This document shows, piece after piece, positions 1 to 64,000 of a stretch of 64,000 bases of DNA. The notes below the pieces were generated by a model. It was not told where the DNA came from and made no database searches. It worked only from the letters and a program-made list of their open reading frames with translations. The stretch is from an uncultured virus (IMG/VR IMGVR_UViG_3300043673_000060) (taxonomy: Duplodnaviria; Heunggongvirae; Uroviricota; Caudoviricetes). The DNA is taken from the IMG/VR virus record IMGVR_UViG_3300043673_000060; one strand, 5' to 3'. A program made the translations under genes and the position numbers. The first letter of the stretch is position 1. Each line of letters starts with the position of its first letter.

Positions 1-312
1 GTGATCATCGTCTTGCGTAACCGGATCTGATCGTAGGTCAGCACGACGATGCCTCCTTCTCCGCGAGCCGCCTCGGGAACCAGTCGCACGACGGCTCATC
101 GCCCTTGCGGCCGATGAGCCACAGACCGCGGGACGCGTGCACGCGCTTGCCCAGGTCGGTGTACGCCCAGTACGCTCCGTGGTGGCGCCAGCAGCCCTTG
201 CGAGCGAGCGCGCTCGCTGTCGGGCCGTGGAAGTTCGCGACGGGCAGCTTCTCGCCGCGGATGGCGCGGCCGAGCATGCGGTACTGGGCCGTGGTCAGGC
301 TTATGATCTTGT

Positions 313-723
313 TCATCGGATCTCCAGCGCGGGGTTGATTACGTCCGTCCACGCTACCTCTCGTACGACGGCTTCCTTACCACGCTCGCGAAACTGTTCG
401 ATAGCGTTCCACGTACCTTTGCTGTGCTCGCGGTCTTCCTTCGGTGTCGCCGGCCACGCGATGACTCGATGCGCGAGTCGCGCGACGATCGTGTTGCGCT
501 CCGGGCCGGCGAACAACCCCTTCGCCTCCCAACGCGCGTGGCACTCGATGAACCGGAGGCCGAGGCGCTTGCACTCGCGCTTGACGTGTAGGTCCACGCC
601 CGGCGCGTCGCCCGTGACGACGATGGTCTCGCGGTCGAGCGCCTCCATCGTGGGCGTGATGTCCAGCAGCACCGACGGGATGCGGCGGCGTGTGCCAACG
701 AGGGCGAGAAGGAGGTCACTCAT
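313..723 (-). CDS. SLOG/YspA-like (DprA-fold) nucleotide-binding protein
   Basis: LVGTRR...IVVTGDAPGVD...AGPERN...VIAW...SKGTWNAI motif series typical of YspA/SLOG proteins; start moved to ATG 723. Confidence 0.7.
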   Translation of the reverse strand: MSDLLLALVGTRRRIPSVLLDITPTMEALDRETIVVTGDAPGVDLHVKRECKRLGLRFIECHARWEAKGLFAGPERNTIVARLAHRVIAWPATPKEDREHSKGTWNAIEQFRERGKEAVVREVAWTDVINPALEIR

Positions 724-1513
724 GCGCGATCTGCACGGCCTTGCCGTCGGCGAGCGTGCCGTGCATGCGATGGCCAGCGTGCTCTCGCTCGAACGCCTGC
801 ACGTCTGCCTCCGCGAGCACCACGTCGGCCGTGGCCAAGATCGCGCCGCAATCTTCGCACGCGAGCCCGGTGAAACGGACCTGCGCCGTGCCGAGCATGC
901 TGCGCGCGAACGCATCGCGCATGTACGCGACGGGGTCTGGGCTCGCGGCGCACTTCGCCCATTCCTCGCACACGCGCTCGTCGTGCTCCCACATCTCGTC
1001 GGGTCGGCCGACGACGACGTTGCCGCACCATTGACAATGGCCGGCCTTCCTGGCGGTCACGCACGCGCAGCACACGAAGCGCACGTCGTTGCGCACGGTG
1101 CCGCCACGCAGGCACTCGATGCAGTAGCCGACGTTGTATGAGGCGCCGCACATGGCGCACGCGCGCGACTCCATGTCGACGGCGATGCCGTGCGTTGGAC
1201 AACGTGACGCCGGCATCTGCGGCGTGAGCAGGCCGTCGCGGTCCAGGTACGTGCGTCGCACCGACGACATGAGCCGCTCATTGAGCTTGGGGAACAGCCC
1301 GGGCGCCAGGTAGAACAGGAGCCACAGCGGCCAGAGCAGCAGACCGACGGCGAACCCGACGCCGCGCGCGATACGGAACCACATCGGCGCCGTCATCATC
1401 TCCTCGGCGAGCCGTTCACGTATGCGCGCGCCGATCTCGCCGGTGCCGTACAGCTGGATCGCCTGCCAGCACATGCCGATGAGCACGTAGACGAAGAAGA
1501 TGCGCACGCTCAA
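716..1513 (-). CDS. Membrane protein with Cys-rich (multiple CxxC) C-terminal region
   Basis: Two hydrophobic segments then several CxxC pairs; start and stop overlap the neighbours. Confidence 0.5.
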   Translation of the reverse strand: MSVRIFFVYVLIGMCWQAIQLYGTGEIGARIRERLAEEMMTAPMWFRIARGVGFAVGLLLWPLWLLFYLAPGLFPKLNERLMSSVRRTYLDRDGLLTPQMPASRCPTHGIAVDMESRACAMCGASYNVGYCIECLRGGTVRNDVRFVCCACVTARKAGHCQWCGNVVVGRPDEMWEHDERVCEEWAKCAASPDPVAYMRDAFARSMLGTAQVRFTGLACEDCGAILATADVVLAEADVQAFEREHAGHRMHGTLADGKAVQIAHE

Positions 1514-1821
1514 CCTCCGCGCGGTGGCGGCGCCCAAGCTCGCAGCGGCTCGCCCTTGCTCTGCGCTTCCTTGATCGCTTCGTACAGGCTCTTGACGACG
1601 AGCACGGCGTCGTACCGGCGCTCCACCTCCAACTGCGAGACAGCTCGCAGAACGACCGCGGGGTCGAGGCCGTGGCCGGACACCGGAGCGTCGGCGACGC
1701 CCGGCCAGCGCTCTTCGTAGAGCATGAGCATCTCGTCCGCCGACGTGCGCGCCGTGGACGAGTGCAGTCCCGCTCGCGTGCACGAGTTGAACGCGTCCCA
1801 CCAGATCTCTTGTTTCGTCAT
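1510..1821 (-). CDS. Hypothetical protein
   Basis: MTKQEIWWDAF..., translationally coupled to flanking ORFs. Confidence 0.5.
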   Translation of the reverse strand: MTKQEIWWDAFNSCTRAGLHSSTARTSADEMLMLYEERWPGVADAPVSGHGLDPAVVLRAVSQLEVERRYDAVLVVKSLYEAIKEAQSKGEPLRAWAPPPRGG

Positions 1822-2294
1822 GCGCCCATCCTGTCCAGCTTCTCCTTGAGCCGCACGTTCTCCTCTGCGCACCGCCGGTACTCGACGACGAGCTTCTGCA
1901 CAGCCGTCGGCGCGTCGTCGCCCGGGTACAGACCCAGTAGCGCGTCGGCGATGCGCGCGTCGCGCGTATCGAGACTGGCGACAAGGTCACGGATGGACGT
2001 CATGCGGCGCTCGGCGACGGCGACGATGTCCTCGTCTGGTGGCGCCTGTAGCGCTTGGCGTACGGCGAGCACCTGGTCGCACGCGCGCGCTTCAGCCGGC
2101 GCCGCCTCGGGCCGCCCGTACGTCTCGCGCTGGTGGAGATCGAGCTCGGTCGCTTGAAGGCGTGCTTCGGTGGTATCGGGACGCGGCTCGGATAGAGGGT
2201 TCGCCCTCTCGACAATGACCTCGGTCGACTCCGCGTGCCTGTCCAGCACGTCGATGACGTCGGCGACGGTACGCAGTAGTTGCGAACGAGTCAT
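1818..2294 (-). CDS. Hypothetical coiled-coil protein
   Basis: MTRSQLLRTVAD..., ATGA-type overlaps at both ends. Confidence 0.5.
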   Translation of the reverse strand: MTRSQLLRTVADVIDVLDRHAESTEVIVERANPLSEPRPDTTEARLQATELDLHQRETYGRPEAAPAEARACDQVLAVRQALQAPPDEDIVAVAERRMTSIRDLVASLDTRDARIADALLGLYPGDDAPTAVQKLVVEYRRCAEENVRLKEKLDRMGA

Positions 2295-2493
2295 GACGCC
2301 ACGCCCGCTACGACGCAGCACGCTTCCCACGCGTCCGCGCAGCCCATCGAGCAAAACCAATGGTCGTACGCGCCCACCCGGACGTCGCCATGCGGGTACA
2401 GGACTTTCTCGCACCGCGCACAAAGCTCGATGGGGGCGCCGTGCGTCTGTACGCGCGTCCGGTCCCACACAGCCTGCACAACGACCTGGTCGC

Positions 2494-2685
2494 TCATGCC
2501 GCCTCTGGCGCCGACTTCTTCACTCGCAAAATCTTCTCAACGCGATCGTTGATGGCGTCTCGCATCAAGACGGAGAGCTTCGTCTTGGACACCTTCGCGG
2601 CCCGCTTGACGCGGTCCAAGGCAGCCTGTGACGGGAAGTACACCGAGTGCAGGACGCCGGAGGGCTCTTTTTTCTTGTTGGTCAC
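2494..2685 (-). CDS. Ribbon-helix-helix-like small DNA-binding protein
   Basis: HSVYFP...LDRVKRAAKVSKTKLSVLMRDAINDRV pattern; first gene of the leftward unit, divergent from the replication arm. Confidence 0.55.
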   Translation of the reverse strand: MTNKKKEPSGVLHSVYFPSQAALDRVKRAAKVSKTKLSVLMRDAINDRVEKILRVKKSAPEAA

Positions 2686-2742
2686 GGTGAAACAGGTAGC
2701 GGACCGTGGACGCGAGGTCAAGCGTGGGTTAGTTGTTAGGCC

Positions 2743-3042
2743 GTGAGCCAGCTAGCGCTGATCGACGAAGCCGCCTTGCGCCCGGTGGAGATAGTGGAAC
2801 TTTCGCTCGACGGCCCGCCGCTGCGCTGCGTGTACTGGCTGAGCGACAACGAGTTGGCCAGCGACCGCGTATGCCTCGTGCGCTGCGACGACGGCGAGCG
2901 CAGCATGCTGCGCATCCGGTCGCTTGACACGCTCTGCGGCGTGAGCTGCAAGGACATCGTACGCACGAGCGGGATCCCGCCGGCCAAGCAGCCGTACTGC
3001 CAGGCGTGCGCGGCGAACGCGGGGAGAGGGGTGCTGAAGTAA
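2743..3042 (+). CDS. Hypothetical Cys-containing protein
   Basis: 99-aa ORF directly abutting the next ORF. Confidence 0.4.
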   Translation: MSQLALIDEAALRPVEIVELSLDGPPLRCVYWLSDNELASDRVCLVRCDDGERSMLRIRSLDTLCGVSCKDIVRTSGIPPAKQPYCQACAANAGRGVLK

Positions 3043-3294
3043 ATGGCGCGGTCATTGAAAGCCTTGGCGCTGACCGGCGCGGGTCGTTTGCAGGAAGCGC
3101 AGCAGGCATGGCTGGTCGCTGCGCTCGAAGAAATCGGCGAACTGCACGGGAAGAAGCGCATCGACCCCGACGACACCCTCTTCGGCGAGGCAATTTACTG
3201 CCTGCTCGCCGCGCGTCGTCCACTGCTACGCAAGGAGGCGCTGCGACGCCTCGTTGCGAAGGTGATGGAAGTTCGACCAGTCCGAGAATCCTGA
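3043..3294 (+). CDS. Hypothetical protein
   Basis: 83-aa helical ORF starting immediately after the upstream stop. Confidence 0.5.
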   Translation: MARSLKALALTGAGRLQEAQQAWLVAALEEIGELHGKKRIDPDDTLFGEAIYCLLAARRPLLRKEALRRLVAKVMEVRPVRES

Positions 3295-3706
3295 CGGGGC
3301 GGAGGGCCTCGCACTGTCGGCCGCCGACGCGCGCGCAGTGCTGGACGGTCTGATGAAGTGCGACAGGCGCGTAGGCCCCGGGTCGATGGTCTGCGACCGC
3401 CCCGCGACGGTGACCGGGACGGACATTGGGTCCGGCATGGTCCGAGAGACGTGCGACGAGCATCGTCCGACGCACAACGACGTGGCGGATCTACCGTGGG
3501 CCGACGTGGTGCGTCGGGCGCGACTCCCGCAGAGGCGTCCGAGACATGAAGCGCCGCGGCGGTGGCGGCGAAGCAAGTGCGAGCCCGACGTGGACAACAA
3601 AAAGGGGATCGTAGTTCTGGACAACGAGGCGGCGTTCGTGTTTTTGTAGCCGTCCACCAGGCAACGCGACGTGAAGCGCCGCGCTTGGCAAACTAAAGCC
3701 GAAACG

Positions 3707-3805
3707 ACCGACCGATCTGGATGACTACGCGAGGCGGGGCTCCTTGCTCTCGCGGGCACGAAGGACTTCACGCACGCTTCGCGTGGTCTTCCAGGTCGGT
3801 GCGGT
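3707..3805 (+). ncRNA. Long rod-like RNA hairpin upstream of the replication genes (leader or sRNA candidate)
   Basis: Arms 3711-3736 and 3775-3800 form a 26-bp stem with 22 WC pairs, 3 G.U wobbles on the + strand and 1 mismatch; inner stems TCCTT/AAGGA and TGCTC/GGGCA. Confidence 0.5.
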
Positions 3806-4079
3806 GGTGCGCGCAGTTGCAGGAGGGTCGAGATGTACGGGGCGGCGGCGGCAACTTGACGATCGAAAAGCTCGCAGACGCGTACGTGCGCCGGCTCCAG
3901 GAGCGGCTCGGCGTCGTGTACGAGCGACTCGCGCGCGCCGAGGACGACGGCGACGGCGACCGTCAGCTGCAGGCCGTCGACCAGGCCCGCATGGCACTGC
4001 GCGAGACGCTGAACGCACTCGACGAGTGGAGGTCAAAGGCTGCTGACGCTGCCCAGGCCGGTCGCGGAGGGGACGACTG

Positions 4080-5123
4080 ATGGGGCTCGACCACAAGCAG
4101 GAGCGCTACATCAAGGTGTTCGTCAAAGACACGTCGAATTGGCTGCTCGGTCCATGGCAAGCGCGCGCGATGCTGCCTCTCATCATGCGCAAACTAGACA
4201 GGGCAGGAATTCTCGACCTCGGCGAGGAGGGTATCGAGGCGCTCGCAGTGCACACGTCGATGCCGATCGAGATCGTCGAGACTGGTCTCTCGTGGTGGAT
4301 CCAGCGCGGAACACTGAAACTCGTCCGTGGCAACCTGGTGATGCCCAACTTCATGGAGGCCCAGGAAGCGACACAGGACGACGCGCAGCGGGCACGTGAG
4401 TCCAGGGCGCGCAGGCGTGAGGTTGCTATGGCCGTGGAGGCCGGTCTTGTCACGAAACGTGACGACGACGTCACGAACCGTGACGATCGCGCCGGTACGT
4501 CGGCCACCACGTCTACGACCGCTGCGAACGGTGCCGGCGCGACCGCCGTACAGGCTGCGTACGACGTCACAAAACGTGACGCTACCATCACAAAACGTGA
4601 TGCTGTCGTCACAAAAGCAGACGATACCGTCACAACCGGTCACAACCAGTCACTCTTAACTGTGCTTAACAGTACTGTGCTTAACCTAGCAGTACTGAAC
4701 CAAGCCTCAGAAACCACAGAGATCTCGGCTGCGCCTCGTCCCGGCTCTGGCGAGCCGGCGTCCTCGCTCGCGGCAGATGTGCGCGAGGTGTTCGAGTACT
4801 GGGCAACGAAGCAGGCGTCGCTCACTGGCTCTTCGTTCAAGAGCCTCAGGCTCAGCAAGGCTCGCCAGACAAAGATCCGGGCGCGCCTCCGCGAGAAATA
4901 CTCGGTCGTTGACCTAAAGCTAGGCGTGGACGGCGTCTTCTCGCTCGACTTCAACGTCAAGGAAGGCCACACGGACATCGAGCTAGTGTGTCGAGACGCC
5001 TCGAAGCTAGATCGGTACATCGCCGCCGGTAACAAATTGCACGCCAACGGCGCAACGGCACTGACCAGGTCGACAACCGGCCAAGTCATCAACGGCCAGA
5101 TCGTGCGCTACGACGATGGCTGA
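4080..5123 (+). CDS. Phage replication initiator (lambda O-like / replisome organiser)
   Basis: N-terminal HTH-like region, QRARESRARRRE linker, internal iterons, C-terminal VFEYW...KIRARLRE helical domain; upstream of primase and DnaB. Confidence 0.7.
   Translation: MGLDHKQERYIKVFVKDTSNWLLGPWQARAMLPLIMRKLDRAGILDLGEEGIEALAVHTSMPIEIVETGLSWWIQRGTLKLVRGNLVMPNFMEAQEATQDDAQRARESRARRREVAMAVEAGLVTKRDDDVTNRDDRAGTSATTSTTAANGAGATAVQAAYDVTKRDATITKRDAVVTKADDTVTTGHNQSLLTVLNSTVLNLAVLNQASETTEISAAPRPGSGEPASSLAADVREVFEYWATKQASLTGSSFKSLRLSKARQTKIRARLREKYSVVDLKLGVDGVFSLDFNVKEGHTDIELVCRDASKLDRYIAAGNKLHANGATALTRSTTGQVINGQIVRYDDG
4449..4705. repeat. Iteron array plus AT-richer tract: probable replication origin inside the initiator gene
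   Basis: GTCAC-N5-GTGAC palindromes at 4449, 4470, 4566, 4587 (ATCAC...GTGAT), degenerate copies at 4608 and 4629, 21-bp spacing within each group; then two CTGTGCTTAAC copies and AGTACT repeats. Confidence 0.7.
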
Positions 5124-6135
5124 CCAGGACGTCACCGAGATCAAGTACGCTCTGAGCGACCCAACGCGTGTGCTCGAAGCGCTCGGCATGATGGGTCAAG
5201 GCAAAGCGCGCCTTCGACAGGCCGGCGGCTGGAGCGTGCGCTGCCCCGTACACGAAGACGGGACGCCGAGTTGCTCCGTGCAGCAGCGCGACGGCGTGAT
5301 CCTATGGAAGTGCCACGGCTGCCAGGCTTCAGGTGACGTTCTGCACCTCGTAGCATTCGCAAACAACTTGAACATCGACACGAACTTCAAAGCCGTACTC
5401 GCCGAAGCCGCCCGACTCGCTGGCCTATGGCACATCGTCGACAAGCTCGCCGGGCGCGAACCGGTCGGGCCGCGCCCCGTGCCGCCGCCGCCGCCCGTCG
5501 CCGAGCCGCCGCGTGAATGGCCGCCGCGCGAAGAGGTCGCCGCGCTATGGTCTGCGTGCGTGCCAACGGCCGACGACGTCGACGTGGCCTCGTATCTGCG
5601 AGCCCGCTCGCTGAATCCGGACGTCATCGACGGCCGCGAGCTTGCGCGGGCGCTTCCCGAGCGTGCCGCGCTGCCCAGGTGGGCCGTGTGCGCAGGCGGA
5701 AGCTGGCGTACGGTTGGATACAAGCTCGTGATCCCAATGTTCGACGCCAACGGCGAGATGCGCAGCGTCCGCGTGGCGCGCGTCGTTGATGGCGACGGCC
5801 CGAAACGGCGCCCACCGTTCGGTCACAAGGCCAGCGAGCTGGTGATGGTCGACTTGTTTGGTCGTGCGATGCTGCGCAGCGAGTTCAAGCCGTACCGCGT
5901 GGTCATCGTCGAGGGCGAGCCGGACTTTTTGTCCAGGGCCAGCGTCATGAACGATGCGCACGGGTGCACGCTTGGTGTCGTCAGCGGCTCATGGACGCCC
6001 GCGTTCGCCGCACGCATTCCGTTGGCCGGACGCGTGGCGCTGCGCACGGATGTCGACGAGGCTGGCGACCGGTACGCGGCCGAGATCGAAGCGTCGCTCA
6101 AGCGGCGCGCGTTCGTTTGGAGAAGGCAAGCGTGA
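5116..6135 (+). CDS. Primase-like protein (CHC2 zinc finger + Toprim)
   Basis: RCPVHEDGTPS...WKCHGC zinc finger; IVEGEPDF and TDVDEAG Toprim motifs. Confidence 0.8.
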   Translation: MADQDVTEIKYALSDPTRVLEALGMMGQGKARLRQAGGWSVRCPVHEDGTPSCSVQQRDGVILWKCHGCQASGDVLHLVAFANNLNIDTNFKAVLAEAARLAGLWHIVDKLAGREPVGPRPVPPPPPVAEPPREWPPREEVAALWSACVPTADDVDVASYLRARSLNPDVIDGRELARALPERAALPRWAVCAGGSWRTVGYKLVIPMFDANGEMRSVRVARVVDGDGPKRRPPFGHKASELVMVDLFGRAMLRSEFKPYRVVIVEGEPDFLSRASVMNDAHGCTLGVVSGSWTPAFAARIPLAGRVALRTDVDEAGDRYAAEIEASLKRRAFVWRRQA

Positions 6136-9100
6136 GCAACGACAAGCCGAAGGTGCCCGACGAGAACGAGCTGCTGCAGCAGGGCAAACTTTCGCCGAAC
6201 GCGTTCGACGGAACGCGCCGCGTGGAAGGGATCCATCTCGTCGACTCGAAGATGCGAAAGATCGGAGAACCCAGCGACGTGCCTGCGGAACGTGCGCTAC
6301 TCGGCGCTTTTCTATGGGCGGCATCCAACGCCCCCGACGCGCTTCGCGCCAGCGCCGTCCAGGACCTGCTCCCGAACGGCGAGCCATTTTACGACCGCTC
6401 ACACGGCGACATTTACGAGGCCGCGCTCGCATGCCTAGCCAAGGACGACGAAACCGGGCACACGGCGGTCGAGCACGATCCCGTCGCCGTCGCCGCGCAC
6501 GCCGCCAAGCTTGGCAAGGGTCGCGACGCCACCGGGATCGAGGCGCTTCTCAAACTGCAGGCCGCTGCGTCGACCGTGAGCGAGGTGCAGGCGCGCGCGT
6601 ACGCGGACTCGATCCGCTCCGCATGGGCGAAGCGGTGCGCAATCCGCGACCTGCGCGTCATCGTGTCCGACGCGCTTCGTCCGGAGATGAACGACGTGGC
6701 CATCTTCGAGCGCGCCCAGAAGGCTGCGCTGGACATCATGGAGCGCTCGGCAGCACGCGCGACGACTGTGAGCATCCGGCAGTCGGCCGAGCAGGTGTTC
6801 AAAGACATGTTGGCTCCAGGCGGCGCCGCGGTCTCGACGGGTTTGCGCGACGTCGACGCGTTGCTCAACGGTGGCCTGCGCGCGCCAGAGACGAGCATCC
6901 TTGCGGCCAGAACCTCCGTGGGCAAGTCAACCATCTCCATCGGAATGGCCGAGTACATATGCGCGAGTGATCCGCTCGCTGGTGTTCTGTACGTATCAAT
7001 GGAGATGCCGCACAAGAGCTTCACGACGAAGCTACTCGCGTCACGCACGGTCGGCCTGACTGTGAGCGCGATGCGTCGCAAGGTCTTCAACGGCAACCAG
7101 CTTAAGGATCTGAAGGACTCCGTCGACGCCATCAAGGATCTGGAGCTGCACTTCACCGTGAGCATGACGCAGACGCTCGCGAGTGTGTTCGCGGCGGCCA
7201 ACGAACGGCAGCGTGTGCTCAAGAAGGCTGGCAAACGGCTCGTGCTGGTCATCGTCGACCACATCGGCCTGGTGAAGGCGAGCAACGAGCTGCTCAAGAG
7301 GGCCACGCGGCAGCAGCAAGTGGCGGAAACGAGTCGCGGCCTGCGCTGGATCGCGAGCGAGATCGGGTGCCACGTGATGGCGCTCGCGCAGATCCACCGC
7401 GATGCGGAGAGGCAGAAGAGCAGCGAGTCGATCCCGAAGCTGCATCACTTGCGAGAATGTGTAACAGGCGATACACGCGTGCTTTTGACTGACGGTTCTC
7501 GGCCTCCGATACGAGATCTCGTCGGCCGAAAACCGGAAGTGTGGGCGATGACCGCAGACCAAAAACTTGTGGCCGCCACCGCAGATGAAGTGTGGTCAGT
7601 CGGGCGGCGTCGCATTTTGGAAATTACGCTGGCGACTGGTCGTATAGTTCGCGTGACACCAAAGCATCGGCTGTACGGGGCGGACGGCTGGACGCGCGCA
7701 GGCGGTCTGAAGACAGGCGATAGGCTCGCTATCGCGCGTCACGTCCGCATTGGCGACACAGCCGATCGCTGGCCTATGGAGCACCTGGCATTGTTGGCCC
7801 ACATGATCGGAGACGGGAGCTACGTCAAGCACCAGCCCATGAGGTACACGACAGGATCGGAAGAAAACAGTACGGCAGTGCGGTATTCCGCGGAGCGCCA
7901 TTTTGGTTCTACCGTCAACAGAGTCGAGGGGCGCGGAAATTGGCACCAGCTGGTTATCAGCGGCAATGGTAGCCGCTGGCATCCCGCCGGCGTCGGCCTG
8001 TGGCTTAAAGAGTTGGGCGTCTACGGTCAGCGCTCGCATGAGAAGCACGTGCCGGACGTGGTCTTCTGTTTGAGCGACGAGCAGATTGGCTATTTTTTGC
8101 GTCACTTCTGGGCCACCGATGGCACCGTGTCGGACGTGCGCGGCACCCAGCCGAACATTAGCTGTTCGACAAGTAGTCGCCGTCTGGCGGATGACGTGTC
8201 AGCCCTGTTGTTGCGTCTCGGAATTGTGACAAGAGTCCGAACGGTGCATGGGCCGATTGGTCGCCCCTGGTACAACGTGTGTGTATCTGGCAGCGAACAG
8301 CAGCTAAGGTTTCTTGATGTCGTCGGGACATTCGGCCCACGCGTCGCTGGTGGCCAAGTTGTTCGCGCTCGCTTGGAGCGCGTGGTCAAAAACACCAACG
8401 TCGACACGCTGCCGCAGGCAGTGTTCGCGCACGTACGGGCCGCAATGCGCGCGGGCGGCATTACGACCAGAAGAATGTCTGAGATGCGCAAAACGTCATA
8501 TGGAGGCTCATCGCATTTCGGGTTCTCGCCTTCGCGGGCGACGATGAGTGAGTACGCGTCGCTGTTGAACGATCCCGCATTGCGTATGTTTTCGGAAAGC
8601 GATTTGTTTTGGGACCGCGTCGTGTCCGTTACGGACGTGGGCACCGCCGAGGTGTACGACATGTCTGTCCCGGGATACCACAGCTGGCTCGCCGACGGCA
8701 TCGTCAGTCATAACTCGGGGGACATTGAGCAAGACGCCGACCAGATCTTCATCCTGCATCGACCTCGTGACCCGTCGACGGGCCTGATCGTCAAGGGCAA
8801 GCCTGCGGCACTCGTGCTCGCAAAGAGCCGCTTGGACGAAGAGACCATGGGCATGCTTGTCGACTTCCAGAGGGGTCGGTACGTGGACTGGACCGACACG
8901 CGCAGGACATTCGCAAGCGAGTACGAAAGCCGTGACGACGCGCCCGCAGCCAGTGGCTCGTCGTACGGGTCAAGGCCGCCGTCGCGCGCGCCGTCCAGGA
9001 GTGCGCCGCCGCCCGGCCGCTTCGACGACGGCCCGGACGAGCCTACGGATACCTCGCTCCCGAGCGCGGCGGTGCCCATTCAGCCACCAGCGTCGCCCAT

Positions 9101-9149
9101 GCAGCAAGTACCGCTGATCGAGGAGACGGAAGGCGGTGGCGACGACTGA
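6132..9149 (+). CDS. dnaB: Replicative DnaB-like helicase containing an intein
   Basis: AERALLGA N-terminus, Walker A AARTSVGKST, SMEM, IVDHIGL, LRE/SGDIEQDAD split by the intein; GTG start overlapping the primase stop. Confidence 0.92.
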   Translation: MSNDKPKVPDENELLQQGKLSPNAFDGTRRVEGIHLVDSKMRKIGEPSDVPAERALLGAFLWAASNAPDALRASAVQDLLPNGEPFYDRSHGDIYEAALACLAKDDETGHTAVEHDPVAVAAHAAKLGKGRDATGIEALLKLQAAASTVSEVQARAYADSIRSAWAKRCAIRDLRVIVSDALRPEMNDVAIFERAQKAALDIMERSAARATTVSIRQSAEQVFKDMLAPGGAAVSTGLRDVDALLNGGLRAPETSILAARTSVGKSTISIGMAEYICASDPLAGVLYVSMEMPHKSFTTKLLASRTVGLTVSAMRRKVFNGNQLKDLKDSVDAIKDLELHFTVSMTQTLASVFAAANERQRVLKKAGKRLVLVIVDHIGLVKASNELLKRATRQQQVAETSRGLRWIASEIGCHVMALAQIHRDAERQKSSESIPKLHHLRECVTGDTRVLLTDGSRPPIRDLVGRKPEVWAMTADQKLVAATADEVWSVGRRRILEITLATGRIVRVTPKHRLYGADGWTRAGGLKTGDRLAIARHVRIGDTADRWPMEHLALLAHMIGDGSYVKHQPMRYTTGSEENSTAVRYSAERHFGSTVNRVEGRGNWHQLVISGNGSRWHPAGVGLWLKELGVYGQRSHEKHVPDVVFCLSDEQIGYFLRHFWATDGTVSDVRGTQPNISCSTSSRRLADDVSALLLRLGIVTRVRTVHGPIGRPWYNVCVSGSEQQLRFLDVVGTFGPRVAGGQVVRARLERVVKNTNVDTLPQAVFAHVRAAMRAGGITTRRMSEMRKTSYGGSSHFGFSPSRATMSEYASLLNDPALRMFSESDLFWDRVVSVTDVGTAEVYDMSVPGYHSWLADGIVSHNSGDIEQDADQIFILHRPRDPSTGLIVKGKPAALVLAKSRLDEETMGMLVDFQRGRYVDWTDTRRTFASEYESRDDAPAASGSSYGSRPPSRAPSRSAPPPGRFDDGPDEPTDTSLPSAAVPIQPPASPMQQVPLIEETEGGGDD
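7458..8714 (+). mobile_element. Intein (419 aa) with LAGLIDADG homing endonuclease in DnaB
   Basis: Starts CVTGDT, block B TPKHRLY, endonuclease motifs LLAHMIGDG and FLRHFWATDG, ends VYDMSV...IVSHN followed by Ser; visibly less GC-rich than the exteins. Confidence 0.93.
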
Positions 9150-9382
9150 TGGACCAGGACCAGCGCCCCGTACAGGAGGTCACCGACGCCGACCTCGCGC
9201 TCATGCGCATCCGCCGCGAGCTGTCCACCATGCCCATAGAGATCCGCGTCGCCGACGTCTGCCCGCGCTGCGGTCAGCACATCGTCGCCGATGAATTGCC
9301 GCGCCTGCAGCTCTTCATGGAGGGCGGTACGGTCACCTGCGCGAGCTGCGGCATGGACAAGACGTACGAACCAAGGCGTTGA
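9149..9382 (+). CDS. Small zinc-ribbon protein
   Basis: CPRCG...CASCG. Confidence 0.55.
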   Translation: MDQDQRPVQEVTDADLALMRIRRELSTMPIEIRVADVCPRCGQHIVADELPRLQLFMEGGTVTCASCGMDKTYEPRR

Positions 9383-9414
9383 CGCCCGCCACGAACCTAG
9401 CTAGGGACTAACAA

Positions 9415-9936
9415 ATGAGCAGTGCAGCGCATCCACGCACCGTCGACCGTACCGGCTGGCCGAATGGCCCGTGGGACGACGAGCCAGATCGCGTCGACTT
9501 CAAGACGGAAGCTGGCTTCCCGGCCATCGCACTGCGCAGCAGCAGCGGTTACTGGTGCGGCTACGTGGCCGCGCCGCCGGGACATCCGGCGCACCCCGAT
9601 TCCGGCGACGACGTCGACATCGCCGTGCACGGCACGGTCACGTACGGCGGCAAGTGCTCGGGCGACGTCTGCCACGTGCCCGAGCCCGGCGAGCCGGACG
9701 ACGTGTACTGGATCGGTTTCGACTTCGCCCACTCCGGCGACGCGCGTCCGAGCAAGCGAGATTGGGACGACCACCCGTGGAGTCCCGACGGTCGCACGCA
9801 ATACTGGGGACCCAATGCGCGTTACTGCCGGGCCGATGAGGTCCGCGGCGTGTATCGCGACATCGCGTACGTGCGCGCCGAGTGTGAGAAGGTCGGGCAG
9901 CAACTGGCGGCGATGGTCTCGAAGGCGGCGACGTGA
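9415..9936 (+). CDS. Phage hypothetical protein
   Basis: GYWCGYV...VHGTVTY...WIGFDFAH motifs familiar from phage hypothetical proteins. Confidence 0.65.
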   Translation: MSSAAHPRTVDRTGWPNGPWDDEPDRVDFKTEAGFPAIALRSSSGYWCGYVAAPPGHPAHPDSGDDVDIAVHGTVTYGGKCSGDVCHVPEPGEPDDVYWIGFDFAHSGDARPSKRDWDDHPWSPDGRTQYWGPNARYCRADEVRGVYRDIAYVRAECEKVGQQLAAMVSKAAT

Positions 9937-10406
9937 TGGGCGCCTGGGGAACGGGGCCGTTCGACAACGACGACGCGGCCGATTTTATCGGCGACGTCCT
10001 GATGCGGCCCGTGGACGGGGTCAACAGCAACAGCCGGGGCCGCAGCTACGAACTGGCTCGCTGCGTAGCGGCGCTCGTACTGGTGTCGCATGGCACCGAC
10101 ATCCTTGGCGGCCCAGGGCTCACGCCCGTACTGCGTGCGCTCACACGCATCCGCAGCGACGAAGATTGGCTGCGTCAATGGAATAGCCCCAGGCGCGCCG
10201 CCCAGGCGGTCAACAAACAGATCGTCGACGTCATCGAGCGCATGCGGACGTGCAAGGGCTGTAGGCGCGCGACGGACAACAAGACAGGCGAGCAGACCAC
10301 GGCGCTCAAGGAAGCCAAGGCGTTGCCCGCTCCAAAGCCGCCTCGCTTCTTGAGGAAGCCGAGGGTGGCTATTCGCGCATACGCAGCGAGAGCGAAGCGA
10401 ACATGA
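9933..10406 (+). CDS. DUF4259-like protein
   Basis: N-terminus MGAWGTGPFDNDDAADF. Confidence 0.7.
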   Translation: MMGAWGTGPFDNDDAADFIGDVLMRPVDGVNSNSRGRSYELARCVAALVLVSHGTDILGGPGLTPVLRALTRIRSDEDWLRQWNSPRRAAQAVNKQIVDVIERMRTCKGCRRATDNKTGEQTTALKEAKALPAPKPPRFLRKPRVAIRAYAARAKRT

Positions 10407-11875
10407 CCACGCGCCTCGATCTCGCCCTGCAGAAGTTCCCCGGGCACGAAGAGAGCGTGCGTACGCTCGCTGCGCGCGATCCTTCCGGCAACCTGAAGTA
10501 CCTCGACTGGGGCGCGAAGATGGTCGCGTCGGGCCAGGCACTCGCCCAGGAGGTCGGCGACGTCGTAGAGCTGTTCCACAAGTTTGCCGGTCAGCGATAC
10601 GCGGCCGAGGGTGACACCTCGGAGCGCATCCACCCGGACATCTACTCGTACAAGCCGAAGGACATGGCCGGTCTTCGCAACGCGCTGCTCAAGTTTCAGA
10701 GCGCCCAAGACGCGAAGCGGGCCGAGCGCGAGCGTATGTACCACATCGATGGCGACGTGGAGGCCGACGTGGTGCACGAGGACGACGATCTCATCGTTCG
10801 CCACGTCAAGAACAAGAACGCCAGCGTCCACTACGGCCTGAACACCAAGTGGTGCATCTCGATGCTCCGCGAAAGGCACTTCGAGAACTACGAGGCCGAA
10901 AACGCCACGTTCTTTTTCTTCGAGCGCAAGGTCGCCAAGGGCGACGACTACGACAAGATGGCGCTCATGGTGCCTCGTGGCGGCGAAGGCGGCGGGATCC
11001 ATCGGATCAGTGTGTTCACTGCGGCCGACGAGCACGTCGACATCATGGCGATAGCGAAGGTGCACGGCACGCGCGTGTTCGACATCTTCCGGCAGGTGTA
11101 CGAGTGCAGCGAGAAGTACCCTGGATCGGTGATGTACTTGGTCAGCAGCGGCGCCGCCAACGAGGAGCAGCTCCGGCAGGCGCTGGCGTACGTCACGGAC
11201 ACGGAGACCGTGGTCCACACCGTCGAGGCAACGCTGGAATCGATCTGCTGCCACGACGCGGCGCCGTGGCCGCTCCTGGAAGACATCTTCAAGCGCGCTC
11301 AATCGTTCATGGACGCCGCGTGGACGCGCGCGCTCCAGCGACGCGATGACGAGCGACGCCGTGGCGCCGGGCGCACATGGCGCAACCTGGACCGCGCGAA
11401 GAAGATGCATGCGTGCCGAACTGCACGACTAATGAATGCGCTACAGGGTGCGCTCGCGATCCATCCCAATACGCCGGTCGAGGCGCGCGAGAAGTTGGTC
11501 GCGAGCCTGCGCCGGAAGCACATCAAGGTCGAGTCCATTTTGTTCGCGCTCGGTGAGCGCGGAGGCGAGCGTGGCGTCCATGTACAGTTCGACGATTCAC
11601 ATCGCTGGCAACGTAGACGCCGCTACCGCTACCGCCGCTTCGGTCGCCTCACCACCGTGAAACAGGTGCTCGATCGCGCCGACATGCTCAAGCGCAAGGC
11701 TGCGACCTTCCGTAAGAGGGTCAAGGGCATGGTGCGCAAGATCGAGGAGGCGAACGCGAAGAAGGTCGCGCGCAGAGCCAAGGCGGAGGCGGCGAAGGAA
11801 GCGAAGAGGGCGAAGGCGGCGGCGAAGAAGCGGACGACGACGAAGTGGTCGCGCAAGAGTGCGAGGGCGAAGTGA
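10403..11875 (+). CDS. Large phage hypothetical protein (S..YG..TKWC motif, possibly PcfJ-related) with basic C-terminal tail
   Basis: 490-aa ORF, ASVHYGLNTKWCIS motif, Lys/Arg-rich tail. Confidence 0.6.
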   Translation: MTTRLDLALQKFPGHEESVRTLAARDPSGNLKYLDWGAKMVASGQALAQEVGDVVELFHKFAGQRYAAEGDTSERIHPDIYSYKPKDMAGLRNALLKFQSAQDAKRAERERMYHIDGDVEADVVHEDDDLIVRHVKNKNASVHYGLNTKWCISMLRERHFENYEAENATFFFFERKVAKGDDYDKMALMVPRGGEGGGIHRISVFTAADEHVDIMAIAKVHGTRVFDIFRQVYECSEKYPGSVMYLVSSGAANEEQLRQALAYVTDTETVVHTVEATLESICCHDAAPWPLLEDIFKRAQSFMDAAWTRALQRRDDERRRGAGRTWRNLDRAKKMHACRTARLMNALQGALAIHPNTPVEAREKLVASLRRKHIKVESILFALGERGGERGVHVQFDDSHRWQRRRRYRYRRFGRLTTVKQVLDRADMLKRKAATFRKRVKGMVRKIEEANAKKVARRAKAEAAKEAKRAKAAAKKRTTTKWSRKSARAK

Positions 11876-12846
11876 GCGGCGCTAGGTACACCCGCGAGCA
11901 ACCGCAGGTCTGTCCGACGTGCACGACGGCTGGGCACGAGAGCGCCGTGACCGAGGGTGGCACCGGAGGGTGGTGCATAGGCTGGTCGCCGCACAAGGAC
12001 GTGGATGGCGTCCGCCACGAGCACGACCCGAACCCCAAGATCACGCAGTACACGTGCTCAAACGGGCACGCGTGGCATCGGATCTGGTGGATGCCGTGCT
12101 CGGCGCCGTTCTGCACGTACAAGAAGGACAGCGACGAGGTTGTCGCCACGGAGCCGAAGTCGTGAGCCTTCGCGACATGGTCGGCTTCGACTCTCTACCC
12201 GACCACGACAAGGCGGAGCTGCTGAAGTTCGAGACGTTCCTGCAGCGGCGACACAACAAGCCCGGCGAGGACCTGCAGTACGCGTACGCTGAGACGCACG
12301 GCGAGGTCGTGTTCGAGGACCTGGAGTACAAGAAGAAGCCATGAGCGCCATCGAGACCGAGCCCGGGCGAAACGAAGCTCCACCTGGCAAGCGGTGGAGA
12401 CAGGCAGAGGTCGCGCGCATGCGGCGCGAGGGCGAGTCGCTCGACCGCGGCGCATGTCCGTCGTGTGGCGCCGCCATCACGGGCAAGATCGATCCGCGCC
12501 AGGTGAACTATCGCTGCGCGTGCGGGTACAAGGTCGACCGCAAGGAATTGGTCGCGGGAGAATGAAGTTCGAACCAGTCTCCCCCGTCGTGCTCGCCGAG
12601 CTTCGCGAACAGGTTCGCCAGACCGGCTTGCGCTCCGACCAGGCGCGCCACGTCATCAGCGAGCTGGCCCGCACCGAGGCGGAGCGCTCGCGGCTGCAGT
12701 TCGAGGTCGACGGCGCCAGCGAGCAGCGACGCGCCTTGCGCGTGGCCATGCTCAGCGAGACCAACGATGTGCGGGAGAGGCTGGCGGCGACGGAGAAGCA
12801 GGTCGAGGAACTGGAAAAGCAGCTGCAGCTCACCAAGGAGACGTGA
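11872..12846 (+). other. Run of four small coupled ORFs (11872-12165, 12162-12344, 12341-12565, 12562-12846), two Cys-rich and one coiled-coil
   Basis: Consecutive GTGA/ATGA start-stop overlaps. Confidence 0.5.
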
Positions 12847-12850
12847 AACC

Positions 12851-13360
12851 ATGGGCGCCGACATCAGCATCATCGTCGAGCACCGCATGGTCAGCGACGC
12901 TTACCAGAAACGCGTCTGGCAATGGGGCCTCGTCGAAGCGCAGTTCGCGTTCCACCGCGACGGCGACCTAGACACGTGGATCTGCGACGCACTGCCCGAG
13001 AAGCGCGACGGCGACACGGAGCAGGCGCTCGTCGAAAACTTCTGGGGCCACCGGTACGCCGATGGCGAGAAGCGTAAAGCGCGCGCCGTGTGGCTGCCGC
13101 CGGACACCGGCCCGACTACGCTCAAGCTTCTGGCCGAAGAGGCGTTCGACGCGTACTGGATCCGCGTCGCGTCGGGCCAGTGGCTGGTCGACTTCGTAGC
13201 CAACAAGCCGTGGCAGACGACGTCAAGCGGGCCGACTCACGAGTTCGAGCCGAACCCGAAGTACGGGGCGCCCGAAAGCTTCGTGAGGCTCGCCGCCCTC
13301 GTTTCGTCGCTGCTGGCGCTCAAGCATGACGTCCGCGTCTACTTGAGCTACGGACAGTAG
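12851..13360 (+). CDS. Hypothetical protein
   Basis: MGADISIIVEHR... 169 aa. Confidence 0.6.
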   Translation: MGADISIIVEHRMVSDAYQKRVWQWGLVEAQFAFHRDGDLDTWICDALPEKRDGDTEQALVENFWGHRYADGEKRKARAVWLPPDTGPTTLKLLAEEAFDAYWIRVASGQWLVDFVANKPWQTTSSGPTHEFEPNPKYGAPESFVRLAALVSSLLALKHDVRVYLSYGQ

Positions 13361-13454
13361 CCCGTGCCCAACCCGAACATCCGGTACTGTCCTAATTTGA
13401 AACCGGGCGCGGCGGTGCGCAGCCTCACCCTAGGTTGCGCGCGAGGAGATCACT

Positions 13455-13763
13455 ATGAACATCACCCACATGGCGTGTCCGCGATGCCCCGTTCCGATTC
13501 CTCGCGTGTGCCCTCATGTCGAACCCTACGACGTGATCGTGGTGGACCCGCCATGGGCGTACGGCAGCGACACGTGGCGCCCCAACCGCACCGCCGAATC
13601 GAAGTACGCCACCATTGGCAACCGCGGCAAGGAAGTGAACCGTCGCACGGGGGCCGGGATCGATGCGATCATCGCATCCGTCCCGATCACATCGTGGGCT
13701 AAACCGGACGCTCACCTGTACCTCTGGACGACGAATCCGAAGCTGCCTTTCGCCTTTCGGTAG
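13455..13763 (+). pseudogene. MT-A70-family adenine methyltransferase, 5-prime fragment
   Basis: YDVIVVDPPW and AHLYLWTTN motifs; the frame stops at the IS end beginning at 13759. Confidence 0.85.
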
Positions 13764-13824
13764 TGGCCGGATTTGAAAATGACCCGACCTAGCCCAGGCA
13801 CGCCGCTCGCCGCACCCTGTCCGC

Positions 13825-14148
13825 ATGACGATCCTCCGCGGACCGAAGGTGTGGGCGAAGCCACGCCCGGCGAACGAGACCCGGCGAGCGTCGGACCTGA
13901 CCCCCGAGGAGCAGGCCAACGTGAAGCGGGCGCTGGCGGTGCTCGTCCGTCGCCTGGGGTCGCGCAAGGCGCTGGCGACGGCCCTACGGGTCAACCCGCA
14001 CACGCTGCACTGGTACCGCCAGCGGCGCGGCAGGCCGACCGCCGGGGTGGCCATCCGGGCGGCTCGGCTGGCCGGGGTCGCCGTCGAGGATCTGCTAGCG
14101 GGCCAGTGGCCCGTAGAGGGGGCCTGCCCGCACTGCGGACGGAGCTAG
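13825..14148 (+). CDS. HTH (XRE-like) regulator with terminal CPHCG
   Basis: SRKALATALRVNPHTL...RPTAGVAIRAARLAGVAVEDLL. Confidence 0.7.
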   Translation: MTILRGPKVWAKPRPANETRRASDLTPEEQANVKRALAVLVRRLGSRKALATALRVNPHTLHWYRQRRGRPTAGVAIRAARLAGVAVEDLLAGQWPVEGACPHCGRS

Positions 14149-14152
14149 GCGA

Positions 14153-16495
14153 TCACTTCTTCGACCATCGGAGCCCGGTCATCTCCGCGATCGTGTTGTT
14201 CTCGTCCTTGCGTAGCTGGACGATCCGATCCTCATACGCTCGGATGCCGCGCTCCTGCTTGGCGAGCGTCGCGATGACCTTTCTCTGTATGGCCGGAGAC
14301 GGGAGCGGGATCTTGATCGACTCCACGCTGGCCTTGTTCAGCGTCAGGCCCTTGGTCGCCTTTCGCGCGTACGGCGAATAGTCGAGCCTCGGCAGCACGT
14401 AGTACAGGTACTCGGGAAGTACCCGCTTGTCCTTCGGCGTCAGCGCCGCGATGGCTTCGTTGGTGTACAGGTCCGCCCCGGCGATGGCAGTCTTCCCCGG
14501 CGACAGCTTGAAGCTTAGGAGCACGGTCCCCTTTCGCACGAGCTTGACGCTGGAGTTCTCGACTCCGCGATCCGTGAGCCTCGTTGCCGTGTCGACGATC
14601 GGTAGCCCGCGTGACGACGTGATGTCTGCGATCGTCGCCCAGAGATGCTTGCCGCCGTAGTTGGCCCGGTTCTTCGTGCTCGGTGTCCCGCCGATCGTGA
14701 CCGTGCAGACTCCGTCCTCTCCGCCGAGTGTCGGCCACGTCGCCGTGGCGAGACTCTTGCGATATTCATCGATCGTCAGCGTGTACCCGTGCTCGCGGAT
14801 CGTATCCACAGGCACAGAGAAAGAACGATCCGAGTCTGACTTGTCGTCCCAGAGCTGACGCAGGAGCGGCAAGTCGTTCTCATCGATCGGTCGCCGGCCC
14901 GTCTTGCGGCTCGCTTTCTCGAAACCGTCCTCTTTGACCTCGAAATACCAGACGTCCTTCGTCTGTCCGCCCTTCTTGAAGACCAGGATGCTCGTGGGCT
15001 GCCCGGTGTACGGGCGGAACACGTAGTCGTGTAGATTGATGACCGCCTCCAGCGTGCAGGTGTCGACCAGGAGCTTGCGCACCTTCGCGAGCTGCGAGAC
15101 GGTGTCGAACAGCAATCCCTCCGGCACTACGACGGCCGCGCGCCCTCCTGGGCATAGCGCGTCGATGATGTGCTTCAAGAAAACCGGATTGGCGTTGGCG
15201 CCGCTCAAGCCGTAGAGGGGCGCGAAGTTCGTCGTCTGCGAGAACGGGAAGTTGGACAGAACGACCTCGTACTCCTCGTGAACGGGCGTCTTCAGCGTAT
15301 CCACCTGCGTCACGTTCGCGTGCCCGTCGCCGATAATGATCATGTTCATCTTGGCGATCTTCGCGGTGCCCGTCAGCTCGCGCCCGTACACGGTCTCCTC
15401 CTGCAAGACCTTGGCGCTCTCCTTCGTCGGCTTGACCTTCGCCTTGATGTGGCGGAACGCCTGGATGAGGAAGCCGCCAGTGCCGCACGCGGGGTCGTAG
15501 ACCGTCTCCTTGTAGACGGGGTCGATGAGGTCGGTCATTAGCTTCACGATGTGCCTGGGAGTGAAATACTCCCCAAGGTCGTTCCCGACCGACACCGAGT
15601 TCTTGAGGAAATACTCGAAGGCGTCCCCCTTCACGTCCGAATCTGCGTCCAAGAGCGTTAGGGCGGACAGCTTGCCGACGATCTCCTTCAGGGTCTCCGG
15701 CGTGGCGATCAAGAGCTTCCGCTGGAACACGTCGCCGCTGTGGTTGTACTTACCGACCAGGCGCGGAAGGATCGTGTCGTTGATGTAGTCGAGCATGTCG
15801 CTCGACGGCTTGTCGCAGAACGACTCCCAGCAATACCTGCGCTCCAGAATGCGCGGCTCCTTCCGAAGCTCGCGCTCGTTCTCGATCTCGCTGATCAGCT
15901 TCAAGAACAGGAGGTTGGAGAACTCGGTGAATCGCTCGATGCCCTCGCGAAGACCCTCTTTGCGTAGCAACCCGTTCGCCTCGGCGAACACGTTGATCAG
16001 TTCTTCGCGCGTGTGGCGTACCGTCTCCGGCGTGTTGAGATCCCACCCCTCCTTCACGAAACGAAGGAGCGTCTTCTCAGACAGCAGGGATGTGACCAGA
16101 TCGCCTTCCTGTCGAAGCTGACGACCATGGCGCCGGTCAAAGGACTGCACGATCGCGCCATCGGCGACGAAGACAATGGCGATGTCCAGGGGTTCGGCGT
16201 ACCGCTCGCTCGCTTGAGCGAGCGCCTTGCTCATGCTCTCGCCTTCACGCTTCGTCTCGATCACTCCGATCGGGGTGTCGGTGCCCGTCTCGTACAGCAG
16301 GTAGTCCGGCGACCGGCCCTTCATGGCCTTGTGCTGCGCCGTAGTTTTCGCGCGCTCGGTGAACACGTTGCAGGTCGGTGACCGCTCGTCGGTCTGCCAC
16401 CCGAGGTTGTTCAGGATGGCGTCGACCCGCTTGCGAGTCGCGGTCTCCTTCGGCGATGTGAGTGTGGGGGGCGGCATTGCCCCGAAATCGTACAC
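14153..16495 (-). CDS. Single-chain restriction-modification enzyme: HsdR_N-like nuclease + N6-adenine MTase + one HsdS-like TRD (type IIG/I-like)
   Basis: PDYLL...VIETK nuclease motif; GEYFTPR, YDPACGTGGF; motif IV NFPF; C-terminal GGTPST...LNK...IPLP TRD. Confidence 0.88.
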   Translation of the reverse strand: MYDFGAMPPPTLTSPKETATRKRVDAILNNLGWQTDERSPTCNVFTERAKTTAQHKAMKGRSPDYLLYETGTDTPIGVIETKREGESMSKALAQASERYAEPLDIAIVFVADGAIVQSFDRRHGRQLRQEGDLVTSLLSEKTLLRFVKEGWDLNTPETVRHTREELINVFAEANGLLRKEGLREGIERFTEFSNLLFLKLISEIENERELRKEPRILERRYCWESFCDKPSSDMLDYINDTILPRLVGKYNHSGDVFQRKLLIATPETLKEIVGKLSALTLLDADSDVKGDAFEYFLKNSVSVGNDLGEYFTPRHIVKLMTDLIDPVYKETVYDPACGTGGFLIQAFRHIKAKVKPTKESAKVLQEETVYGRELTGTAKIAKMNMIIIGDGHANVTQVDTLKTPVHEEYEVVLSNFPFSQTTNFAPLYGLSGANANPVFLKHIIDALCPGGRAAVVVPEGLLFDTVSQLAKVRKLLVDTCTLEAVINLHDYVFRPYTGQPTSILVFKKGGQTKDVWYFEVKEDGFEKASRKTGRRPIDENDLPLLRQLWDDKSDSDRSFSVPVDTIREHGYTLTIDEYRKSLATATWPTLGGEDGVCTVTIGGTPSTKNRANYGGKHLWATIADITSSRGLPIVDTATRLTDRGVENSSVKLVRKGTVLLSFKLSPGKTAIAGADLYTNEAIAALTPKDKRVLPEYLYYVLPRLDYSPYARKATKGLTLNKASVESIKIPLPSPAIQRKVIATLAKQERGIRAYEDRIVQLRKDENNTIAEMTGLRWSKK

Positions 16496-16555
16496 ACGCG
16501 GAGGGCCGTTGAAAATGGCGTTCGTTTGTACAGGTGAACTGTAAGCGTGTGGGGT

Positions 16556-16744
16556 CTAGCGGCCGGTTGCAGCGAGCAACGCTTCCCGCGCCCACTGCGA
16601 GACCGGCTTGCCCGCCCGTGCTGCCGCTGCAGCGAACGCTGCCCGCTCCTGGTCGCTCACCTTGAGCGTGAACACAGCGGTCCGCGCCGTCCCCTCCTCG
16701 AACGCGGGACGACCCGGACCGCGCTTGCCCTCTCCGGCGCTCAC
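16556..16744 (-). CDS. Small RHH-like DNA-binding protein
   Basis: GRP...VFTLKVSDQERAAFAAAAARAGKPVSQWAREALL; coupled to the transposase stop. Confidence 0.6.
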   Translation of the reverse strand: MSAGEGKRGPGRPAFEEGTARTAVFTLKVSDQERAAFAAAAARAGKPVSQWAREALLAATGR

Positions 16745-17205
16745 GGCCGCACCCCGTCGAGCGCGGCGGCCACGAGGTCGTCCGTGCTCCACAGCGTCTT
16801 GCTGACGCCAGCGGCCATCGCAGGCGAGCAGCGCAGCGTCTTGTGCGTGCGGACGAAGTTGTAGGCGGCGAGTGTGAGCGCCGTCGAGGCGATGTGCTGC
16901 TCCAGCTTCTTGCTGAACGCGTTGGTCAGGCGGGTGTAGCGCCGACCCATCATGCGGACGCTCAGGTTGACGCGCTCCGCATAGCTGGTCGAGACCAGCT
17001 CCTCGACGGGCTCCCCGTAGATGGGCAGCTTTTCGATTCCCGTGACCCGCGGCGGGGAGTAGCGGCCGGAGCCAGCCGGCTCGCCTTCATAGGACTTGAT
17101 CACCATCGCGTAGTCCACGCCGTTGGCGCCGAACGACGTCCCGATCGGGTTGACGTACGCACGCAGGCCGTCCGTCGAGATCTGCACGCGCTTGGTGAGG
17201 CGCGC
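16741..17205 (-). pseudogene. IS1-family transposase, N-terminally truncated
   Basis: VQISTDGLRAY...STSYAERVNLSVRMMGRRYTRLTNAFSKK...YNFVRTHKTLRCSPAMAAG. Confidence 0.85.
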
Positions 17206-17466
17206 CGTGGCGCGACCGAACATGTCCTCTTCGGTGTCCGCGGTCGCAAGCCGATCCCGAGCGGACTACGCCGGCCCAACCTCTTCCGCGCGCCGCCGAC
17301 CGGTGAGCATTCCGAGAAGCCGGACGCGTTCTACGAGCTGGTCGATCGCGTCACGCCGACTGGGCGGAAGCTGGATGTGTTCGCCCGCAAAGCGCGGAAC
17401 GGGTGGGATGGCTTCGGCAACGAGCTGCCGTACGACACGCCGGCTCCGCTGCGTGCTCCCACATGA
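17206..17466 (+). pseudogene. MT-A70-family methyltransferase, 3-prime fragment
   Basis: RGATEHVLFGVRG...EHSEKPDAFYELVD...KLDVFARKARNGWDGFGNE. Confidence 0.85.
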
Positions 17467-17678
17467 TGCTTACAGACGGGCGCCCACGGTTTGCCCCGTT
17501 TCTTTGCACGTGGACGGAACTGCGAGAATCCGACCACTTGTGCAGCTACTGCCGTCAGGTCGATCACCGCGAGTGTCAGGCAATTGGTAGGCAGCCGAGG
17601 GAATCAGTAGGCAGGGGCGAATCGAGAGGCAAAGCCGGGCCGAACGTGGGGACCATCGAATTCAGCGCTGCGGGCGCC

Positions 17679-17719
17679 AAATAAAGCGAAGGCCCCGCAC
17701 TTTCATGCGGGGCCCTCGC
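17679..17719 (-). terminator. Rho-independent terminator
   Basis: Minus strand GCGAGGGCCCCGCA-TGAAAG-TGCGGGGCCTTCGC followed by TTTATTT. Confidence 0.8.
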
Positions 17720-17781
17720 CCCAGCGCAACGGTCGGAGCAAACAGGATCGCCGTGAGGCGGGACCGAATTCTCGAACGTTG
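17679..17781 (-). ncRNA. Candidate ~100-nt small RNA
   Basis: Lies between a sigma70-like promoter (17816-17787) and the terminator, no credible ORF; CAACG/CGTTG outer stem, CGCC-TCAC-GGCG hairpin. Confidence 0.4.
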
Positions 17782-17786
17782 AGTAG

Positions 17787-17816
17787 ACTGTACGAGCCAG
17801 CTGGCTGAGCTGTCAA
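17787..17816 (-). promoter_or_regulatory. Sigma70-like promoter with a palindromic operator in the spacer
   Basis: TTGACA-N18-TACAGT; spacer contains AGCCAGCTGGCT (17795-17806). Confidence 0.55.
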
Positions 17817-18388
17817 GCGTTTCTCGACGGCCTGTACAGCCGTCGAGAAGCGGCGCGCGTGCGCGGCGGCGCCAGCCTGCTCGCTGCGTATGCAGCTGCG
17901 GCGAGGATTGCTGCGGCCACGGCGACGGCTTGGGCGGTGGAGAGGCGGCTGGGCGTGTGCGCGAGGCCGCGCGGCGGCACTGCGTAGTGCGTCGCGGCGG
18001 CGAGCATGGCGGTCGGGTCGATGTAGGACGTGTACGTACCGTCCGGCCACGCTTCGACATGCACGTGGGGAACGGTTCCAGCTGCGTTGCCGCTTTCGCC
18101 GATGTACCCGACAACATCTGCGGCTTGTACGGGCCGGTTTTCGCCGTTGTACGAGCTGAGATGCGCCAAGTACCAGGTTCCGCCGCTCGTTGCGTCGACA
18201 AGGGCCACGTTCCCGCCCATCGGGTCCGTCCCGAACCGCACCTCGCCGTTGTCCGGCGCGAGTACGGGTGTGTACATGGGTGCGCACACGTCAATTCCGT
18301 GATGCGTCGTCGTCCCGCCCTGGCGCGGATCGCCGAACGCGCTGCAGATCGTGGTCGGGCCGACGACGGGGAAGACGAGCGCCCGCAT
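17813..18388 (-). CDS. M23 metallopeptidase with C-terminal membrane anchor
   Basis: HHGID, YLAHL, PHVH motifs; C-terminal hydrophobic helix and basic tail. Confidence 0.85.
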   Translation of the reverse strand: MRALVFPVVGPTTICSAFGDPRQGGTTTHHGIDVCAPMYTPVLAPDNGEVRFGTDPMGGNVALVDATSGGTWYLAHLSSYNGENRPVQAADVVGYIGESGNAAGTVPHVHVEAWPDGTYTSYIDPTAMLAAATHYAVPPRGLAHTPSRLSTAQAVAVAAAILAAAAYAASRLAPPRTRAASRRLYRPSRNA

Positions 18389-18885
18389 CACGCCCACCGC
18401 GTACGCAGCTGCAGCGGCTTCGGATGGATCTTGCGCGCCGCGTACGCCGCGAGCGCCAGGATCCCGACGCCGATCACGGCCGCCTGGGCGTTCGTGAGCC
18501 GGCGGCTGGGCGCTGCGCCGGGCGCGTTCGGCGCGTTCGGCGAGTACCAGTGCTTGTACGCGCCCGTCCGGTACGTCGTCCATGGGTTCCAGTTCGTGCC
18601 CTGCCTGGAAATGGCGTACGCCGCCTGCGCGTTGTACGTGGCGCCGAGCAGGCTCGACGCGTCGTACCGCGGGTTCGCTGGCGTGTTGACCTGCCAGAGC
18701 CCGAAGCTGGTGCTCGTTCCGTTCGGCGTCGTGCACGAGTAGCCGCCACTTCCGATATTCGGGTCGCCCTGCGCGCACGGGTTGCCGCCCGACTCCGCCA
18801 TCGCAATCGCTGCGGCCAGGGCGGGATCGGGGAAGCCGACGGAAGCGGCGAGCGACTGGAGCTGCGCAATCGTAAGGGCGCTCAC
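18388..18885 (-). CDS. Lysozyme-like / lytic transglycosylase with C-terminal membrane anchor
   Basis: AIAMAESGGNP...SFGLWQVN...NWNPWTTY; C-terminal TM. Confidence 0.85.
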   Translation of the reverse strand: MSALTIAQLQSLAASVGFPDPALAAAIAMAESGGNPCAQGDPNIGSGGYSCTTPNGTSTSFGLWQVNTPANPRYDASSLLGATYNAQAAYAISRQGTNWNPWTTYRTGAYKHWYSPNAPNAPGAAPSRRLTNAQAAVIGVGILALAAYAARKIHPKPLQLRTRWA

Positions 18886-19430
18886 GGCAGGCGGCTCCAG
18901 ATGAACTGCGCCCACATCGCGTAATTGCTCGGGTGAATCCCGTCCGCAGCGTACGTTAGCCCGGTCGCCTCGGCAATGATCGGCACGCCGACCTGCTGAA
19001 TCACAGCGCGCACCGCCGGCATTGGCGCCTTGGGCTCGTCAGGTGGCATGATCCATACGGCGTTGGGGAATTTGGCGGCGAGCTGCTTGTACTGGGCCAG
19101 GCTGGGCGAGGTGTTGAGGTAGTCGTTGGTCCCAAGCTCGATGAGCGTCACGCTCGGAGCGAAACTGGCCACCCAGGCGCCCCACGATGGCGTCGACAGC
19201 CACTGCGCGACGGTCGAACCGACGTGACCCTCTGCCTGGAACGGCACGTTTTGTCGCTGCGCGAGCGCTCGCATGGGCGCGGTGAGCCCTACCGCGAGCG
19301 AATTGCCGATCAACGCCACACGTCGCGGCTTGCCCGTGGCCCGTGGCCAGGCGATCCACGCAATCGCCGCAGCGCTCACGACGGCGCCGCCGAGGAGCAT
19401 GGCCCGTCCGACATTCGCCGCTTGCGCCAC
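18882..19430 (-). CDS. SGNH/GDSL hydrolase with N-terminal TM
   Basis: LIGNSL, ELGTND, DGIHP blocks. Confidence 0.8.
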   Translation of the reverse strand: MAQAANVGRAMLLGGAVVSAAAIAWIAWPRATGKPRRVALIGNSLAVGLTAPMRALAQRQNVPFQAEGHVGSTVAQWLSTPSWGAWVASFAPSVTLIELGTNDYLNTSPSLAQYKQLAAKFPNAVWIMPPDEPKAPMPAVRAVIQQVGVPIIAEATGLTYAADGIHPSNYAMWAQFIWSRLP

Positions 19431-19459
19431 GGGCTCGATTCTACGCTAGAATGCGTCCT

Positions 19460-20107
19460 GTGAGCCAGCAGGCAGACTCGACGACCCGTTCCGCCCTCCT
19501 GGGCGCCGCCGTCGTCGCTGCCAGCGCGGGCGCGGGCGCCCTCGTCGGCTACGTGAACAACGGTCCCGACGGCTACCGCGGGCTCGCCACGCTGGGCGGC
19601 GCGTTCACTGGCTCTACGGCCGCAGGCGTCGCTGGCCTCATCGTCGCTGCGGCGAGCAAAAAGCACCGCAAGACCGCGCTCGCAACCGCCGCGCTCGGCC
19701 TCGGCGGCGTCACGGCGCTGCTGCTGGGCACCATGGTCTCGAAAGCGTTCGTGCCGGGCCCCGCGGCGACGCCGTTGCCCGCTCCCGCGCCCGGCCCAGG
19801 CAGCAACATCCCCTGGGCGCAGGTCCCGATCACTACGCTCCTGCAGCCACAGGTTGTCTACAGGCTCAGCGACGCGGCGACGAGCGCAGAGCTTGCGTTG
19901 CCGCCGACCGTCGCGGCCACGCAAGCGAGCCTCGGACCCGCGTTCCAAGTCGACGGCGTCTGGACGGGCTTGCCGCCCGCCGGATGGGTCCCCGCGGACG
20001 TCGGCACCGGTCGTGTGTTCGTCGAGTTCTTCGTCACGTCGCCTACGTCGCTGCCCGCGGGGCTCACGAGCGCGGCGAGGCTGTTCACGCAGCAGGCGCA
20101 GGCATGA
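19460..20107 (+). CDS. Multi-TM membrane protein with C-terminal soluble domain
   Basis: Three Gly/Ala-rich hydrophobic segments, Pro-rich linker. Confidence 0.6.
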   Translation: MSQQADSTTRSALLGAAVVAASAGAGALVGYVNNGPDGYRGLATLGGAFTGSTAAGVAGLIVAAASKKHRKTALATAALGLGGVTALLLGTMVSKAFVPGPAATPLPAPAPGPGSNIPWAQVPITTLLQPQVVYRLSDAATSAELALPPTVAATQASLGPAFQVDGVWTGLPPAGWVPADVGTGRVFVEFFVTSPTSLPAGLTSAARLFTQQAQA

Positions 20108-20337
20108 TCACGCGCTCGGAAGCGCTGGACCTGAGCCAGGCGATGCTCGATCGCCGCGTGAAATCAATGACGGAAGCCGGCCTCGCCGTGGCCCGCTTCG
20201 TTCTCGCCGACGAATTGCTTCATCAGCAGCTAGCCGACGTGGTCGAGCGCATCGCAACGACGGATCCGTCGCGCAGCGACGAGCTTGCGCTGCTCGTGCA
20301 GCTAGCTGTGGATACGTTGGAAGTGGCGCGGAGGTAA
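20104..20337 (+). CDS. Hypothetical protein
   Basis: MITRSEALDL..., ATGA overlap with the upstream gene. Confidence 0.5.
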   Translation: MITRSEALDLSQAMLDRRVKSMTEAGLAVARFVLADELLHQQLADVVERIATTDPSRSDELALLVQLAVDTLEVARR

Positions 20338-20343
20338 ACCCGA

Positions 20344-21000
20344 ATGACGCTCATGAAGTCGGTCGTGGTCGCAGATGGGTCGGTCTTGCTCGATACAACG
20401 GAGCGCATCACCGCCGCGATGCTTCCAGCCATCAAGGCGTACCGGTTCAACGGTCAGCCGGTGGCGGGGATTCTGCGCTACGTGAGTCTCTACCAGGTCA
20501 ACGAGAACTACGACATCTCGCCCGACGAGTCGCAGCTCATCGTCGACAACTTCCAGTACTTCGGGCTCGTGCAGCATTGCCTCCGCGCGCAGACGGGCAA
20601 GTCTACGTGGACCGCGTCCCCGCAACTCGGCGCGCTCAAGGGCCTCACGGCGAAGGGGCACGCGGACCTGGTCCTGTACCCCGACGATTCGATGCTCGCG
20701 TACGACGACGAGGACGTGAGCGGTGACATCATCGGCGAGATCAACGCGTGGGCGGCGAACGTGGGACGCCCGTCGCTCGTGTACACTGGTTATGCGCCAG
20801 GTATGACCGAGCAGGAGCTGTACGACGCGCTCCCCGACGTGCACGCGTACTGGGGCGCGGCCGGCGCGTGGGACGTGGCCGTGCGCGGCGTCTGCATGCG
20901 CCAGCACCAGACCGTCGTCATCGGCGGCGTCGGCTTCGACCCCAACATCGCGAGCGCGGACAAGCTCGGCGGGCGGGCTGTGTTGGCGACGGCGGCCTGA
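20344..21000 (+). CDS. DUF1906/GH25-like glycoside hydrolase (endolysin candidate)
   Basis: ILRYVSL...ISPDE...LAYDDE...LVYTGY...YW...FDPN pattern resembles Rv2525c-like muramidases. Confidence 0.6.
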   Translation: MTLMKSVVVADGSVLLDTTERITAAMLPAIKAYRFNGQPVAGILRYVSLYQVNENYDISPDESQLIVDNFQYFGLVQHCLRAQTGKSTWTASPQLGALKGLTAKGHADLVLYPDDSMLAYDDEDVSGDIIGEINAWAANVGRPSLVYTGYAPGMTEQELYDALPDVHAYWGAAGAWDVAVRGVCMRQHQTVVIGGVGFDPNIASADKLGGRAVLATAA

Positions 21001-21067
21001 CGTTCCCGTAGCGCTCCGCGCCTCCCAGTAGCCATCCGACTCACTTTCGTGCCACAATCGCCTGGAC

Positions 21068-21724
21068 ATGCCGGACCGCCCAGGATCCGTTCCGGACACG
21101 AACCTCGTGGCGTTGCTGCTGGACGTGCGCGCGGACGTGCGCGGAGGCTTCTCGACGGTGCACGAGCGGCTAGACCGGCTCGACAACAAGATCGACGCGC
21201 ACGCGCACGACGATCAGCACATGATCTCGGTGGTCCGCGGCGAAATCGCCGACGTGCGCGACGAGCACACGAAAACAGCGCGCGACCTGGCGAAAATACA
21301 GGGCGAACGCACCGTCGAGGCGCGCGTGGAGGAGGCCTCGTTCTTCAATGGCGGCACCAACGGCACCGGGCGCCACCGCCTGGTGAACGAGCACGGCGAC
21401 TCGTTCGTCATTCCAACGCCGCCCGCTGGCGTTCCCATGTCGCTTCACATCGGCAAGAGCCAGTCGACGAAGCCGCCGGCCATCGTGAAGATCTTCAGCA
21501 AGGCCTTTGAGAGCACCGCCGGGAAACTCATCGGTGGAGCGCTCATGGCGGCCGTGGCAGCGGTCGGCGGCGGCTTCTTCCACGCGGCCGTGACGCCCAC
21601 GGAGACGAAGATCGTGCAGATCCCCGTGACGGCGCCGCCGGTGATGATCGCGCCTCCAGTGGAGATCTTGCCGGCAGCTGCGTTCGTGCAGGTGCCAGAC
21701 GCGGGCGCGCCCAAGCGCAGGTGA
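21068..21724 (+). CDS. Coiled-coil protein with C-terminal TM
   Basis: HERLDRLDNKID coil; LIGGALMAAVAAVGGGFF TM. Confidence 0.55.
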   Translation: MPDRPGSVPDTNLVALLLDVRADVRGGFSTVHERLDRLDNKIDAHAHDDQHMISVVRGEIADVRDEHTKTARDLAKIQGERTVEARVEEASFFNGGTNGTGRHRLVNEHGDSFVIPTPPAGVPMSLHIGKSQSTKPPAIVKIFSKAFESTAGKLIGGALMAAVAAVGGGFFHAAVTPTETKIVQIPVTAPPVMIAPPVEILPAAAFVQVPDAGAPKRR

Positions 21725-21785
21725 CGCTCTTGCGCGGCGCGTCCGTTGCTTGGCCGCGCGCGTCACAGCAGCGCCGCGTGGCGTT

Positions 21786-21983
21786 TTAGCGCAGCGGGTG
21801 GCGCGAATTGAAAACATTGCCGTCGATGATGCCGAACGCCTGCAGGAGCCACAGGCAGAGCACGAGCACCACCACCACGCCGATCACGGTCTTGATCGGC
21901 TGCGCCATTGGCACATAGGTCTGCACGAGGTACAAGCAAAGCCCAACGACGACCAGTACGATCAGAATGCCAATGATGGACAT
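21786..21983 (-). CDS. Small two-TM membrane protein (Thivi_2564-like)
   Basis: MSIIGILIVLVVVGLCLYLVQTYVPMAQPIKTVIGVVVVLVLCLWLLQAFG. Confidence 0.7.
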   Translation of the reverse strand: MSIIGILIVLVVVGLCLYLVQTYVPMAQPIKTVIGVVVVLVLCLWLLQAFGIIDGNVFNSRHPLR

Positions 21984-22067
21984 GGGCTGTGTCGTCAGCA
22001 CGTAACATGCCAACGACGCGATCGTCTTGGTTGACCCGTCGCGTCGACCCAGGCTACGACGTCGCAC

Positions 22068-22679
22068 ATGAAGAAGCTCGCCAAGGCCCTTGCGGCCACC
22101 TTCGTCTCGCTCGCCACCATGCTCGCGGGGCCGTCGTGCGACCTCGGGGGAGAGCCCGCTTTCGGGGACACGGATCCGGCTCCCACGGCGGACCAGGTCT
22201 TCGGCGTCATGTCGAGGCTCAAGCCGGAGGGCTGTCTGTACAACGTCCACGGCAAGGGCTGCGACCGCCCCGGCGGCTACCAACACGGTCCCGATGCGCG
22301 CCGCATCGCTGCAGCCATTGCGTCGACGGTGGACGGCACGCTGACGGGTACGCGCGTGGGCGACGCGGCCTTGATGGCCACGTACACCAGCTTCGAGAGT
22401 GGCAATTTGGCGACCGCGACGGGCGATTGCCGCGCGGACGGCGTGTGTCGGGCGCACGGGGCCTTCCAGCTCTGGTTCGTGCCCGAGGAAGTAGCCTTCG
22501 ACCCTGCGCGCGCAGCCTCCGTGTGGAAGTCGGTCGCGGCCAGCTCGATGAAAACGTGCGAGAAGAACGTGCCCGACGAACGAATGGCCAGCGTTGCTGG
22601 GTCATGCTCCTATGCGAAGGCCCGCCAGAAGGTCCGTCAGCGCGCCCAGGCGGCTCGCGACGCCCTCGCGACGCCGTAG
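22068..22679 (+). CDS. Secreted lysozyme/SLT-like protein
   Basis: Signal peptide; TSFESG...GD...AHGAFQL resembles SLT catalytic motifs. Confidence 0.55.
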   Translation: MKKLAKALAATFVSLATMLAGPSCDLGGEPAFGDTDPAPTADQVFGVMSRLKPEGCLYNVHGKGCDRPGGYQHGPDARRIAAAIASTVDGTLTGTRVGDAALMATYTSFESGNLATATGDCRADGVCRAHGAFQLWFVPEEVAFDPARAASVWKSVAASSMKTCEKNVPDERMASVAGSCSYAKARQKVRQRAQAARDALATP

Positions 22680-22705
22680 ACGAGCCAGCCAGCTTGCTCT
22701 AAGCT
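22677..22705 (+). promoter_or_regulatory. Promoter with operator-like site in the spacer
   Basis: TAGACG-N17-TAAGCT, 6 nt before ATG 22712; AGCCAGCTTGCT at 22687-22698. Confidence 0.45.
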
Positions 22706-22711
22706 CACGGG

Positions 22712-23173
22712 ATGGCAGCTCCCTGGGTCACGGGTCTCGCTTCCGGCGCTGGCGCCCTCGCTGGCCTCGTCATCGGTGGCTATGCCGGCATGAAGCTGTC
22801 GGAGCACGCGCAGACGCCCGACCAGCGCACCGCGGGTGTCGCCCTCGGGGCCGCCGTGGGGATGTTCAGCGGGGCATTCGCGCTCGCCACGGCGACTGCG
22901 GAGCCTGGGCCTGCAAGTGCGCCTGCGGGGACGGCGGGAATCCCGGAGGGGCTGGGAGCGCCGCGCCAAGCGCACAAGCAGGGGCGCGTCGCGCGCGGCG
23001 GTGGCGCGGTCAATTCGCAGCTGTCGCCAGGCGGTGGTGCGCCACGCTTCGCCGGGATGGGCAAAAACGCTGCTGGCGGCGACATCGTTTGCTACTGGAC
23101 CGACGAGAACCCGCCGAGGTTGCATTGCCAGGAAACTTCACCTGGGCCGGACGTCGTCGCAGCGAGGCGTTGA
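22712..23173 (+). CDS. Glycine-zipper membrane protein
   Basis: Two GxxxG-rich hydrophobic helices. Confidence 0.55.
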   Translation: MAAPWVTGLASGAGALAGLVIGGYAGMKLSEHAQTPDQRTAGVALGAAVGMFSGAFALATATAEPGPASAPAGTAGIPEGLGAPRQAHKQGRVARGGGAVNSQLSPGGGAPRFAGMGKNAAGGDIVCYWTDENPPRLHCQETSPGPDVVAARR

Positions 23174-23176
23174 AGC

Positions 23177-23788
23177 GTGGATCCCAAAGTCTCCTCCGGC
23201 GCCTGGGCGGCCGTCGGGAGCCTTCTCGGGCTCTTCACCGGCTCGCTCGCGGGCGGTTTGCTGACGCGAGGGCGCAAGAAGACCGCGCTCACGACCGTGC
23301 TGCCAGCGTTCGCGGGGACCGCGGCGGGCGCGTTCCTTGGCGCGGCGCTGTCCGCGCCCACTTCTGCGGCTGGAACGGGCACGGCGGGGCTGCCGGCGGG
23401 CGTTGGAGCGCTGAGGACTGGCTTGGGACCGTCGGAGGGGACGAAGGCGCTGCCGCGCAACCTGGGCGAGCCAGCGCGTTTCGATGGTCGCTACCAGAAA
23501 GCGGGCGTCGAGCCGCCGCACAAGTGCACCGCGAAGAGCGCGGACGCCATCGCGCAGCAGCTTCCGGGTGCGCCGTGGCGCTTCGCGGGCAACTGGGACG
23601 ACGTCAGCAGCATGAGGGAGTCGTCGGCGACGATTTCGACGCCGCGCGGCCAGAAAACGATCCCGTACTGGACCGACAATCTGCTGCCGGGCGGCGGGCG
23701 CAACCGCGGCATGATGCCGATGCACCTCTCGATCCAATGCCCCTTCACCGGCGAGCGGTGGCACTGGTTCCGGAGCCTCTCCACGTGA
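23177..23788 (+). CDS. Glycine-zipper membrane protein with C-terminal domain
   Basis: Two GxxxG helices; AGTAGLPAGVGA linker resembles AGTAGIPEGLGA in the upstream gene. Confidence 0.6.
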   Translation: MDPKVSSGAWAAVGSLLGLFTGSLAGGLLTRGRKKTALTTVLPAFAGTAAGAFLGAALSAPTSAAGTGTAGLPAGVGALRTGLGPSEGTKALPRNLGEPARFDGRYQKAGVEPPHKCTAKSADAIAQQLPGAPWRFAGNWDDVSSMRESSATISTPRGQKTIPYWTDNLLPGGGRNRGMMPMHLSIQCPFTGERWHWFRSLST

Positions 23789-23955
23789 CCCCCGCCGACA
23801 AGGCCGACCTGGCCATCGCCGTCTTCGGCAGCATCGTCGGCGGCATTCTTGGTTTCTTCGTGACGAAGAAGACCCATCCGGTCGTCGGCACGACCGCGGG
23901 CGTGATCGTGGGCGCGATCTTGGTGCCCGGCGCGGCGGAAGCAGTGCGCAAGTGA
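23785..23955 (+). CDS. Small two-TM protein
   Basis: LAIAVFGSIVGGILGFFV...VVGTTAGVIVGAILV; GTGA overlaps. Confidence 0.55.
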   Translation: MTPADKADLAIAVFGSIVGGILGFFVTKKTHPVVGTTAGVIVGAILVPGAAEAVRK

Positions 23956-24177
23956 GCGATCCCGAACAGACGCTGCCGCCCGATCCGCTCGCGTCGACCA
24001 TTCCGTCGCCGCCTCCGGAGCACGAGCCGCTACCGCTCATGGCCGAGCGCCTCGGTTACCTGCCGGGACCGCTGATCGCCGGGCATCCGCTGCGGCGGCG
24101 CGCTGAGGAGCGCCCGGCGTGGTTCTACAGCGACGAGTGGGACGGGTTCGCGAGCGAAGAGCTGGACGAGTAGCGCG

Positions 24178-24576
24178 TCAGCGTGTGGATCTCGCCGTCG
24201 CCGCCCTGTAACTCCGCGGCCGGTGGTACTCGCGCAGCAGCGTGCACCCGCTCCGCACGCTCTTGCCCACGTGCGAGTACTCCGTCAGGTGCCATCGCTG
24301 TGAATCAAGCGCGCGACGGGCGATGTCGGCCGCGTCCTGCGGCGAATACGTCTGGCGAAGCTCGCGGTAGAAGCACCGTGCAGCCGCTCGCCCGTAGTTC
24401 AGGGCGCGACGGCCACGCGGAAGCCTCGCCGTGGGCGCCCCGCCACGCGGGAACAACTCTTCGGCCTCCTGGTCGACCGTTTTCGCGGGGTCGCGGTTTG
24501 CGAGCGCCAGGATGCCTACCACGCCCGCGATGATGGCGGCGCCGGTGACGATGGCCGGGACGGCGGAAGAACTCAT
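24178..24576 (-). CDS. Protein with N-terminal TM
   Basis: MSSSAVPAIVTGAAIIAGVVGILALA then a soluble basic domain. Confidence 0.5.
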   Translation of the reverse strand: MSSSAVPAIVTGAAIIAGVVGILALANRDPAKTVDQEAEELFPRGGAPTARLPRGRRALNYGRAAARCFYRELRQTYSPQDAADIARRALDSQRWHLTEYSHVGKSVRSGCTLLREYHRPRSYRAATARSTR

Positions 24577-25028
24577 TGTCGGCGCGCAGCCTTTCCGGTG
24601 AGCTTGAGGGCGAGCAGGAAGAGAGCGACGGACCCGATCGCGCTGCCGGCGGTGAGGGCGACCAGGGGCCAGTTGGTCGTCTCGTACGGGTCTTCGCCGC
24701 TGTACACGGCCGCGGTAGGGTCGGGCGTATCGAGGCTGTCCAGCGCCTCCGCGCCGACGCCGCCAGTAGGCTGCTGTACGAGGAGTGAAGCGCCTGGGAT
24801 GCATAGGCCAGTCACCAGGACCCCGTTGCGGTAACTCCACGTGTGCGAACTGACGAAAACGCCAACGGTCTGACCGCCGTACGGTATCACCTTGACGATC
24901 GTCCCGCGCTTGTACTGCCGGATGTGGTCCCGCACGTCGATGGCCGCCTGCACGAGAGGCGTCGGGACCTCCGACTGGCGCCAAACCTTCCATCCTGCAG
25001 GGATGGGCTCCTGGGGGCAGCTGGACAC
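24573..25028 (-). CDS. Protein with C-terminal TM
   Basis: NWPLVALTAGSAIGSVALFLLALKL tail. Confidence 0.55.
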   Translation of the reverse strand: MSSCPQEPIPAGWKVWRQSEVPTPLVQAAIDVRDHIRQYKRGTIVKVIPYGGQTVGVFVSSHTWSYRNGVLVTGLCIPGASLLVQQPTGGVGAEALDSLDTPDPTAAVYSGEDPYETTNWPLVALTAGSAIGSVALFLLALKLTGKAARRQ

Positions 25029-25051
25029 GCCTGCATCCTACCTCATCTGCC

Positions 25052-25108
25052 AGCCAGCTGGCTACTCGCGAGCCCGTAGTTGACAGCCCCCCCCCAGCGG
25101 GCGAGGAT
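25052..25108 (+). promoter_or_regulatory. Operator palindrome plus promoter with a C9 tract in the spacer
   Basis: AGCCAGCTGGCT at 25052-25063; TTGACA(25080)-N17-GAGGAT, ATG at 25114. Confidence 0.45.
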
Positions 25109-25113
25109 GGGGC

Positions 25114-25488
25114 ATGATCGGCAACGCAAGCTACTATCTGCGACGGGCTGCACGGGCTGAAACGGTGGGCGTAGGCGCCTGGCAGGACCACGTGGTGAAC
25201 TATGCTCAATACATCCCGCCTATGCCGGGGCACTACTGGGCCGCAGCAGCCACGCCGAGCCCGAGCGCGGTGAACGCCACGACGTGGTCGGGGATGCTGG
25301 TGGCGCCCGGGCCCAGTGGCGGTGGCACTCGGATTGGGTACAGGGCCGGCGAGTTCGGACCGCTCGTCGGTTGGCTCCAAGTACGGCTTAGCGTGCAAAC
25401 CTCTCTGTACTACCAGTCTCTCCCCCTCGCCCCTCTCCCTCCCACGCCGGGCGCCCCGATCGCGCACGGGCCATTGCAGAGGGCGTAA
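25114..25488 (+). CDS. Hypothetical protein
   Basis: 124-aa ORF directly downstream of the promoter. Confidence 0.5.
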   Translation: MIGNASYYLRRAARAETVGVGAWQDHVVNYAQYIPPMPGHYWAAAATPSPSAVNATTWSGMLVAPGPSGGGTRIGYRAGEFGPLVGWLQVRLSVQTSLYYQSLPLAPLPPTPGAPIAHGPLQRA

Positions 25489-25529
25489 GCACCTTCCCTA
25501 TCGGCGCTGCCGGCGTCACGCAGACGCGG

Positions 25530-26903
25530 TCACGTTACGCGCTCTGCCTTGAGCCACGGCGGACGCTCACGGCATTGCGAGCACCACCGGCGATGCCGCG
25601 CCGCATGCGGGCAACCGTCGCGATGGTGGCCGCCTGCCTCGTCGACGCAGCCGCAGTCCATGCACGCAGTGTAGCCGTCGCCCCCGTAGTCAGGCGACCA
25701 GCGACAGATCTCCACCCACGTCGCGCCGTGCCCATCGAGACTAGTTGCGTACTTACAGCGCGCGCCGGTAGGTTCGAAACGGGCCCAGCGCATGGTCACC
25801 CGATGTACAGCACGCCGCCGCGCGCCTCTTCGACGTCGGCGGTCGCGGCATCGTCACGGTCGACGTCGCCGTCGCTCATGTGCAGGACGATCGTGCGCGC
25901 CAAGGTCTTCGGGACCTCCACGTACACGCCCGAACCGGCCTCGTTGTACACGACGTAGAGAAATACGCGCCGCGCACGGCGGATCGCGCCGGCCAGTTTG
26001 CGTTGCGTCACCCGTGTAGACATGTCCGTTACCTGGCCTTTCGTACCGGTGCTGCCGGTGTCAACTGGGGGATCTGTGTGTGCCGCATGCGCTCGACACG
26101 CCTATGCTCCCGTCGCTTGGCGCGCGCGGCGTCTGCGCGACGGACGATCCGGTCCACGACGCGCACAACGCGTGGACTGAAGCAACAAACGCAGTCCGAC
26201 GGGCACGGCGCGCATACCTGAGCCACGCTCAGGTCCTCGCACGGCCTGAAACACGCCCGGAACGCGTCGAGCCTCCAGACAAGTTCGCACGTCGGCGCGC
26301 CCGCTTCGACCAGGTACGCGAGCGTGACCTGGTCGCCATTCACGGACACGACGCGCAGGCGCTGCGTGCGGCGCATGGGTAGCAGCACGTTCAGGTACCA
26401 GTGTCCGACGGTGGGGGTCACGGCGTCGGCTGTGTCGCGCGCAGGTGTTCGGCGATCTTGTCGAGGACGCGACCTTCGCGAACATCGGCAGCGAGCGCGT
26501 ACAGCGGCGCGTCCAGCGCAGCGCCGCTGCCGCCGCTCAACTTGAATGCCCACGCGGCGTACTCGTCGGCGCTAGCGAACGTCTCGCGCAGGCCACCCAT
26601 CCGGAAGTGCCGCCACAACTCGATGCGGCCGTCCGCCAGTAGCACGGTTGTCCCATCGTCGACGACGGAAATCGTGGCGCGACCAAGTCCGGCGGCGCGC
26701 ATGGCCGACAGCAGTTCCCTTCCAGGCGGAGAGGCTAGCCAGGTGAAGATGGCGTCTGCTGCGGCGAACTCTCTGTCGCGGACGGAATCAGCGTTACGCG
26801 TCGCGCGCGCTGCCTCCGATGCAGCAACATCAGCCTTCGTTGTCTCTGTCGCGGCGTACGAGGGTCCGCGCGCGGCAATGAGCTGCTTGAGTTCTTCGTT
26901 CAT
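25530..26903 (-). other. Run of small coupled hypothetical ORFs (26418-26903, 26029-26421, 25796-26023, 25530-25799)
   Basis: Start-stop overlaps and purine-rich RBS-like sequences. Confidence 0.45.
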
Positions 26904-27434
26904 GTGCCTTTCTCCTTTACGGCCTGCAGCGACTGCGCGACCCCGCCCTTCTGGATCTCGACAATGACCGACTCCTGCTCGAAGCGTTCGCGAAGGAACG
27001 CTCCAAGCGTAACCATCTTGGTTGTCCACAGGCCGGCGTCGAGACCTTTGTCGTCAAAAACAACGATCTGCACGCTGTCCTCCATCACGCCGTTGTACCA
27101 GCCGTGCTGAGCGATGAACGTCGAGTTGCCGGACATGTTTGCGGCCCACGCGGAGATAGCCGTACGTCGCCTTCATGACGTCGTCGATCGACCACTTGAG
27201 CGTGTTGCCGACCTTGAGGCCGACGAACAGTCGCGCGGCGAAGCCGCCCGTGCCCCACGGTTCGAGTTCGCTGTCGAACGGCAGTTCGTTCTCTGGGGTG
27301 CCTTCCGCGGCGCGCCCGCGCGTACGTTCCGCGCGTACGTGCACGACATGCAGCGGTCCGTTCGGCTTGAACCGGCCGACACGTCCGTCCTTCAGATGGT
27401 GTTCGCATTCCCCGGCGTAGATAGCGTGGCGCAT
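26900..27434 (-). pseudogene. Hypothetical gene split by a 1-nt frameshift near 27147
   Basis: ORFs 27054-27434 and 26900-27136 join into one frame if one G is removed from GTGGGCC (...YLRV-AANMSGNSTFIAQHG...). Confidence 0.5.
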
Positions 27435-27438
27435 GACG

Positions 27439-27993
27439 CTATTTTACCCTCCCGCCACGCTTTTTGGTACCGTGACCGCGCCCTCGACGTTGCTTGCCAG
27501 GCTTCCCCCCAGCTGCAGGTGGCGTCGAGGGCGCCGACGGCGCCGGTGGGATGGGCTCGTCGGCATACATGGCAAAGATCCGTGGGCGCGACACACGGCC
27601 GGCCGCGAAATCGTCCACCCTCCCTGCGACGAGCGGCGCCAGCACGCCGCTCATCGCCCTCGCGAACATCCCCATGCCAGCCGCGTGCATGTCGGCGACG
27701 CGCACCGGAATCGAGCGGCCGTCGATCTCCAGGTTGCCTACGGCATCGCCCTTGACTCCCTGCAGCGCGTGCGCGGCCTGCAAGAGCAAGCTGGCTGGCA
27801 GAACGGACGCGGCGAAGGGCCCGAGGCTCCCGTCGGTGGGGATTTCGTTGGCGAATGCGCGAGCGGCGTCTTGGATCGCATGTACGGCGACGGGATCCGC
27901 CAGTTCGGCGAGCGGCTTCGCCGCGCGAGACTCGCGCAGCGCCTTCTTTGTGGACGGGTTGAGGCCCGGTCGACGCTTCGGTTTATTGCTCAC
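27439..27993 (-). CDS. Hypothetical protein
   Basis: 184-aa ORF coupled to 27990-28226. Confidence 0.5.
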   Translation of the reverse strand: MSNKPKRRPGLNPSTKKALRESRAAKPLAELADPVAVHAIQDAARAFANEIPTDGSLGPFAASVLPASLLLQAAHALQGVKGDAVGNLEIDGRSIPVRVADMHAAGMGMFARAMSGVLAPLVAGRVDDFAAGRVSRPRIFAMYADEPIPPAPSAPSTPPAAGGKPGKQRRGRGHGTKKRGGRVK

Positions 27994-28222
27994 GGCGTCT
28001 TTTCCTTACCGGCCGCCTGCACCCACGCCTGCACGGCGAGCCGCTTGTAGATCTCCCGGTCGCCTTCGAGCGGCGAGTGCAGCGAGGCCAGCTCGTCCCA
28101 CCATTGCGCCGCCACGCGCCACGCGGTGCGCGACTGCGCCTCGATGGCGTAGTAGGTCGCCTGGACGGCCGAGATCCACGCGTGTAGACGGTCGGCGTCG
28201 GGGGCGAGGAATGGGTCGACGG

Positions 28223-28783
28223 TCATCGCGTCCCCAGTTTCTTCGCGAGGACCAGTACACCTTCGAGGGTCGCCACGTCCATGCTGCGCACCGTGTACTG
28301 GAACGAGCCGTCGCGCGACGACACGTCGATCAAGCTGCGCTCGTCTTCCAGGTCCGGGCGACGCCTGAACAGCGCATCTAACTCCTTCGTGGCCTTCGCG
28401 AGCGTCGCTTTCGCGGATGCATCATTCTTCGCCGTGGCCATCAACTCCACGCGGGCCCTTTCGACGAGCTGCGCGATCCTCGGCCAGTTGAAGCCCCTCT
28501 TCCCTTGCACGGCGCGAGGCCGCGCACCACCAAAGATGGTGAAGTAGTAGACTCCGTTCGGTCGTGCGGTCCAGCCACCATACGTTGGGCGCTGCTTGTC
28601 CAGCCGTATCGCGACCGCCGTGCCGTCGATGACGACGTAGCGCAGTGTCTTGTCGCTGTTGCGGTACGCGATACCCTGCGCCGGGTTCGCCTTGCGAAGC
28701 TCCGCGATCAGGTCTCGCCAGTGCTTCTCGCGCGCGACCACGTCCTTCGCCGCGTACGCAGCGCGCTCCCCGTTACTCCTCAT
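28223..28783 (-). CDS. Hypothetical protein
   Basis: 186-aa ORF with AGGAGG-like RBS. Confidence 0.55.
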   Translation of the reverse strand: MRSNGERAAYAAKDVVAREKHWRDLIAELRKANPAQGIAYRNSDKTLRYVVIDGTAVAIRLDKQRPTYGGWTARPNGVYYFTIFGGARPRAVQGKRGFNWPRIAQLVERARVELMATAKNDASAKATLAKATKELDALFRRRPDLEDERSLIDVSSRDGSFQYTVRSMDVATLEGVLVLAKKLGTR

Positions 28784-28949
28784 GTCCGTTCCCTCCTCTT
28801 AGCCTGCTCGTACGCGGCTTCGGTCCGCCACGTGGTCTGCGTGACCGGATCTTCCCAGCGAACCGCGGCTCCGTGCTCGCGCGGCAGTTTGGTCCAGCCG
28901 TTCGTCGCTAGGTACGCAGCCTTGTCGGCGCGCGTGATGCCTGCCTGGC

Positions 28950-30287
28950 TCACGTCTCCACCTTGGCGTCTCCCCGCGTGCATTCCGACACGATCCCGGA
29001 CCAGATCCGCTCGATGTTGGCCACGTGGCTCTTCTCCCCGTCGCCGCCGCCAGCCTTGTGCGCAGTTTCGTGTACTAGCACACGGAGCGCGAACGCCTTG
29101 TCGCCGAGGGTCTTCTTCGTGAGCTTCACGCGACCGTCCGCGTACAGGCCGCGCAGGTTCGCATCGCGGCAGTCGACGACGTCCACGTCGAAAAGCGTAA
29201 CGGGCTCGACGCCGTTGACCAGATCGATCGCGCGCAGCAGGTTCGTCTGCTCGTCCGCGGCCAGCTCGTGCCAGCTGTACGTGCGCGTAACCTCGATCGC
29301 GAGCTTCGCCTTGTTGTCGGCGATGGTTCCGAGAGTCTGCTCCAGGACGAGGCGCAGCGGCTCTGGACACACGATCCCCTTGCGGCCCAGGTGGCCGACG
29401 TCGGCGCTTTCTGCCAGCCCGCTCACTGGTAGCGCGTCGTCCCCGTGGCGACCCGTGAAGCTCTTCGCGACCGCGACCTTGACCGCGTCGCTCAGGTGCG
29501 GCGCGTTGTATTGGTTGACGCCGGCCACGTCAGCCGCCTGGCGCTCCAGCATGCGAGTGAACGGGTCGACCAGATCCGGCCGCGTCGCCATGGCGAGCTG
29601 CCAGATCTGCTGCACGCGGTAGTTGACGTCGTAGCGCGCAAGCATCTTGCGGTCGCGGTCGATCTCGGCGTCCTTGAGGTCGTAGCCGTAGCTCAGGTCG
29701 TCGTCGCGCTGGACGAAGACACCACGCACGAAGATGCGACCCTTGAAGCGCTCGCCCAGGAGCAGCGTTCCGGCGGCCGTCTCGACGTGTTCCTTGTCCT
29801 TGAGCTTGCCCAGGAACAGAAAATGGTCGCCGAGGTTGTCGTACGTCTCCTGGGCGACGTTGTCGATCTCGACCTGGACGCGGTTCTTGAACTCGCGCCC
29901 CTTATTCACGTAGAACACGAGCACCTTCGAAGTGAACTTGTCGCTCTGCTCGATCTTCGGCACCCAGACCTCGTCGCCGGAGCGGATCTTGATGCTGTGA
30001 CCGGCGCGGACGAGGGCCAGCGTCCCGAGCTTGATCCCTTCCCCGAACTTTCCGATGGTGTCACCCCGTCCGGTCTTCGTCGTGTGGCCGAAAAGCAGCG
30101 CCTCGTGCGGCAAAACGCAGCCCTCGTTCTCGATGACGAGCGTCGAACTCTCCTTGCGGTAGCGGACATCGAGCGAAGCGCCGAATTCCGCGCACGCATC
30201 GCGTCCGTTGCTCAGGAATTCACGCAGGCCGCTGGCTGCCGTCCAATTGGGCAAGTAGTCCGTCTTGATTGTCAGCTCGATCTTCAT
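28950..30287 (-). CDS. GHKL (HSP90-like) ATPase fused to a C-terminal HExxH zincin-like motif
   Basis: LREFLSNGRD, IENEG, IGKFGEGIK ATPase motifs; LVHETAH near the C-terminus. Confidence 0.75.
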   Translation of the reverse strand: MKIELTIKTDYLPNWTAASGLREFLSNGRDACAEFGASLDVRYRKESSTLVIENEGCVLPHEALLFGHTTKTGRGDTIGKFGEGIKLGTLALVRAGHSIKIRSGDEVWVPKIEQSDKFTSKVLVFYVNKGREFKNRVQVEIDNVAQETYDNLGDHFLFLGKLKDKEHVETAAGTLLLGERFKGRIFVRGVFVQRDDDLSYGYDLKDAEIDRDRKMLARYDVNYRVQQIWQLAMATRPDLVDPFTRMLERQAADVAGVNQYNAPHLSDAVKVAVAKSFTGRHGDDALPVSGLAESADVGHLGRKGIVCPEPLRLVLEQTLGTIADNKAKLAIEVTRTYSWHELAADEQTNLLRAIDLVNGVEPVTLFDVDVVDCRDANLRGLYADGRVKLTKKTLGDKAFALRVLVHETAHKAGGGDGEKSHVANIERIWSGIVSECTRGDAKVET

Positions 30288-30290
30288 GGT

Positions 30291-30683
30291 CTACCTCTTT
30301 CCCGTCGCAAACGTCACCCAATCCGTCCCTTGCCGCACGTCGACAGCGACGCTGCACATGCGGTCGCGCTGCACGAGTCGCAGTTTCGTCTCCAGGCCGA
30401 GCGCGGCGCAAGCCGTGGACAGCGCCACGGCTTCGTCGTCGGCGTCGCCCCGTCCGAGCCGGTCCGTGCACGTCGCGATCGTCTCGCGCGTGGCGCCGTC
30501 CGGGTAACGCAGGCGCGTACGAATCGCGGCCAACAACGCCCTAGCCTTCGATGCCGGCGTCGGGTACGCAGAGTTGTCGCCGGCCACGCGTAGCGCCCAG
30601 TCGCGCACGATCGAGCTGCCGGTGGACGCGCGGATGAGCGCTTCCAGCCGCTCGATCGCGGCGCGGATGCCGACGTCGCTCAC
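30291..30683 (-). CDS. Degenerate transglutaminase-like protein
   Basis: IRTRLRY...GRGDADDEAVALSTACAALG; GDADD where active members have GDCDD. Confidence 0.5.
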   Translation of the reverse strand: MSDVGIRAAIERLEALIRASTGSSIVRDWALRVAGDNSAYPTPASKARALLAAIRTRLRYPDGATRETIATCTDRLGRGDADDEAVALSTACAALGLETKLRLVQRDRMCSVAVDVRQGTDWVTFATGKR

Positions 30684-31036
30684 GGCGACCTCCTCACCGG
30701 CGGCTTGCCGGTCACCTTCACGTGCGTCAGCGCTTCGTCGTACTCCGCGTTGCAGGCGAGGCACCCTTCGTCCTCGGCGAACGCGATGGCCGCGCGCGCC
30801 GTCTGGTCGAAGGCCTCGCGGCTGTCGACGGCGTGCTCCAGAGCCTTGGGTGCACCAACGAAGACCACGCGCGTCTCCCCCGGTATGGCCACCCGACACG
30901 CGTAGTCACGCGTCGCGTCCCGGTAGATCATCGTGACGACCACGTCGCCTGAGTAGCGCTTGGCCACGGCGACGCCACCGGCCTTGCCTGCGTTCAAGCG
31001 CGCGTCGCGCCAGAGTCGAGCGTTAGCGCTGGTCAT
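30680..31036 (-). CDS. Hypothetical protein
   Basis: 118 aa, GGAGG RBS. Confidence 0.55.
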   Translation of the reverse strand: MTSANARLWRDARLNAGKAGGVAVAKRYSGDVVVTMIYRDATRDYACRVAIPGETRVVFVGAPKALEHAVDSREAFDQTARAAIAFAEDEGCLACNAEYDEALTHVKVTGKPPVRRSP

Positions 31037-31395
31037 CGGGAACCTCCGTTTGTGCCACCTGGCTGGTTGTGGACGTGTGCGGCCACATCGTAACCGCGCC
31101 GACGAAGACGCCGCGCAGCTCAGGATGTGGCGTGAGCCAGGCTGCGCGTGGGAGGGAGCCGCGGACGGTCATGACACACTTTCCGGCACGGGCGGTCGCG
31201 CGGTGACAATGGCGCCCGTCGCCGAGCGCCCGTAGATGAACGTGCCGTCGAGTCCCTCGGCCCAGCGGGCGCGCCCGGAGAACCAGGCGTCGTCGACCGC
31301 GCGTACGACGTGGTAACGCTCGCGCGCCTCGAATGTCTCCGGACGCGAGGACCAGACCTCGCCGGAGCGACTGATCTCGTACAGGACGTAAGCGA

Positions 31396-31962
31396 TCATG
31401 GCGCCCCCACTTCCGGCTGCGTGCCGAGCGTCCGCACGACCTTCTTGTCGAGCTTCACGGCGACGGTGTCGTACCTGCACGGTCCTGAGTTGCACCAGGC
31501 CAGGAAGCGCTCGATGACCTCATCGAGCGTCGCCGGTGTGTAGTCCAGGTACACGCAGCCGCGGTCGTACGTGCCGTCGAACTGCTGGAAGAAGCCGCCG
31601 CGGAAGCCTTTGTCGGCGTAGTGCGTCAGCGTGAAGTTGGCGCGCCAGGTCCAGAAGTCGCCGCGTGCGCGCGCGCTGTCGTCTACGGCTCGCGGCGGAT
31701 CGGTATGGGCGCGCAGAATGGATCGGAAGTGCGCCGCGCGGTAGATGACGGAGCTGGACGAGTCATCGCGACCGCAGCCCATGTAATCCGACGAACCCTT
31801 GCCGAATGCCTTGGACTTCGTCCCCATGACGATCTTCCAGACGACGGGGTACGTGTCTGCCCAGGCGATAGTCTCGCCGTCGTAATCCTGCTCACTGCTG
31901 ATCGACGGCACGACGGACGACGTGTACAGCGTGGACTTGCGGATGATCTCGCTTGTTTTCAT
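31396..31962 (-). CDS. Hypothetical protein
   Basis: 188 aa, GGAG RBS. Confidence 0.6.
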   Translation of the reverse strand: MKTSEIIRKSTLYTSSVVPSISSEQDYDGETIAWADTYPVVWKIVMGTKSKAFGKGSSDYMGCGRDDSSSSVIYRAAHFRSILRAHTDPPRAVDDSARARGDFWTWRANFTLTHYADKGFRGGFFQQFDGTYDRGCVYLDYTPATLDEVIERFLAWCNSGPCRYDTVAVKLDKKVVRTLGTQPEVGAP

Positions 31963-31996
31963 GACTGCGCATTCTCCGTGTAGATGGCTACCTTCT

Positions 31997-32293
31997 TCAC
32001 CCCGACCACGACCACGACGTCGACCTCGACCCCGACCACGACGTCGACCTCGACCCCGACCACGACCTCGACCTCGACCTCGACCTCGACCTCGACCACG
32101 ACCTCGACCTCGACCTCGACCTCGACCTCGACCCCGACCTCGACCCCGACCTCGACCCCGACCACGACCCCGACCACGACCCCGACCCCGACCACGACCT
32201 CGACCCCGACCACGACCACGACCCCGACCTCGACCCCGACCACGACCCCGACCCCGCGGTGGCGTGTCCGACTTTGAGTTGCGCCGCGCTCAC
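31997..32293 (-). CDS. Low-complexity Ser-(Arg/Gly/Trp) dipeptide-repeat protein
   Basis: GTG start overlapping the upstream stop; about 42 TCG-NGG hexamers. Confidence 0.55.
   Translation of the reverse strand: MSAAQLKVGHATAGSGSWSGSRSGSWSWSGSRSWSGSGSWSGSWSGSRSGSRSGSRSRSRSRSRSWSRSRSRSRSRSWSGSRSTSWSGSRSTSWSWSG
32000..32254. repeat. 6-bp tandem repeat (TCG[AGT]GG on the minus strand)
   Basis: Direct reading of the sequence. Confidence 0.95.
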
Positions 32294-32583
32294 TTGCTCT
32301 TCTCCGGGATCGCGTGCGACCAGGGGAAAATATCGACCACGGCACCTCGCCCCACGAGAAACCACGACGGGGCTCGCTCGAACTCGGTAATGGTGCCGTT
32401 CGTGAGCATCTCACCAAAGCGCCCGGTGTCAGCGATCCAGCCGCCGTCCTCAAGTGTGATGGAGTCGGGGCCGATGCTGGCAACGCGCCCGACGTCGATC
32501 ATGGTCACAGTGCGGATGACGATCTTGTCCCCCACCTTGAACGGGAGCGCTGCCGTCGTCTTCGTTGCCTTTTTCGTCGTCAT
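32290..32583 (-). CDS. DUF6948-like small beta protein
   Basis: IVIRTVTMIDVGRV...LEDGGWIADTGRF...GAVVDIFPW. Confidence 0.65.
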   Translation of the reverse strand: MTTKKATKTTAALPFKVGDKIVIRTVTMIDVGRVASIGPDSITLEDGGWIADTGRFGEMLTNGTITEFERAPSWFLVGRGAVVDIFPWSHAIPEKSK

Positions 32584-33295
32584 TGGAATCCTCCGTCGTG
32601 CAGCTCGATTGCCGCGGTACGGGTCACCAGAGGGCGCCCATACCGCGAGAGGCGAGACCGGGAATCATCACTTTTGGACGCGAGCCCGCGTGCGGTCGAA
32701 CCGTGCCACCTTGCCGCGCGACTTCGCGTGGGCCAGGCATTCGCGGTACGTCATCCAAGGGTACTCGACGGCGCCGGTGGGCGATGTTTGCGAGTATCCG
32801 TCGTACCAGCGATAGCCGGGACGCGGGTTGCGCGCGGTGGCGGCCCCGCGCTCGATCTGGCCTCGGTACACGTAGTAGGCGACCGGGCGAATGCCGACGT
32901 AGGTGCTCACGACTGCACCTCGTGAGCCAGCGCATCGGCCTCGCGCTTCGCGAGACGCAACCGGGAATGCCGTGACCTGAGACGCGCCTAGATCGGTGAC
33001 GTCTGGCGCGGCGACAATGCCGGCACGCACCGTCGTCCTGGGTGAGCGCTTCCTGGGATTCACGACGCCTCGGGCGTTCACGACGCCACCTCACTCGGTA
33101 GATGTTCCACGGCCGCGTCCACCAGGTGCTGGTGCTCGTCCAGCCACTGCTCCCAGTCTGAGCCCCATACGGGGTGGACGGCGCTACGGAGGGCCTCCGT
33201 CGCCACGTCGAGCGCAGTCGGGCCGCACGCTGAGGCCAGATCGCCACGGCAATCGGCGAGGTACGTCCTGATGTCCGCCACGCTCGTGATACGGA

Positions 33296-34273
33296 TCACG
33301 ACGCCACCTCCGCGTGCGCATCCTCGACGATGCCGAGGTGCTTCTTGAGGGTCTTCTCGACCGCCTTGTACTGCGCCTCGACGCTGACGACCTGCCCGCC
33401 CAGGATGTCCTTGTACAGGATCGCCCGCTCGCGCAGGATCTTCGCCTGCACGACCAGCTCCTCGATCGTCGAGACGCGTGTCGAGCCCGGGTCCTTTTTC
33501 ACGAAGGCGTCAACCTCTGCCTTGAAGTCCGTCAGCTGGCCTTCCAGGCCCTTGTTGACGGTGTTGACGGCCATGCGCTGGCTCTTCTGGTCGCTCGCGT
33601 AGCCAGTCATCATCTCGATCTGCCCCGCGCCCAGCTCCTCGACCGCAGCGCGCAGCTTCTCGATCTCCAGCGAACCGGCCGCGGGGACCCAGTACGCCAC
33701 GTACGGCGGCTGGCGACGCAGCGGCAGGCCGTACCAGCGGTCGATGTGCTGCACGACCGCCGTCCGAACGTCGTCGAGGGTGTAGACCTCGTGAAACTCA
33801 CGCGCGGCGGCCACGACGGCCCGCGCGTAGCCCCTGTCGTCCTCGCGCTCGATAAACGGCGCGCCTCCGTCGCTCGCGGCCGGGCATACCACGGTGCCGA
33901 GATCCTTGGTCGTGACCCGACCGTTGCGCGCGATCTCGACGATCGCCACCCGGCGCTCGCCGTTCTTGCCTTTCGAGGCGTTCTTCAGCTCGAAATCTGC
34001 CCCGCGGATGCTCGCGCCGACCTGCTCCAGGGCCCGGCCGAACGAAACCATCCAGTCCGGGGCGCACGGCAGGACGTGCCCGGGGTCCAGGCCGTGCCGA
34101 GCGAAGGCGGCGACGACCTCGGCGACCGGCTTGCGCCAGCCCGGGGTCAGATCGTACAGCGTCAGGTCGCCCAGACGGTCGTCGCTGGCGCTGATTTTCT
34201 TCGCGTTGAGCAGCAGGGCCTCCCGAGCCATGTCTGCCGCCTCCCGGACCGTTGCGCGTGCCTTGCGTGCCAT
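33296..34273 (-). CDS. Helical phage protein (DUF6744/DUF3150-like), first gene of the leftward arm
   Basis: 325 aa, GGAGG RBS, downstream of the leftward promoter; family call is tentative. Confidence 0.55.
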   Translation of the reverse strand: MARKARATVREAADMAREALLLNAKKISASDDRLGDLTLYDLTPGWRKPVAEVVAAFARHGLDPGHVLPCAPDWMVSFGRALEQVGASIRGADFELKNASKGKNGERRVAIVEIARNGRVTTKDLGTVVCPAASDGGAPFIEREDDRGYARAVVAAAREFHEVYTLDDVRTAVVQHIDRWYGLPLRRQPPYVAYWVPAAGSLEIEKLRAAVEELGAGQIEMMTGYASDQKSQRMAVNTVNKGLEGQLTDFKAEVDAFVKKDPGSTRVSTIEELVVQAKILRERAILYKDILGGQVVSVEAQYKAVEKTLKKHLGIVEDAHAEVAS

Positions 34274-34295
34274 GTTAGACCTCCGTTCACCAATC

Positions 34296-34436
34296 AGTCT
34301 GCTGACGTTTCAGTCAGCAGTCAAGTGCGAGCCAGTCGATTGTTTGGATCCTGTTAGAGGAGTAGCATCCAGTAGGACTGTAAAACAAGAAAGTGTGAGC
34401 CAGCTTGTTGACTGCTGACTGAAACGTCACTAGATT
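34296..34436. promoter_or_regulatory. Twin divergent sigma70-like promoters forming a perfect 22-bp inverted repeat
   Basis: TGACGTTTCAGTCAGCAGTCAA (34303-34324) and TTGACTGCTGACTGAAACGTCA (34408-34429); TTGACT-N17-TAGATT on + and TTGACT-N17-CAGACT on -. Confidence 0.8.
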
Positions 34437-34462
34437 GAACGGTGAGCAAAGGAGTAGACACC

Positions 34463-35674
34463 ATGACCCGTTCCAACGTCACTGCAATCGGCTCCGGCAA
34501 GGCTTCGGCGGTTGCCGCTGCCGTTCCCACCGCTTCGGCGCCCCTCTCGGGCATGGCAGCGCTCTGCGATGCGCTAGATGGGACGTTCGCGGAGCGCACG
34601 ACGGTCATCCGGGCCCTTGCCCGCGCCGTCGTCGCCGGTGAGCACGCGTTTTTGCTCGGCAAGCCCGGCACGGCCAAGTCCCTCATCGTCCGGTGCTTCG
34701 CGCAGGCTCTCGGCCTGAGCTACTGGGAGTACCTGCTGACGCGGTTCACGACCCCGGAGGAGGTTTTCGGCCCGCTGTCCATCAAGGGCCTGCAGAACGA
34801 CCAGTACACGCGCGCGACGCGCAACGGGTACCTGCCCGGCGCGCAGCTGGCGTTCGCGGACGAGATCTTCAAGGCCAACTCGGGCATCCTGAACGCCCTG
34901 CTGACAATCCTCAACGAGCGTGTTTTCCACGACGACGGTAGGCCGACCGCGGTGCCCCTGGTGTCGCTGGTGGGCGCGTCCAACGAGCTGCCGGAGAGCG
35001 AGAGCGAGCTGAGCGCCCTGTACGATCGCTTCCTCGTGCGCGTCGAGACGCAGTACGTCGAGGATCGCGGCGCGTTCAAGTCGATGCTTTTCGGCGTCCG
35101 CCCCACGGTTCCGGTCGTCCCGGTCGACCTCTTCGCCGAGCAGAAGGCGGCCCGCGCCGTCACGCTCCCGGACGACGTCCAGGAAGCTATCGTGACGCTT
35201 CGCTACCGCGCCCGCGATGCCGGCCTGCAGGTCTCCGATCGCCGCTGGATCCAGTGCATCGCGCTCATCAGGGCCGCCGCGCACCTCGAAGGCCGCACGG
35301 TCGCCTCGACCGACGATCTGGAGTGCCTCGAAGATGTGCTCTGGCGCACGCCGGAAGAGCGCACCGGCGTCGTTCGGCTCATCCAGGAGGTCGCCAACCC
35401 GTCGGCCGCGAAGGCCGTGTCGGATCTGGACTCCGCGAAGCAACTGGTCGCGTCGCTCCCCGTGCTCGACGCCAGGGACCCGAGCGGCAGCACGCACTTC
35501 CTCGGCAAGGCCGCCTCCGTCAACAAGGACCTCAAGGACGTCGCAGTGCGCCTCGCAGGCTACCCTGACAGCCGCAAGGTCATCCAGGCTCGCGCCGAGG
35601 TTGCGGCGCTCTGCAAGAGCCTCCAGAAGCAGACGATGAGGGCCGCGGGTCTGCCGGTCGACGACGACGAGTGA
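34463..35674 (+). CDS. MoxR/RavA-like AAA+ ATPase
   Basis: GKPGTAKS, FTTPEEVFGP, FADEIFKAN, GASNELP, ALYDRF, VSDRRW. Confidence 0.9.
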   Translation: MTRSNVTAIGSGKASAVAAAVPTASAPLSGMAALCDALDGTFAERTTVIRALARAVVAGEHAFLLGKPGTAKSLIVRCFAQALGLSYWEYLLTRFTTPEEVFGPLSIKGLQNDQYTRATRNGYLPGAQLAFADEIFKANSGILNALLTILNERVFHDDGRPTAVPLVSLVGASNELPESESELSALYDRFLVRVETQYVEDRGAFKSMLFGVRPTVPVVPVDLFAEQKAARAVTLPDDVQEAIVTLRYRARDAGLQVSDRRWIQCIALIRAAAHLEGRTVASTDDLECLEDVLWRTPEERTGVVRLIQEVANPSAAKAVSDLDSAKQLVASLPVLDARDPSGSTHFLGKAASVNKDLKDVAVRLAGYPDSRKVIQARAEVAALCKSLQKQTMRAAGLPVDDDE

Positions 35675-35687
35675 ATGGAGACGGCGA

Positions 35688-35972
35688 ATGACGCTACAGG
35701 AGCAGATCAAGGACGCAATGTGGGCCGGCGACGTCGACAAGCTCGACAAGCTGGCTCGCTGCCGCTGCTGCTGCTGGGAACACACCTACGGCCGTGGCTG
35801 CCCCGCATACCAGTGGGGTGGCTGCCGAGGTCAAGGGACCGACGAGGGCGACGAGGAGGCCTGGGCGCGCCATTACGCCAGGTTTCACGGCATGACTCGG
35901 GAGCAATTTTTCGACTTCGCGCCCTTGACTGATGATCCTAACGTCACTACATTGAACCGTGAGAGGAGCTGA
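35688..35972 (+). CDS. Small Cys-rich hypothetical protein
   Basis: CRCCCWEH...GCP...GGC; GGAG RBS. Confidence 0.55.
   Translation: MTLQEQIKDAMWAGDVDKLDKLARCRCCCWEHTYGRGCPAYQWGGCRGQGTDEGDEEAWARHYARFHGMTREQFFDFAPLTDDPNVTTLNRERS
35925..35953 (+). promoter_or_regulatory. Third copy of the early promoter
   Basis: TTGACT-gatgatcctaACGTCAC-TACATT-GAACcGTGAG, close to the 34408-34446 promoter. Confidence 0.7.
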
Positions 35973-35978
35973 GCCACC

Positions 35979-37427
35979 ATGACGACCCCCCGCGAAAGCT
36001 GCTTCCAGGTGCCGGACTTCCACCGGACGCTGCTCGCCGAGTACGCCGTGCAGACCCCCGAGGTCGCGCGCGTTTCGGCGGTGGGCGACGCGAAGGTGGC
36101 CGGCTTCGGCGACGGCTACGTCCCCGAGCTGTACCACCGCCTGTTCGCAGAGTCGCCCAACGAGATCCCCGCGGGCGAGCGCGGCGCGGGCGCTGCGGTG
36201 CGCGGCAAGCTGCACGACCTGGCTAGCGAGCTGCCGGAGTTCTCGACACTGCGTAAGCAGTGCGTGCGCGACCCGCTCTGGGCAGGTATGGCGGCAACGG
36301 CCATCGGCCAGAGCGTCGCGGGCGCCCTCCCGGACCGCCAGCCGGGCGATGCGCCCCCCGATTCCGAGGCCGCGGACCGGATCCTGGACGGCATGCGGGA
36401 CCTTCTGGAGCAGGGCGCGGTCGGCGAGGAGCAGGTTGGCAAGGCGGCCGGAGAGGCGTTCGCGGCGGCCGAGGGCGTGGCTCAGCAAGCCGGCTCACTG
36501 AGCGAGTCGACGGTCCGAAACGCCCTGCGCGGCGCCATCGCGGACGCTCAGGAGCAGATCGACCAGGCCCAGCAGGTCATGTCGGCCATGGGCTGCGGCG
36601 CCGGGACGGGCTCGGGCGGCAAGATGGCTCCCGGCGTCGCCATGGCGCTCGCCCGCAAGGTCAAGAACAGCCGCAAGCTGCAGCAGATCATGGCGCTGGC
36701 TGGTCGTCTGCAGGCCACGGCACGCGCCAAGAGGGCCAGCCGCAGCGAGTACGCGCGGTCCGAGCTGGTCGGCGTCGAGCAGACGGGCGACGTCGCGCGG
36801 CTTCTGCCCTCGGAACTGTCGGCCCTGGGCGATCCGCTGCGCGCTACGGACCTTCTGCGCCGCGTCGTGGAGCGCAACGCGCTCGGCTACAAGCTGCGCG
36901 GCAAGGACAAGGCGGCGAAGGGCCCGATCGTGGTCGCGCTCGACATCTCGGGCTCGATGCACGGCGCGAAGGACACCTGGGGCAAGGCCGTCGCCCTTGC
37001 GCTGCTCGACAGCGCCCGTCGCGACAACCGCGGCTTCGGTCTCATCCTGTTCAACGGCGCCGTGGTGAGCGAGCTGCGCGCCCCGAAGGCCGCTGCGGTC
37101 ACGCCACTGCAGATCCTGGAGCTTCTGGAGCAGGAGCCGTTTGGAGGCACCGACTTCGACGTACCGATCTTCGCGGCCCTCGACTTCGTCGAGAAGCAGG
37201 GCGCGTTCAAGAAGGCGGACGTCGTGCTCGTGACCGACGCGATTGCGCGCCCGGACAGCAATAACACGTCGAAAGCGCGGGCCGACAAGCTCGGGGCGCA
37301 CGTCTACGGGATCCTGATCGGCAGCGGCGGCGAGGCGACGCTGAAGACGTACTGTCACGACGTCGCGAGGATCGACGACGTGAGCCGCGACACGGCGGCG
37401 GTGGATCTGGTGTTCGATCACGTTTGA
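35979..37427 (+). CDS. ViaA-like VWA-domain protein
   Basis: RLLPSEL, GPIVVALDISGSM (MIDAS), GGTDF, VLVTD. Confidence 0.88.
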   Translation: MTTPRESCFQVPDFHRTLLAEYAVQTPEVARVSAVGDAKVAGFGDGYVPELYHRLFAESPNEIPAGERGAGAAVRGKLHDLASELPEFSTLRKQCVRDPLWAGMAATAIGQSVAGALPDRQPGDAPPDSEAADRILDGMRDLLEQGAVGEEQVGKAAGEAFAAAEGVAQQAGSLSESTVRNALRGAIADAQEQIDQAQQVMSAMGCGAGTGSGGKMAPGVAMALARKVKNSRKLQQIMALAGRLQATARAKRASRSEYARSELVGVEQTGDVARLLPSELSALGDPLRATDLLRRVVERNALGYKLRGKDKAAKGPIVVALDISGSMHGAKDTWGKAVALALLDSARRDNRGFGLILFNGAVVSELRAPKAAAVTPLQILELLEQEPFGGTDFDVPIFAALDFVEKQGAFKKADVVLVTDAIARPDSNNTSKARADKLGAHVYGILIGSGGEATLKTYCHDVARIDDVSRDTAAVDLVFDHV

Positions 37428-37441
37428 AAGGGAGGCGTGCC

Positions 37442-38632
37442 ATGGCGACATTCATCGTGGAGATCCGCAACAGCGACAACGGCTGGCGCTGGACGCGTCA
37501 CCAAACGTTCCTCGGGGCTCATGAGGCGCTCTCGCGAGCGCGTGAAGCGGCCACGGAGCGCTCGGTCGATACTGGCGACCAGGCGCGCGTCCGCACCGGC
37601 GCCGGAGATGTCGTATTCGGCACGCGCGGGCACGATCACGAGGCGCGGCCGTGAACCAGCCGCTCTACTCGCAGCTCGCGCAGATCGTGGATGCGCGCCT
37701 GCGGTGCCTGAAGACGCCGGAGACGCATCGCGAGGCGGCCGGCCGGCACACGACATGGCTCCAGGCCATCGTGAAACGCCACATGCCGCATGGCGCCGGG
37801 TTCGACAACGGCACAACGCTGGATCTCGACGCGTCGCACGGCGAGAGGCTCGTCTTTCGTACGTCCTTCCACCACATGGACGAGAGCGGCTGTTACGATG
37901 GCTGGACCGAGCATACGGTCACCGTGAGTCCGTCGCTGGCGTTCGGGTTCCGCGTGGCTGTTGGCGGCGACCGGAACCGCAACCAGATCGAGGACTACGT
38001 CGCGGACGTCTTCCACGATGCGCTCAGCGCCATCGAGGATGAGCACGAGAAGCGCGACCTGGCGGAGGAGGCGCCGTGACGCAGTTCCCGAAGACGTGCT
38101 CATGCGGCGTCGTGTGCACGCGCGCCGAATGGGACGCGCTGCCCGAACGCGGTACGCAGCGATTCGATTGGGGCGAAGTGCAGCAGCTCAAAAACTGCAC
38201 GTGTGGCACGACTCTGGCGATCTTGCTGGTGCCGGGCGAGCCGCAAGACCCGGTCGTCGGCGCCATCTGGAAGGCCAAGAACGCATCGACGCACGTCAAG
38301 ATCACTGCGGTGACGCCCGCAGGCGTCGCCTACCGAACCGTTCGCGGCAAGCGGCGAGAGTTCGTTCCTGTCGCCGAGTTCTTCAACCTGTTCACTCCCG
38401 TCACGAGGACCCCATGAGCAACGTCCCGAACTTCCGCCTGCGCGTCACGATCGACATCTACGTCGACGAGGCCGAGCAGGTCGACATCCTGGAACGCGCC
38501 CTATACACGACGGCCGCAGCGATTGCGGCCTCGACGGGCGCTCCCGTCGGCTTCCACGCGGATCGCGCCGAGCGCGGGCCAGTGATCGAACAGGTCGCTC
38601 CGGCCGGGAAGGGGGCGAACGCGAGCAACTGA
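37442..38632 (+). other. Run of small coupled hypothetical ORFs (37442-37654, 37651-38079, 38076-38417, 38414-38632)
   Basis: GTGA/ATGA overlaps; 37651-38079 has a MPHGAGFD...FHHMDE..YDGWTEH pattern. Confidence 0.55.
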
Positions 38633-38790
38633 GCACCGAGACCTACGGGGCTCGTAGGCCTCGGCGGTCGCGCGACATGGCTGAAGGTGGTCGGCGTCCT
38701 CGAACGTTACCCATCACAGCGCAACGGGCCGCGTCGCGCGACCACTTAGCTCTACGAGCTGTCTGGCTGAAGGATCGAAAGGGAAACGAC

Positions 38791-39720
38791 ATGGCAACGC
38801 GAAAGAAGGCGAAGAGGCCCAGGAAGGCGCCTGCGCCCAAAAAGGCGACGTCGGCGACCGTGCCTGACAAGACGTTGGTGCTACGCACGTGTCCCGCGGA
38901 CATGATCGCGAAGGGGGAAATGGATGGCGTCAAATACGCGATGACATGGCCGCGCCAGGGCCCCGTGGAGTGCCCGGACTGGGATCCGGCTCCCAGGTGC
39001 GGCAACGGTCTGCACGGTCTGCCGTGGGGCAATGGCGACTGGTCGCTACTCAGCAGCGCGGACGACGCGGTGTGGATGGTTGTCGAGGTCGACACGGCCC
39101 TGCTTGTGGACATCGGCGGCAACAAGTCGAAGTTTCCGCGTGGTAACGTTCTCTTCTCGGGCTCGCGCGTTGAGGCGGTAATCCGTGTGCTATGCGGATC
39201 GGAGGCGATTGTCCACGTCACAAAGGAAGCCGAGGCGTGGGGCGAGAAGTGCGGCAACTCCTCGACGGCCGCGTCGAGCGGGTACTCCTCGAAGGCCGCG
39301 TCGAGCGGGAACTCCTCGACGGCCGCGTCGAGCGGGTACTCCTCGACGGCCGCGTCGAGCGGCAACTCCTCGACGGCCGCGTCGAGCGGGAACTCCTCGA
39401 CGGCCGCGTCGAGCGGGTACTCCTCGACGGCCGCGTCGAGCGGGTACTCCTCGACGGCCGCGTCGAGCGGGAACTCCTCGACGGCCGCGTCGAGCGGGGA
39501 CTACTCGACGGCCAGTAGCGACGGTCAGTCCGGCATCGCCGCCACGATTGGTAACAATGGCCGCGCCAAGGCCGGCCAGGGCGGCCTGATTGTCGTGACC
39601 TACTGGGTCGAGGCCGAACAGCGATACCGCGCGTGCGTCGGCAACGTTGGTGAGGACGGCGTCAAGGCAGACACGTGGTACCGCGTGGTCGACGGGAAGC
39701 TGGCCGAGGTGCCGACGTGA
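38791..39720 (+). CDS. DUF7666-like protein with a 9-aa solenoid repeat
   Basis: WDPAPRCGNGLHG N-domain, (N/Y)SSTAASSG repeats, VGEDGVKADTWY C-cap. Confidence 0.7.
   Translation: MATRKKAKRPRKAPAPKKATSATVPDKTLVLRTCPADMIAKGEMDGVKYAMTWPRQGPVECPDWDPAPRCGNGLHGLPWGNGDWSLLSSADDAVWMVVEVDTALLVDIGGNKSKFPRGNVLFSGSRVEAVIRVLCGSEAIVHVTKEAEAWGEKCGNSSTAASSGYSSKAASSGNSSTAASSGYSSTAASSGNSSTAASSGNSSTAASSGYSSTAASSGYSSTAASSGNSSTAASSGDYSTASSDGQSGIAATIGNNGRAKAGQGGLIVVTYWVEAEQRYRACVGNVGEDGVKADTWYRVVDGKLAEVPT
39256..39513 (+). repeat. 27-bp tandem repeat, 9 full units plus a partial unit
   Basis: [ATG]ACTCCTCGACGGCCGCGTCGAGCGGG. Confidence 0.95.
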
Positions 39721-39805
39721 GCGCCGCAGACGTTTCTGGGGACACCCGCGACCCACTGAGCGACGAAACGGAACTCATGGACCTGCTTACGAAGGAGGCA
39801 CACCG

Positions 39806-40429
39806 ATGAAACGCCAGAAGACCTCGGACATGAGCTGTAGCGCGATCGAGACCAAGCCGGTCGACTACGATTGGGGCGCCCATCCGGTCGGCGACAGCGA
39901 CGGCGAGTGGGAGTGGTGGGAGGCGGTCGAGTGCCGGAAGTGCGGCAAATACGACACGTGCTGCACCGGCGGCGGCGACACGCACGACCGCAACGGCACA
40001 AGCAAATGCACCGGCACGCTCAACGAGTCCGATGGGCCGATGATGAGCTACTACTACCCGCTGCCGAAGTTCCCGGAGGATATCCACAAGGCGTGCTTGG
40101 CCATCAGGCGCCTGCCGCTCGTCATCGTGCGTTTCGACGGCGATGACGACAAGGCGGCGCTCGCGCTCACCGGCGGCGGCATGAACCTGAGCTGGGAGAT
40201 CTGCGAGGCGTTCATGCGCCTTGGTCACCTGCCGCCGACACACTTCGAGCTGCCGGCGATGTGCGGACGCGGAACGAGCGCGAAGGATCGCTGGATCCTG
40301 CGCGGCTACCTCAAGGCGTGCCGCGTGCAGCGAGCGTGGCTGGGCAGGAAGGCGGAGCGGGCGCGGGAGGCCGTCGCGTCCGGGGTCAAGCACGAGGCGG
40401 AGCGGACGGCGGAGGCGCGAGCGCGATGA
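39806..40429 (+). CDS. Phage hypothetical protein
   Basis: GGAGG RBS; GPMMSYYYPL and ALTGGGMNLSWEICEAF motifs. Confidence 0.65.
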   Translation: MKRQKTSDMSCSAIETKPVDYDWGAHPVGDSDGEWEWWEAVECRKCGKYDTCCTGGGDTHDRNGTSKCTGTLNESDGPMMSYYYPLPKFPEDIHKACLAIRRLPLVIVRFDGDDDKAALALTGGGMNLSWEICEAFMRLGHLPPTHFELPAMCGRGTSAKDRWILRGYLKACRVQRAWLGRKAERAREAVASGVKHEAERTAEARAR

Positions 40430-41077
40430 GCGAGAACGAAATCACCCGCGGCGGCGCTGCCCTCGTCGTCGAGGCGCGCGCGGAAGAGGTCCACGAAGAG
40501 GATCCGCACGCCCCGAAGGTGGGCCGTTGGTACTGGCTCGACTCCAAGCCGGAGCACCTGTTCAACGTGACGGCGTACACGCCTGGGGACTTCGCAGTTC
40601 TTTGCCGATCCACGTACGCGCGGCGAGTACCTGCGGTGGGCGCCGCTGCTGCTCGCGGCCGAAGACTTCTACGCCGGCAAGCACGAGGCGCAGGAGCCGA
40701 CGGAAGCCCCGACGCCGACGCCGCGTGGGCCTAGCAACACTTGGCGAGCAGGTCACGCCGCACGGCTGCGCGAGCTTGCCCAGTGGGTCGGCAGCGCAGC
40801 GAGGCTGCGATACGATCTGGTGACGAAAGGCGGGCGCCGGTACCCGAAGGGGACGCTCGTGCGGATCACGTACAAGGACCGTGGCGACAGCTTCAGCATC
40901 GCGGGCATCACCAAAGACGGCAAGATCGTCGAGGACGAGAACGAGAAGTGGTACTGCGGCATGCGCTCGGTCGAGTTCCGGAACCTGGAGATCGACCGCA
41001 GCATCCCGCGTGACCCGAGCTACAGGCCCGAGAAGCCGAAGAAGCGCCCGAGGTTCGACGACGACGAGGACGACTGA
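40426..41077 (+). pseudogene. Frameshifted hypothetical gene
   Basis: Frame of 40426 (...YTPGDF) continues after a shift at 40594 as QFFADPRTRGEYLRWAPLLLAAEDFYAG, open to 41077. Confidence 0.5.
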
Positions 41078-41682
41078 CTCAGTTGACACGTGACACTACA
41101 GCCACTAGTTTCCAAACAGCGCAACGGAGGAGGATGGGATGGCGACGAAGAGCGGATGGATCGACGTGTTCGCGAGCGGCCACGTATCGCTGCGAGCGGA
41201 GCAGTACAGCGGCAAGCTGCACGAAGGCGCGCTGCCTTGCTACGACGCCGGCAGCGCGAAAGAGGCACGCGACCTTGTGGTGTTCGCGTGCGTTCTGGCG
41301 CGTGACGGTACCGGCTACGCCGTACCGGGTTTTGCCGCCGAAAGCCTGGCGTCTATCGACATGGCCGCAAGGCGCTTCAAGAGGAGCCACGACGTCATGA
41401 ACCAGCGACGGGCGAAAAAGGCGGCGGACGGGAAGTCGTGAAAAAGCCCAAGCCGCTCTCGATCAGCCAGCTCGCAGCACTCGATCACCTCGTGGGCGTG
41501 GGCGGCGAGGCCTACGCCGGCAACGGCATGTTCCGGTCGCCGACCGCCAAGCCGCTGCTCCGGCGCAAGTGCATCGAGAAACTGAGCACGGGCGACAAGC
41601 TCTACCTCAAGTACCGCGTCACCGAACACGGACGCGCCGAGCGCGCTCGCGCCCACGAACGTCTGGCAGCCGCGTGAAAGAC

Positions 41683-42621
41683 ATGACCATGGCCACCGAC
41701 CGCGTGAACCGAAACAACAGACCGCTTGCCGGCAACCAACTTGCCCAGGCGCTGCGCGTAGCCGGCGTCGTGGCGCCAGCGTACGAGCAGGAGCCGGTAC
41801 GCGTGGACGCCAACGATAAGTTCGCCGTCGACGAGGCGATCGTACTGCCGGAACTTCGCGAATGGCTCGCGCGTCTCGTGGCCGGCGAGCACGTACCGAA
41901 GCGCGAGATGGCGCTGAGCATGCAGGACTGGCGCAAGCAGGATGTCCTCAATCGCCTGAAGGCGCAAGGCCTCATCGAGGTCAAGGTCGGCCCGCACGGC
42001 GGCGCCATGGCCACGCCGAAACTCATCGAGATGGCGCGGACGGACATCTCGGACGACGATCTGCGGCGGCGGGCGCTGACGGATGTGGGCGCAGACGAGG
42101 TGAGCGGCGGCTCCTCGCGAGACTCCAACAGACACAAGTTTGCGCAGGACATCTACGCGTGGCTTCTGCGCGGCGCACGCGGCGACGAACTGCGGATTTC
42201 GCACATCGGCCGCGGCGACGGCGGCAGCGCTCACACGGCGGTCAAGCGCCTTCGGGAAGCTGGGCTCGTGGAAAAGTTCGGCGAAGGATCGATGACGTTC
42301 CACGTCGTGCCGAAAGACGCGCGCAGTCGCGTCCAGACGCTCACGCACGACGAGCTGACGGGGATCCTGTGGCGCCGCGGCACGGGCGACGTGGCCGTCG
42401 AGCCCGAGACGACGAGTGAGGGGGACGGCGACGGCATCACGCCGGAGCTGGCGGATATTTCTGCCCGCCAGGAGACCGCAGGGCCGCCGCCTGCCATCGA
42501 CGACCCCGTTGCGCGCATCTTCGACCAGATCCTCACAGTCCTCGTGCGCATGGACGCACGCTTCGCCCGCCTGGAGCGCGAACTGAGCTTGCCGCCCATC
42601 GAGCAGGAGGTTGCAAGGTGA
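41683..42621 (+). CDS. Protein with two winged-helix-like segments
   Basis: VLNRLKAQGLIEV and AVKRLREAGLVEK. Confidence 0.55.
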   Translation: MTMATDRVNRNNRPLAGNQLAQALRVAGVVAPAYEQEPVRVDANDKFAVDEAIVLPELREWLARLVAGEHVPKREMALSMQDWRKQDVLNRLKAQGLIEVKVGPHGGAMATPKLIEMARTDISDDDLRRRALTDVGADEVSGGSSRDSNRHKFAQDIYAWLLRGARGDELRISHIGRGDGGSAHTAVKRLREAGLVEKFGEGSMTFHVVPKDARSRVQTLTHDELTGILWRRGTGDVAVEPETTSEGDGDGITPELADISARQETAGPPPAIDDPVARIFDQILTVLVRMDARFARLERELSLPPIEQEVAR

Positions 42622-43811
42622 TGGCCGCCGAGCTTGCGCGGTGCGGCGAGTGTGATTCGGTCCGCAATCCGGCCGTGGTGCCGTCGGGCTGGTGGCATCA
42701 CACGCGTCGCGACGACCGACTACGCATCTGGCCGTCGCGCTGCCCCTTGTGCGCCATGCCCACGATGCCGAGCGTGCCCGTGGACGACTGCGACGACGCA
42801 TCCACCGAAGCGACCGCAACACCCGCAGCGCCCAACCCGAAGCTCGACATGGCCAACCTCGAAGCGATGTGGGCCTATGCGCCTACGCAACGCGAGCGAA
42901 GCGTCATCGAGGGTCAGATGTGGGAGACGTTCAAGGACAGCGTATCGAAGCTGGATCGCAAGCACGGCTGCGCCAAGTGGCTCGCGCGGCGCCTGGGCGA
43001 CGCGATCGACAACGTGGCCGACAGGCTCGCGATCCGTCGGTACGACGCGGTCGCCGGGGCGCTATGGGCCCGCGTTGACGGTTCGGAGCGCATGCTTGTG
43101 CGAGCTGCCTCGCAGATATTGAGCAGGGCGCGCGTACGGGCCACGTCGGAATCGACTTCGGTGCGCGACGCCATAGACGCCGAGCTGGTCGAATACGACA
43201 AGGGACTCTTGATCGTCACTCCGAAAGGGACGTTTCGCCGCAAGGCCATGCGCCCGCGACCGAATAGTCGTCTCAGCGGGCCGAAGCCTGGCAAGACGAA
43301 GAACGCGACCGACCTGACGATGGCTCGCGAGCTTTGGATGGCCGTACGCGCATCGGTCAAGCGCGTCGTCGACCACGAGCTGCGCGGCATCAGCAGCGCT
43401 CGTACGCGCGATCTACTGCGTGACCAGAGCGAGGTCGAGATCGAGACGACGATTCGCATGCTGCAATCGCGAGTGAATCGCGCCCGGGAGAATCCGCACC
43501 TCGACGCCGCCCCCGCCGCCATGAGCGCCGCGTCTATGGCCGACGAGCGCAAGACGCTCAAGCGCGCCTGCGAGGCTCTTGGGGTCGACCCGCCCGGCAG
43601 CAAGGAGCGCGTGACGTACGCTCTGTACAAGAGCGCGAAAAACAACTACCGAAAGCTTGCGCGCGAATACCACCCGGACCACGGCGGGACCGCCGAGCGG
43701 TTTGACGCGGTGACCAAGGCGATGCAATCCATCGAAGATGCGTACCAGGCGGCCAACGATCAGAGCGCAACGAAAACGTCGACCAACAACGAAAGCGAGA
43801 AAGAACCGTGA
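42618..43811 (+). CDS. Protein with C-terminal DnaJ J-domain
   Basis: ACEALGV...YRKLAREYHPDHGGTAERFDAVTKA. Confidence 0.75.
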   Translation: MMAAELARCGECDSVRNPAVVPSGWWHHTRRDDRLRIWPSRCPLCAMPTMPSVPVDDCDDASTEATATPAAPNPKLDMANLEAMWAYAPTQRERSVIEGQMWETFKDSVSKLDRKHGCAKWLARRLGDAIDNVADRLAIRRYDAVAGALWARVDGSERMLVRAASQILSRARVRATSESTSVRDAIDAELVEYDKGLLIVTPKGTFRRKAMRPRPNSRLSGPKPGKTKNATDLTMARELWMAVRASVKRVVDHELRGISSARTRDLLRDQSEVEIETTIRMLQSRVNRARENPHLDAAPAAMSAASMADERKTLKRACEALGVDPPGSKERVTYALYKSAKNNYRKLAREYHPDHGGTAERFDAVTKAMQSIEDAYQAANDQSATKTSTNNESEKEP

Positions 43812-44422
43812 GTCATCCCAGCGCCAACGTCACGCACGCGAGCAGCGAATCGACCGTCCGGCAGGTGTCGGACTGGAAGCGGTTCTTCCAGGGGTTCAAG
43901 CTGCCGCATCCGCCTGGCAAGCCGGACAAGATGCTGCCGCTCGGGCACCGCATCGCGTTCCTGCTCGACTGGGCGGCCAAGAAGGCTCCGTACAACTTCG
44001 TGCCGTACAACGTTGTGTACAAGGAGATCAACGGCCTGGAGGCCACGCCGCGTACGACCAACGAAGACGTCACCCGCATGCGCCGGCTGCTCACGTCGGT
44101 GCGCCCACTCCTGCAGCGCACGTACAAGCGCGACATCAAGAACCTGAGCGGCTTCGGCGTTCGCGCCACGGTCGACGATCTCGACGTGGTCAAAACGACG
44201 ACGGGAGCGGCGGTTCGGCGCTTCAACAGCGCGGGCGAGGCGCTAAAGAAGAACGCGGCGCTCGTCAACCCGTCCAAGTTGCCCGAAGGCAGCGACAAGG
44301 CTTGGTTCACCCGTACGGTGAGCCCGGCCGTCAATGCGCTGTCCAACGATCCGCGCATGCTCAAGCTTCTGCCGCCGGGCCCGATCATGACGAGCAAATC
44401 CAACGGCAGCGAGAGCAGGTAG
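43808..44422 (+). CDS. Hypothetical protein
   Basis: 204 aa, GTGA overlap. Confidence 0.6.
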   Translation: MSHPSANVTHASSESTVRQVSDWKRFFQGFKLPHPPGKPDKMLPLGHRIAFLLDWAAKKAPYNFVPYNVVYKEINGLEATPRTTNEDVTRMRRLLTSVRPLLQRTYKRDIKNLSGFGVRATVDDLDVVKTTTGAAVRRFNSAGEALKKNAALVNPSKLPEGSDKAWFTRTVSPAVNALSNDPRMLKLLPPGPIMTSKSNGSESR

Positions 44423-44431
44423 GATCGCCCC

Positions 44432-44716
44432 ATGCAAACCGCCCCGAACAATCGCGCCTTGAGCGCGATGCAGTACTCCGATACCAAGGAATTCGTTCGC
44501 CAGTGCAACGCGGCGCTCGAAAAGCACGGCGGGCATCGCGTCCGGGCAGCGAAGACGTTGCGCGTGACCGTGCGCACGCTGCTTCGATGGTGCGCGAAGT
44601 ACCCGAAGATTCTCGACGGCATCAACGGCATGTACGTGCCGACGAAGGAGGAAGCGGAGAGGCGCACGACGAAGCGGCTGCGGACGCTCCGCAAGTCGCC
44701 GAGGTCGGCGTCGTGA
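44432..44716 (+). CDS. Fis-like HTH protein
   Basis: ALEKHGGHRVRAAKTLRVTVRTLLRW. Confidence 0.7.
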   Translation: MQTAPNNRALSAMQYSDTKEFVRQCNAALEKHGGHRVRAAKTLRVTVRTLLRWCAKYPKILDGINGMYVPTKEEAERRTTKRLRTLRKSPRSAS

Positions 44717-45074
44717 GCCAGGAGAGTTCGGTCACGCGTAGGCTGTTCGAGGCACTCCAGAGCGCGCTGGAGGGCGTCTTCGACCCGCACCTGCACGACG
44801 AGTGCAAGGAGCGGCTCAAGGACGCCGTCGACGAGCTGGCCAAGGCGGACGCGTCCAGGCTGCGCGATGCGCCCGAGGCCGAGGTCGATATGCACGCGGC
44901 CAAGCGCATCTTGCGCGCCCGTCGTGAGCGTCAGCCGCTCGTGCCGCCGTCCGGGTACTCGCACGACGCCAGCGAGCGATACGACCGGTTCGTGGTCGAC
45001 CGTGACGCTACAGATCTCATTGAACAACTCCTCGCCGAGGTTGAGGCCTACCGAAAGCTCGCCGGGGTGACGGT

Positions 45075-45623
45075 ATGAGCGCCGCCGAGCGAAACAACGG
45101 CGTCAGCTTCGAGGTCAAGGTTGAACGCTGGCTCCGCAGGAGTCGCGGCGCCCGCTTCACGGAACGCCGAGCGCGGCAGAAGGGGCAGATCGCGCGTCGC
45201 GGTCACGAGTGCGACGTTCACGCCACCATGGTGAGCGGCCTTTGGCCACTGACCGCCGTGTGCGCCGCCTTCTGCGGGCTCGCCTGCATCCTGATCGGTG
45301 TCTCCGGCGCCGAGGCCATGATCGCGTTCCTGCCGGGTTTCCTGGGCGTCGTCTGCGTCGTCCTCACCGCGGCCTTCTTCCTCGATCCGCGCCACGTTTG
45401 GGTCGAGGTCAAGAGCGGCGAGACCCCGATCAAGCGTGACGTCGTCTGGAAACTGGTCGGCCAGGTCAGTGACGTGCGTGGCCTGACCGCCGCGCCGTGG
45501 TACCCAAGTGAGGCGTGGCTCGTTTCTCGCTCCTATTTCGACATCGACGCGCTCGCTTTCGCCCGTGCTCATGGCGTTCGGTGCTTCATCGAGCAGGGCG
45601 GCGACATCCGCGAGGTCGTCTGA
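45075..45623 (+). CDS. Mrr-like PD-(D/E)xK nuclease with an internal two-TM hairpin
   Basis: SFEVKV...HECDVHA-[2 hydrophobic helices]-WVEVKS...LVSRSYFDIDALAFARAHGVRC. Confidence 0.65.
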   Translation: MSAAERNNGVSFEVKVERWLRRSRGARFTERRARQKGQIARRGHECDVHATMVSGLWPLTAVCAAFCGLACILIGVSGAEAMIAFLPGFLGVVCVVLTAAFFLDPRHVWVEVKSGETPIKRDVVWKLVGQVSDVRGLTAAPWYPSEAWLVSRSYFDIDALAFARAHGVRCFIEQGGDIREVV

Positions 45624-46181
45624 TGCGTACGGCTGAGCTGCAACTTGCGTTTTCGGTCGCCCAAGACTTGATGAGTTCGCTTCGTTTGGCATTCTGGCCC
45701 ACTCGAAGCCTCTCCGAAGGCCATTCCGGGCCCCTGGCCGCCACTATCGCGCATCGCCTCGCGGTCCTGGACCGTCGAGAGGTCATGCCAGGCCACACTC
45801 TCCTGGCCTCGTACGGCGGCAGCACGGCGGCAGCGCGGCGGCACCCCCTCGCCGCGCGCCTGGGGGGTCCCTCGTGATCGCCCCCCGGCCCGATACCGTG
45901 GCGCGAGCGCTGGCGCTGGTGAGGCAGGGCGGCCACGAGGGCCTGTCCTTCGACGTTTTCGCCTCCAAGTGGCCGTCGAAGCTGAAGAAAGGCGTAGCCC
46001 GCAAGTCCACGGCGCCCGTGGGGCAGTTCCTGGGCTACCTGGCCGGCGAGGGGCTGCTCGCCCGCGACGTCTTGGGCCTGTACACGCTCACGGCGAAGGG
46101 CAGCTTGGCGCTGTACGAGTTCGAGGCGGAGCTGGAGAGGGCGCGAGCGGCGAGCGCTCGGGACTGCGCGGAGAAGACGCG

Positions 46182-46697
46182 ATGACGAACACCAAGACGC
46201 CGAGTCAGGCCTCCGCGGACTTCTGCAATGATCTCGGGTGCACCGTGGACCATGTGCTGCGCAGGCGCCTGCCCGCTCTGCTGGAGAGCTACGCCGCGGA
46301 GGCGCGCGCCGACCTCGTGAAGGAACGCGACGAAGCGCGCGCAAACTACCAGTTCATGGTCGATCGCGCGGCGGACGAAAAGCTCGACGGGTACCGTGAA
46401 CTGGCGGCGCGAGCCGCCAAGGCCGAGCAGGAGCGCGACGAGGCGAGGACGCGGTGCGATTATTTGGGCAGGGCCATCGTGGCTTCTTCCGCGTACCACG
46501 TCGAACTCGAACGCAAGGACGAGACCGGCTGGTGGATCGCCGAGATCCCCGAGTTGCCGGGCTGCCTCGTCTACGAAGAGACGCGCGCCCTCGCGATGCG
46601 GGCGGTGTACGCCCTCGCCCTGCGCATCATCGCGGATCGCATCGAGCACGGCGAGTCGGACCAGGGCGCTGCGTCGTGGGATCCGGTGTATCCATGA
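46182..46697 (+). CDS. Coiled-coil protein fused to a HicB-like antitoxin domain
   Basis: C-terminal YHVELERKDETGWWIAEIPELPGCLVYEETRALA...RIEHGE. Confidence 0.65.
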   Translation: MTNTKTPSQASADFCNDLGCTVDHVLRRRLPALLESYAAEARADLVKERDEARANYQFMVDRAADEKLDGYRELAARAAKAEQERDEARTRCDYLGRAIVASSAYHVELERKDETGWWIAEIPELPGCLVYEETRALAMRAVYALALRIIADRIEHGESDQGAASWDPVYP

Positions 46698-47562
46698 GCG
46701 ACAACGTCAAGAAAGCCGCGCGCCACGTTCAGGAGGCGACCGGCATCTCGTACCAGACCTGCCGCGCGCTCGTGACAGGCAGCGTCGTCTTCACATCGCA
46801 GTCCGACGACTGCCTGGTGGCTGCGGCGCTCGAATCTGCCATCCGGTGGGCAGAAGCAAAGCCCGATGCGAAGATCACGGCCTGCAGGTGCCCGAAGTGC
46901 GCGGCGGTGGCGCCATGACCCGCGGCCCCCGTTCTCCCGTCGTGCACACCGTCTTCGCTGGTCAGACGCGCCACGGCCCACGCTGGCGCCTGACGCTCGC
47001 GTGTGGCCACGTGCGCGAGGTCACCGACGGCACCAAGTGTCGGCCTGACGCGCGCGGATCGTGGCGCATCGGCGACAACTGGTACGAGGCGCCGACCAGG
47101 GTCGGCTGCCTCGAACGCGTCGACGGCACCTGGTGCAGCGGCGGGCAGAAGTGCAGGGAGTGTCGCGTCGGCAGGCGTAGGCCGGCGGTACAGGACGGAC
47201 TCTGCGCGCTGCATGCGTCGCGCGCAAGGAAGGCGGTTTGCACATGAACCGTCGCGACAAAGCCCAGCGCCGTAAGGACAAGCGCAGGGCGCGCCAGGTA
47301 CACAACCGCACCAAGACCGTCGAGCCGCTCATCGGCCAGATCATGACGGAACACGCGGACAAGCGGTGCCCAGCGTGCGAAGGGGGTCCGCGCGAGAAGG
47401 TCAGCTGCGAATACGCGCGCACCGATGATCCGCTGGCGCATGCCGACTTCGAGCGCGACAACCCCGACGAGACGCACGTGCATCTACTCTGCGAAGCGTG
47501 CGGGGCGATCGGGTACCTGATCATGGATCAAGCGTGTCAGTGACATGCGTTTCGGAGGCATC

Positions 47563-48594
47563 ATGGACAAGATCGAGATCAAGCACCGAATTACTGACGT
47601 CGTCCTCTGGAGCGGCGAGACTGCTACCGTGCGTGACGCCATCGTCGCGGTGGTGAAAGCCGGCGCGGACCTCACAGGCGCGTACCTCGCAGGCGCGTAC
47701 CTCGCAGACGCGAACCTCGCAGACGCGGACCTCGCAGACGCGAACCTCGCACGCGCGTACCTCACAGGCGCGTACCTCACAGGCGCGGACCTCGCAGGCG
47801 CGTACCTCGCAGGCGCGGACCTCGCAGACGCGGACCTCGCAGGCGCGGACCTCACAGGCGCGTACCTCGCAGGCGCGAACCTCGCAGGCGCGGACCTCGC
47901 AGGCGCGGACCTCGCAGGCGCGGGCCTCGCAGGCGCGGACCTCGCAGGCGCGGGCCTCGCAGGCGCGGACCTCGCAGACGCGAACCTCGCAGGCGCGTAC
48001 CTCGCAGACGCGGACCTCGCAGGCGCGGACCTCGCAGACGCGAACCTCGCAGGCGCGTACCTCGCAGACGCGCGAAACAAGCCGGCCTCGCTGGCGGATC
48101 ACAAGGATCCCGAGCCTCCGTTCGTCCGTCGCGTACCGTCGGCCGACGCGCCTCCTCTCTCGCGGGAGGAACGAGCGACGCGTCGCCTGGCTCGGCAGAG
48201 TGAGCGCGCAGCGCGCTATCGGGTGGAGCACCCGTCCGTCCCCGTCGTCCAGCACCTCGACGCGAGGATTGAGCGCGGCATCGACACCGGAGCTATCGCA
48301 CTCGACATGGGCAACTGGCACGGACTCGGCCCCAGCGGGGTCGAGGCGACGCCCGAGGCGTGCGGCACAACGCATTGCCGCGCGGGTTCAGCGGTGTACC
48401 TTGCCGGAGAGGCGGGATACGCCCTGGAGCGTGAGTTGGGCTCGGCGGAGGAGGCCGGCCGCGCCATCTACCTCGCGAGCACGGGGCGTGTGCCGTACTT
48501 CTACAGCTCCAACGATCGGGCACTGGCGGACATCAGGCGGTGTGCAGAGGCCGATCCGTTGCCACGCTTGCAGACATCGCGGTCGAGTTTTTGA
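47563..48594 (+). CDS. Pentapeptide-repeat protein with C-terminal TTHCRAG domain
   Basis: About 27 A[DNYG]L[AT][GDR] repeats; GGAGG RBS before ATG 47563. Confidence 0.85.
   Translation: MDKIEIKHRITDVVLWSGETATVRDAIVAVVKAGADLTGAYLAGAYLADANLADADLADANLARAYLTGAYLTGADLAGAYLAGADLADADLAGADLTGAYLAGANLAGADLAGADLAGAGLAGADLAGAGLAGADLADANLAGAYLADADLAGADLADANLAGAYLADARNKPASLADHKDPEPPFVRRVPSADAPPLSREERATRRLARQSERAARYRVEHPSVPVVQHLDARIERGIDTGAIALDMGNWHGLGPSGVEATPEACGTTHCRAGSAVYLAGEAGYALERELGSAEEAGRAIYLASTGRVPYFYSSNDRALADIRRCAEADPLPRLQTSRSSF
47665..48072 (+). repeat. 15-bp tandem repeat encoding pentapeptide repeats
   Basis: GCG[AGT]ACCTC[GA]CAG[GA]C. Confidence 0.95.
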
Positions 48595-48728
48595 CAGCTG
48601 CGAAGCGGCCCGTACACATCAGCGAGATCACAGCGCACGTCCTTAGCCGGTTCACGTTTCGCAGCTCGACCCCAGAGAAGAGCATCAACAGCGCGCTCCA
48701 GAAGGACCCTCGGGGCGTGCGCGGCTAG
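48558..48728 (+). pseudogene. HARE-HTH-like winged-helix fragment
   Basis: TLADIAVEFLTAAKRPVHISEITAHVL...STPEKSINSALQKD; no clear start codon, overlaps the upstream gene end. Confidence 0.4.
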
Positions 48729-48796
48729 CTGCTCAGGTGTGCGGATCGGCCGAGACGGGCGCCGCCAGCAGGCGGCAACGGGGTGGACGGGCTCCC

Positions 48797-49828
48797 TTAC
48801 GCCCGACGGTAGATCGATGGCGCCGCCCGGATGCGCTCAGCGTCGACGAGCGCTTGGCGGCGGTCGTAGCGCGCGGTCGTGTCTGGACTTTCGTGGCGCA
48901 AGATGCGCTGCACGGTCGCGAGGTCGACGCCGCTCTCTAGGAGGCCAGTGGCCACGGTTCTGCGGCAGTCATGCGGGCTGAACCGGGGCACACCGGCACC
49001 GGTAGCCACGCTCAGGCACAGGTGCTCCAGCCACTTCACGCTGAGCATCTCGCCGCGCGCCGCGCGAGCGTGCTTGGCCCGCAGGAACATCCACGGCAAC
49101 ATCGACGACATTGTCGACCGCGTCGCCAGCCACGCGTCAACGTCCTTCGCGGCGTCCTCGCTCTGCAGCGGCACGACGCTTTCCTTGTCGCCCTTGCCCA
49201 CGAATCGCACGGTGCGCGCGGTCGGGTCGTACGCCTCGACCACGAGGCCGCAGACCTCGAAGGCTCGCAGCGCACCGCCCAGCATCATCGCGAAGCAGCC
49301 GCGCACGAGCGCGCCGTACTCGCCAGCGATCGAATCGACGTAGGCCACGATCTTCGTGCGCTCCTCATCCGGAATGTGGCGCCCGGCCGGCAGACGTGAG
49401 CCGCGCAGCGTCTTGCCCCAGTCCGTGGCCCGCGCGAACTGCTCGTGCGACATGAGACCCATGCGCCACGAGGTCTTGAGGACGCCGCGCAGGGCCACGA
49501 GCGACAGCGACACGGTTGCCGGCCGGTGCTGCTCGCTCAAGCGCTTGCGCAACGTCGTGAACTGGTCCGGCCGCAGCGTCCACCAGGCAGAGAAGCTCTC
49601 CTCGCGCCCATCTGCGCGCGCCGCGCGCCGTAGCGCGTCGTCCATCGTCGTACGGCTCCTGGGGCTCTTGAGGCCGTCCAGGTAGGCCGCCACGGGGTCC
49701 GGTAGGACCTCGACGAGCTGCTCGGGCGCCGCCTTCGCGAGCGTGATCGAGGCGTGATCGACCGAGGCCTCAGAAAGTGAGGTAACCTCGCGGAATTGCA
49801 CGGCTTTTTGGTGTTCTACGTCGCCCAT
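48797..49828 (-). CDS. Tyrosine recombinase/integrase
   Basis: LRAFE, GKGDKE, HDCRRT, LRHESPDTTARY catalytic residues. Confidence 0.92.
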   Translation of the reverse strand: MGDVEHQKAVQFREVTSLSEASVDHASITLAKAAPEQLVEVLPDPVAAYLDGLKSPRSRTTMDDALRRAARADGREESFSAWWTLRPDQFTTLRKRLSEQHRPATVSLSLVALRGVLKTSWRMGLMSHEQFARATDWGKTLRGSRLPAGRHIPDEERTKIVAYVDSIAGEYGALVRGCFAMMLGGALRAFEVCGLVVEAYDPTARTVRFVGKGDKESVVPLQSEDAAKDVDAWLATRSTMSSMLPWMFLRAKHARAARGEMLSVKWLEHLCLSVATGAGVPRFSPHDCRRTVATGLLESGVDLATVQRILRHESPDTTARYDRRQALVDAERIRAAPSIYRRA

Positions 49829-50071
49829 TCGGGAGCCTAATTCCTCTTATGCCCGGTAAGGACTCTGCCCTACTGCGAGGCTCCCGTCCACCTCCTCTAC
49901 GAGCCTCAGCCACCCAAGCCCGCTCTCGCACGACGTGCACGCCGGCTACGTCTACAAGTGCCTGCTCGTGTGCGGGCACGAGGTGGAGCGCGGGACGCCT
50001 GGCAGGACGACGTGCGCGTGCGCGGCATGCTCGCCGAGGACGACTTGACCTTTACCAGGCCGGCAGCTGCG

Positions 50072-52066
50072 TCAATTCCAGCCCGGGTCAGGCTTGGCGA
50101 ATGCCGGGCCACCGAGTTCCCACGGTCGTGGAGCCGTGATGAAGCCGGGGCCGTTGAGTTGCCCGAACGCCGAGCCGACGATCAGATTTGCGCCGCCGCC
50201 GTCGTTCCATTGCGCGGCCGAGGCGTCCCATAGCGACTGCCCAGCGGCCGTAGGTGGTGAGACGTTCAGGTCGTAACGGGCCGAGTAGTTGCCCGGAGAG
50301 AGAGGCGCGCCGAACTGGTAGTCGCGGTTCACCAGGGCGGCGAAGGCCATGGTGCCCGGTACCGCGACGGCAGCGTTGTTGGGATAGGCCGCTGCGAACT
50401 GGCCTGGCGTCTGCCAGCAATGCAGACGACCCATGAAGGACGGCGCCGCGTTGGACAGTTGCGGCACCTGCAATGTCGCCGTGCCGTTGGTGGCCATCGA
50501 CCATGCGGGAACGGAGACAGCTCCCAGGAGGTCGCCGTTGTTGTACAGGGCGCACACGAGAGCCGAGCTGTCGCATGCGAAGACAGTGCGCTGCCACGTG
50601 GCGGCAATGAGGGTGTTGCCCTGCGCAAGCAGCCCCGTCCCCGGATAGCCGCCAAACCCGCCATCCCAGCCAGAGAAGGCGCCCCCGTCGCCCAGCGAAG
50701 GCGGTCCGATGAGGGGCCCCGATCCCGAGCTGCTACCCCACCAAAAAGAGAGCTGCGTCCCGATCTGCGTCAGTGCATACCAGCTCGTGGTCTGGGCCGT
50801 GCCGTACGACAAGATCACGGTCGACGTCGCCGCGCCGCTGGTGAGCGTCTTGGGCAGCCAGTCGACCGCGCAGGCAAAGCTGCCACTGCCGGGCGACATG
50901 CCCGGATCGGTGACGGTCACGTTGTTGAGCGTGGGCGTTCCGAAGTCGAGCGCTCCGGTCGGATACCTCGTCCTGAACAGGCGAGGCCGGACGTTCTGAC
51001 CAATCTGCGGTCCGAAGAGGCGCGGATCGGCGGAAAACAGGTCCGCTAGGCGCAGGCCCCACTCAGATAGGCCTGACACGTACGGATGCACCCCGTCGCT
51101 CTGGTGCTCACCGATGCCCATCCACGACAGATCGAAATAAATCCACGTCTGCCCGAGCGCCGTCTGAGTTGGAATGAAGACGGTCTGGATCCACGCGGCG
51201 ACCGTGCCGATCGTTGTGTTCCACGCCGCCAGGTTGGCGCCCGGCGTGGACCCTGCCGAGAAGGGCATAGGCCCGCAGATGACGACGCGCACGTTCGGGC
51301 ACGTCCCGAAGATCGTGCCGGCCAGCGTCGTGTAGTTGGCCTCCATCTGGGCGGCCGACTGCCCCTGCACGACGTCGTTGGTCCCGATCTCTAGTACGAT
51401 GATGCTCGGGCAGCCGACGCCCACAATCCCAGCACCGGCGTCGCCACCGACGTAGTAGGGGAACGCCGTGTTGATCTGGCTGATCGTGAAGCCGCCGTGA
51501 CCCTCGTGCGCAAAGTTGTGCAGGCCGCCGGCCCCCGACGTCTGGGTGTACTGGGTACCTACGAACTCCCAGTTCGAGCGGCTCCCGGAAAGCCTGGCCT
51601 CGAAGGCAGGTCTCCACGAGCCGGCCTGCTGTGCGGTATCGACGTCCGACGTGATCGTCGTCGAATCACCCATAGGCATGATGGTCACCGAGGTGACCGA
51701 CTGTTGCGGCATTGGTAGGGCGTGCAGCAGCCACTGGCCGCCGATGCCGGCAACCACGGTGCTGCCGTTGGCTGGGCCGCCCGCGTCTGAAGCCGTCCAG
51801 GTGTAGTAGGCGCCGGGAGACTGAACGAAGACCTCGGTACCGACGCTGAGCGTGAGCGTGGGCAGAGTCGCAAGCGCGGTCAGCGTCGATACGGAGATCG
51901 CCGGCCCGACCGCAGCTTTCGGCATAGGGCGTGGCGACGTCGCGTCAAAACCTGCGTCCGATACAGCCGCCTGATCGTCGTGAAAGTGACACGCGACCGC
52001 CTGGAGGGCCGCCAGCAACGTCAGAAACAGTGCCACGCGCGCGAGAAACTTACGCCCCAAGTACAT
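50072..52066 (-). CDS. Signal-peptide protein with SGNH esterase and LamG/ConA-like domains (spike or adhesin candidate)
   Basis: N-terminal hydrophobic helix ending VAC; MPMGDST, HEGHGG, EIGTND, DGVHP; C-terminal WQRTVF...LYNNG. Confidence 0.75.
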   Translation of the reverse strand: MYLGRKFLARVALFLTLLAALQAVACHFHDDQAAVSDAGFDATSPRPMPKAAVGPAISVSTLTALATLPTLTLSVGTEVFVQSPGAYYTWTASDAGGPANGSTVVAGIGGQWLLHALPMPQQSVTSVTIMPMGDSTTITSDVDTAQQAGSWRPAFEARLSGSRSNWEFVGTQYTQTSGAGGLHNFAHEGHGGFTISQINTAFPYYVGGDAGAGIVGVGCPSIIVLEIGTNDVVQGQSAAQMEANYTTLAGTIFGTCPNVRVVICGPMPFSAGSTPGANLAAWNTTIGTVAAWIQTVFIPTQTALGQTWIYFDLSWMGIGEHQSDGVHPYVSGLSEWGLRLADLFSADPRLFGPQIGQNVRPRLFRTRYPTGALDFGTPTLNNVTVTDPGMSPGSGSFACAVDWLPKTLTSGAATSTVILSYGTAQTTSWYALTQIGTQLSFWWGSSSGSGPLIGPPSLGDGGAFSGWDGGFGGYPGTGLLAQGNTLIAATWQRTVFACDSSALVCALYNNGDLLGAVSVPAWSMATNGTATLQVPQLSNAAPSFMGRLHCWQTPGQFAAAYPNNAAVAVPGTMAFAALVNRDYQFGAPLSPGNYSARYDLNVSPPTAAGQSLWDASAAQWNDGGGANLIVGSAFGQLNGPGFITAPRPWELGGPAFAKPDPGWN

Positions 52067-52514
52067 AGCCACCTCCGGATCCAGCATTCAGGTACTTGAG
52101 AACCAGGCCGCGGTACGTCTCTCCCCCGAAGCCGCCGCCCGCCGCTCCACCGAAAGCAAATGAGTTGGTAAACGTGCCGTTGGCCGGAGATGGCTCGGCT
52201 AGCGCTACACCGGGAGGGCCATTGATGGTCACGCCGTTGACGGCCAGGCTCGTGTTGGGGTCCTGGACGATCGTGACCCACTGTGCGACGCCCGCTGTTA
52301 GCGATAGCGGCGGTACGTTGACGACGACCGGGCCCGTAGACGTGTCCACGACCACCGTCTGAAAGGCTTTGGCTGTATACGGGCTGGCCTGCGCCCCGCC
52401 TGTGCCGCCTGAGTTGACCCGGACGACGGCGAGACCGTTTACGACGCGCGAGGCGGCGATGGCCGCCAGCGTGTCCTCGACGGGCTGATGGTGTCCCGAG
52501 CCATGTCCTCTCAT
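52050..52514 (-). CDS. Small beta-rich structural protein with MRGHG.GHH N-terminus
   Basis: PYTAKAFQTVVVDTSTGPVVVNVP resembles fibre-tip modules. Confidence 0.6.
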   Translation of the reverse strand: MRGHGSGHHQPVEDTLAAIAASRVVNGLAVVRVNSGGTGGAQASPYTAKAFQTVVVDTSTGPVVVNVPPLSLTAGVAQWVTIVQDPNTSLAVNGVTINGPPGVALAEPSPANGTFTNSFAFGGAAGGGFGGETYRGLVLKYLNAGSGGGYVLGA

Positions 52515-52548
52515 GTGGCGGAGGATATCAGCGTCATGCGTCCGCCGT

Positions 52549-54432
52549 CTACTCGATGGCGTACGCGTAGGTCGACGTGTCGCCGGCAGCGCCAGTCACC
52601 GTGAATTTTGTCTTGCTCGTAATGCTCACGGTGGGCGCGACCCCAGTGCCGACCGCCGTGACGAGCGTCAGCGCGACCGAGTCCCCACCGAGGTTTGCCG
52701 ATGTCGGCGCGACGATGTCGGGCCATGTGACGTCCACTGGCGTGGCTCCGTTGAGCGTAACCTGGCCGCGACTGATGTGCGCGCCACCAATGTTGGCCCA
52801 GGCGTTGTTGCCGAACGTCGAGAAGTCCACTCCTGGTCCGATGCGGACGGTGGACCCAGACTGGCCGTCCCATCCGATGGTGCCAGCCACACCCGTCCCC
52901 GTTGCATGCACATGGGTCAGACAGGCGACCGCGTTGGCTGCTGCGACGAACGCGCGCGACGCCGTACCGTCCATCTCGACGTGCACGTTGGTGCAATAGG
53001 CGCGTACGCCGCCGGTGCCCATGTTCACGCCGATCCAGCCGTTGGTCGAGGATTGCAGCGATACGTTGGAAAGTCGTGCCTCGTACGCGCCAGCGTTGAG
53101 GAAGATGCCGGCTGCGCTCCCGGTGCAGCCGATGCCCGTCAGGCCATCGATCGCCCCCTCGACGTTGGTCAGCACGTCCTCGACAGAGTTGCCACCGACC
53201 GAACAACCGTTGATCGACCAACCGGGCCCGACAAAAAGAAACCCTGTGGCGTTGCCGATCGACGCGACATTCGTACACGTGGTGCCGGTGGTGGGGCCGC
53301 CAGTAACGTCGTCCCGTACGCCGTATACCGCGTTGAACTTGGTCGATATCGACTGGATCACGGTGCGCGAGCTGCCGCTGGCTACCAGTACTCCGCTGTT
53401 GGAGTTAGAGTTGTAGCTGCCCCCGATGGCCCCGCAGTCCGCGCAACCGATCGAGCCGCCATTGGAGCTGAAGGTGACGCCGATCTGGCAGTTGAACGCC
53501 TCGCAGTCGATCACGTAGCTCGCGTCGGAGTCGTCGATCTCAAATCCGCTACCTGTCGCGTTCTTGACCCGGCTGTTGATCGCTAGGCAGTCCTCGGAGG
53601 AAGCGAGCGAGATCCCGGTGCGCGCCGTCGAGCCCACGTCAACCTTGAGATTACTCACCAGACAATCGCGCGAGCCCAGATCCATGCACACTGCCACGTT
53701 TGCGCTCAGCGATCCGAGCGATGAGTCCACCGTCACGCCGTCGATGACGCAGCGCAGTCCCCCGAACATCTCCCAGTACCTGTCGCCCGTGCCGGTGATG
53801 ACCATGCCGTTGCCGTAGAGGCGGATGTCGGTCGGCTGCGACGTTGTGAGCAGGATCCGGTCGCCAGCCTGCCACTGGTCGATAACCGGCCTGTCCAAGG
53901 TCAGCGTGAATGGCCCGCTGCCGGCCACGTTGGTGACCCGGTAGTAGCGGACGAAGAGGTTGGTCGCGGCGTTCGACAGCTGAATCAGCTGCCCTACGGC
54001 CACCGACGCAGTCGAACTGATCGTCAGGGCGCCGGGCGCGTTGTTGCCGGCCAGGGTCGTGGAGCTGCCTGGCCCCGACAGGAAGACCGGCGCCGCGTAG
54101 AACGTCGTGCTCGTGGCCGTACTGCCGGCCGGCAGCTGCTGGTTGAAGATCACACCCGGCGCGCCCCACATGAGCGTGTGGCTGGGAACCGTCAACGCTG
54201 TCTTGATGAGGTACGTCCCGGCCTGGAACCATAGGCTCTGTCCGGTACCCGCGAGCGTGTTGATGGCAATCTGGATCGCCGGCCCGGCGTCGCTGGCTCC
54301 GGTGTTGTCCACCTTGAACACGGCCACCGCGCTTACGAACGCAGGCGACGAAGTCGCGCCGGCTCCGCTGCTCGCTAACGCGGCGAGCGTCTCGCTGATG
54401 TCCGAGTGATGTCCGACTCCATGTCCTCGCAT
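52549..54432 (-). CDS. Parallel beta-helix (pectate-lyase-like) tailspike candidate
   Basis: DNTGASDAGPAIQIAIN...LWFQAGTYLI start of beta-helix, then repeated N...G strands. Confidence 0.75.
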   Translation of the reverse strand: MRGHGVGHHSDISETLAALASSGAGATSSPAFVSAVAVFKVDNTGASDAGPAIQIAINTLAGTGQSLWFQAGTYLIKTALTVPSHTLMWGAPGVIFNQQLPAGSTATSTTFYAAPVFLSGPGSSTTLAGNNAPGALTISSTASVAVGQLIQLSNAATNLFVRYYRVTNVAGSGPFTLTLDRPVIDQWQAGDRILLTTSQPTDIRLYGNGMVITGTGDRYWEMFGGLRCVIDGVTVDSSLGSLSANVAVCMDLGSRDCLVSNLKVDVGSTARTGISLASSEDCLAINSRVKNATGSGFEIDDSDASYVIDCEAFNCQIGVTFSSNGGSIGCADCGAIGGSYNSNSNSGVLVASGSSRTVIQSISTKFNAVYGVRDDVTGGPTTGTTCTNVASIGNATGFLFVGPGWSINGCSVGGNSVEDVLTNVEGAIDGLTGIGCTGSAAGIFLNAGAYEARLSNVSLQSSTNGWIGVNMGTGGVRAYCTNVHVEMDGTASRAFVAAANAVACLTHVHATGTGVAGTIGWDGQSGSTVRIGPGVDFSTFGNNAWANIGGAHISRGQVTLNGATPVDVTWPDIVAPTSANLGGDSVALTLVTAVGTGVAPTVSITSKTKFTVTGAAGDTSTYAYAIE

Positions 54433-54463
54433 ACTGCCTCGCGCGCGCCGTGTAGAAAGCTGG

Positions 54464-56329
54464 TCAATAGCTTGTCGCCAACGTGTTTGTGCCGTGCGTC
54501 CAGACTGTGGCGAGCGTACCGCCCGCGAGTACGTTCGTGGAGAGGAACGTCGTGGAGCTGGCCGTACCGTTCTTGAAAATAACGCCGAACGTAGCTCCTA
54601 GCGTTACACCGCTCATGTCCAGTTGGAACCATCCGTTGGTCGCGTTGGTGCCGAAGTCTAGTGTGCAATTGGAGGACAGCGTACCGCTCGTGACGATGAG
54701 CCCTGGCGTAACGGCTTGCGCTGCGGTGACGGTCTGCGTGCCGCCCGTTCCGCATGCGATAGTCGCGGCGGTGTCTGTCCACTGAAACGACGTGGTGCTC
54801 TGTCCACCCAGCGTTACGGCGAGATTGAGCGTGTTGGTCCCCCACTGCACCTTCGTGGCGTTGGAGACGGCCAGCACGCCGTTCGCGGTCGAGTTGATCG
54901 TGGTGATTGTGCCGGCGGCGTTGAACTCGATCCCCTCGTTGGTGCCGCTTCGCGCAACCGGCCCCCAGATGGCGCCTGCGGTCGATCCGTTCGACAGTTC
55001 GCCGATCTGGACGTAGTTCGCCCCGCCGCCCTGGCAAACCGACGCGCCTGGCACCCCCGCTCCGTTCGGCGCTGGCGTGTTGAAGTGGAAGTCGCCGGGC
55101 GTATTCGTTCCAGCGGCGAGCGGCCCCTGGGTCTGGTAGAGCATGGCGACGCCGTTGCCGGTCGTCGACGTCTGCTGCGAAATGGTCGGAGTGGTCGTTG
55201 CGGCCGAGAACTGCAACACGTTGGGCGTGATCGGGATGGGTGTTGCACCCGAAATGCCCTCTACCAGACAGTTACCGGACGCGTTGCAGTTGATGTCTCC
55301 ACCAAGTACGCCCGGAATCCAGCTCGTCCCGTTGAAGATCCAGACCTCGGTGCTGGCGTCCCCAGCCAGTACTGTCTGCCCGCGCACGGCGACATTGGTA
55401 TTCGCGTTGGCGGGGCCTGTCGTGTCGCCCGCGAGCGCGATGGAGCCCGCGTCCACAGATGCAAACGTCGGTGTCCACGCCGTGCCGTTGTAGATGAACG
55501 ACTGCCCCGACAGTGGCCCCGCGTCGCTCACCGGCACGGTTTGCAACCGGATGACCGTGCATACGCCAGCGGCCGTGCAGAAGATGTCGCCCGTGTTCGG
55601 CGTCATGTTCTGCGCCGGCAGGATGCCGGTAACGTTCGCGGCGCCCGCGTCGAGGACGAGAATGTTGTTGTTGGCCGGACCAGCCGCGCCGCCTGCGAGC
55701 GTGATCGTCCCGGCGTCGATGATCGACGCGACGAATCCCGGTACCCATGCCGTACCGTTGAAGATCCAGACCTGGCCGGAGGCGGAGCCGGCGCTTACGG
55801 CCTGGTTTTGTACCTCGACAACCTGGTTGTTGTTGCTCGGGCCGATGACGTTGCCGTCGAGCTGCACGACACTACCGCCGCCGCCGCTGCTGCTGCCGCC
55901 GCCATCGAGCTGCGCCGCGATGAGCAGGTAGAGCGCCTGCAGCGACGCGTCCTGGCAGAGACCCGTGCCGGTTCCGCCCTGGGGAATGCTGGCGCCGTAC
56001 AGAGCGATGATCGCCTGCACCGTGGCGTCTTGCGCGAGACCCGTCCCCGTGCCGCCGTGCGCCGCCATCAGCATGGCAGCCTTGAGCCTGTCGGTGTCGA
56101 CGACGCACGTGGAGCCGATCGGAGGAGGCGACGTGGGAGTGAACGCGAGGGAGGACGGGGGCGACGTCGCTGCTTCCGGTTCCGCGTTGCCAGCCGCAGC
56201 GTCCCACGTCCCGGCTTCGACCGGCGCCGGAGGAGTCTTCGAGCACGAGAACGCGGCGCAGGCCGCCATGGTGAGCAGCAAGCCCGCGACCGCAAGCCTC
56301 TTGACGCCCAAATTCACGCTGGCTCGCAT
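54464..56329 (-). CDS. Fibre-like repeat protein with N-terminal signal/TM
   Basis: LAVAGLLLTMAACAAFSC; three (W/F)I(F/Y)NGTxWxP repeats; duplicated GGTGTGLxQDA. Confidence 0.7.
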   Translation of the reverse strand: MRASVNLGVKRLAVAGLLLTMAACAAFSCSKTPPAPVEAGTWDAAAGNAEPEAATSPPSSLAFTPTSPPPIGSTCVVDTDRLKAAMLMAAHGGTGTGLAQDATVQAIIALYGASIPQGGTGTGLCQDASLQALYLLIAAQLDGGGSSSGGGGSVVQLDGNVIGPSNNNQVVEVQNQAVSAGSASGQVWIFNGTAWVPGFVASIIDAGTITLAGGAAGPANNNILVLDAGAANVTGILPAQNMTPNTGDIFCTAAGVCTVIRLQTVPVSDAGPLSGQSFIYNGTAWTPTFASVDAGSIALAGDTTGPANANTNVAVRGQTVLAGDASTEVWIFNGTSWIPGVLGGDINCNASGNCLVEGISGATPIPITPNVLQFSAATTTPTISQQTSTTGNGVAMLYQTQGPLAAGTNTPGDFHFNTPAPNGAGVPGASVCQGGGANYVQIGELSNGSTAGAIWGPVARSGTNEGIEFNAAGTITTINSTANGVLAVSNATKVQWGTNTLNLAVTLGGQSTTSFQWTDTAATIACGTGGTQTVTAAQAVTPGLIVTSGTLSSNCTLDFGTNATNGWFQLDMSGVTLGATFGVIFKNGTASSTTFLSTNVLAGGTLATVWTHGTNTLATSY

Positions 56330-56385
56330 GCGCCCTATCTTACAGCGAGCCATCTCACTGAGCAATCGGGTAAGCTAGCTCGCAA

Positions 56386-59300
56386 ATGCCGCTGTCAAGC
56401 GCGAAATTCTTCGCCAGCAAGTTCCTCACCGACGTCGAGACCGGCGAAAAAGACATCGACACGCCGGCCGAGTACCTGCGGGACCCGCGCGCGACCGTAA
56501 TTGCGAGCGCTCTGCGGGCCCTGGACGTGCACGAGGTGCGGATCCTGGGCTCCGGGTCGTTCGGTACCGCCGCGGTCTACGACGGGCGCAACGTGGTCAA
56601 GCTCACGAGCGACGAGACCGAGGTCATGGCCGGCGCCGTACTCAAGGATGTGGCCGATTTGCCCCACGTGGCCCGGATCTACGGGTCTTGGTTTGTGCAG
56701 GGCGACAACCTGACCGTGGAGCGCTGGGACGGCGACGGGCGCGAGCGTGTGGGCGTTTTGCTACAGGAAAAGCTCAAGCTGGCGACCGATTTCGAGGCGC
56801 GCCCCGTCACCGAGGCCTGGCTGGCCGTACGCGCGGAGTACGGGGTGCACCCCAACAGGCTCGCGGCCATGCCGCCCGGCGACGCCAGGGAGGTCCTGTA
56901 CGCCGCCTCGGTCGCCCTGGAGGCCAGCCTGCGCGGAATGCGCCTCGACATCGCTACGCACATGGCCAGGGCCCTCGCCGAGCTTCGTGGCGTGGGTGTC
57001 TACGCCATCGACGTGCACGGGGGCAACATCGGGGTGAGCCGCGACGGGGTGTTCAAGTTGTTCGACATCGGGTCGAGCAGCTCCCCGGCCCACGTGGAGG
57101 CGCCGGAGCTGCAAGGGGAGGCGGCGGAGGGGGCGAAAGGGGTCCGGCGCCGCGTGTCTGGGACGCCGGCCATGGTCGTGGAGGGGGTGAAGGTGGGAGA
57201 GGTTGGCGGGGGCGGGGGCGCCGCCGAGGACGTCATCCGCGTCGACCACACCATGATCGAGGCCGCCGCTAAGCGTACGGCTGGCCAGTTCGCGCATCAC
57301 CTGCTCGGCGTAGACCTGGAAGGCGACCCGGCGCGCTACTTTTTCGAACGCGCCGACAACCGGCGCAAGACGCCAGACGGCGTCATCGTCATCGGTTCGC
57401 CGCGCATCGAGTTCGGGTACTTCACGCCGTTCACGGTGCCCGAGGAAGAGCGCACGGTGCGCGGGCGCGACCGCATCGAGCGGATCTTTGTGCACCCGGT
57501 GCTCGTGTGGGACCCCGAGAACAAGGAGCTGGTCCTCGGCGGCGGCACGCACGGCCTGAACGTCGCTGGTACCGCGTCGATCTGGGTGCGCGTCAACGCG
57601 GCGTCGCCCGACGCCGTCGAGCTGCGCGACCACCCGGATCGCTTCGTGAAGCGGTTCGCGACGCTTCTGCTTCACGAGTACGCGCACGTCCGCGACTACA
57701 TCCGGCCCGAGGACGTCATCGACCCCGAGAAGCACCGGTACGAGCCTGGCGGCGGATACGATGCGTTCGTGGCGTACTACAACTCGTCGCACGAGGTCCG
57801 CGCCCGTATGAGCCAGGTGGTCTACGAGGTGCTGACCGTCCTGCAGCACGACGCGTTGGGCCCAAAGCTGCGTCACTACGCCGAGCTGCAACGTGACAAC
57901 CCGAACGGGTACCTCGTCGACGCCGCGCTTGCGCGTTCGAAGACGTGGCGACGTGGCGAGTACATCTGGACGCCCGAGAACAAGGCTCGCATCCTGCGCA
58001 CCGTGTACCGCGCGCTGGAGCGAGAGGGCTTGCTCGTGGAGCAGCGGCGGCCGAGGTTGCCCAGGACGCGTCGGTCGATGGCGGCGGAGGGCGATGCGAT
58101 ACCGTCGACATGGTACCACCTGACCGACCGCGCCCGGTTCAAACTGGACCCGAAGTTCGCGCCCAGCGACAACGCGCTCGCGATCGAGGATCGGTCTGGG
58201 CAGCCAGGCATCTACCTGGGCCAGAGCGTGGAGTCGTGGGTCAACGGCTACGGCTACTGGCGCCCGTTCGTCGTCGAGATCAAGGTCGACCCGTCCGTAG
58301 TGAACGATCCCGGCGTGCACGGCCGGTACGGCGGCGAGATTTTCGTACCCGCATCGTCGTTCGACAAGCTCACGATCGAGCGCGTCATCCCGATCGACGC
58401 GTACGCGCGCGAGGAGTACGGCGAGCCGGGCTGGATCGAATCGGCGCTGGGCGTCGAGTTCGACACGGGCGCACCCGTCGAGAAGACGTACCGAGGCTAC
58501 AGGTACGCGGGTCACGATGTGCGCACGATGCCGGCCGACGAGGTGGCCAAGCTGAAGAAGCAGATGAGGCAGGCGAAGCCGCGCGGCGGGGCCCGCGAAG
58601 ACTTCGAGTCCCGCGCCGACGTCTGCGATGACGCGCGCGTCTGGTACCACGGCTCGCCCACCAAGTTCGACGCGTTCCAGGTTCGCGTGGGCGCCCCGTT
58701 CGGCGGCGATCCGATGGCGGTTCCCACCTTCCTAACGTGCGAGTTGGCCACCGCGCGTGCGCACGCAGGCCCGAACGGCTTCGTGTACACCGTCAAGCCG
58801 ACGCCGAAGCGGATCTTCCGTGGTCAGGACCTGTTCCTGGCCGAGTGGCCGAAGTGGTGGCCGCCGCAGCCCGACGAGATGTCGTCGATCGGCGCCCGCC
58901 TGTACGAGGACCTCGAAGCTGGTCGCGTGTTCGACGACGTCCACGGCGAGGAAGCGGACGACGCGCTGCGCGCTATCGCCCGCGGTCACTACGACATCAT
59001 GGAAACGGGCCAGATGAAGCAGTGGCTGCTGTACCACGGGTACGACGCCTTCGTCGTGCGCGAGGCGCCTCGGGCCCCCGTGAGCCTCGCGGTGCTCGAC
59101 CCGAGCCGGCTGAAGATCGTCAGCGTAGAGACGTACGACGAGGCGTGGGCGCGTAGGCGGGAGGTGGCGGAGGCGCCTCGCGTCGACGACGCCGCTCCGC
59201 TCCCCTTCGCCCTCGTCCGCCACGGCGACGACCTCGTCCCCGTCCTTCTCGGCGACGCCGGCTCCGACGAGCTGGTCGGCATCGACGTCGTCAACAACCG

Positions 59301-60336
59301 CGTCCTGAGCTTCGGCGCCGACGCGATCGTCGGCCTCGTGAACGCCGAGCCGGCCGCGGTCTGGTACGGCGTGCGTGCGGAGGTGCAGGGCGACGAGATG
59401 CAGATGGCGGCGGAAGAAGCGACGCAGCCGCTGCAGTCGCGCGAGGTCGCCAACGAGGACGGCAAGCCCGGCGTCAAGAAGGGCGACACCATCCTGCAGT
59501 TCCCCGGCCTGAAGGCACGTAAAGGCCTTCCCTTCCAGGTCCGACCTCGTGGCCAACGCTTCCAGTGGACGCCCGAGAAGCCGCAGGGCCTCACGGCGTT
59601 CCCCGAGGTCAAGAAGGTGCTTATGCGACAGCGAGAGGGCGTGCCGTCGCTGGAGAGCATCCGCATGGCCGCCATCTTCGCGGGCCTGACGGTGCACGCC
59701 GCCACCAGCGAGGCCGAGGACACGTTCGGTCGCGTGGTCGCCAAGTACAAAGCCATGCACGGCGCGATGCCGCCGGTCGAGGAGATCGCGCAAATCATCG
59801 GCACGCACCTGCCGGCCGCTCGGCTGCGCATGTACGAAACGGTCCTGCCGTGGGCCGTCCTCGTGCAGGACGCCATGAAGCGAGGCTTGCGAGACCGCGA
59901 GCTGCGTCGGCACATCTGGGTCGACGTCGTCGAGGACCAGGTCGAGAACATCGGGCTCGCGAAGATGAGTTTCGCCATGATGCTCATGGGCCAAAACGTG
60001 TGCTGCTTGGATACGTGGATGCTGGGCTACATGTTCGCCAAGGACCCAAGCGACGCCGATGACAGGCGTCCGACCGCGGATCGCATCAGCGGCTTGTGGA
60101 AGTGGTCGCCCGCGAAGAAGGGCCGCGAGACGGCGCTGAAGCGCTATGAGCAGGTCGAGGACGCGCTGGTGAAGGGCAACCCGTTCTTCGAAGCCGGTCC
60201 GATCTCGTACGCGCAGACGCAGTGGACGAGCTGGCAGTGGGCCCTTGGTATCCCGGTCGACCATCGACCGTGGCTGGAAATCACCAAGGAGATCCATGCG
60301 CAGGCCGAGTTCCCGAGGCCCGAAACGCCGTTCTAG
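56386..60336 (+). CDS. Modular polyvalent protein 1: kinase - zincin - ART-like - ART-like - small module X - HhH-glycosylase-like
   Basis: GSGSFG/VVKLT/DVHGGN/FDIG; LLHEYAH...HEVRAR; WYHLT..GIYL..GEIF; WYHGSP..TFLT..GYDAF; GLAKMSF..CCLD. Confidence 0.8.
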   Translation: MPLSSAKFFASKFLTDVETGEKDIDTPAEYLRDPRATVIASALRALDVHEVRILGSGSFGTAAVYDGRNVVKLTSDETEVMAGAVLKDVADLPHVARIYGSWFVQGDNLTVERWDGDGRERVGVLLQEKLKLATDFEARPVTEAWLAVRAEYGVHPNRLAAMPPGDAREVLYAASVALEASLRGMRLDIATHMARALAELRGVGVYAIDVHGGNIGVSRDGVFKLFDIGSSSSPAHVEAPELQGEAAEGAKGVRRRVSGTPAMVVEGVKVGEVGGGGGAAEDVIRVDHTMIEAAAKRTAGQFAHHLLGVDLEGDPARYFFERADNRRKTPDGVIVIGSPRIEFGYFTPFTVPEEERTVRGRDRIERIFVHPVLVWDPENKELVLGGGTHGLNVAGTASIWVRVNAASPDAVELRDHPDRFVKRFATLLLHEYAHVRDYIRPEDVIDPEKHRYEPGGGYDAFVAYYNSSHEVRARMSQVVYEVLTVLQHDALGPKLRHYAELQRDNPNGYLVDAALARSKTWRRGEYIWTPENKARILRTVYRALEREGLLVEQRRPRLPRTRRSMAAEGDAIPSTWYHLTDRARFKLDPKFAPSDNALAIEDRSGQPGIYLGQSVESWVNGYGYWRPFVVEIKVDPSVVNDPGVHGRYGGEIFVPASSFDKLTIERVIPIDAYAREEYGEPGWIESALGVEFDTGAPVEKTYRGYRYAGHDVRTMPADEVAKLKKQMRQAKPRGGAREDFESRADVCDDARVWYHGSPTKFDAFQVRVGAPFGGDPMAVPTFLTCELATARAHAGPNGFVYTVKPTPKRIFRGQDLFLAEWPKWWPPQPDEMSSIGARLYEDLEAGRVFDDVHGEEADDALRAIARGHYDIMETGQMKQWLLYHGYDAFVVREAPRAPVSLAVLDPSRLKIVSVETYDEAWARRREVAEAPRVDDAAPLPFALVRHGDDLVPVLLGDAGSDELVGIDVVNNRVLSFGADAIVGLVNAEPAAVWYGVRAEVQGDEMQMAAEEATQPLQSREVANEDGKPGVKKGDTILQFPGLKARKGLPFQVRPRGQRFQWTPEKPQGLTAFPEVKKVLMRQREGVPSLESIRMAAIFAGLTVHAATSEAEDTFGRVVAKYKAMHGAMPPVEEIAQIIGTHLPAARLRMYETVLPWAVLVQDAMKRGLRDRELRRHIWVDVVEDQVENIGLAKMSFAMMLMGQNVCCLDTWMLGYMFAKDPSDADDRRPTADRISGLWKWSPAKKGRETALKRYEQVEDALVKGNPFFEAGPISYAQTQWTSWQWALGIPVDHRPWLEITKEIHAQAEFPRPETPF

Positions 60337-60811
60337 GTGTGGACGCGGACGCGCGATAGGCTCGGTGAAGCGATGACCTGGCTCGCTCTTGCTTTCGCCC
60401 TCCAGCACGCCGACGCCCAGCAACAGCAAGCGGGCTCGCAGTCGATGTCGTCGACCTGGCTCTCAACCGGGAGCCTCGTCCGCCGCGACTGGCACCTCGG
60501 CGTACGTCCGGGGATCGAACTGGACCCCGAGGGCGGCCTGAACTGGGGTCTCGGCCTGACCCTTCAGATCACTACTGACGCGCCCTTCCGCGTACTCAGC
60601 GAAAGTTAGCAATGAGGCTCTTGTTCACTTCCGCAGCGCGCGCACACCCTCCTGCGGCTGCCCGTAGGGGATCGGGGACGAACGCGAGGGCGTCCTCCAC
60701 CGTCTTCACGAGACGGCCTGAGCAGGTCGGCAAACAATACTATTTGTCGCAAAAGTATCGCACCTACAGTTCTGCGCTACTCAGCTACCAGAACTAGGTA
60801 CGCTCGCGGAC

Positions 60812-61057
60812 ATGGGGTACCTGCGGCGGCTTCTTGCCAGGCTGGGTGTTCGTCATGCACCATCGCGCCGCGGTGAGGCGATGATCGAAGAGCGTCCGAG
60901 CGAGCCGAGGTGCTTCCGTCACGATGAATTCGAGAGCGACCCCTCGCTCGTTATGCGTCGCGCGGAGCAGGACGGCTCGGCCCTCATCACCGACGACAAC
61001 GGCAGGCCGAGGATGAGGATCGGCGCCCCGATCGAGCGGCCCCTGGTCGTCGACTAG
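60812..61057 (+). CDS. Phd/YefM-like small protein
   Basis: EFESDPSLVMRRAEQDGSALITDDNGRPRMRI; may start at ATG 60881. Confidence 0.5.
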   Translation: MGYLRRLLARLGVRHAPSRRGEAMIEERPSEPRCFRHDEFESDPSLVMRRAEQDGSALITDDNGRPRMRIGAPIERPLVVD

Positions 61058-61075
61058 CTCGTTCCAGGCCGGGGC

Positions 61076-61327
61076 CTACCGACTCGCCCTGCTTCCGTGG
61101 TCCGCCAGCGGACCCTGCACGGCGAACGGCTTGACGCTCGTCACCGACACGGCCACGAGCTTGCCGGCTCGGTGCTTGTACAGCACGTCGCCGACCTTGA
61201 AGCCGTCGAGATTCTCGTGCGGCGTACCATTCTTGGCGTAGTAGCCCGTGGGGCTCGGCTTGGTGACCGAGGGGGCGGCCTTGGGGATGGGCTGGCGACG
61301 GCGGGAACGGACACTGGGGATGGGCAT
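61076..61327 (-). CDS. Hypothetical protein
   Basis: 83 aa with FKVGDVL beta-barrel-like segment. Confidence 0.4.
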   Translation of the reverse strand: MPIPSVRSRRRQPIPKAAPSVTKPSPTGYYAKNGTPHENLDGFKVGDVLYKHRAGKLVAVSVTSVKPFAVQGPLADHGSRASR

Positions 61328-61563
61328 GTGGATCCGGTAGCGGGGGGCTGCCCAGGGCGCAAGGGCGATGGTAGGCTCGGCGGCGTGGATCTGCTCGACC
61401 GCATGCTCGAAGCCTTCCGGCGCCTGGATTGCGTGACCGTGTGCCAGACCTGCGTAAAGCGCGGCGAAGAGGTGGTCAGCCGAGGGTTTTTCGGGGATCT
61501 GGGGCTCTGCGGACGCTGCCGGAGACCTGCGACGAGCCAGGATGCGGCGTTCTGGGTGCGCGC

Positions 61564-63909
61564 ATGAGCCTCCCCGTCGTTCTCGTGCGCTCCGGTGCCG
61601 ACGTCGTTCCGGTCATCCTGGGCCGGCGGGACAATGAGCTGGCTGGTTACAGCGTCGCTACCGGCCATGTGGTGCCCGTCGACATCGGCATGGTCATCGG
61701 CGCCGTCAACGCGGACCCGGCGGCCGTGTACTGGGGCATGGACCTGGTCGAAGAAGAGCGCGAGCAGCGGGCGGCGGCGGAGGCGGACCGTAGGACGCCC
61801 GAGCGGGTGTCCACTGAGACATATCGGACGTGGCGGATCGAATCGAGACCGTACTCGCATCGTGGCGAGCGCATGTACGAGGCAGGCATCTTCGGTAACG
61901 ACGGGCTTGCGGACGTCGCTCACGGGAAGACTCGCTCGGCGGCTGTCGCGAACGCGCGAGCCATGATCGACCGACACGTGAGCCACGACCGGCTATTGCA
62001 CAATCTTGGTCTGGACGCCGATGCATGGCGAGGCGCCCGCGAAGACCGCTCCACCCCGCTCGCCATCTTCGCCGCCTCTTTCCTCGCCAATGTCGAAGGC
62101 AGCGGCAACCCGCGCCAGTTCCGCAACGATCCGCGCGTGCCGAAGATCGTCGAGGCCCTCGAAACGCTCGGCGTGGGCGAGATCGGCGAGATCCTGGGCT
62201 CGGGAACGTTCGGTACGGCCGCTATCCTCGACGACGACCACGTCGTCAAGATCACCAGCGACCCAAGCGAGGTCCAGGCGGGTCACGTGCTGACGGGCAA
62301 GAAGCTGCGCCACGTCGCGCGCGTCGACGGCGCATGGTTCGTCAAGGGCGTTCGCGCCAAGACGCTCATCGGCAAGATTGACGGCAAGGAGATCCGGCGG
62401 CGTTACCCCACCGGGATCCTCGTCGTCGAGCGCGTGAACGGCCTGGGCGGCAAGGAAACGGAAGACCTTTCGGACCTCGTGAACGACTTCAAGAAGTCCA
62501 ACCGTGTCTACCCGGACCAGCTGGCGAAGCTTTCGCATGCGGACCAGCGCGATCGGCTGCGCAGGGCGTCGCTACGGCTGCAGGACGAACTGGAAGAGAC
62601 GTCGGAGCTGCTGCGTACGGAGCGACGAAGCGACGAAGCGGACCTCGCCGATGGCGTTGCTGGCGCGCTGGACGAGCTTCGTGGGCACGGCGTGTACGCG
62701 ATCGACGTCCACGGCGGCAACGTCGGCTACGTGGAGAGCGAAGGCGGCAAGCGCACGTACAAGGTCTTCGACATAGGCTCGTCGAGTCCGCCCGCGCGGC
62801 CGAAAGCGCAGCCTGTCGACGACGACAGCGCGATGGATCTGGAAGATGCGGGCATACAGCTGGCCTTCTCGGGGATGCTGAGCGAGGCATCGGAGGCGGC
62901 GGGATGGATTGGTGGCGGCGCGGACGAGATGGAGGTGGTGGACGCGGGGGCGGAGGAAACGGATGACGAGCAGGGCTGGGCGCTGGTGAACGAGGATGGG
63001 CAGGCGGTCAACGACGAGCGCTTTGCCACGGATTCGGACGCGTACATGAGCGCGCGCGTCACGTATCGCGGCCCGCGCCGCACTGCCGACGGCAGGCCCA
63101 TGCTGATCGGGCGCACGGTGTGGGTGTCTCAGGTCGACGCGGCCGGAGCTGCTGTCTCGTGGCTCGAAAGCGGCGCGCGCGAGGCTCCGACGACCGCGCT
63201 CGGCATCCGCTTCACCCCCATCGAGAGCGGCGCCTTCGGCGGCGAGTTCCTGACTGGCTTCACCGAAGTCCGTCCGCAGCTCATGAAGCACCGCGAGCAG
63301 ACACCGAGCGTCGAGACAATCATTTTGAGCACCGTTTTCGCTGGCCTGACGGTCCACACGCAGATCGCCACGGCCGAGAAGTCGTTCAAGTGTGTCACGA
63401 ACCGCTTGCGCGGCGGGCGCATGCCGACGCTCGCGGACATCGACGACTGCCTGGTGCCGCTTGGGCTCATCAAGAGCCGTCGAGCGATGTACGAGTCGGC
63501 CGGGACATGGGCGCCGCTCGTGCAGGAGGCCATGAAGAGCGGCCTACGGGACCGGGCGTTGCGGCGCCACCTGTACCTGACGACGGAAACGCCGCACGAC
63601 ATCGCGCTGGCGAAGCTCAGCTTCGTGCTGGCGCTGTTGGGCCAGGACGTTTGCTGCCTAGACGCCCGCATCCTCAACCGCATGTACGAGCGCGAGGAGG
63701 CCAACCGGCTCGCGCACGAGTTCGGCAGGCCGCCGAGCGAGCGCATGCTGGCCAGGTACGAGGCGACAGAGGACGCGTTTCTCGATCACAACGCCTTTTT
63801 CAGACCGAGCGATCCGCTTGGGAGGGCGCGGGCGCAGTGGAATTCGTGGGAGGCTGTTGGCGGCAAGCCTGCGAATCACGCCGTGTGGCTCGGGGTCGTG
63901 AGCGGCTGA
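61564..63909 (+). CDS. Modular polyvalent protein 2: module X - unknown - kinase - unknown - HhH-glycosylase-like
   Basis: GSGTFG/VVKIT/DVHGGN/FDIG; ALAKLSF..CCLD; paralogous to 56386-60336; ATG at 61564. Confidence 0.8.
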   Translation: MSLPVVLVRSGADVVPVILGRRDNELAGYSVATGHVVPVDIGMVIGAVNADPAAVYWGMDLVEEEREQRAAAEADRRTPERVSTETYRTWRIESRPYSHRGERMYEAGIFGNDGLADVAHGKTRSAAVANARAMIDRHVSHDRLLHNLGLDADAWRGAREDRSTPLAIFAASFLANVEGSGNPRQFRNDPRVPKIVEALETLGVGEIGEILGSGTFGTAAILDDDHVVKITSDPSEVQAGHVLTGKKLRHVARVDGAWFVKGVRAKTLIGKIDGKEIRRRYPTGILVVERVNGLGGKETEDLSDLVNDFKKSNRVYPDQLAKLSHADQRDRLRRASLRLQDELEETSELLRTERRSDEADLADGVAGALDELRGHGVYAIDVHGGNVGYVESEGGKRTYKVFDIGSSSPPARPKAQPVDDDSAMDLEDAGIQLAFSGMLSEASEAAGWIGGGADEMEVVDAGAEETDDEQGWALVNEDGQAVNDERFATDSDAYMSARVTYRGPRRTADGRPMLIGRTVWVSQVDAAGAAVSWLESGAREAPTTALGIRFTPIESGAFGGEFLTGFTEVRPQLMKHREQTPSVETIILSTVFAGLTVHTQIATAEKSFKCVTNRLRGGRMPTLADIDDCLVPLGLIKSRRAMYESAGTWAPLVQEAMKSGLRDRALRRHLYLTTETPHDIALAKLSFVLALLGQDVCCLDARILNRMYEREEANRLAHEFGRPPSERMLARYEATEDAFLDHNAFFRPSDPLGRARAQWNSWEAVGGKPANHAVWLGVVSG

Positions 63910-64000
63910 CGCCACGATCCTCTACCGGCGTCGCCTCGTCTCCACCGCTTGCCAGGTGGAGCTTCGTTTCACCCACCCTGCTCGGAATCCGCACGCAGGC

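Follow-up and report, generated by a model that had tools for sequence, protein, structure and literature searches.

Polyvalent proteins of phages and conjugative elements combine many unrelated effector domains in one polypeptide, and the sections consulted of the paper that describes them (Iyer et al. 2017; PMC5512222) list among these domains a kinase that has no C-terminal lobe and a zincin metallopeptidase of the phage type (MPTase), and note that such modules can also be encoded separately, by small ORFs nearby or on their own ('cassettes'). The proteins are predicted there to be injected with the DNA and to be proteolytically processed, the zincin being named as the enzyme. The searched text defines no junction motif or cut site: 'linker' does not occur, and 'cleavage site' is found in the reference list only. 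Its section 8 describes DdrB/Dar of bacteriophage P1, an MPTase polyvalent protein that is proteolytically processed before packaging, and does not give the DdrB cleavage site.

Head-maturation proteases are the other described systems of relevance. According to the consulted parts of PMC10052503 and PMC5694885, gp245 of SPN3US cuts after A-X-E, and cleavage after Glu is found for phiKZ, 201phi2-1 and T4; these sites lie where head and ejection proteins are unstructured, and one protein may contain several of them. In T4, Alt and the internal proteins IPI-III bring enzyme cargo into the head, with trimming after Glu by gp21 (PMC5694885).

Two proteins encoded on the + strand of the 64-kb window, that is, the whole stretch of DNA analysed here, are polyvalent proteins of the phage type sensu Iyer et al. 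(2017), in which unrelated effector enzymes are joined as exchangeable cassettes. P1 (1316 aa; 56386..60336) is an ORF with mosaic homologues, and P2 occupies 61564..63909. The many effector domains in one chain, the truncated kinase, the phage-type zincin and the occurrence of modules as separate ORFs are all shared with the proteins described in the consulted sections of PMC5512222; the HhH-GPD-like domain and the modules X, U1, U2 and WYHLTD are not named in the searched text of that paper, where 'glycosylase' has no occurrence. No sequence relation to DdrB/Dar was found, tblastn of phage records giving one short match.

Almost every joint in P1 and P2 carries a Gly-Ala-x-Glu tag in a predicted disordered linker. 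The tag has the form of the Glu-specific head-protease sites of giant phages, as the first-pass annotation had proposed: in the consulted parts of PMC10052503 and PMC5694885, the substrates of SPN3US gp245, phiKZ gp175 (MEROPS S80) and T4 gp21 share with it the terminal Glu, Ala at P3 and no fixed residue at P2, and in P1 and P2, likewise, several sites per protein lie in segments predicted to be unstructured. There are also differences. Among the identified SPN3US sites, 13 of 14 remove N-terminal propeptides, whereas the motif in P1 and P2 separates whole enzyme domains; P4 is Val or Ala and P1' is Ser in SPN3US, but P4 is Gly and P1' is Ala or Asp in the clade of P1 and P2. Furthermore, the contig of P1 and P2, at 121 kb, is not that of a jumbo phage, and the searches here revealed neither a head gene nor a protease of the S77/S80 type.

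Architecture and genomic setting of P1 and P2

The source is a large uncultured phage-like element with 66% G+C, and the window represents 64 kb of its contig. Ala and Glu account for 11% and 7.5% of the residues in both proteins. The neighbours of P1 comprise one lipoprotein-like gene and depolymerase-like genes, with no recognisable head genes.

The modules of P1 are, in order, kinase-like, zincin, WYHLTD, VWYHGS, X and HhH-GPD-like; those of P2 are X, U1, kinase-like, U2 and HhH-GPD-like. BLASTP of P1 against P2 found three modules common to both in different orders, which bears out the earlier description of shuffled multi-effector polyproteins: the C-terminal domains (P1 1069-1299 and P2 608-823; 39% identity, E 1e-44), the kinase-like modules (P1 8-283 and P2 213-504; 38%, E 4e-38) and module X (P1 939-1012 and P2 48-119; 43%, E 3e-10). 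The ORF listed for P2 (61429-63909) begins with TTG at 61429, and an alternative start, ATG, is located at 61564; the latter is probably the real start, because homology and relatives that begin with X point to it. Searches with the P1 sequence against Pfam, PHROG and PDB gave no match, and neither P1 nor P2 matched a Pfam family derived from Iyer et al. (2017). Separate-gene homologues were found for all P2 modules.

The kinase-like module of P1 (aa 1-235; 56386..57090), homologous to that of P2, contains GSGSFG, VVKLT, DVHGGNIG and FDIG and then stops without a C-lobe. The zincin-like module (aa 283-553; 57232..58044), a confident AlphaFold2 domain, carries HEYAHVRD at residue 430, that is, HExxH with Asp at +3, and HE further downstream; judged from these residues, it appears to be intact and agrees with the phage-type MPTase as described in the consulted text of PMC5512222. 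The next two modules, WYHLTD (aa 572-734; 58099..58587) and VWYHGS (aa 739-925; 58600..59160), had been called ART-like in the first-pass annotation, labels that are at best putative and were not borne out: there was no Pfam match, and hhalign against ART-PolyVal gave a probability of 0.06. Pfam ART-PolyVal was matched by neighbouring genes within related loci. WYHLTD is often found elsewhere as a stand-alone ORF of 166-204 aa, and these ORFs terminate in LKKQLRQVKG, exactly where P1 runs on into GARE. VWYHGS was found in three proteins only and was poorly modelled by AlphaFold2. Module X (aa 937-1003; 59194..59394), a small all-beta domain identified by BLASTP to the X of P2, is followed by the C-terminal HhH-GPD-like domain (AKMSF ... 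CCLD; 59533..60285; BLASTP to P2), in which a Lys and an Asp 16 residues apart are invariant (alignment A1).

In P2, module X was modelled with a pLDDT of 76-90 (AlphaFold2). U1 (aa 126-193; 61804..62007) has a confident fold and stand-alone homologues (P0102, P0125 and P0137), and the poorly modelled U2 (aa 516-576; 62974..63156) has one of 67 aa (P0129). The fold of the kinase-like module (62050..62865) resembles PknB, APH(2'')-Ia and PINK1 with a Foldseek probability of about 1, and phage kinases in BFVD also match the model. The HhH-GPD-like domain (63196..63906), supported by BLASTP, alignment A1 and a fold match, resembles the 8-oxoguanine glycosylase/lyase 3knt (TMt 0.63).

Motifs at the junctions

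Nine junction motifs had been listed in the first-pass annotation, and all translate as it stated; one of them, at the VWYHGS/X junction (59164..59172), reads V-A-E and is thus not an A-x-E. The other eight are the only occurrences of [GAM]A[ARE]E in the two proteins, and all eight lie at junctions. In P1 they are GAAE, followed by D (57217..57228), MAAE (58078..58089), GARE, followed by D (58588..58599), and MAAE after X (59404..59415). In the AlphaFold2 fragment model, GAAE (residues 278-281) forms the end of a disordered segment immediately N-terminal to the zincin domain, and MAAE at 565 lies within the disordered residues 554-599 after it. In P2 the motifs are AAAE after X (61771..61782), GARE, followed by D, upstream of the kinase (62032..62043), GAEE (62947..62958) and GARE (63172..63183). 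They lie at ORF residues 115, 202, 507 and 582, within the low-pLDDT segments 109-125, 194-207, 480-517 and 577-589; the domain-boundary check by AlphaFold2 placed 4/4 in linkers with pLDDT<50, and such segments comprise 123 of 781 residues (16% of the chain). At the position of the pre-kinase GARE, relatives carry GASE-D, DARE-D or SARE-D, and two-module proteins consisting of X and the C-domain have A-A-N or A-A-E in the column of the P1 MAAE that follows X.

The claim that homology edges fall at the motif was likewise upheld, Jaccard junctions being located at residues 564 (MAAE) and 736 (GARE) of P1 and 583 (GARE) of P2. In this clade every internal module has such an element, with the consensus [G/S]-G-A-x-E-[A/D], situated 2-8 residues N-terminal to the module fold at the end of the disordered linker. 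As had been cautioned, A-x-E triplets also occur within modules (8 in P1 and 3 in P2). GA.E was found 6 times in the 2,142 aa of P1 and P2, as against 7 times in the 16,349 aa of the other ORFs of the window. As for the proposal that the motif is a shuffling boundary, the breakpoints do coincide with it, but comparison of the junction DNA in P1 and P2 revealed no common sequence apart from the motif codons.

Enrichment across homologues

In 81 homologues with a length of 350 aa or more, 272 junctions were set at the minimum of the homology-set (Jaccard) profile, and windows of ±15 residues around them were compared with the interiors. In this check, which the first-pass annotation had called for, the motif was enriched at the boundaries: the A.E density was 1.89 per 100 aa at junctions and 0.81 in interiors (2.3-fold), and [GAM]A[RA]E was 5.5-fold denser. 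The control triplets A.D, A.Q and L.E gave 1.0-, 0.74- and 0.94-fold, respectively, while E.A (1.6-fold) and G.E (1.8-fold) indicate that linkers are generally rich in G, A and E. We also shuffled the residues within each of 248 non-redundant junction windows 500 times. A.E was observed 130 times against 83.8±7.7 (z 6.0) and [GAM]A[ARSE]E 32 times against 6.9±2.7 (z 9.4), with 0/500 shuffles as high in either case; A.D (z -2.7) and E.A (z -0.5) were not enriched. In an unbiased scan, GA.E ranked first among all gapped k-mers (35 junction and 44 interior occurrences in 24 proteins). The excess of A-x-E at junctions goes beyond composition and chance.

A.E was present in only 100 of the 248 windows (72 expected), and the motif is therefore specific to a clade rather than universal. 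Proteins fetched later had A.E at 14 of 30 junctions (1.82 vs 0.69 per 100 aa), the matches clustering in the two ORFs of L021, members of the close clade; the motif was absent from the junctions of the more distant lineages L045, L046, L049, L055 and L056.

Internal and stand-alone copies of the modules

When modules are internal, A.E is found within 30 aa upstream in 11/14 zincin, 9/10 WYHLTD, 3/3 VWYHGS, 8/8 CxHIQ, 6/8 U1, 5/5 U2 and 3/3 ParB-like copies, where the copies counted are related sequences rather than independent events and the background for such a window, estimated from the interior density, is about 20%. No fewer than eight unrelated families of modules have the motif upstream when internal. 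In contrast, the 13 distinct WYHLTD proteins that stand alone all lack A.E in the leader (against the internal copies, Fisher p ~1e-5). Since WYHLTD stands alone without A.E and is internal with it, the motif is dispensable for the module itself. Across junctions, the residues at P4, P2 and P1' differ from partner to partner but A and E are constant, as selection on a recognition site predicts.

Alternative explanations

That A-x-E merely reflects the abundance of Ala and Glu in proteins encoded at 66% G+C accords with the composition of P1 and P2 and with the triplets inside modules, but the shuffles, the control triplets, the k-mer scan, the difference between internal copies and those that stand alone, the later-fetched proteins and the low rate in other ORFs of the window contradict it, and we give it hardly any credence. 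Scarcely better placed, and very improbable, is the idea that the junctions are relics of gene starts (ATG/GTG with a ribosome-binding site) left by gene fusion, or internal translation starts. It would suit the two M-A-A-E and one V-A-E among the P1 junctions, the occurrence of modules as separate genes and the linker V-E-R-M-A repeated 10 times in P0015; against this, no Shine-Dalgarno-like sequence lies upstream of ATG/GTG at the junctions in the window, most junctions, and orthologous ones too, have G, R, S, A or H at that position (for example RS-M/V/R-AAE), and the motif is not at the start of stand-alone WYHLTD genes. A more serious contender, though still one we rate as doubtful, is that the motif is not cut: it would be a stretch of flexible linker that is conserved and moves together with the cassettes, or else a hinge or a docking element, and would mark recombination points. 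The breakpoints on the motif, the general abundance of G, A and E in linkers and the joining of the same modules without the motif in other lineages would agree with this, and N4 vRNAP, ArdC and TraC1 are polyvalent proteins delivered uncut, according to section 8 of PMC5512222 as consulted. Nevertheless, the motif exceeds the composition of its windows (z 6-9.4) while E.A and A.D do not, it keeps A and E on at least eight unrelated modules while P4, P2 and P1' vary, and no DNA beyond its codons is common to the junctions.

If the motif is cut, the enzyme may be the polyvalent proteins' own zincin, acting in cis in P1 and in trans in P2, either before the proteins are packaged or once they have been injected. 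The consulted text of PMC5512222 puts forward this very enzyme, the P1 domain is apparently intact and of the type described in section 8 of that paper, and the motif stands on each side of the domain. In addition, P1 adjoins P2, locus L024 likewise consists of two genes, one of them with a zincin, and a zincin-like ORF of L002 adjoins an X + C-domain gene. Several motif-rich proteins lack a zincin, namely P0006 (9 motif matches), P0008, both ORFs of L021 and P2, and none was found within 20 kb at L021; thus a trans-acting enzyme would be implied, and, to judge from these sequences, processing cannot depend on a zincin in the same chain. The specificity of zincins commonly rests on the residue that follows the cut (P1'), but conservation here covers P4-P1, with A, D, E, G or T at P1'. 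We consider the zincin an unlikely enzyme.

Proposed processing

The prohead protease that the first-pass annotation suggested looking for elsewhere in the genome did not come to light: neither the 64-kb window of the 121-kb contig nor, by PHROGs and Pfam, record G002, a distant viral relative of 116 kb, yielded a recognisable gene for a head protease, capsid, portal or terminase. A search with PF03420 found nothing in G001 or G002, but also nothing in any control genome.

We propose, as the likeliest reading, though one evenly balanced between right and wrong, that the G-A-x-E element is an endoproteolytic processing site cut after Glu in trans, plausibly by a head-maturation protease. Effector cassettes, including the truncated protein kinase, the zincin, the HhH-GPD glycosylase-like domain and others, are joined into one chain, in which the short element at the end of each disordered linker would serve as the recognition site. 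The head-maturation protease of the element would be the most plausible enzyme because the A-X-E sites of giant phages, together with T4 Alt and the internal proteins, are analogous. Module X, which is N-terminal in 26 of its 34 occurrences and is followed by A-A-E or A-A-N, could conceivably act as a targeting leader, like the capsid-targeting sequence of T4; it is, however, a folded domain of ~65 residues, whereas the T4 peptide has ~10. Cleavage, in the capsid or after injection, would then release separate enzymes from one translated chain.

Modular structures of P1 and P2

The two proteins are encoded by neighbouring long ORFs with strong third-position G+C, P1 (1316 aa) at 56386–60336 and P2 at 61429–63909; the start of P2 was placed at the ATG at 61564, based on homology and on the relatives that begin with the small beta domain X. 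P1 consists of six modules (kinase, zincin, WYHLTD, VWYHGS, X, and an HhH-GPD-like C-domain) and P2 of five (X, U1, kinase, U2, and the C-domain), and each of them is seen alone or reordered in homologues. The first-pass annotation regarded the pair as polyproteins sharing reordered modules. This is borne out by BLASTP, which gave three homologous blocks in differing order between P1 and P2: the C-domain (39% identity, E 1e-44), the kinase-like block (38%, E 4e-38), and module X (43%, E 3e-10). A word-indexed search found 14 relatives of P1, each a mosaic spanning 12–44% of it, and a full HMMER search found 256 relatives of P2 at E ≤ 1e-3, among which X, U1, the kinase, U2, and the C-domain all occur as stand-alone forms. 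Because stand-alone versions of each P2 module exist and the P1 relatives are all mosaics, the modular picture is correct. Relatives lie on IMG/VR viral contigs.

Polyvalent proteins, according to the text of Iyer et al. 2017 (PMC5512222), carry two to 15 unrelated effector domains per polypeptide and occur in phages or conjugative elements. P1 and P2, each a chain of several such domains, are polyvalent proteins, a class already described. The Pfam families from that study (ART-PolyVal and the LPD families) are absent from both, and no Pfam family matched either protein at E ≤ 1; LPD23 is a weak lead only (Atlas, score 0.88). ART-PolyVal is matched by proteins adjoining in two related loci, L046 and L031. 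Neither PHROGs nor the PDB sequence search gave a match for P1 or P2, and the sole row of a PDB profile search with alignment A3, L20, was judged to be due to chance. Megablast against phage records gave nothing, tblastn gave a single 66-residue match in one phage record and none in plasmids, and the profile search of genome contigs with alignment A4 gave no relative.

Predicted folds of the modules

The AlphaFold2 model of P2 (47-row alignment, mean pLDDT 81.8) has confident domains separated by segments of pLDDT < 50. In Foldseek searches against the PDB, its kinase module resembled PknB, APH(2″)-Ia, and PINK1 with a probability of about 1, and phage kinases were returned from BFVD; the E-values for the kinase and C-domain matches are weak (3e-3 to 1e-2). 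The kinase motifs GSGSFG, VVKLT, DVHGGNIG, and FDIG are present, after which the module ends and a disordered linker directly follows. The kinase of polyvalent proteins is described in the text of PMC5512222 as keeping the ATP-binding and phosphotransfer residues while lacking the C-terminal subdomain. Since the P2 module has GxGxFG, VVK, DVHGGN, and FDIG and then stops, it is the truncated kinase of Iyer et al.

The C-terminal domain of P2 resembles 3knt, the 8-oxoguanine glycosylase/lyase of M. jannaschii (TMt 0.63, probability 1.0, E 8e-3). Its K140 and D156, 16 residues apart, are invariant in 23 sequences. This agrees with the HhH-GPD superfamily, which is characterized by a fold with a helix-hairpin-helix, a Lys, and an Asp about 16–18 residues downstream. 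The Lys/Asp pair may be comparable to Lys120/Asp138 of EndoIII.

For P1, residues 236–1075 were modelled, and only the zincin (283–553) was confident. It carries HEYAHVRD at position 430, that is, HExxH with an Asp at +3, and an HE further downstream, where "NSxHExRA" is conserved in all homologues. These are the sequence features of the phage-type zincin metallopeptidase, for which section 8 of PMC5512222 gives HExxH, an Asp three residues on, and a Glu on the next helix. In the fold search by VIA-align, helical rows reached only Z ≤ 5.9 and the rows of HExxH domains were weak (Z 4.0–4.4); Foldseek of the zincin fragment gave nothing informative. When the zincin domain was paired with a P2 linker of 39 residues for complex prediction, the score was 0.00, which speaks neither for nor against binding.

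The two modules that the first-pass annotation called "ART-like", WYHLTD and VWYHGS, are only putatively so: they have no Pfam match, the WYHLTD alignment gave an hhalign probability of 0.06 against ART-PolyVal segments with only a Y-H-x-T stretch aligned, and the AlphaFold2 models of both are of low confidence.

Concentration of the A-x-E motif at module junctions

By our own reading of the motif listing, [GAM]A[ARE]E occurs at eight places in P1 and P2, and all eight are at junctions. The motif positions reported in the first-pass annotation all translate as it read them; the one at 59164–59172 does read V-A-E, which is not an A-x-E site. Its caveat that A-x-E would also occur within modules was apt, as further triplets are seen inside those of P1 and P2. 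All four P2 motifs fall in the low-pLDDT linkers, which make up 123 of the 781 residues, 3–8 residues ahead of the next domain, and GAAE of P1 ends 2 residues ahead of the zincin fold. The x-A-x-E sites lie in unstructured regions, as those in substrates of a Glu-specific prohead protease (MEROPS S77/S80 type) would. P1 and P2, with 2,142 residues together, contain GA.E 6 times, and the remaining ORFs of the window contain it 7 times in 16,349 residues.

To place junctions without reference to the motif, an all-against-all BLAST of 163 proteins was used, and a junction was defined as a position at which the homologues aligned 25 residues before it and those aligned 25 residues after it overlap least (Jaccard minimum). 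These junctions superseded a raw test on HSP end points, which was noisy (an about 2-fold peak, 18% vs 8.7%). In P1, P2, and six more inspected proteins, they fall on or beside x-A-x-E. For the 272 junctions of 81 proteins with a minimum length of 350 aa, the density of A.E per 100 aa was 1.89 in the junction windows and 0.81 in the interiors, and [GAMVSRH]A.E and [GAM]A[RA]E were enriched 3.4-fold and 5.5-fold, respectively; the enrichment at boundaries that the first-pass annotation proposed to test is thus seen across homologues. The fold values for control triplets were 1.0 (A.D), 0.74 (A.Q), 0.94 (L.E), 1.6 (E.A), and 1.8 (G.E).

When the residues were permuted inside each of 248 non-redundant windows, the 130 observed A.E exceeded the shuffled number (83.8 ± 7.7), as did the 32 observed [GAM]A[ARSE]E (6.9 ± 2.7), and in neither case was the observed number reached in any of the 500 shuffles. 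A.D and E.A were not enriched in this comparison. An unbiased count of 3- and 4-residue patterns was headed by GA.E, A.EA, A.E, and GARE. Junction A-x-E also differ from interior ones in their surroundings: Gly at P4 (25% vs 7%), Ala at P1′ (32% vs 15%), G/S at P5, and Pro at P4′, where P1 is the Glu of the motif. It should be added that only 100 of the 248 junction windows contain A.E.

Occurrence by module and by lineage

Internal copies of the modules were counted as positive when A.E lies within 30 residues upstream. Most modules are regularly preceded by the motif: zincin in 11 of 14 copies, WYHLTD in 9 of 10, VWYHGS in 3 of 3, CxHIQ in 8 of 8, U1 in 6 of 8, U2 in 5 of 5, and ParB-like in 3 of 3. 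The values were 17 of 37 for the kinase, 5 of 8 for X, and 14 of 58 for the C-domain, many of whose proteins have an A-A-N/A-A-E column that escapes the count because it lies over 30 residues ahead of the anchor used.

A metagenome scan gave 39 WYHLTD loci, many of which encode the module on its own in an ORF of 166–204 aa. None of the 13 distinct leaders of these stand-alone ORFs contains A.E, and the ORFs terminate exactly where P1 continues into G-A-R-E. The motif consequently belongs to the joint and to neither module.

Among proteins fetched after the motif had been defined, A.E was present at 14 of 30 junctions (1.82 vs 0.69 per 100 aa), these matches coming chiefly from the close clade, in two ORFs of one locus, L021. 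In the distant lineages L045, L046, L049, L055, and L056, the modules are joined without the motif. P0015, a distant polyvalent protein of 1841 aa encoded outside the window, has [V/I/A]-E-R-M-[A/E] ten times at spacings of 115–308 residues, where 0.2 occurrences of "ERM" are expected from its composition; this linker apparently represents another junction code, used in a protein of this same class.

As a separate observation, some stand-alone WYHLTD proteins (L022, L023, L027) have a 36-residue, extremely basic N-terminal leader rich in Ser, Arg, and Lys, and other copies have an amphipathic-looking leader of about 20 residues. These leaders may be alternative targeting signals.

Genomic context and search for head genes

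The window has a G+C content of 66% and is 64 kb of a contig of 121,088 bases. It encodes an O-like replication initiator (4080–5123), a DnaB helicase with an intein carrying a LAGLIDADG homing endonuclease (5964–9149, + strand; Pfam DnaB_C, Intein_splicing, LAGLIDADG_3), a 780-aa fusion of an HSDR_N-like N-terminus, an N6 DNA methylase, and a type I specificity domain (Methylase_S) (14153–16495, − strand), which looks like a single-chain restriction-modification enzyme or an orphan methylase, and a tyrosine integrase (48797–49828, − strand). These replication, integrase, and methylase genes are typical of a mobile element. Also found were a MoxR-type AAA ATPase of the bpMoxR family, known from MoxR-vWA-beta-propeller conflict systems (34442–35674, + strand), a vWA protein (35979–37427, + strand), and a pentapeptide-repeat protein. 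Directly upstream of P1, on the opposite strand (50072–56365, −), lie three large Ala/Gly/Thr-rich proteins: one with a GDSL-lipase domain, one pectate-lyase-like, and one of 633 aa that is lipoprotein-like, its N-terminus resembling a lipoprotein signal peptide (…LLLTMAAC…). The trio may be tail/depolymerase or surface proteins.

Proteins of the form X-[A-A-N]-C-domain are present in two IMG/VR viral records, one of which, the distantly related G002 (116 kb), has MoxR, vWA, pentapeptide, GDSL, and DnaJ-like genes in common with the window and further encodes endolysins, RecE/YqaJ, RuvC, ThyX, and DnaB. The element is therefore likely to be a large temperate phage belonging to a little-known group. 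Two further observations concern the neighbourhoods of the X plus C-domain genes. In G002 (locus L002), a small HExxH ORF (11145–12014, − strand; …ILSHEFGHAVDF…) adjoins this gene and lies near amidase, M23 peptidase, and tail-fibre-like genes. In L001, a 182-kb viral record, a run of repeated DNA at about 12000–14850, 1.5 kb downstream of the gene, has a peptide recurring in all frames and adjoins a protein of 596 aa that looks TnpB/Cas12-like; the run may be a phage-borne CRISPR-like array.

PHROG and Pfam scans were made of 81 window ORFs, 122 G002 ORFs, and 108 related-locus ORFs. A prohead protease, which the first-pass annotation proposed to seek elsewhere in the genome, was not found in the window, which covers 64 of the 121 kb of the contig, and no capsid, portal, or scaffold gene was identified in the window or G002. 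In all the scanned ORFs, the only capsid, portal, terminase, or protease match was phrog_18299 in L044. A PF03420 search of the viral records G001 and G002 gave no match, nor did it in any control genome. L044 is a distant 160-kb contig (48% G+C) with only a stand-alone WYHLTD gene; a virion structural protein and the head-maturation protease (E 8.5e-49) are both encoded within 9 kb of this gene (positions 1057–1785, −, and 5300–6130, +). BLAST with this protease gave no match elsewhere.

Possible functions of the junction motif

The same three-residue signature occurs in at least eight unrelated modules, its flanking positions vary with the partner, and the modules also fold and exist without it; taken together, these features favour a recognition element under selection. 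Chance is scarcely credible as the source of the motif. At the nine sites, no Shine-Dalgarno sequence precedes the ATG or GTG codons, and identity is confined to the motif codons. The readings of the sites as leftover gene starts, which we consider very improbable, and as a DNA microhomology or repeat were both rejected because of these features. The motif is probably a processing site, and the best fit would most likely be a protease site cut after Glu, by analogy with phage heads: according to passages in PMC10052503 and PMC5694885, A-X-E is the site after which SPN3US gp245 cuts, the phiKZ, 201phi2-1, and T4 proteases likewise cleave after Glu, and the packaged enzyme Alt and the internal proteins of T4 are trimmed in this way. 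That the motif is instead an uncut linker or a cassette element is doubtful.

Over all readings, we give processing by the head protease somewhat under an even chance; within the processing reading, the zincin and other enzymes share what is left. The zincin is the enzyme suggested in print for polyvalent proteins, in the text of PMC5512222, and it could act in trans, as P1 and P2 are adjacent and the two-gene layout is repeated at the locus L024. However, a zincin is missing from P2 itself and from many motif-rich relatives, namely, P0006, P0008, and the two ORFs of L021, a locus with no zincin in 20 kb, so that it cannot be required in cis; we regard it as an unlikely processing enzyme. Of the interpretation in the first-pass annotation as a whole, the shuffled polyproteins and the motif-enriched junctions hold, and the head protease was not found in the window.

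We tentatively propose, as a conjunction that is less than likely in its entirety, that G-A-x-E is the junction code of this clade. It would be recognized by a trans-acting, Glu-specific maturation protease and would also form the standard edge of exchangeable effector cassettes, so that an enzyme gene inserted between two such sites would become capsid cargo and be freed as a separate enzyme. The capsid-targeting handle, pulling the entire chain into the head, would be X, which is mostly N-terminal with A-A-E or A-A-N after it. In other lineages, different codes would serve this purpose, such as V-E-R-M-A in P0015.

Polyvalent proteins have been described, as has the idea of their processing (PMC5512222, text), and giant-phage head proteases are likewise known to use A-X-E sites. 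A conserved motif joining the domains of polyvalent proteins was not found in the literature examined: the text of PMC5512222 does not use "linker" and has "cleavage site" only in its reference list, while its supplements may show such linkers, and the listings and abstracts of literature on polyvalent proteins with prohead protease, cleavage site, or MPTase contain nothing on a joint motif.

Polyvalent proteins are considered the earliest proteins to be delivered by a phage against host defences. A conserved, statistically supported junction motif provides exact candidate residues and makes processed products predictable from sequence in this clade, and it points to a cassette logic in the swapping of effector enzymes by phages. 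The predicted glycosylase-like enzyme, the truncated kinase, and the further modules are candidate new anti-defence activities. Should the sites be cut by the head protease, the A-X-E rule would no longer be confined to jumbo phages but would also apply to a different, high-G+C phage group (about 120 kb), and it would cover the dissection of polyproteins as well as the removal of propeptides.
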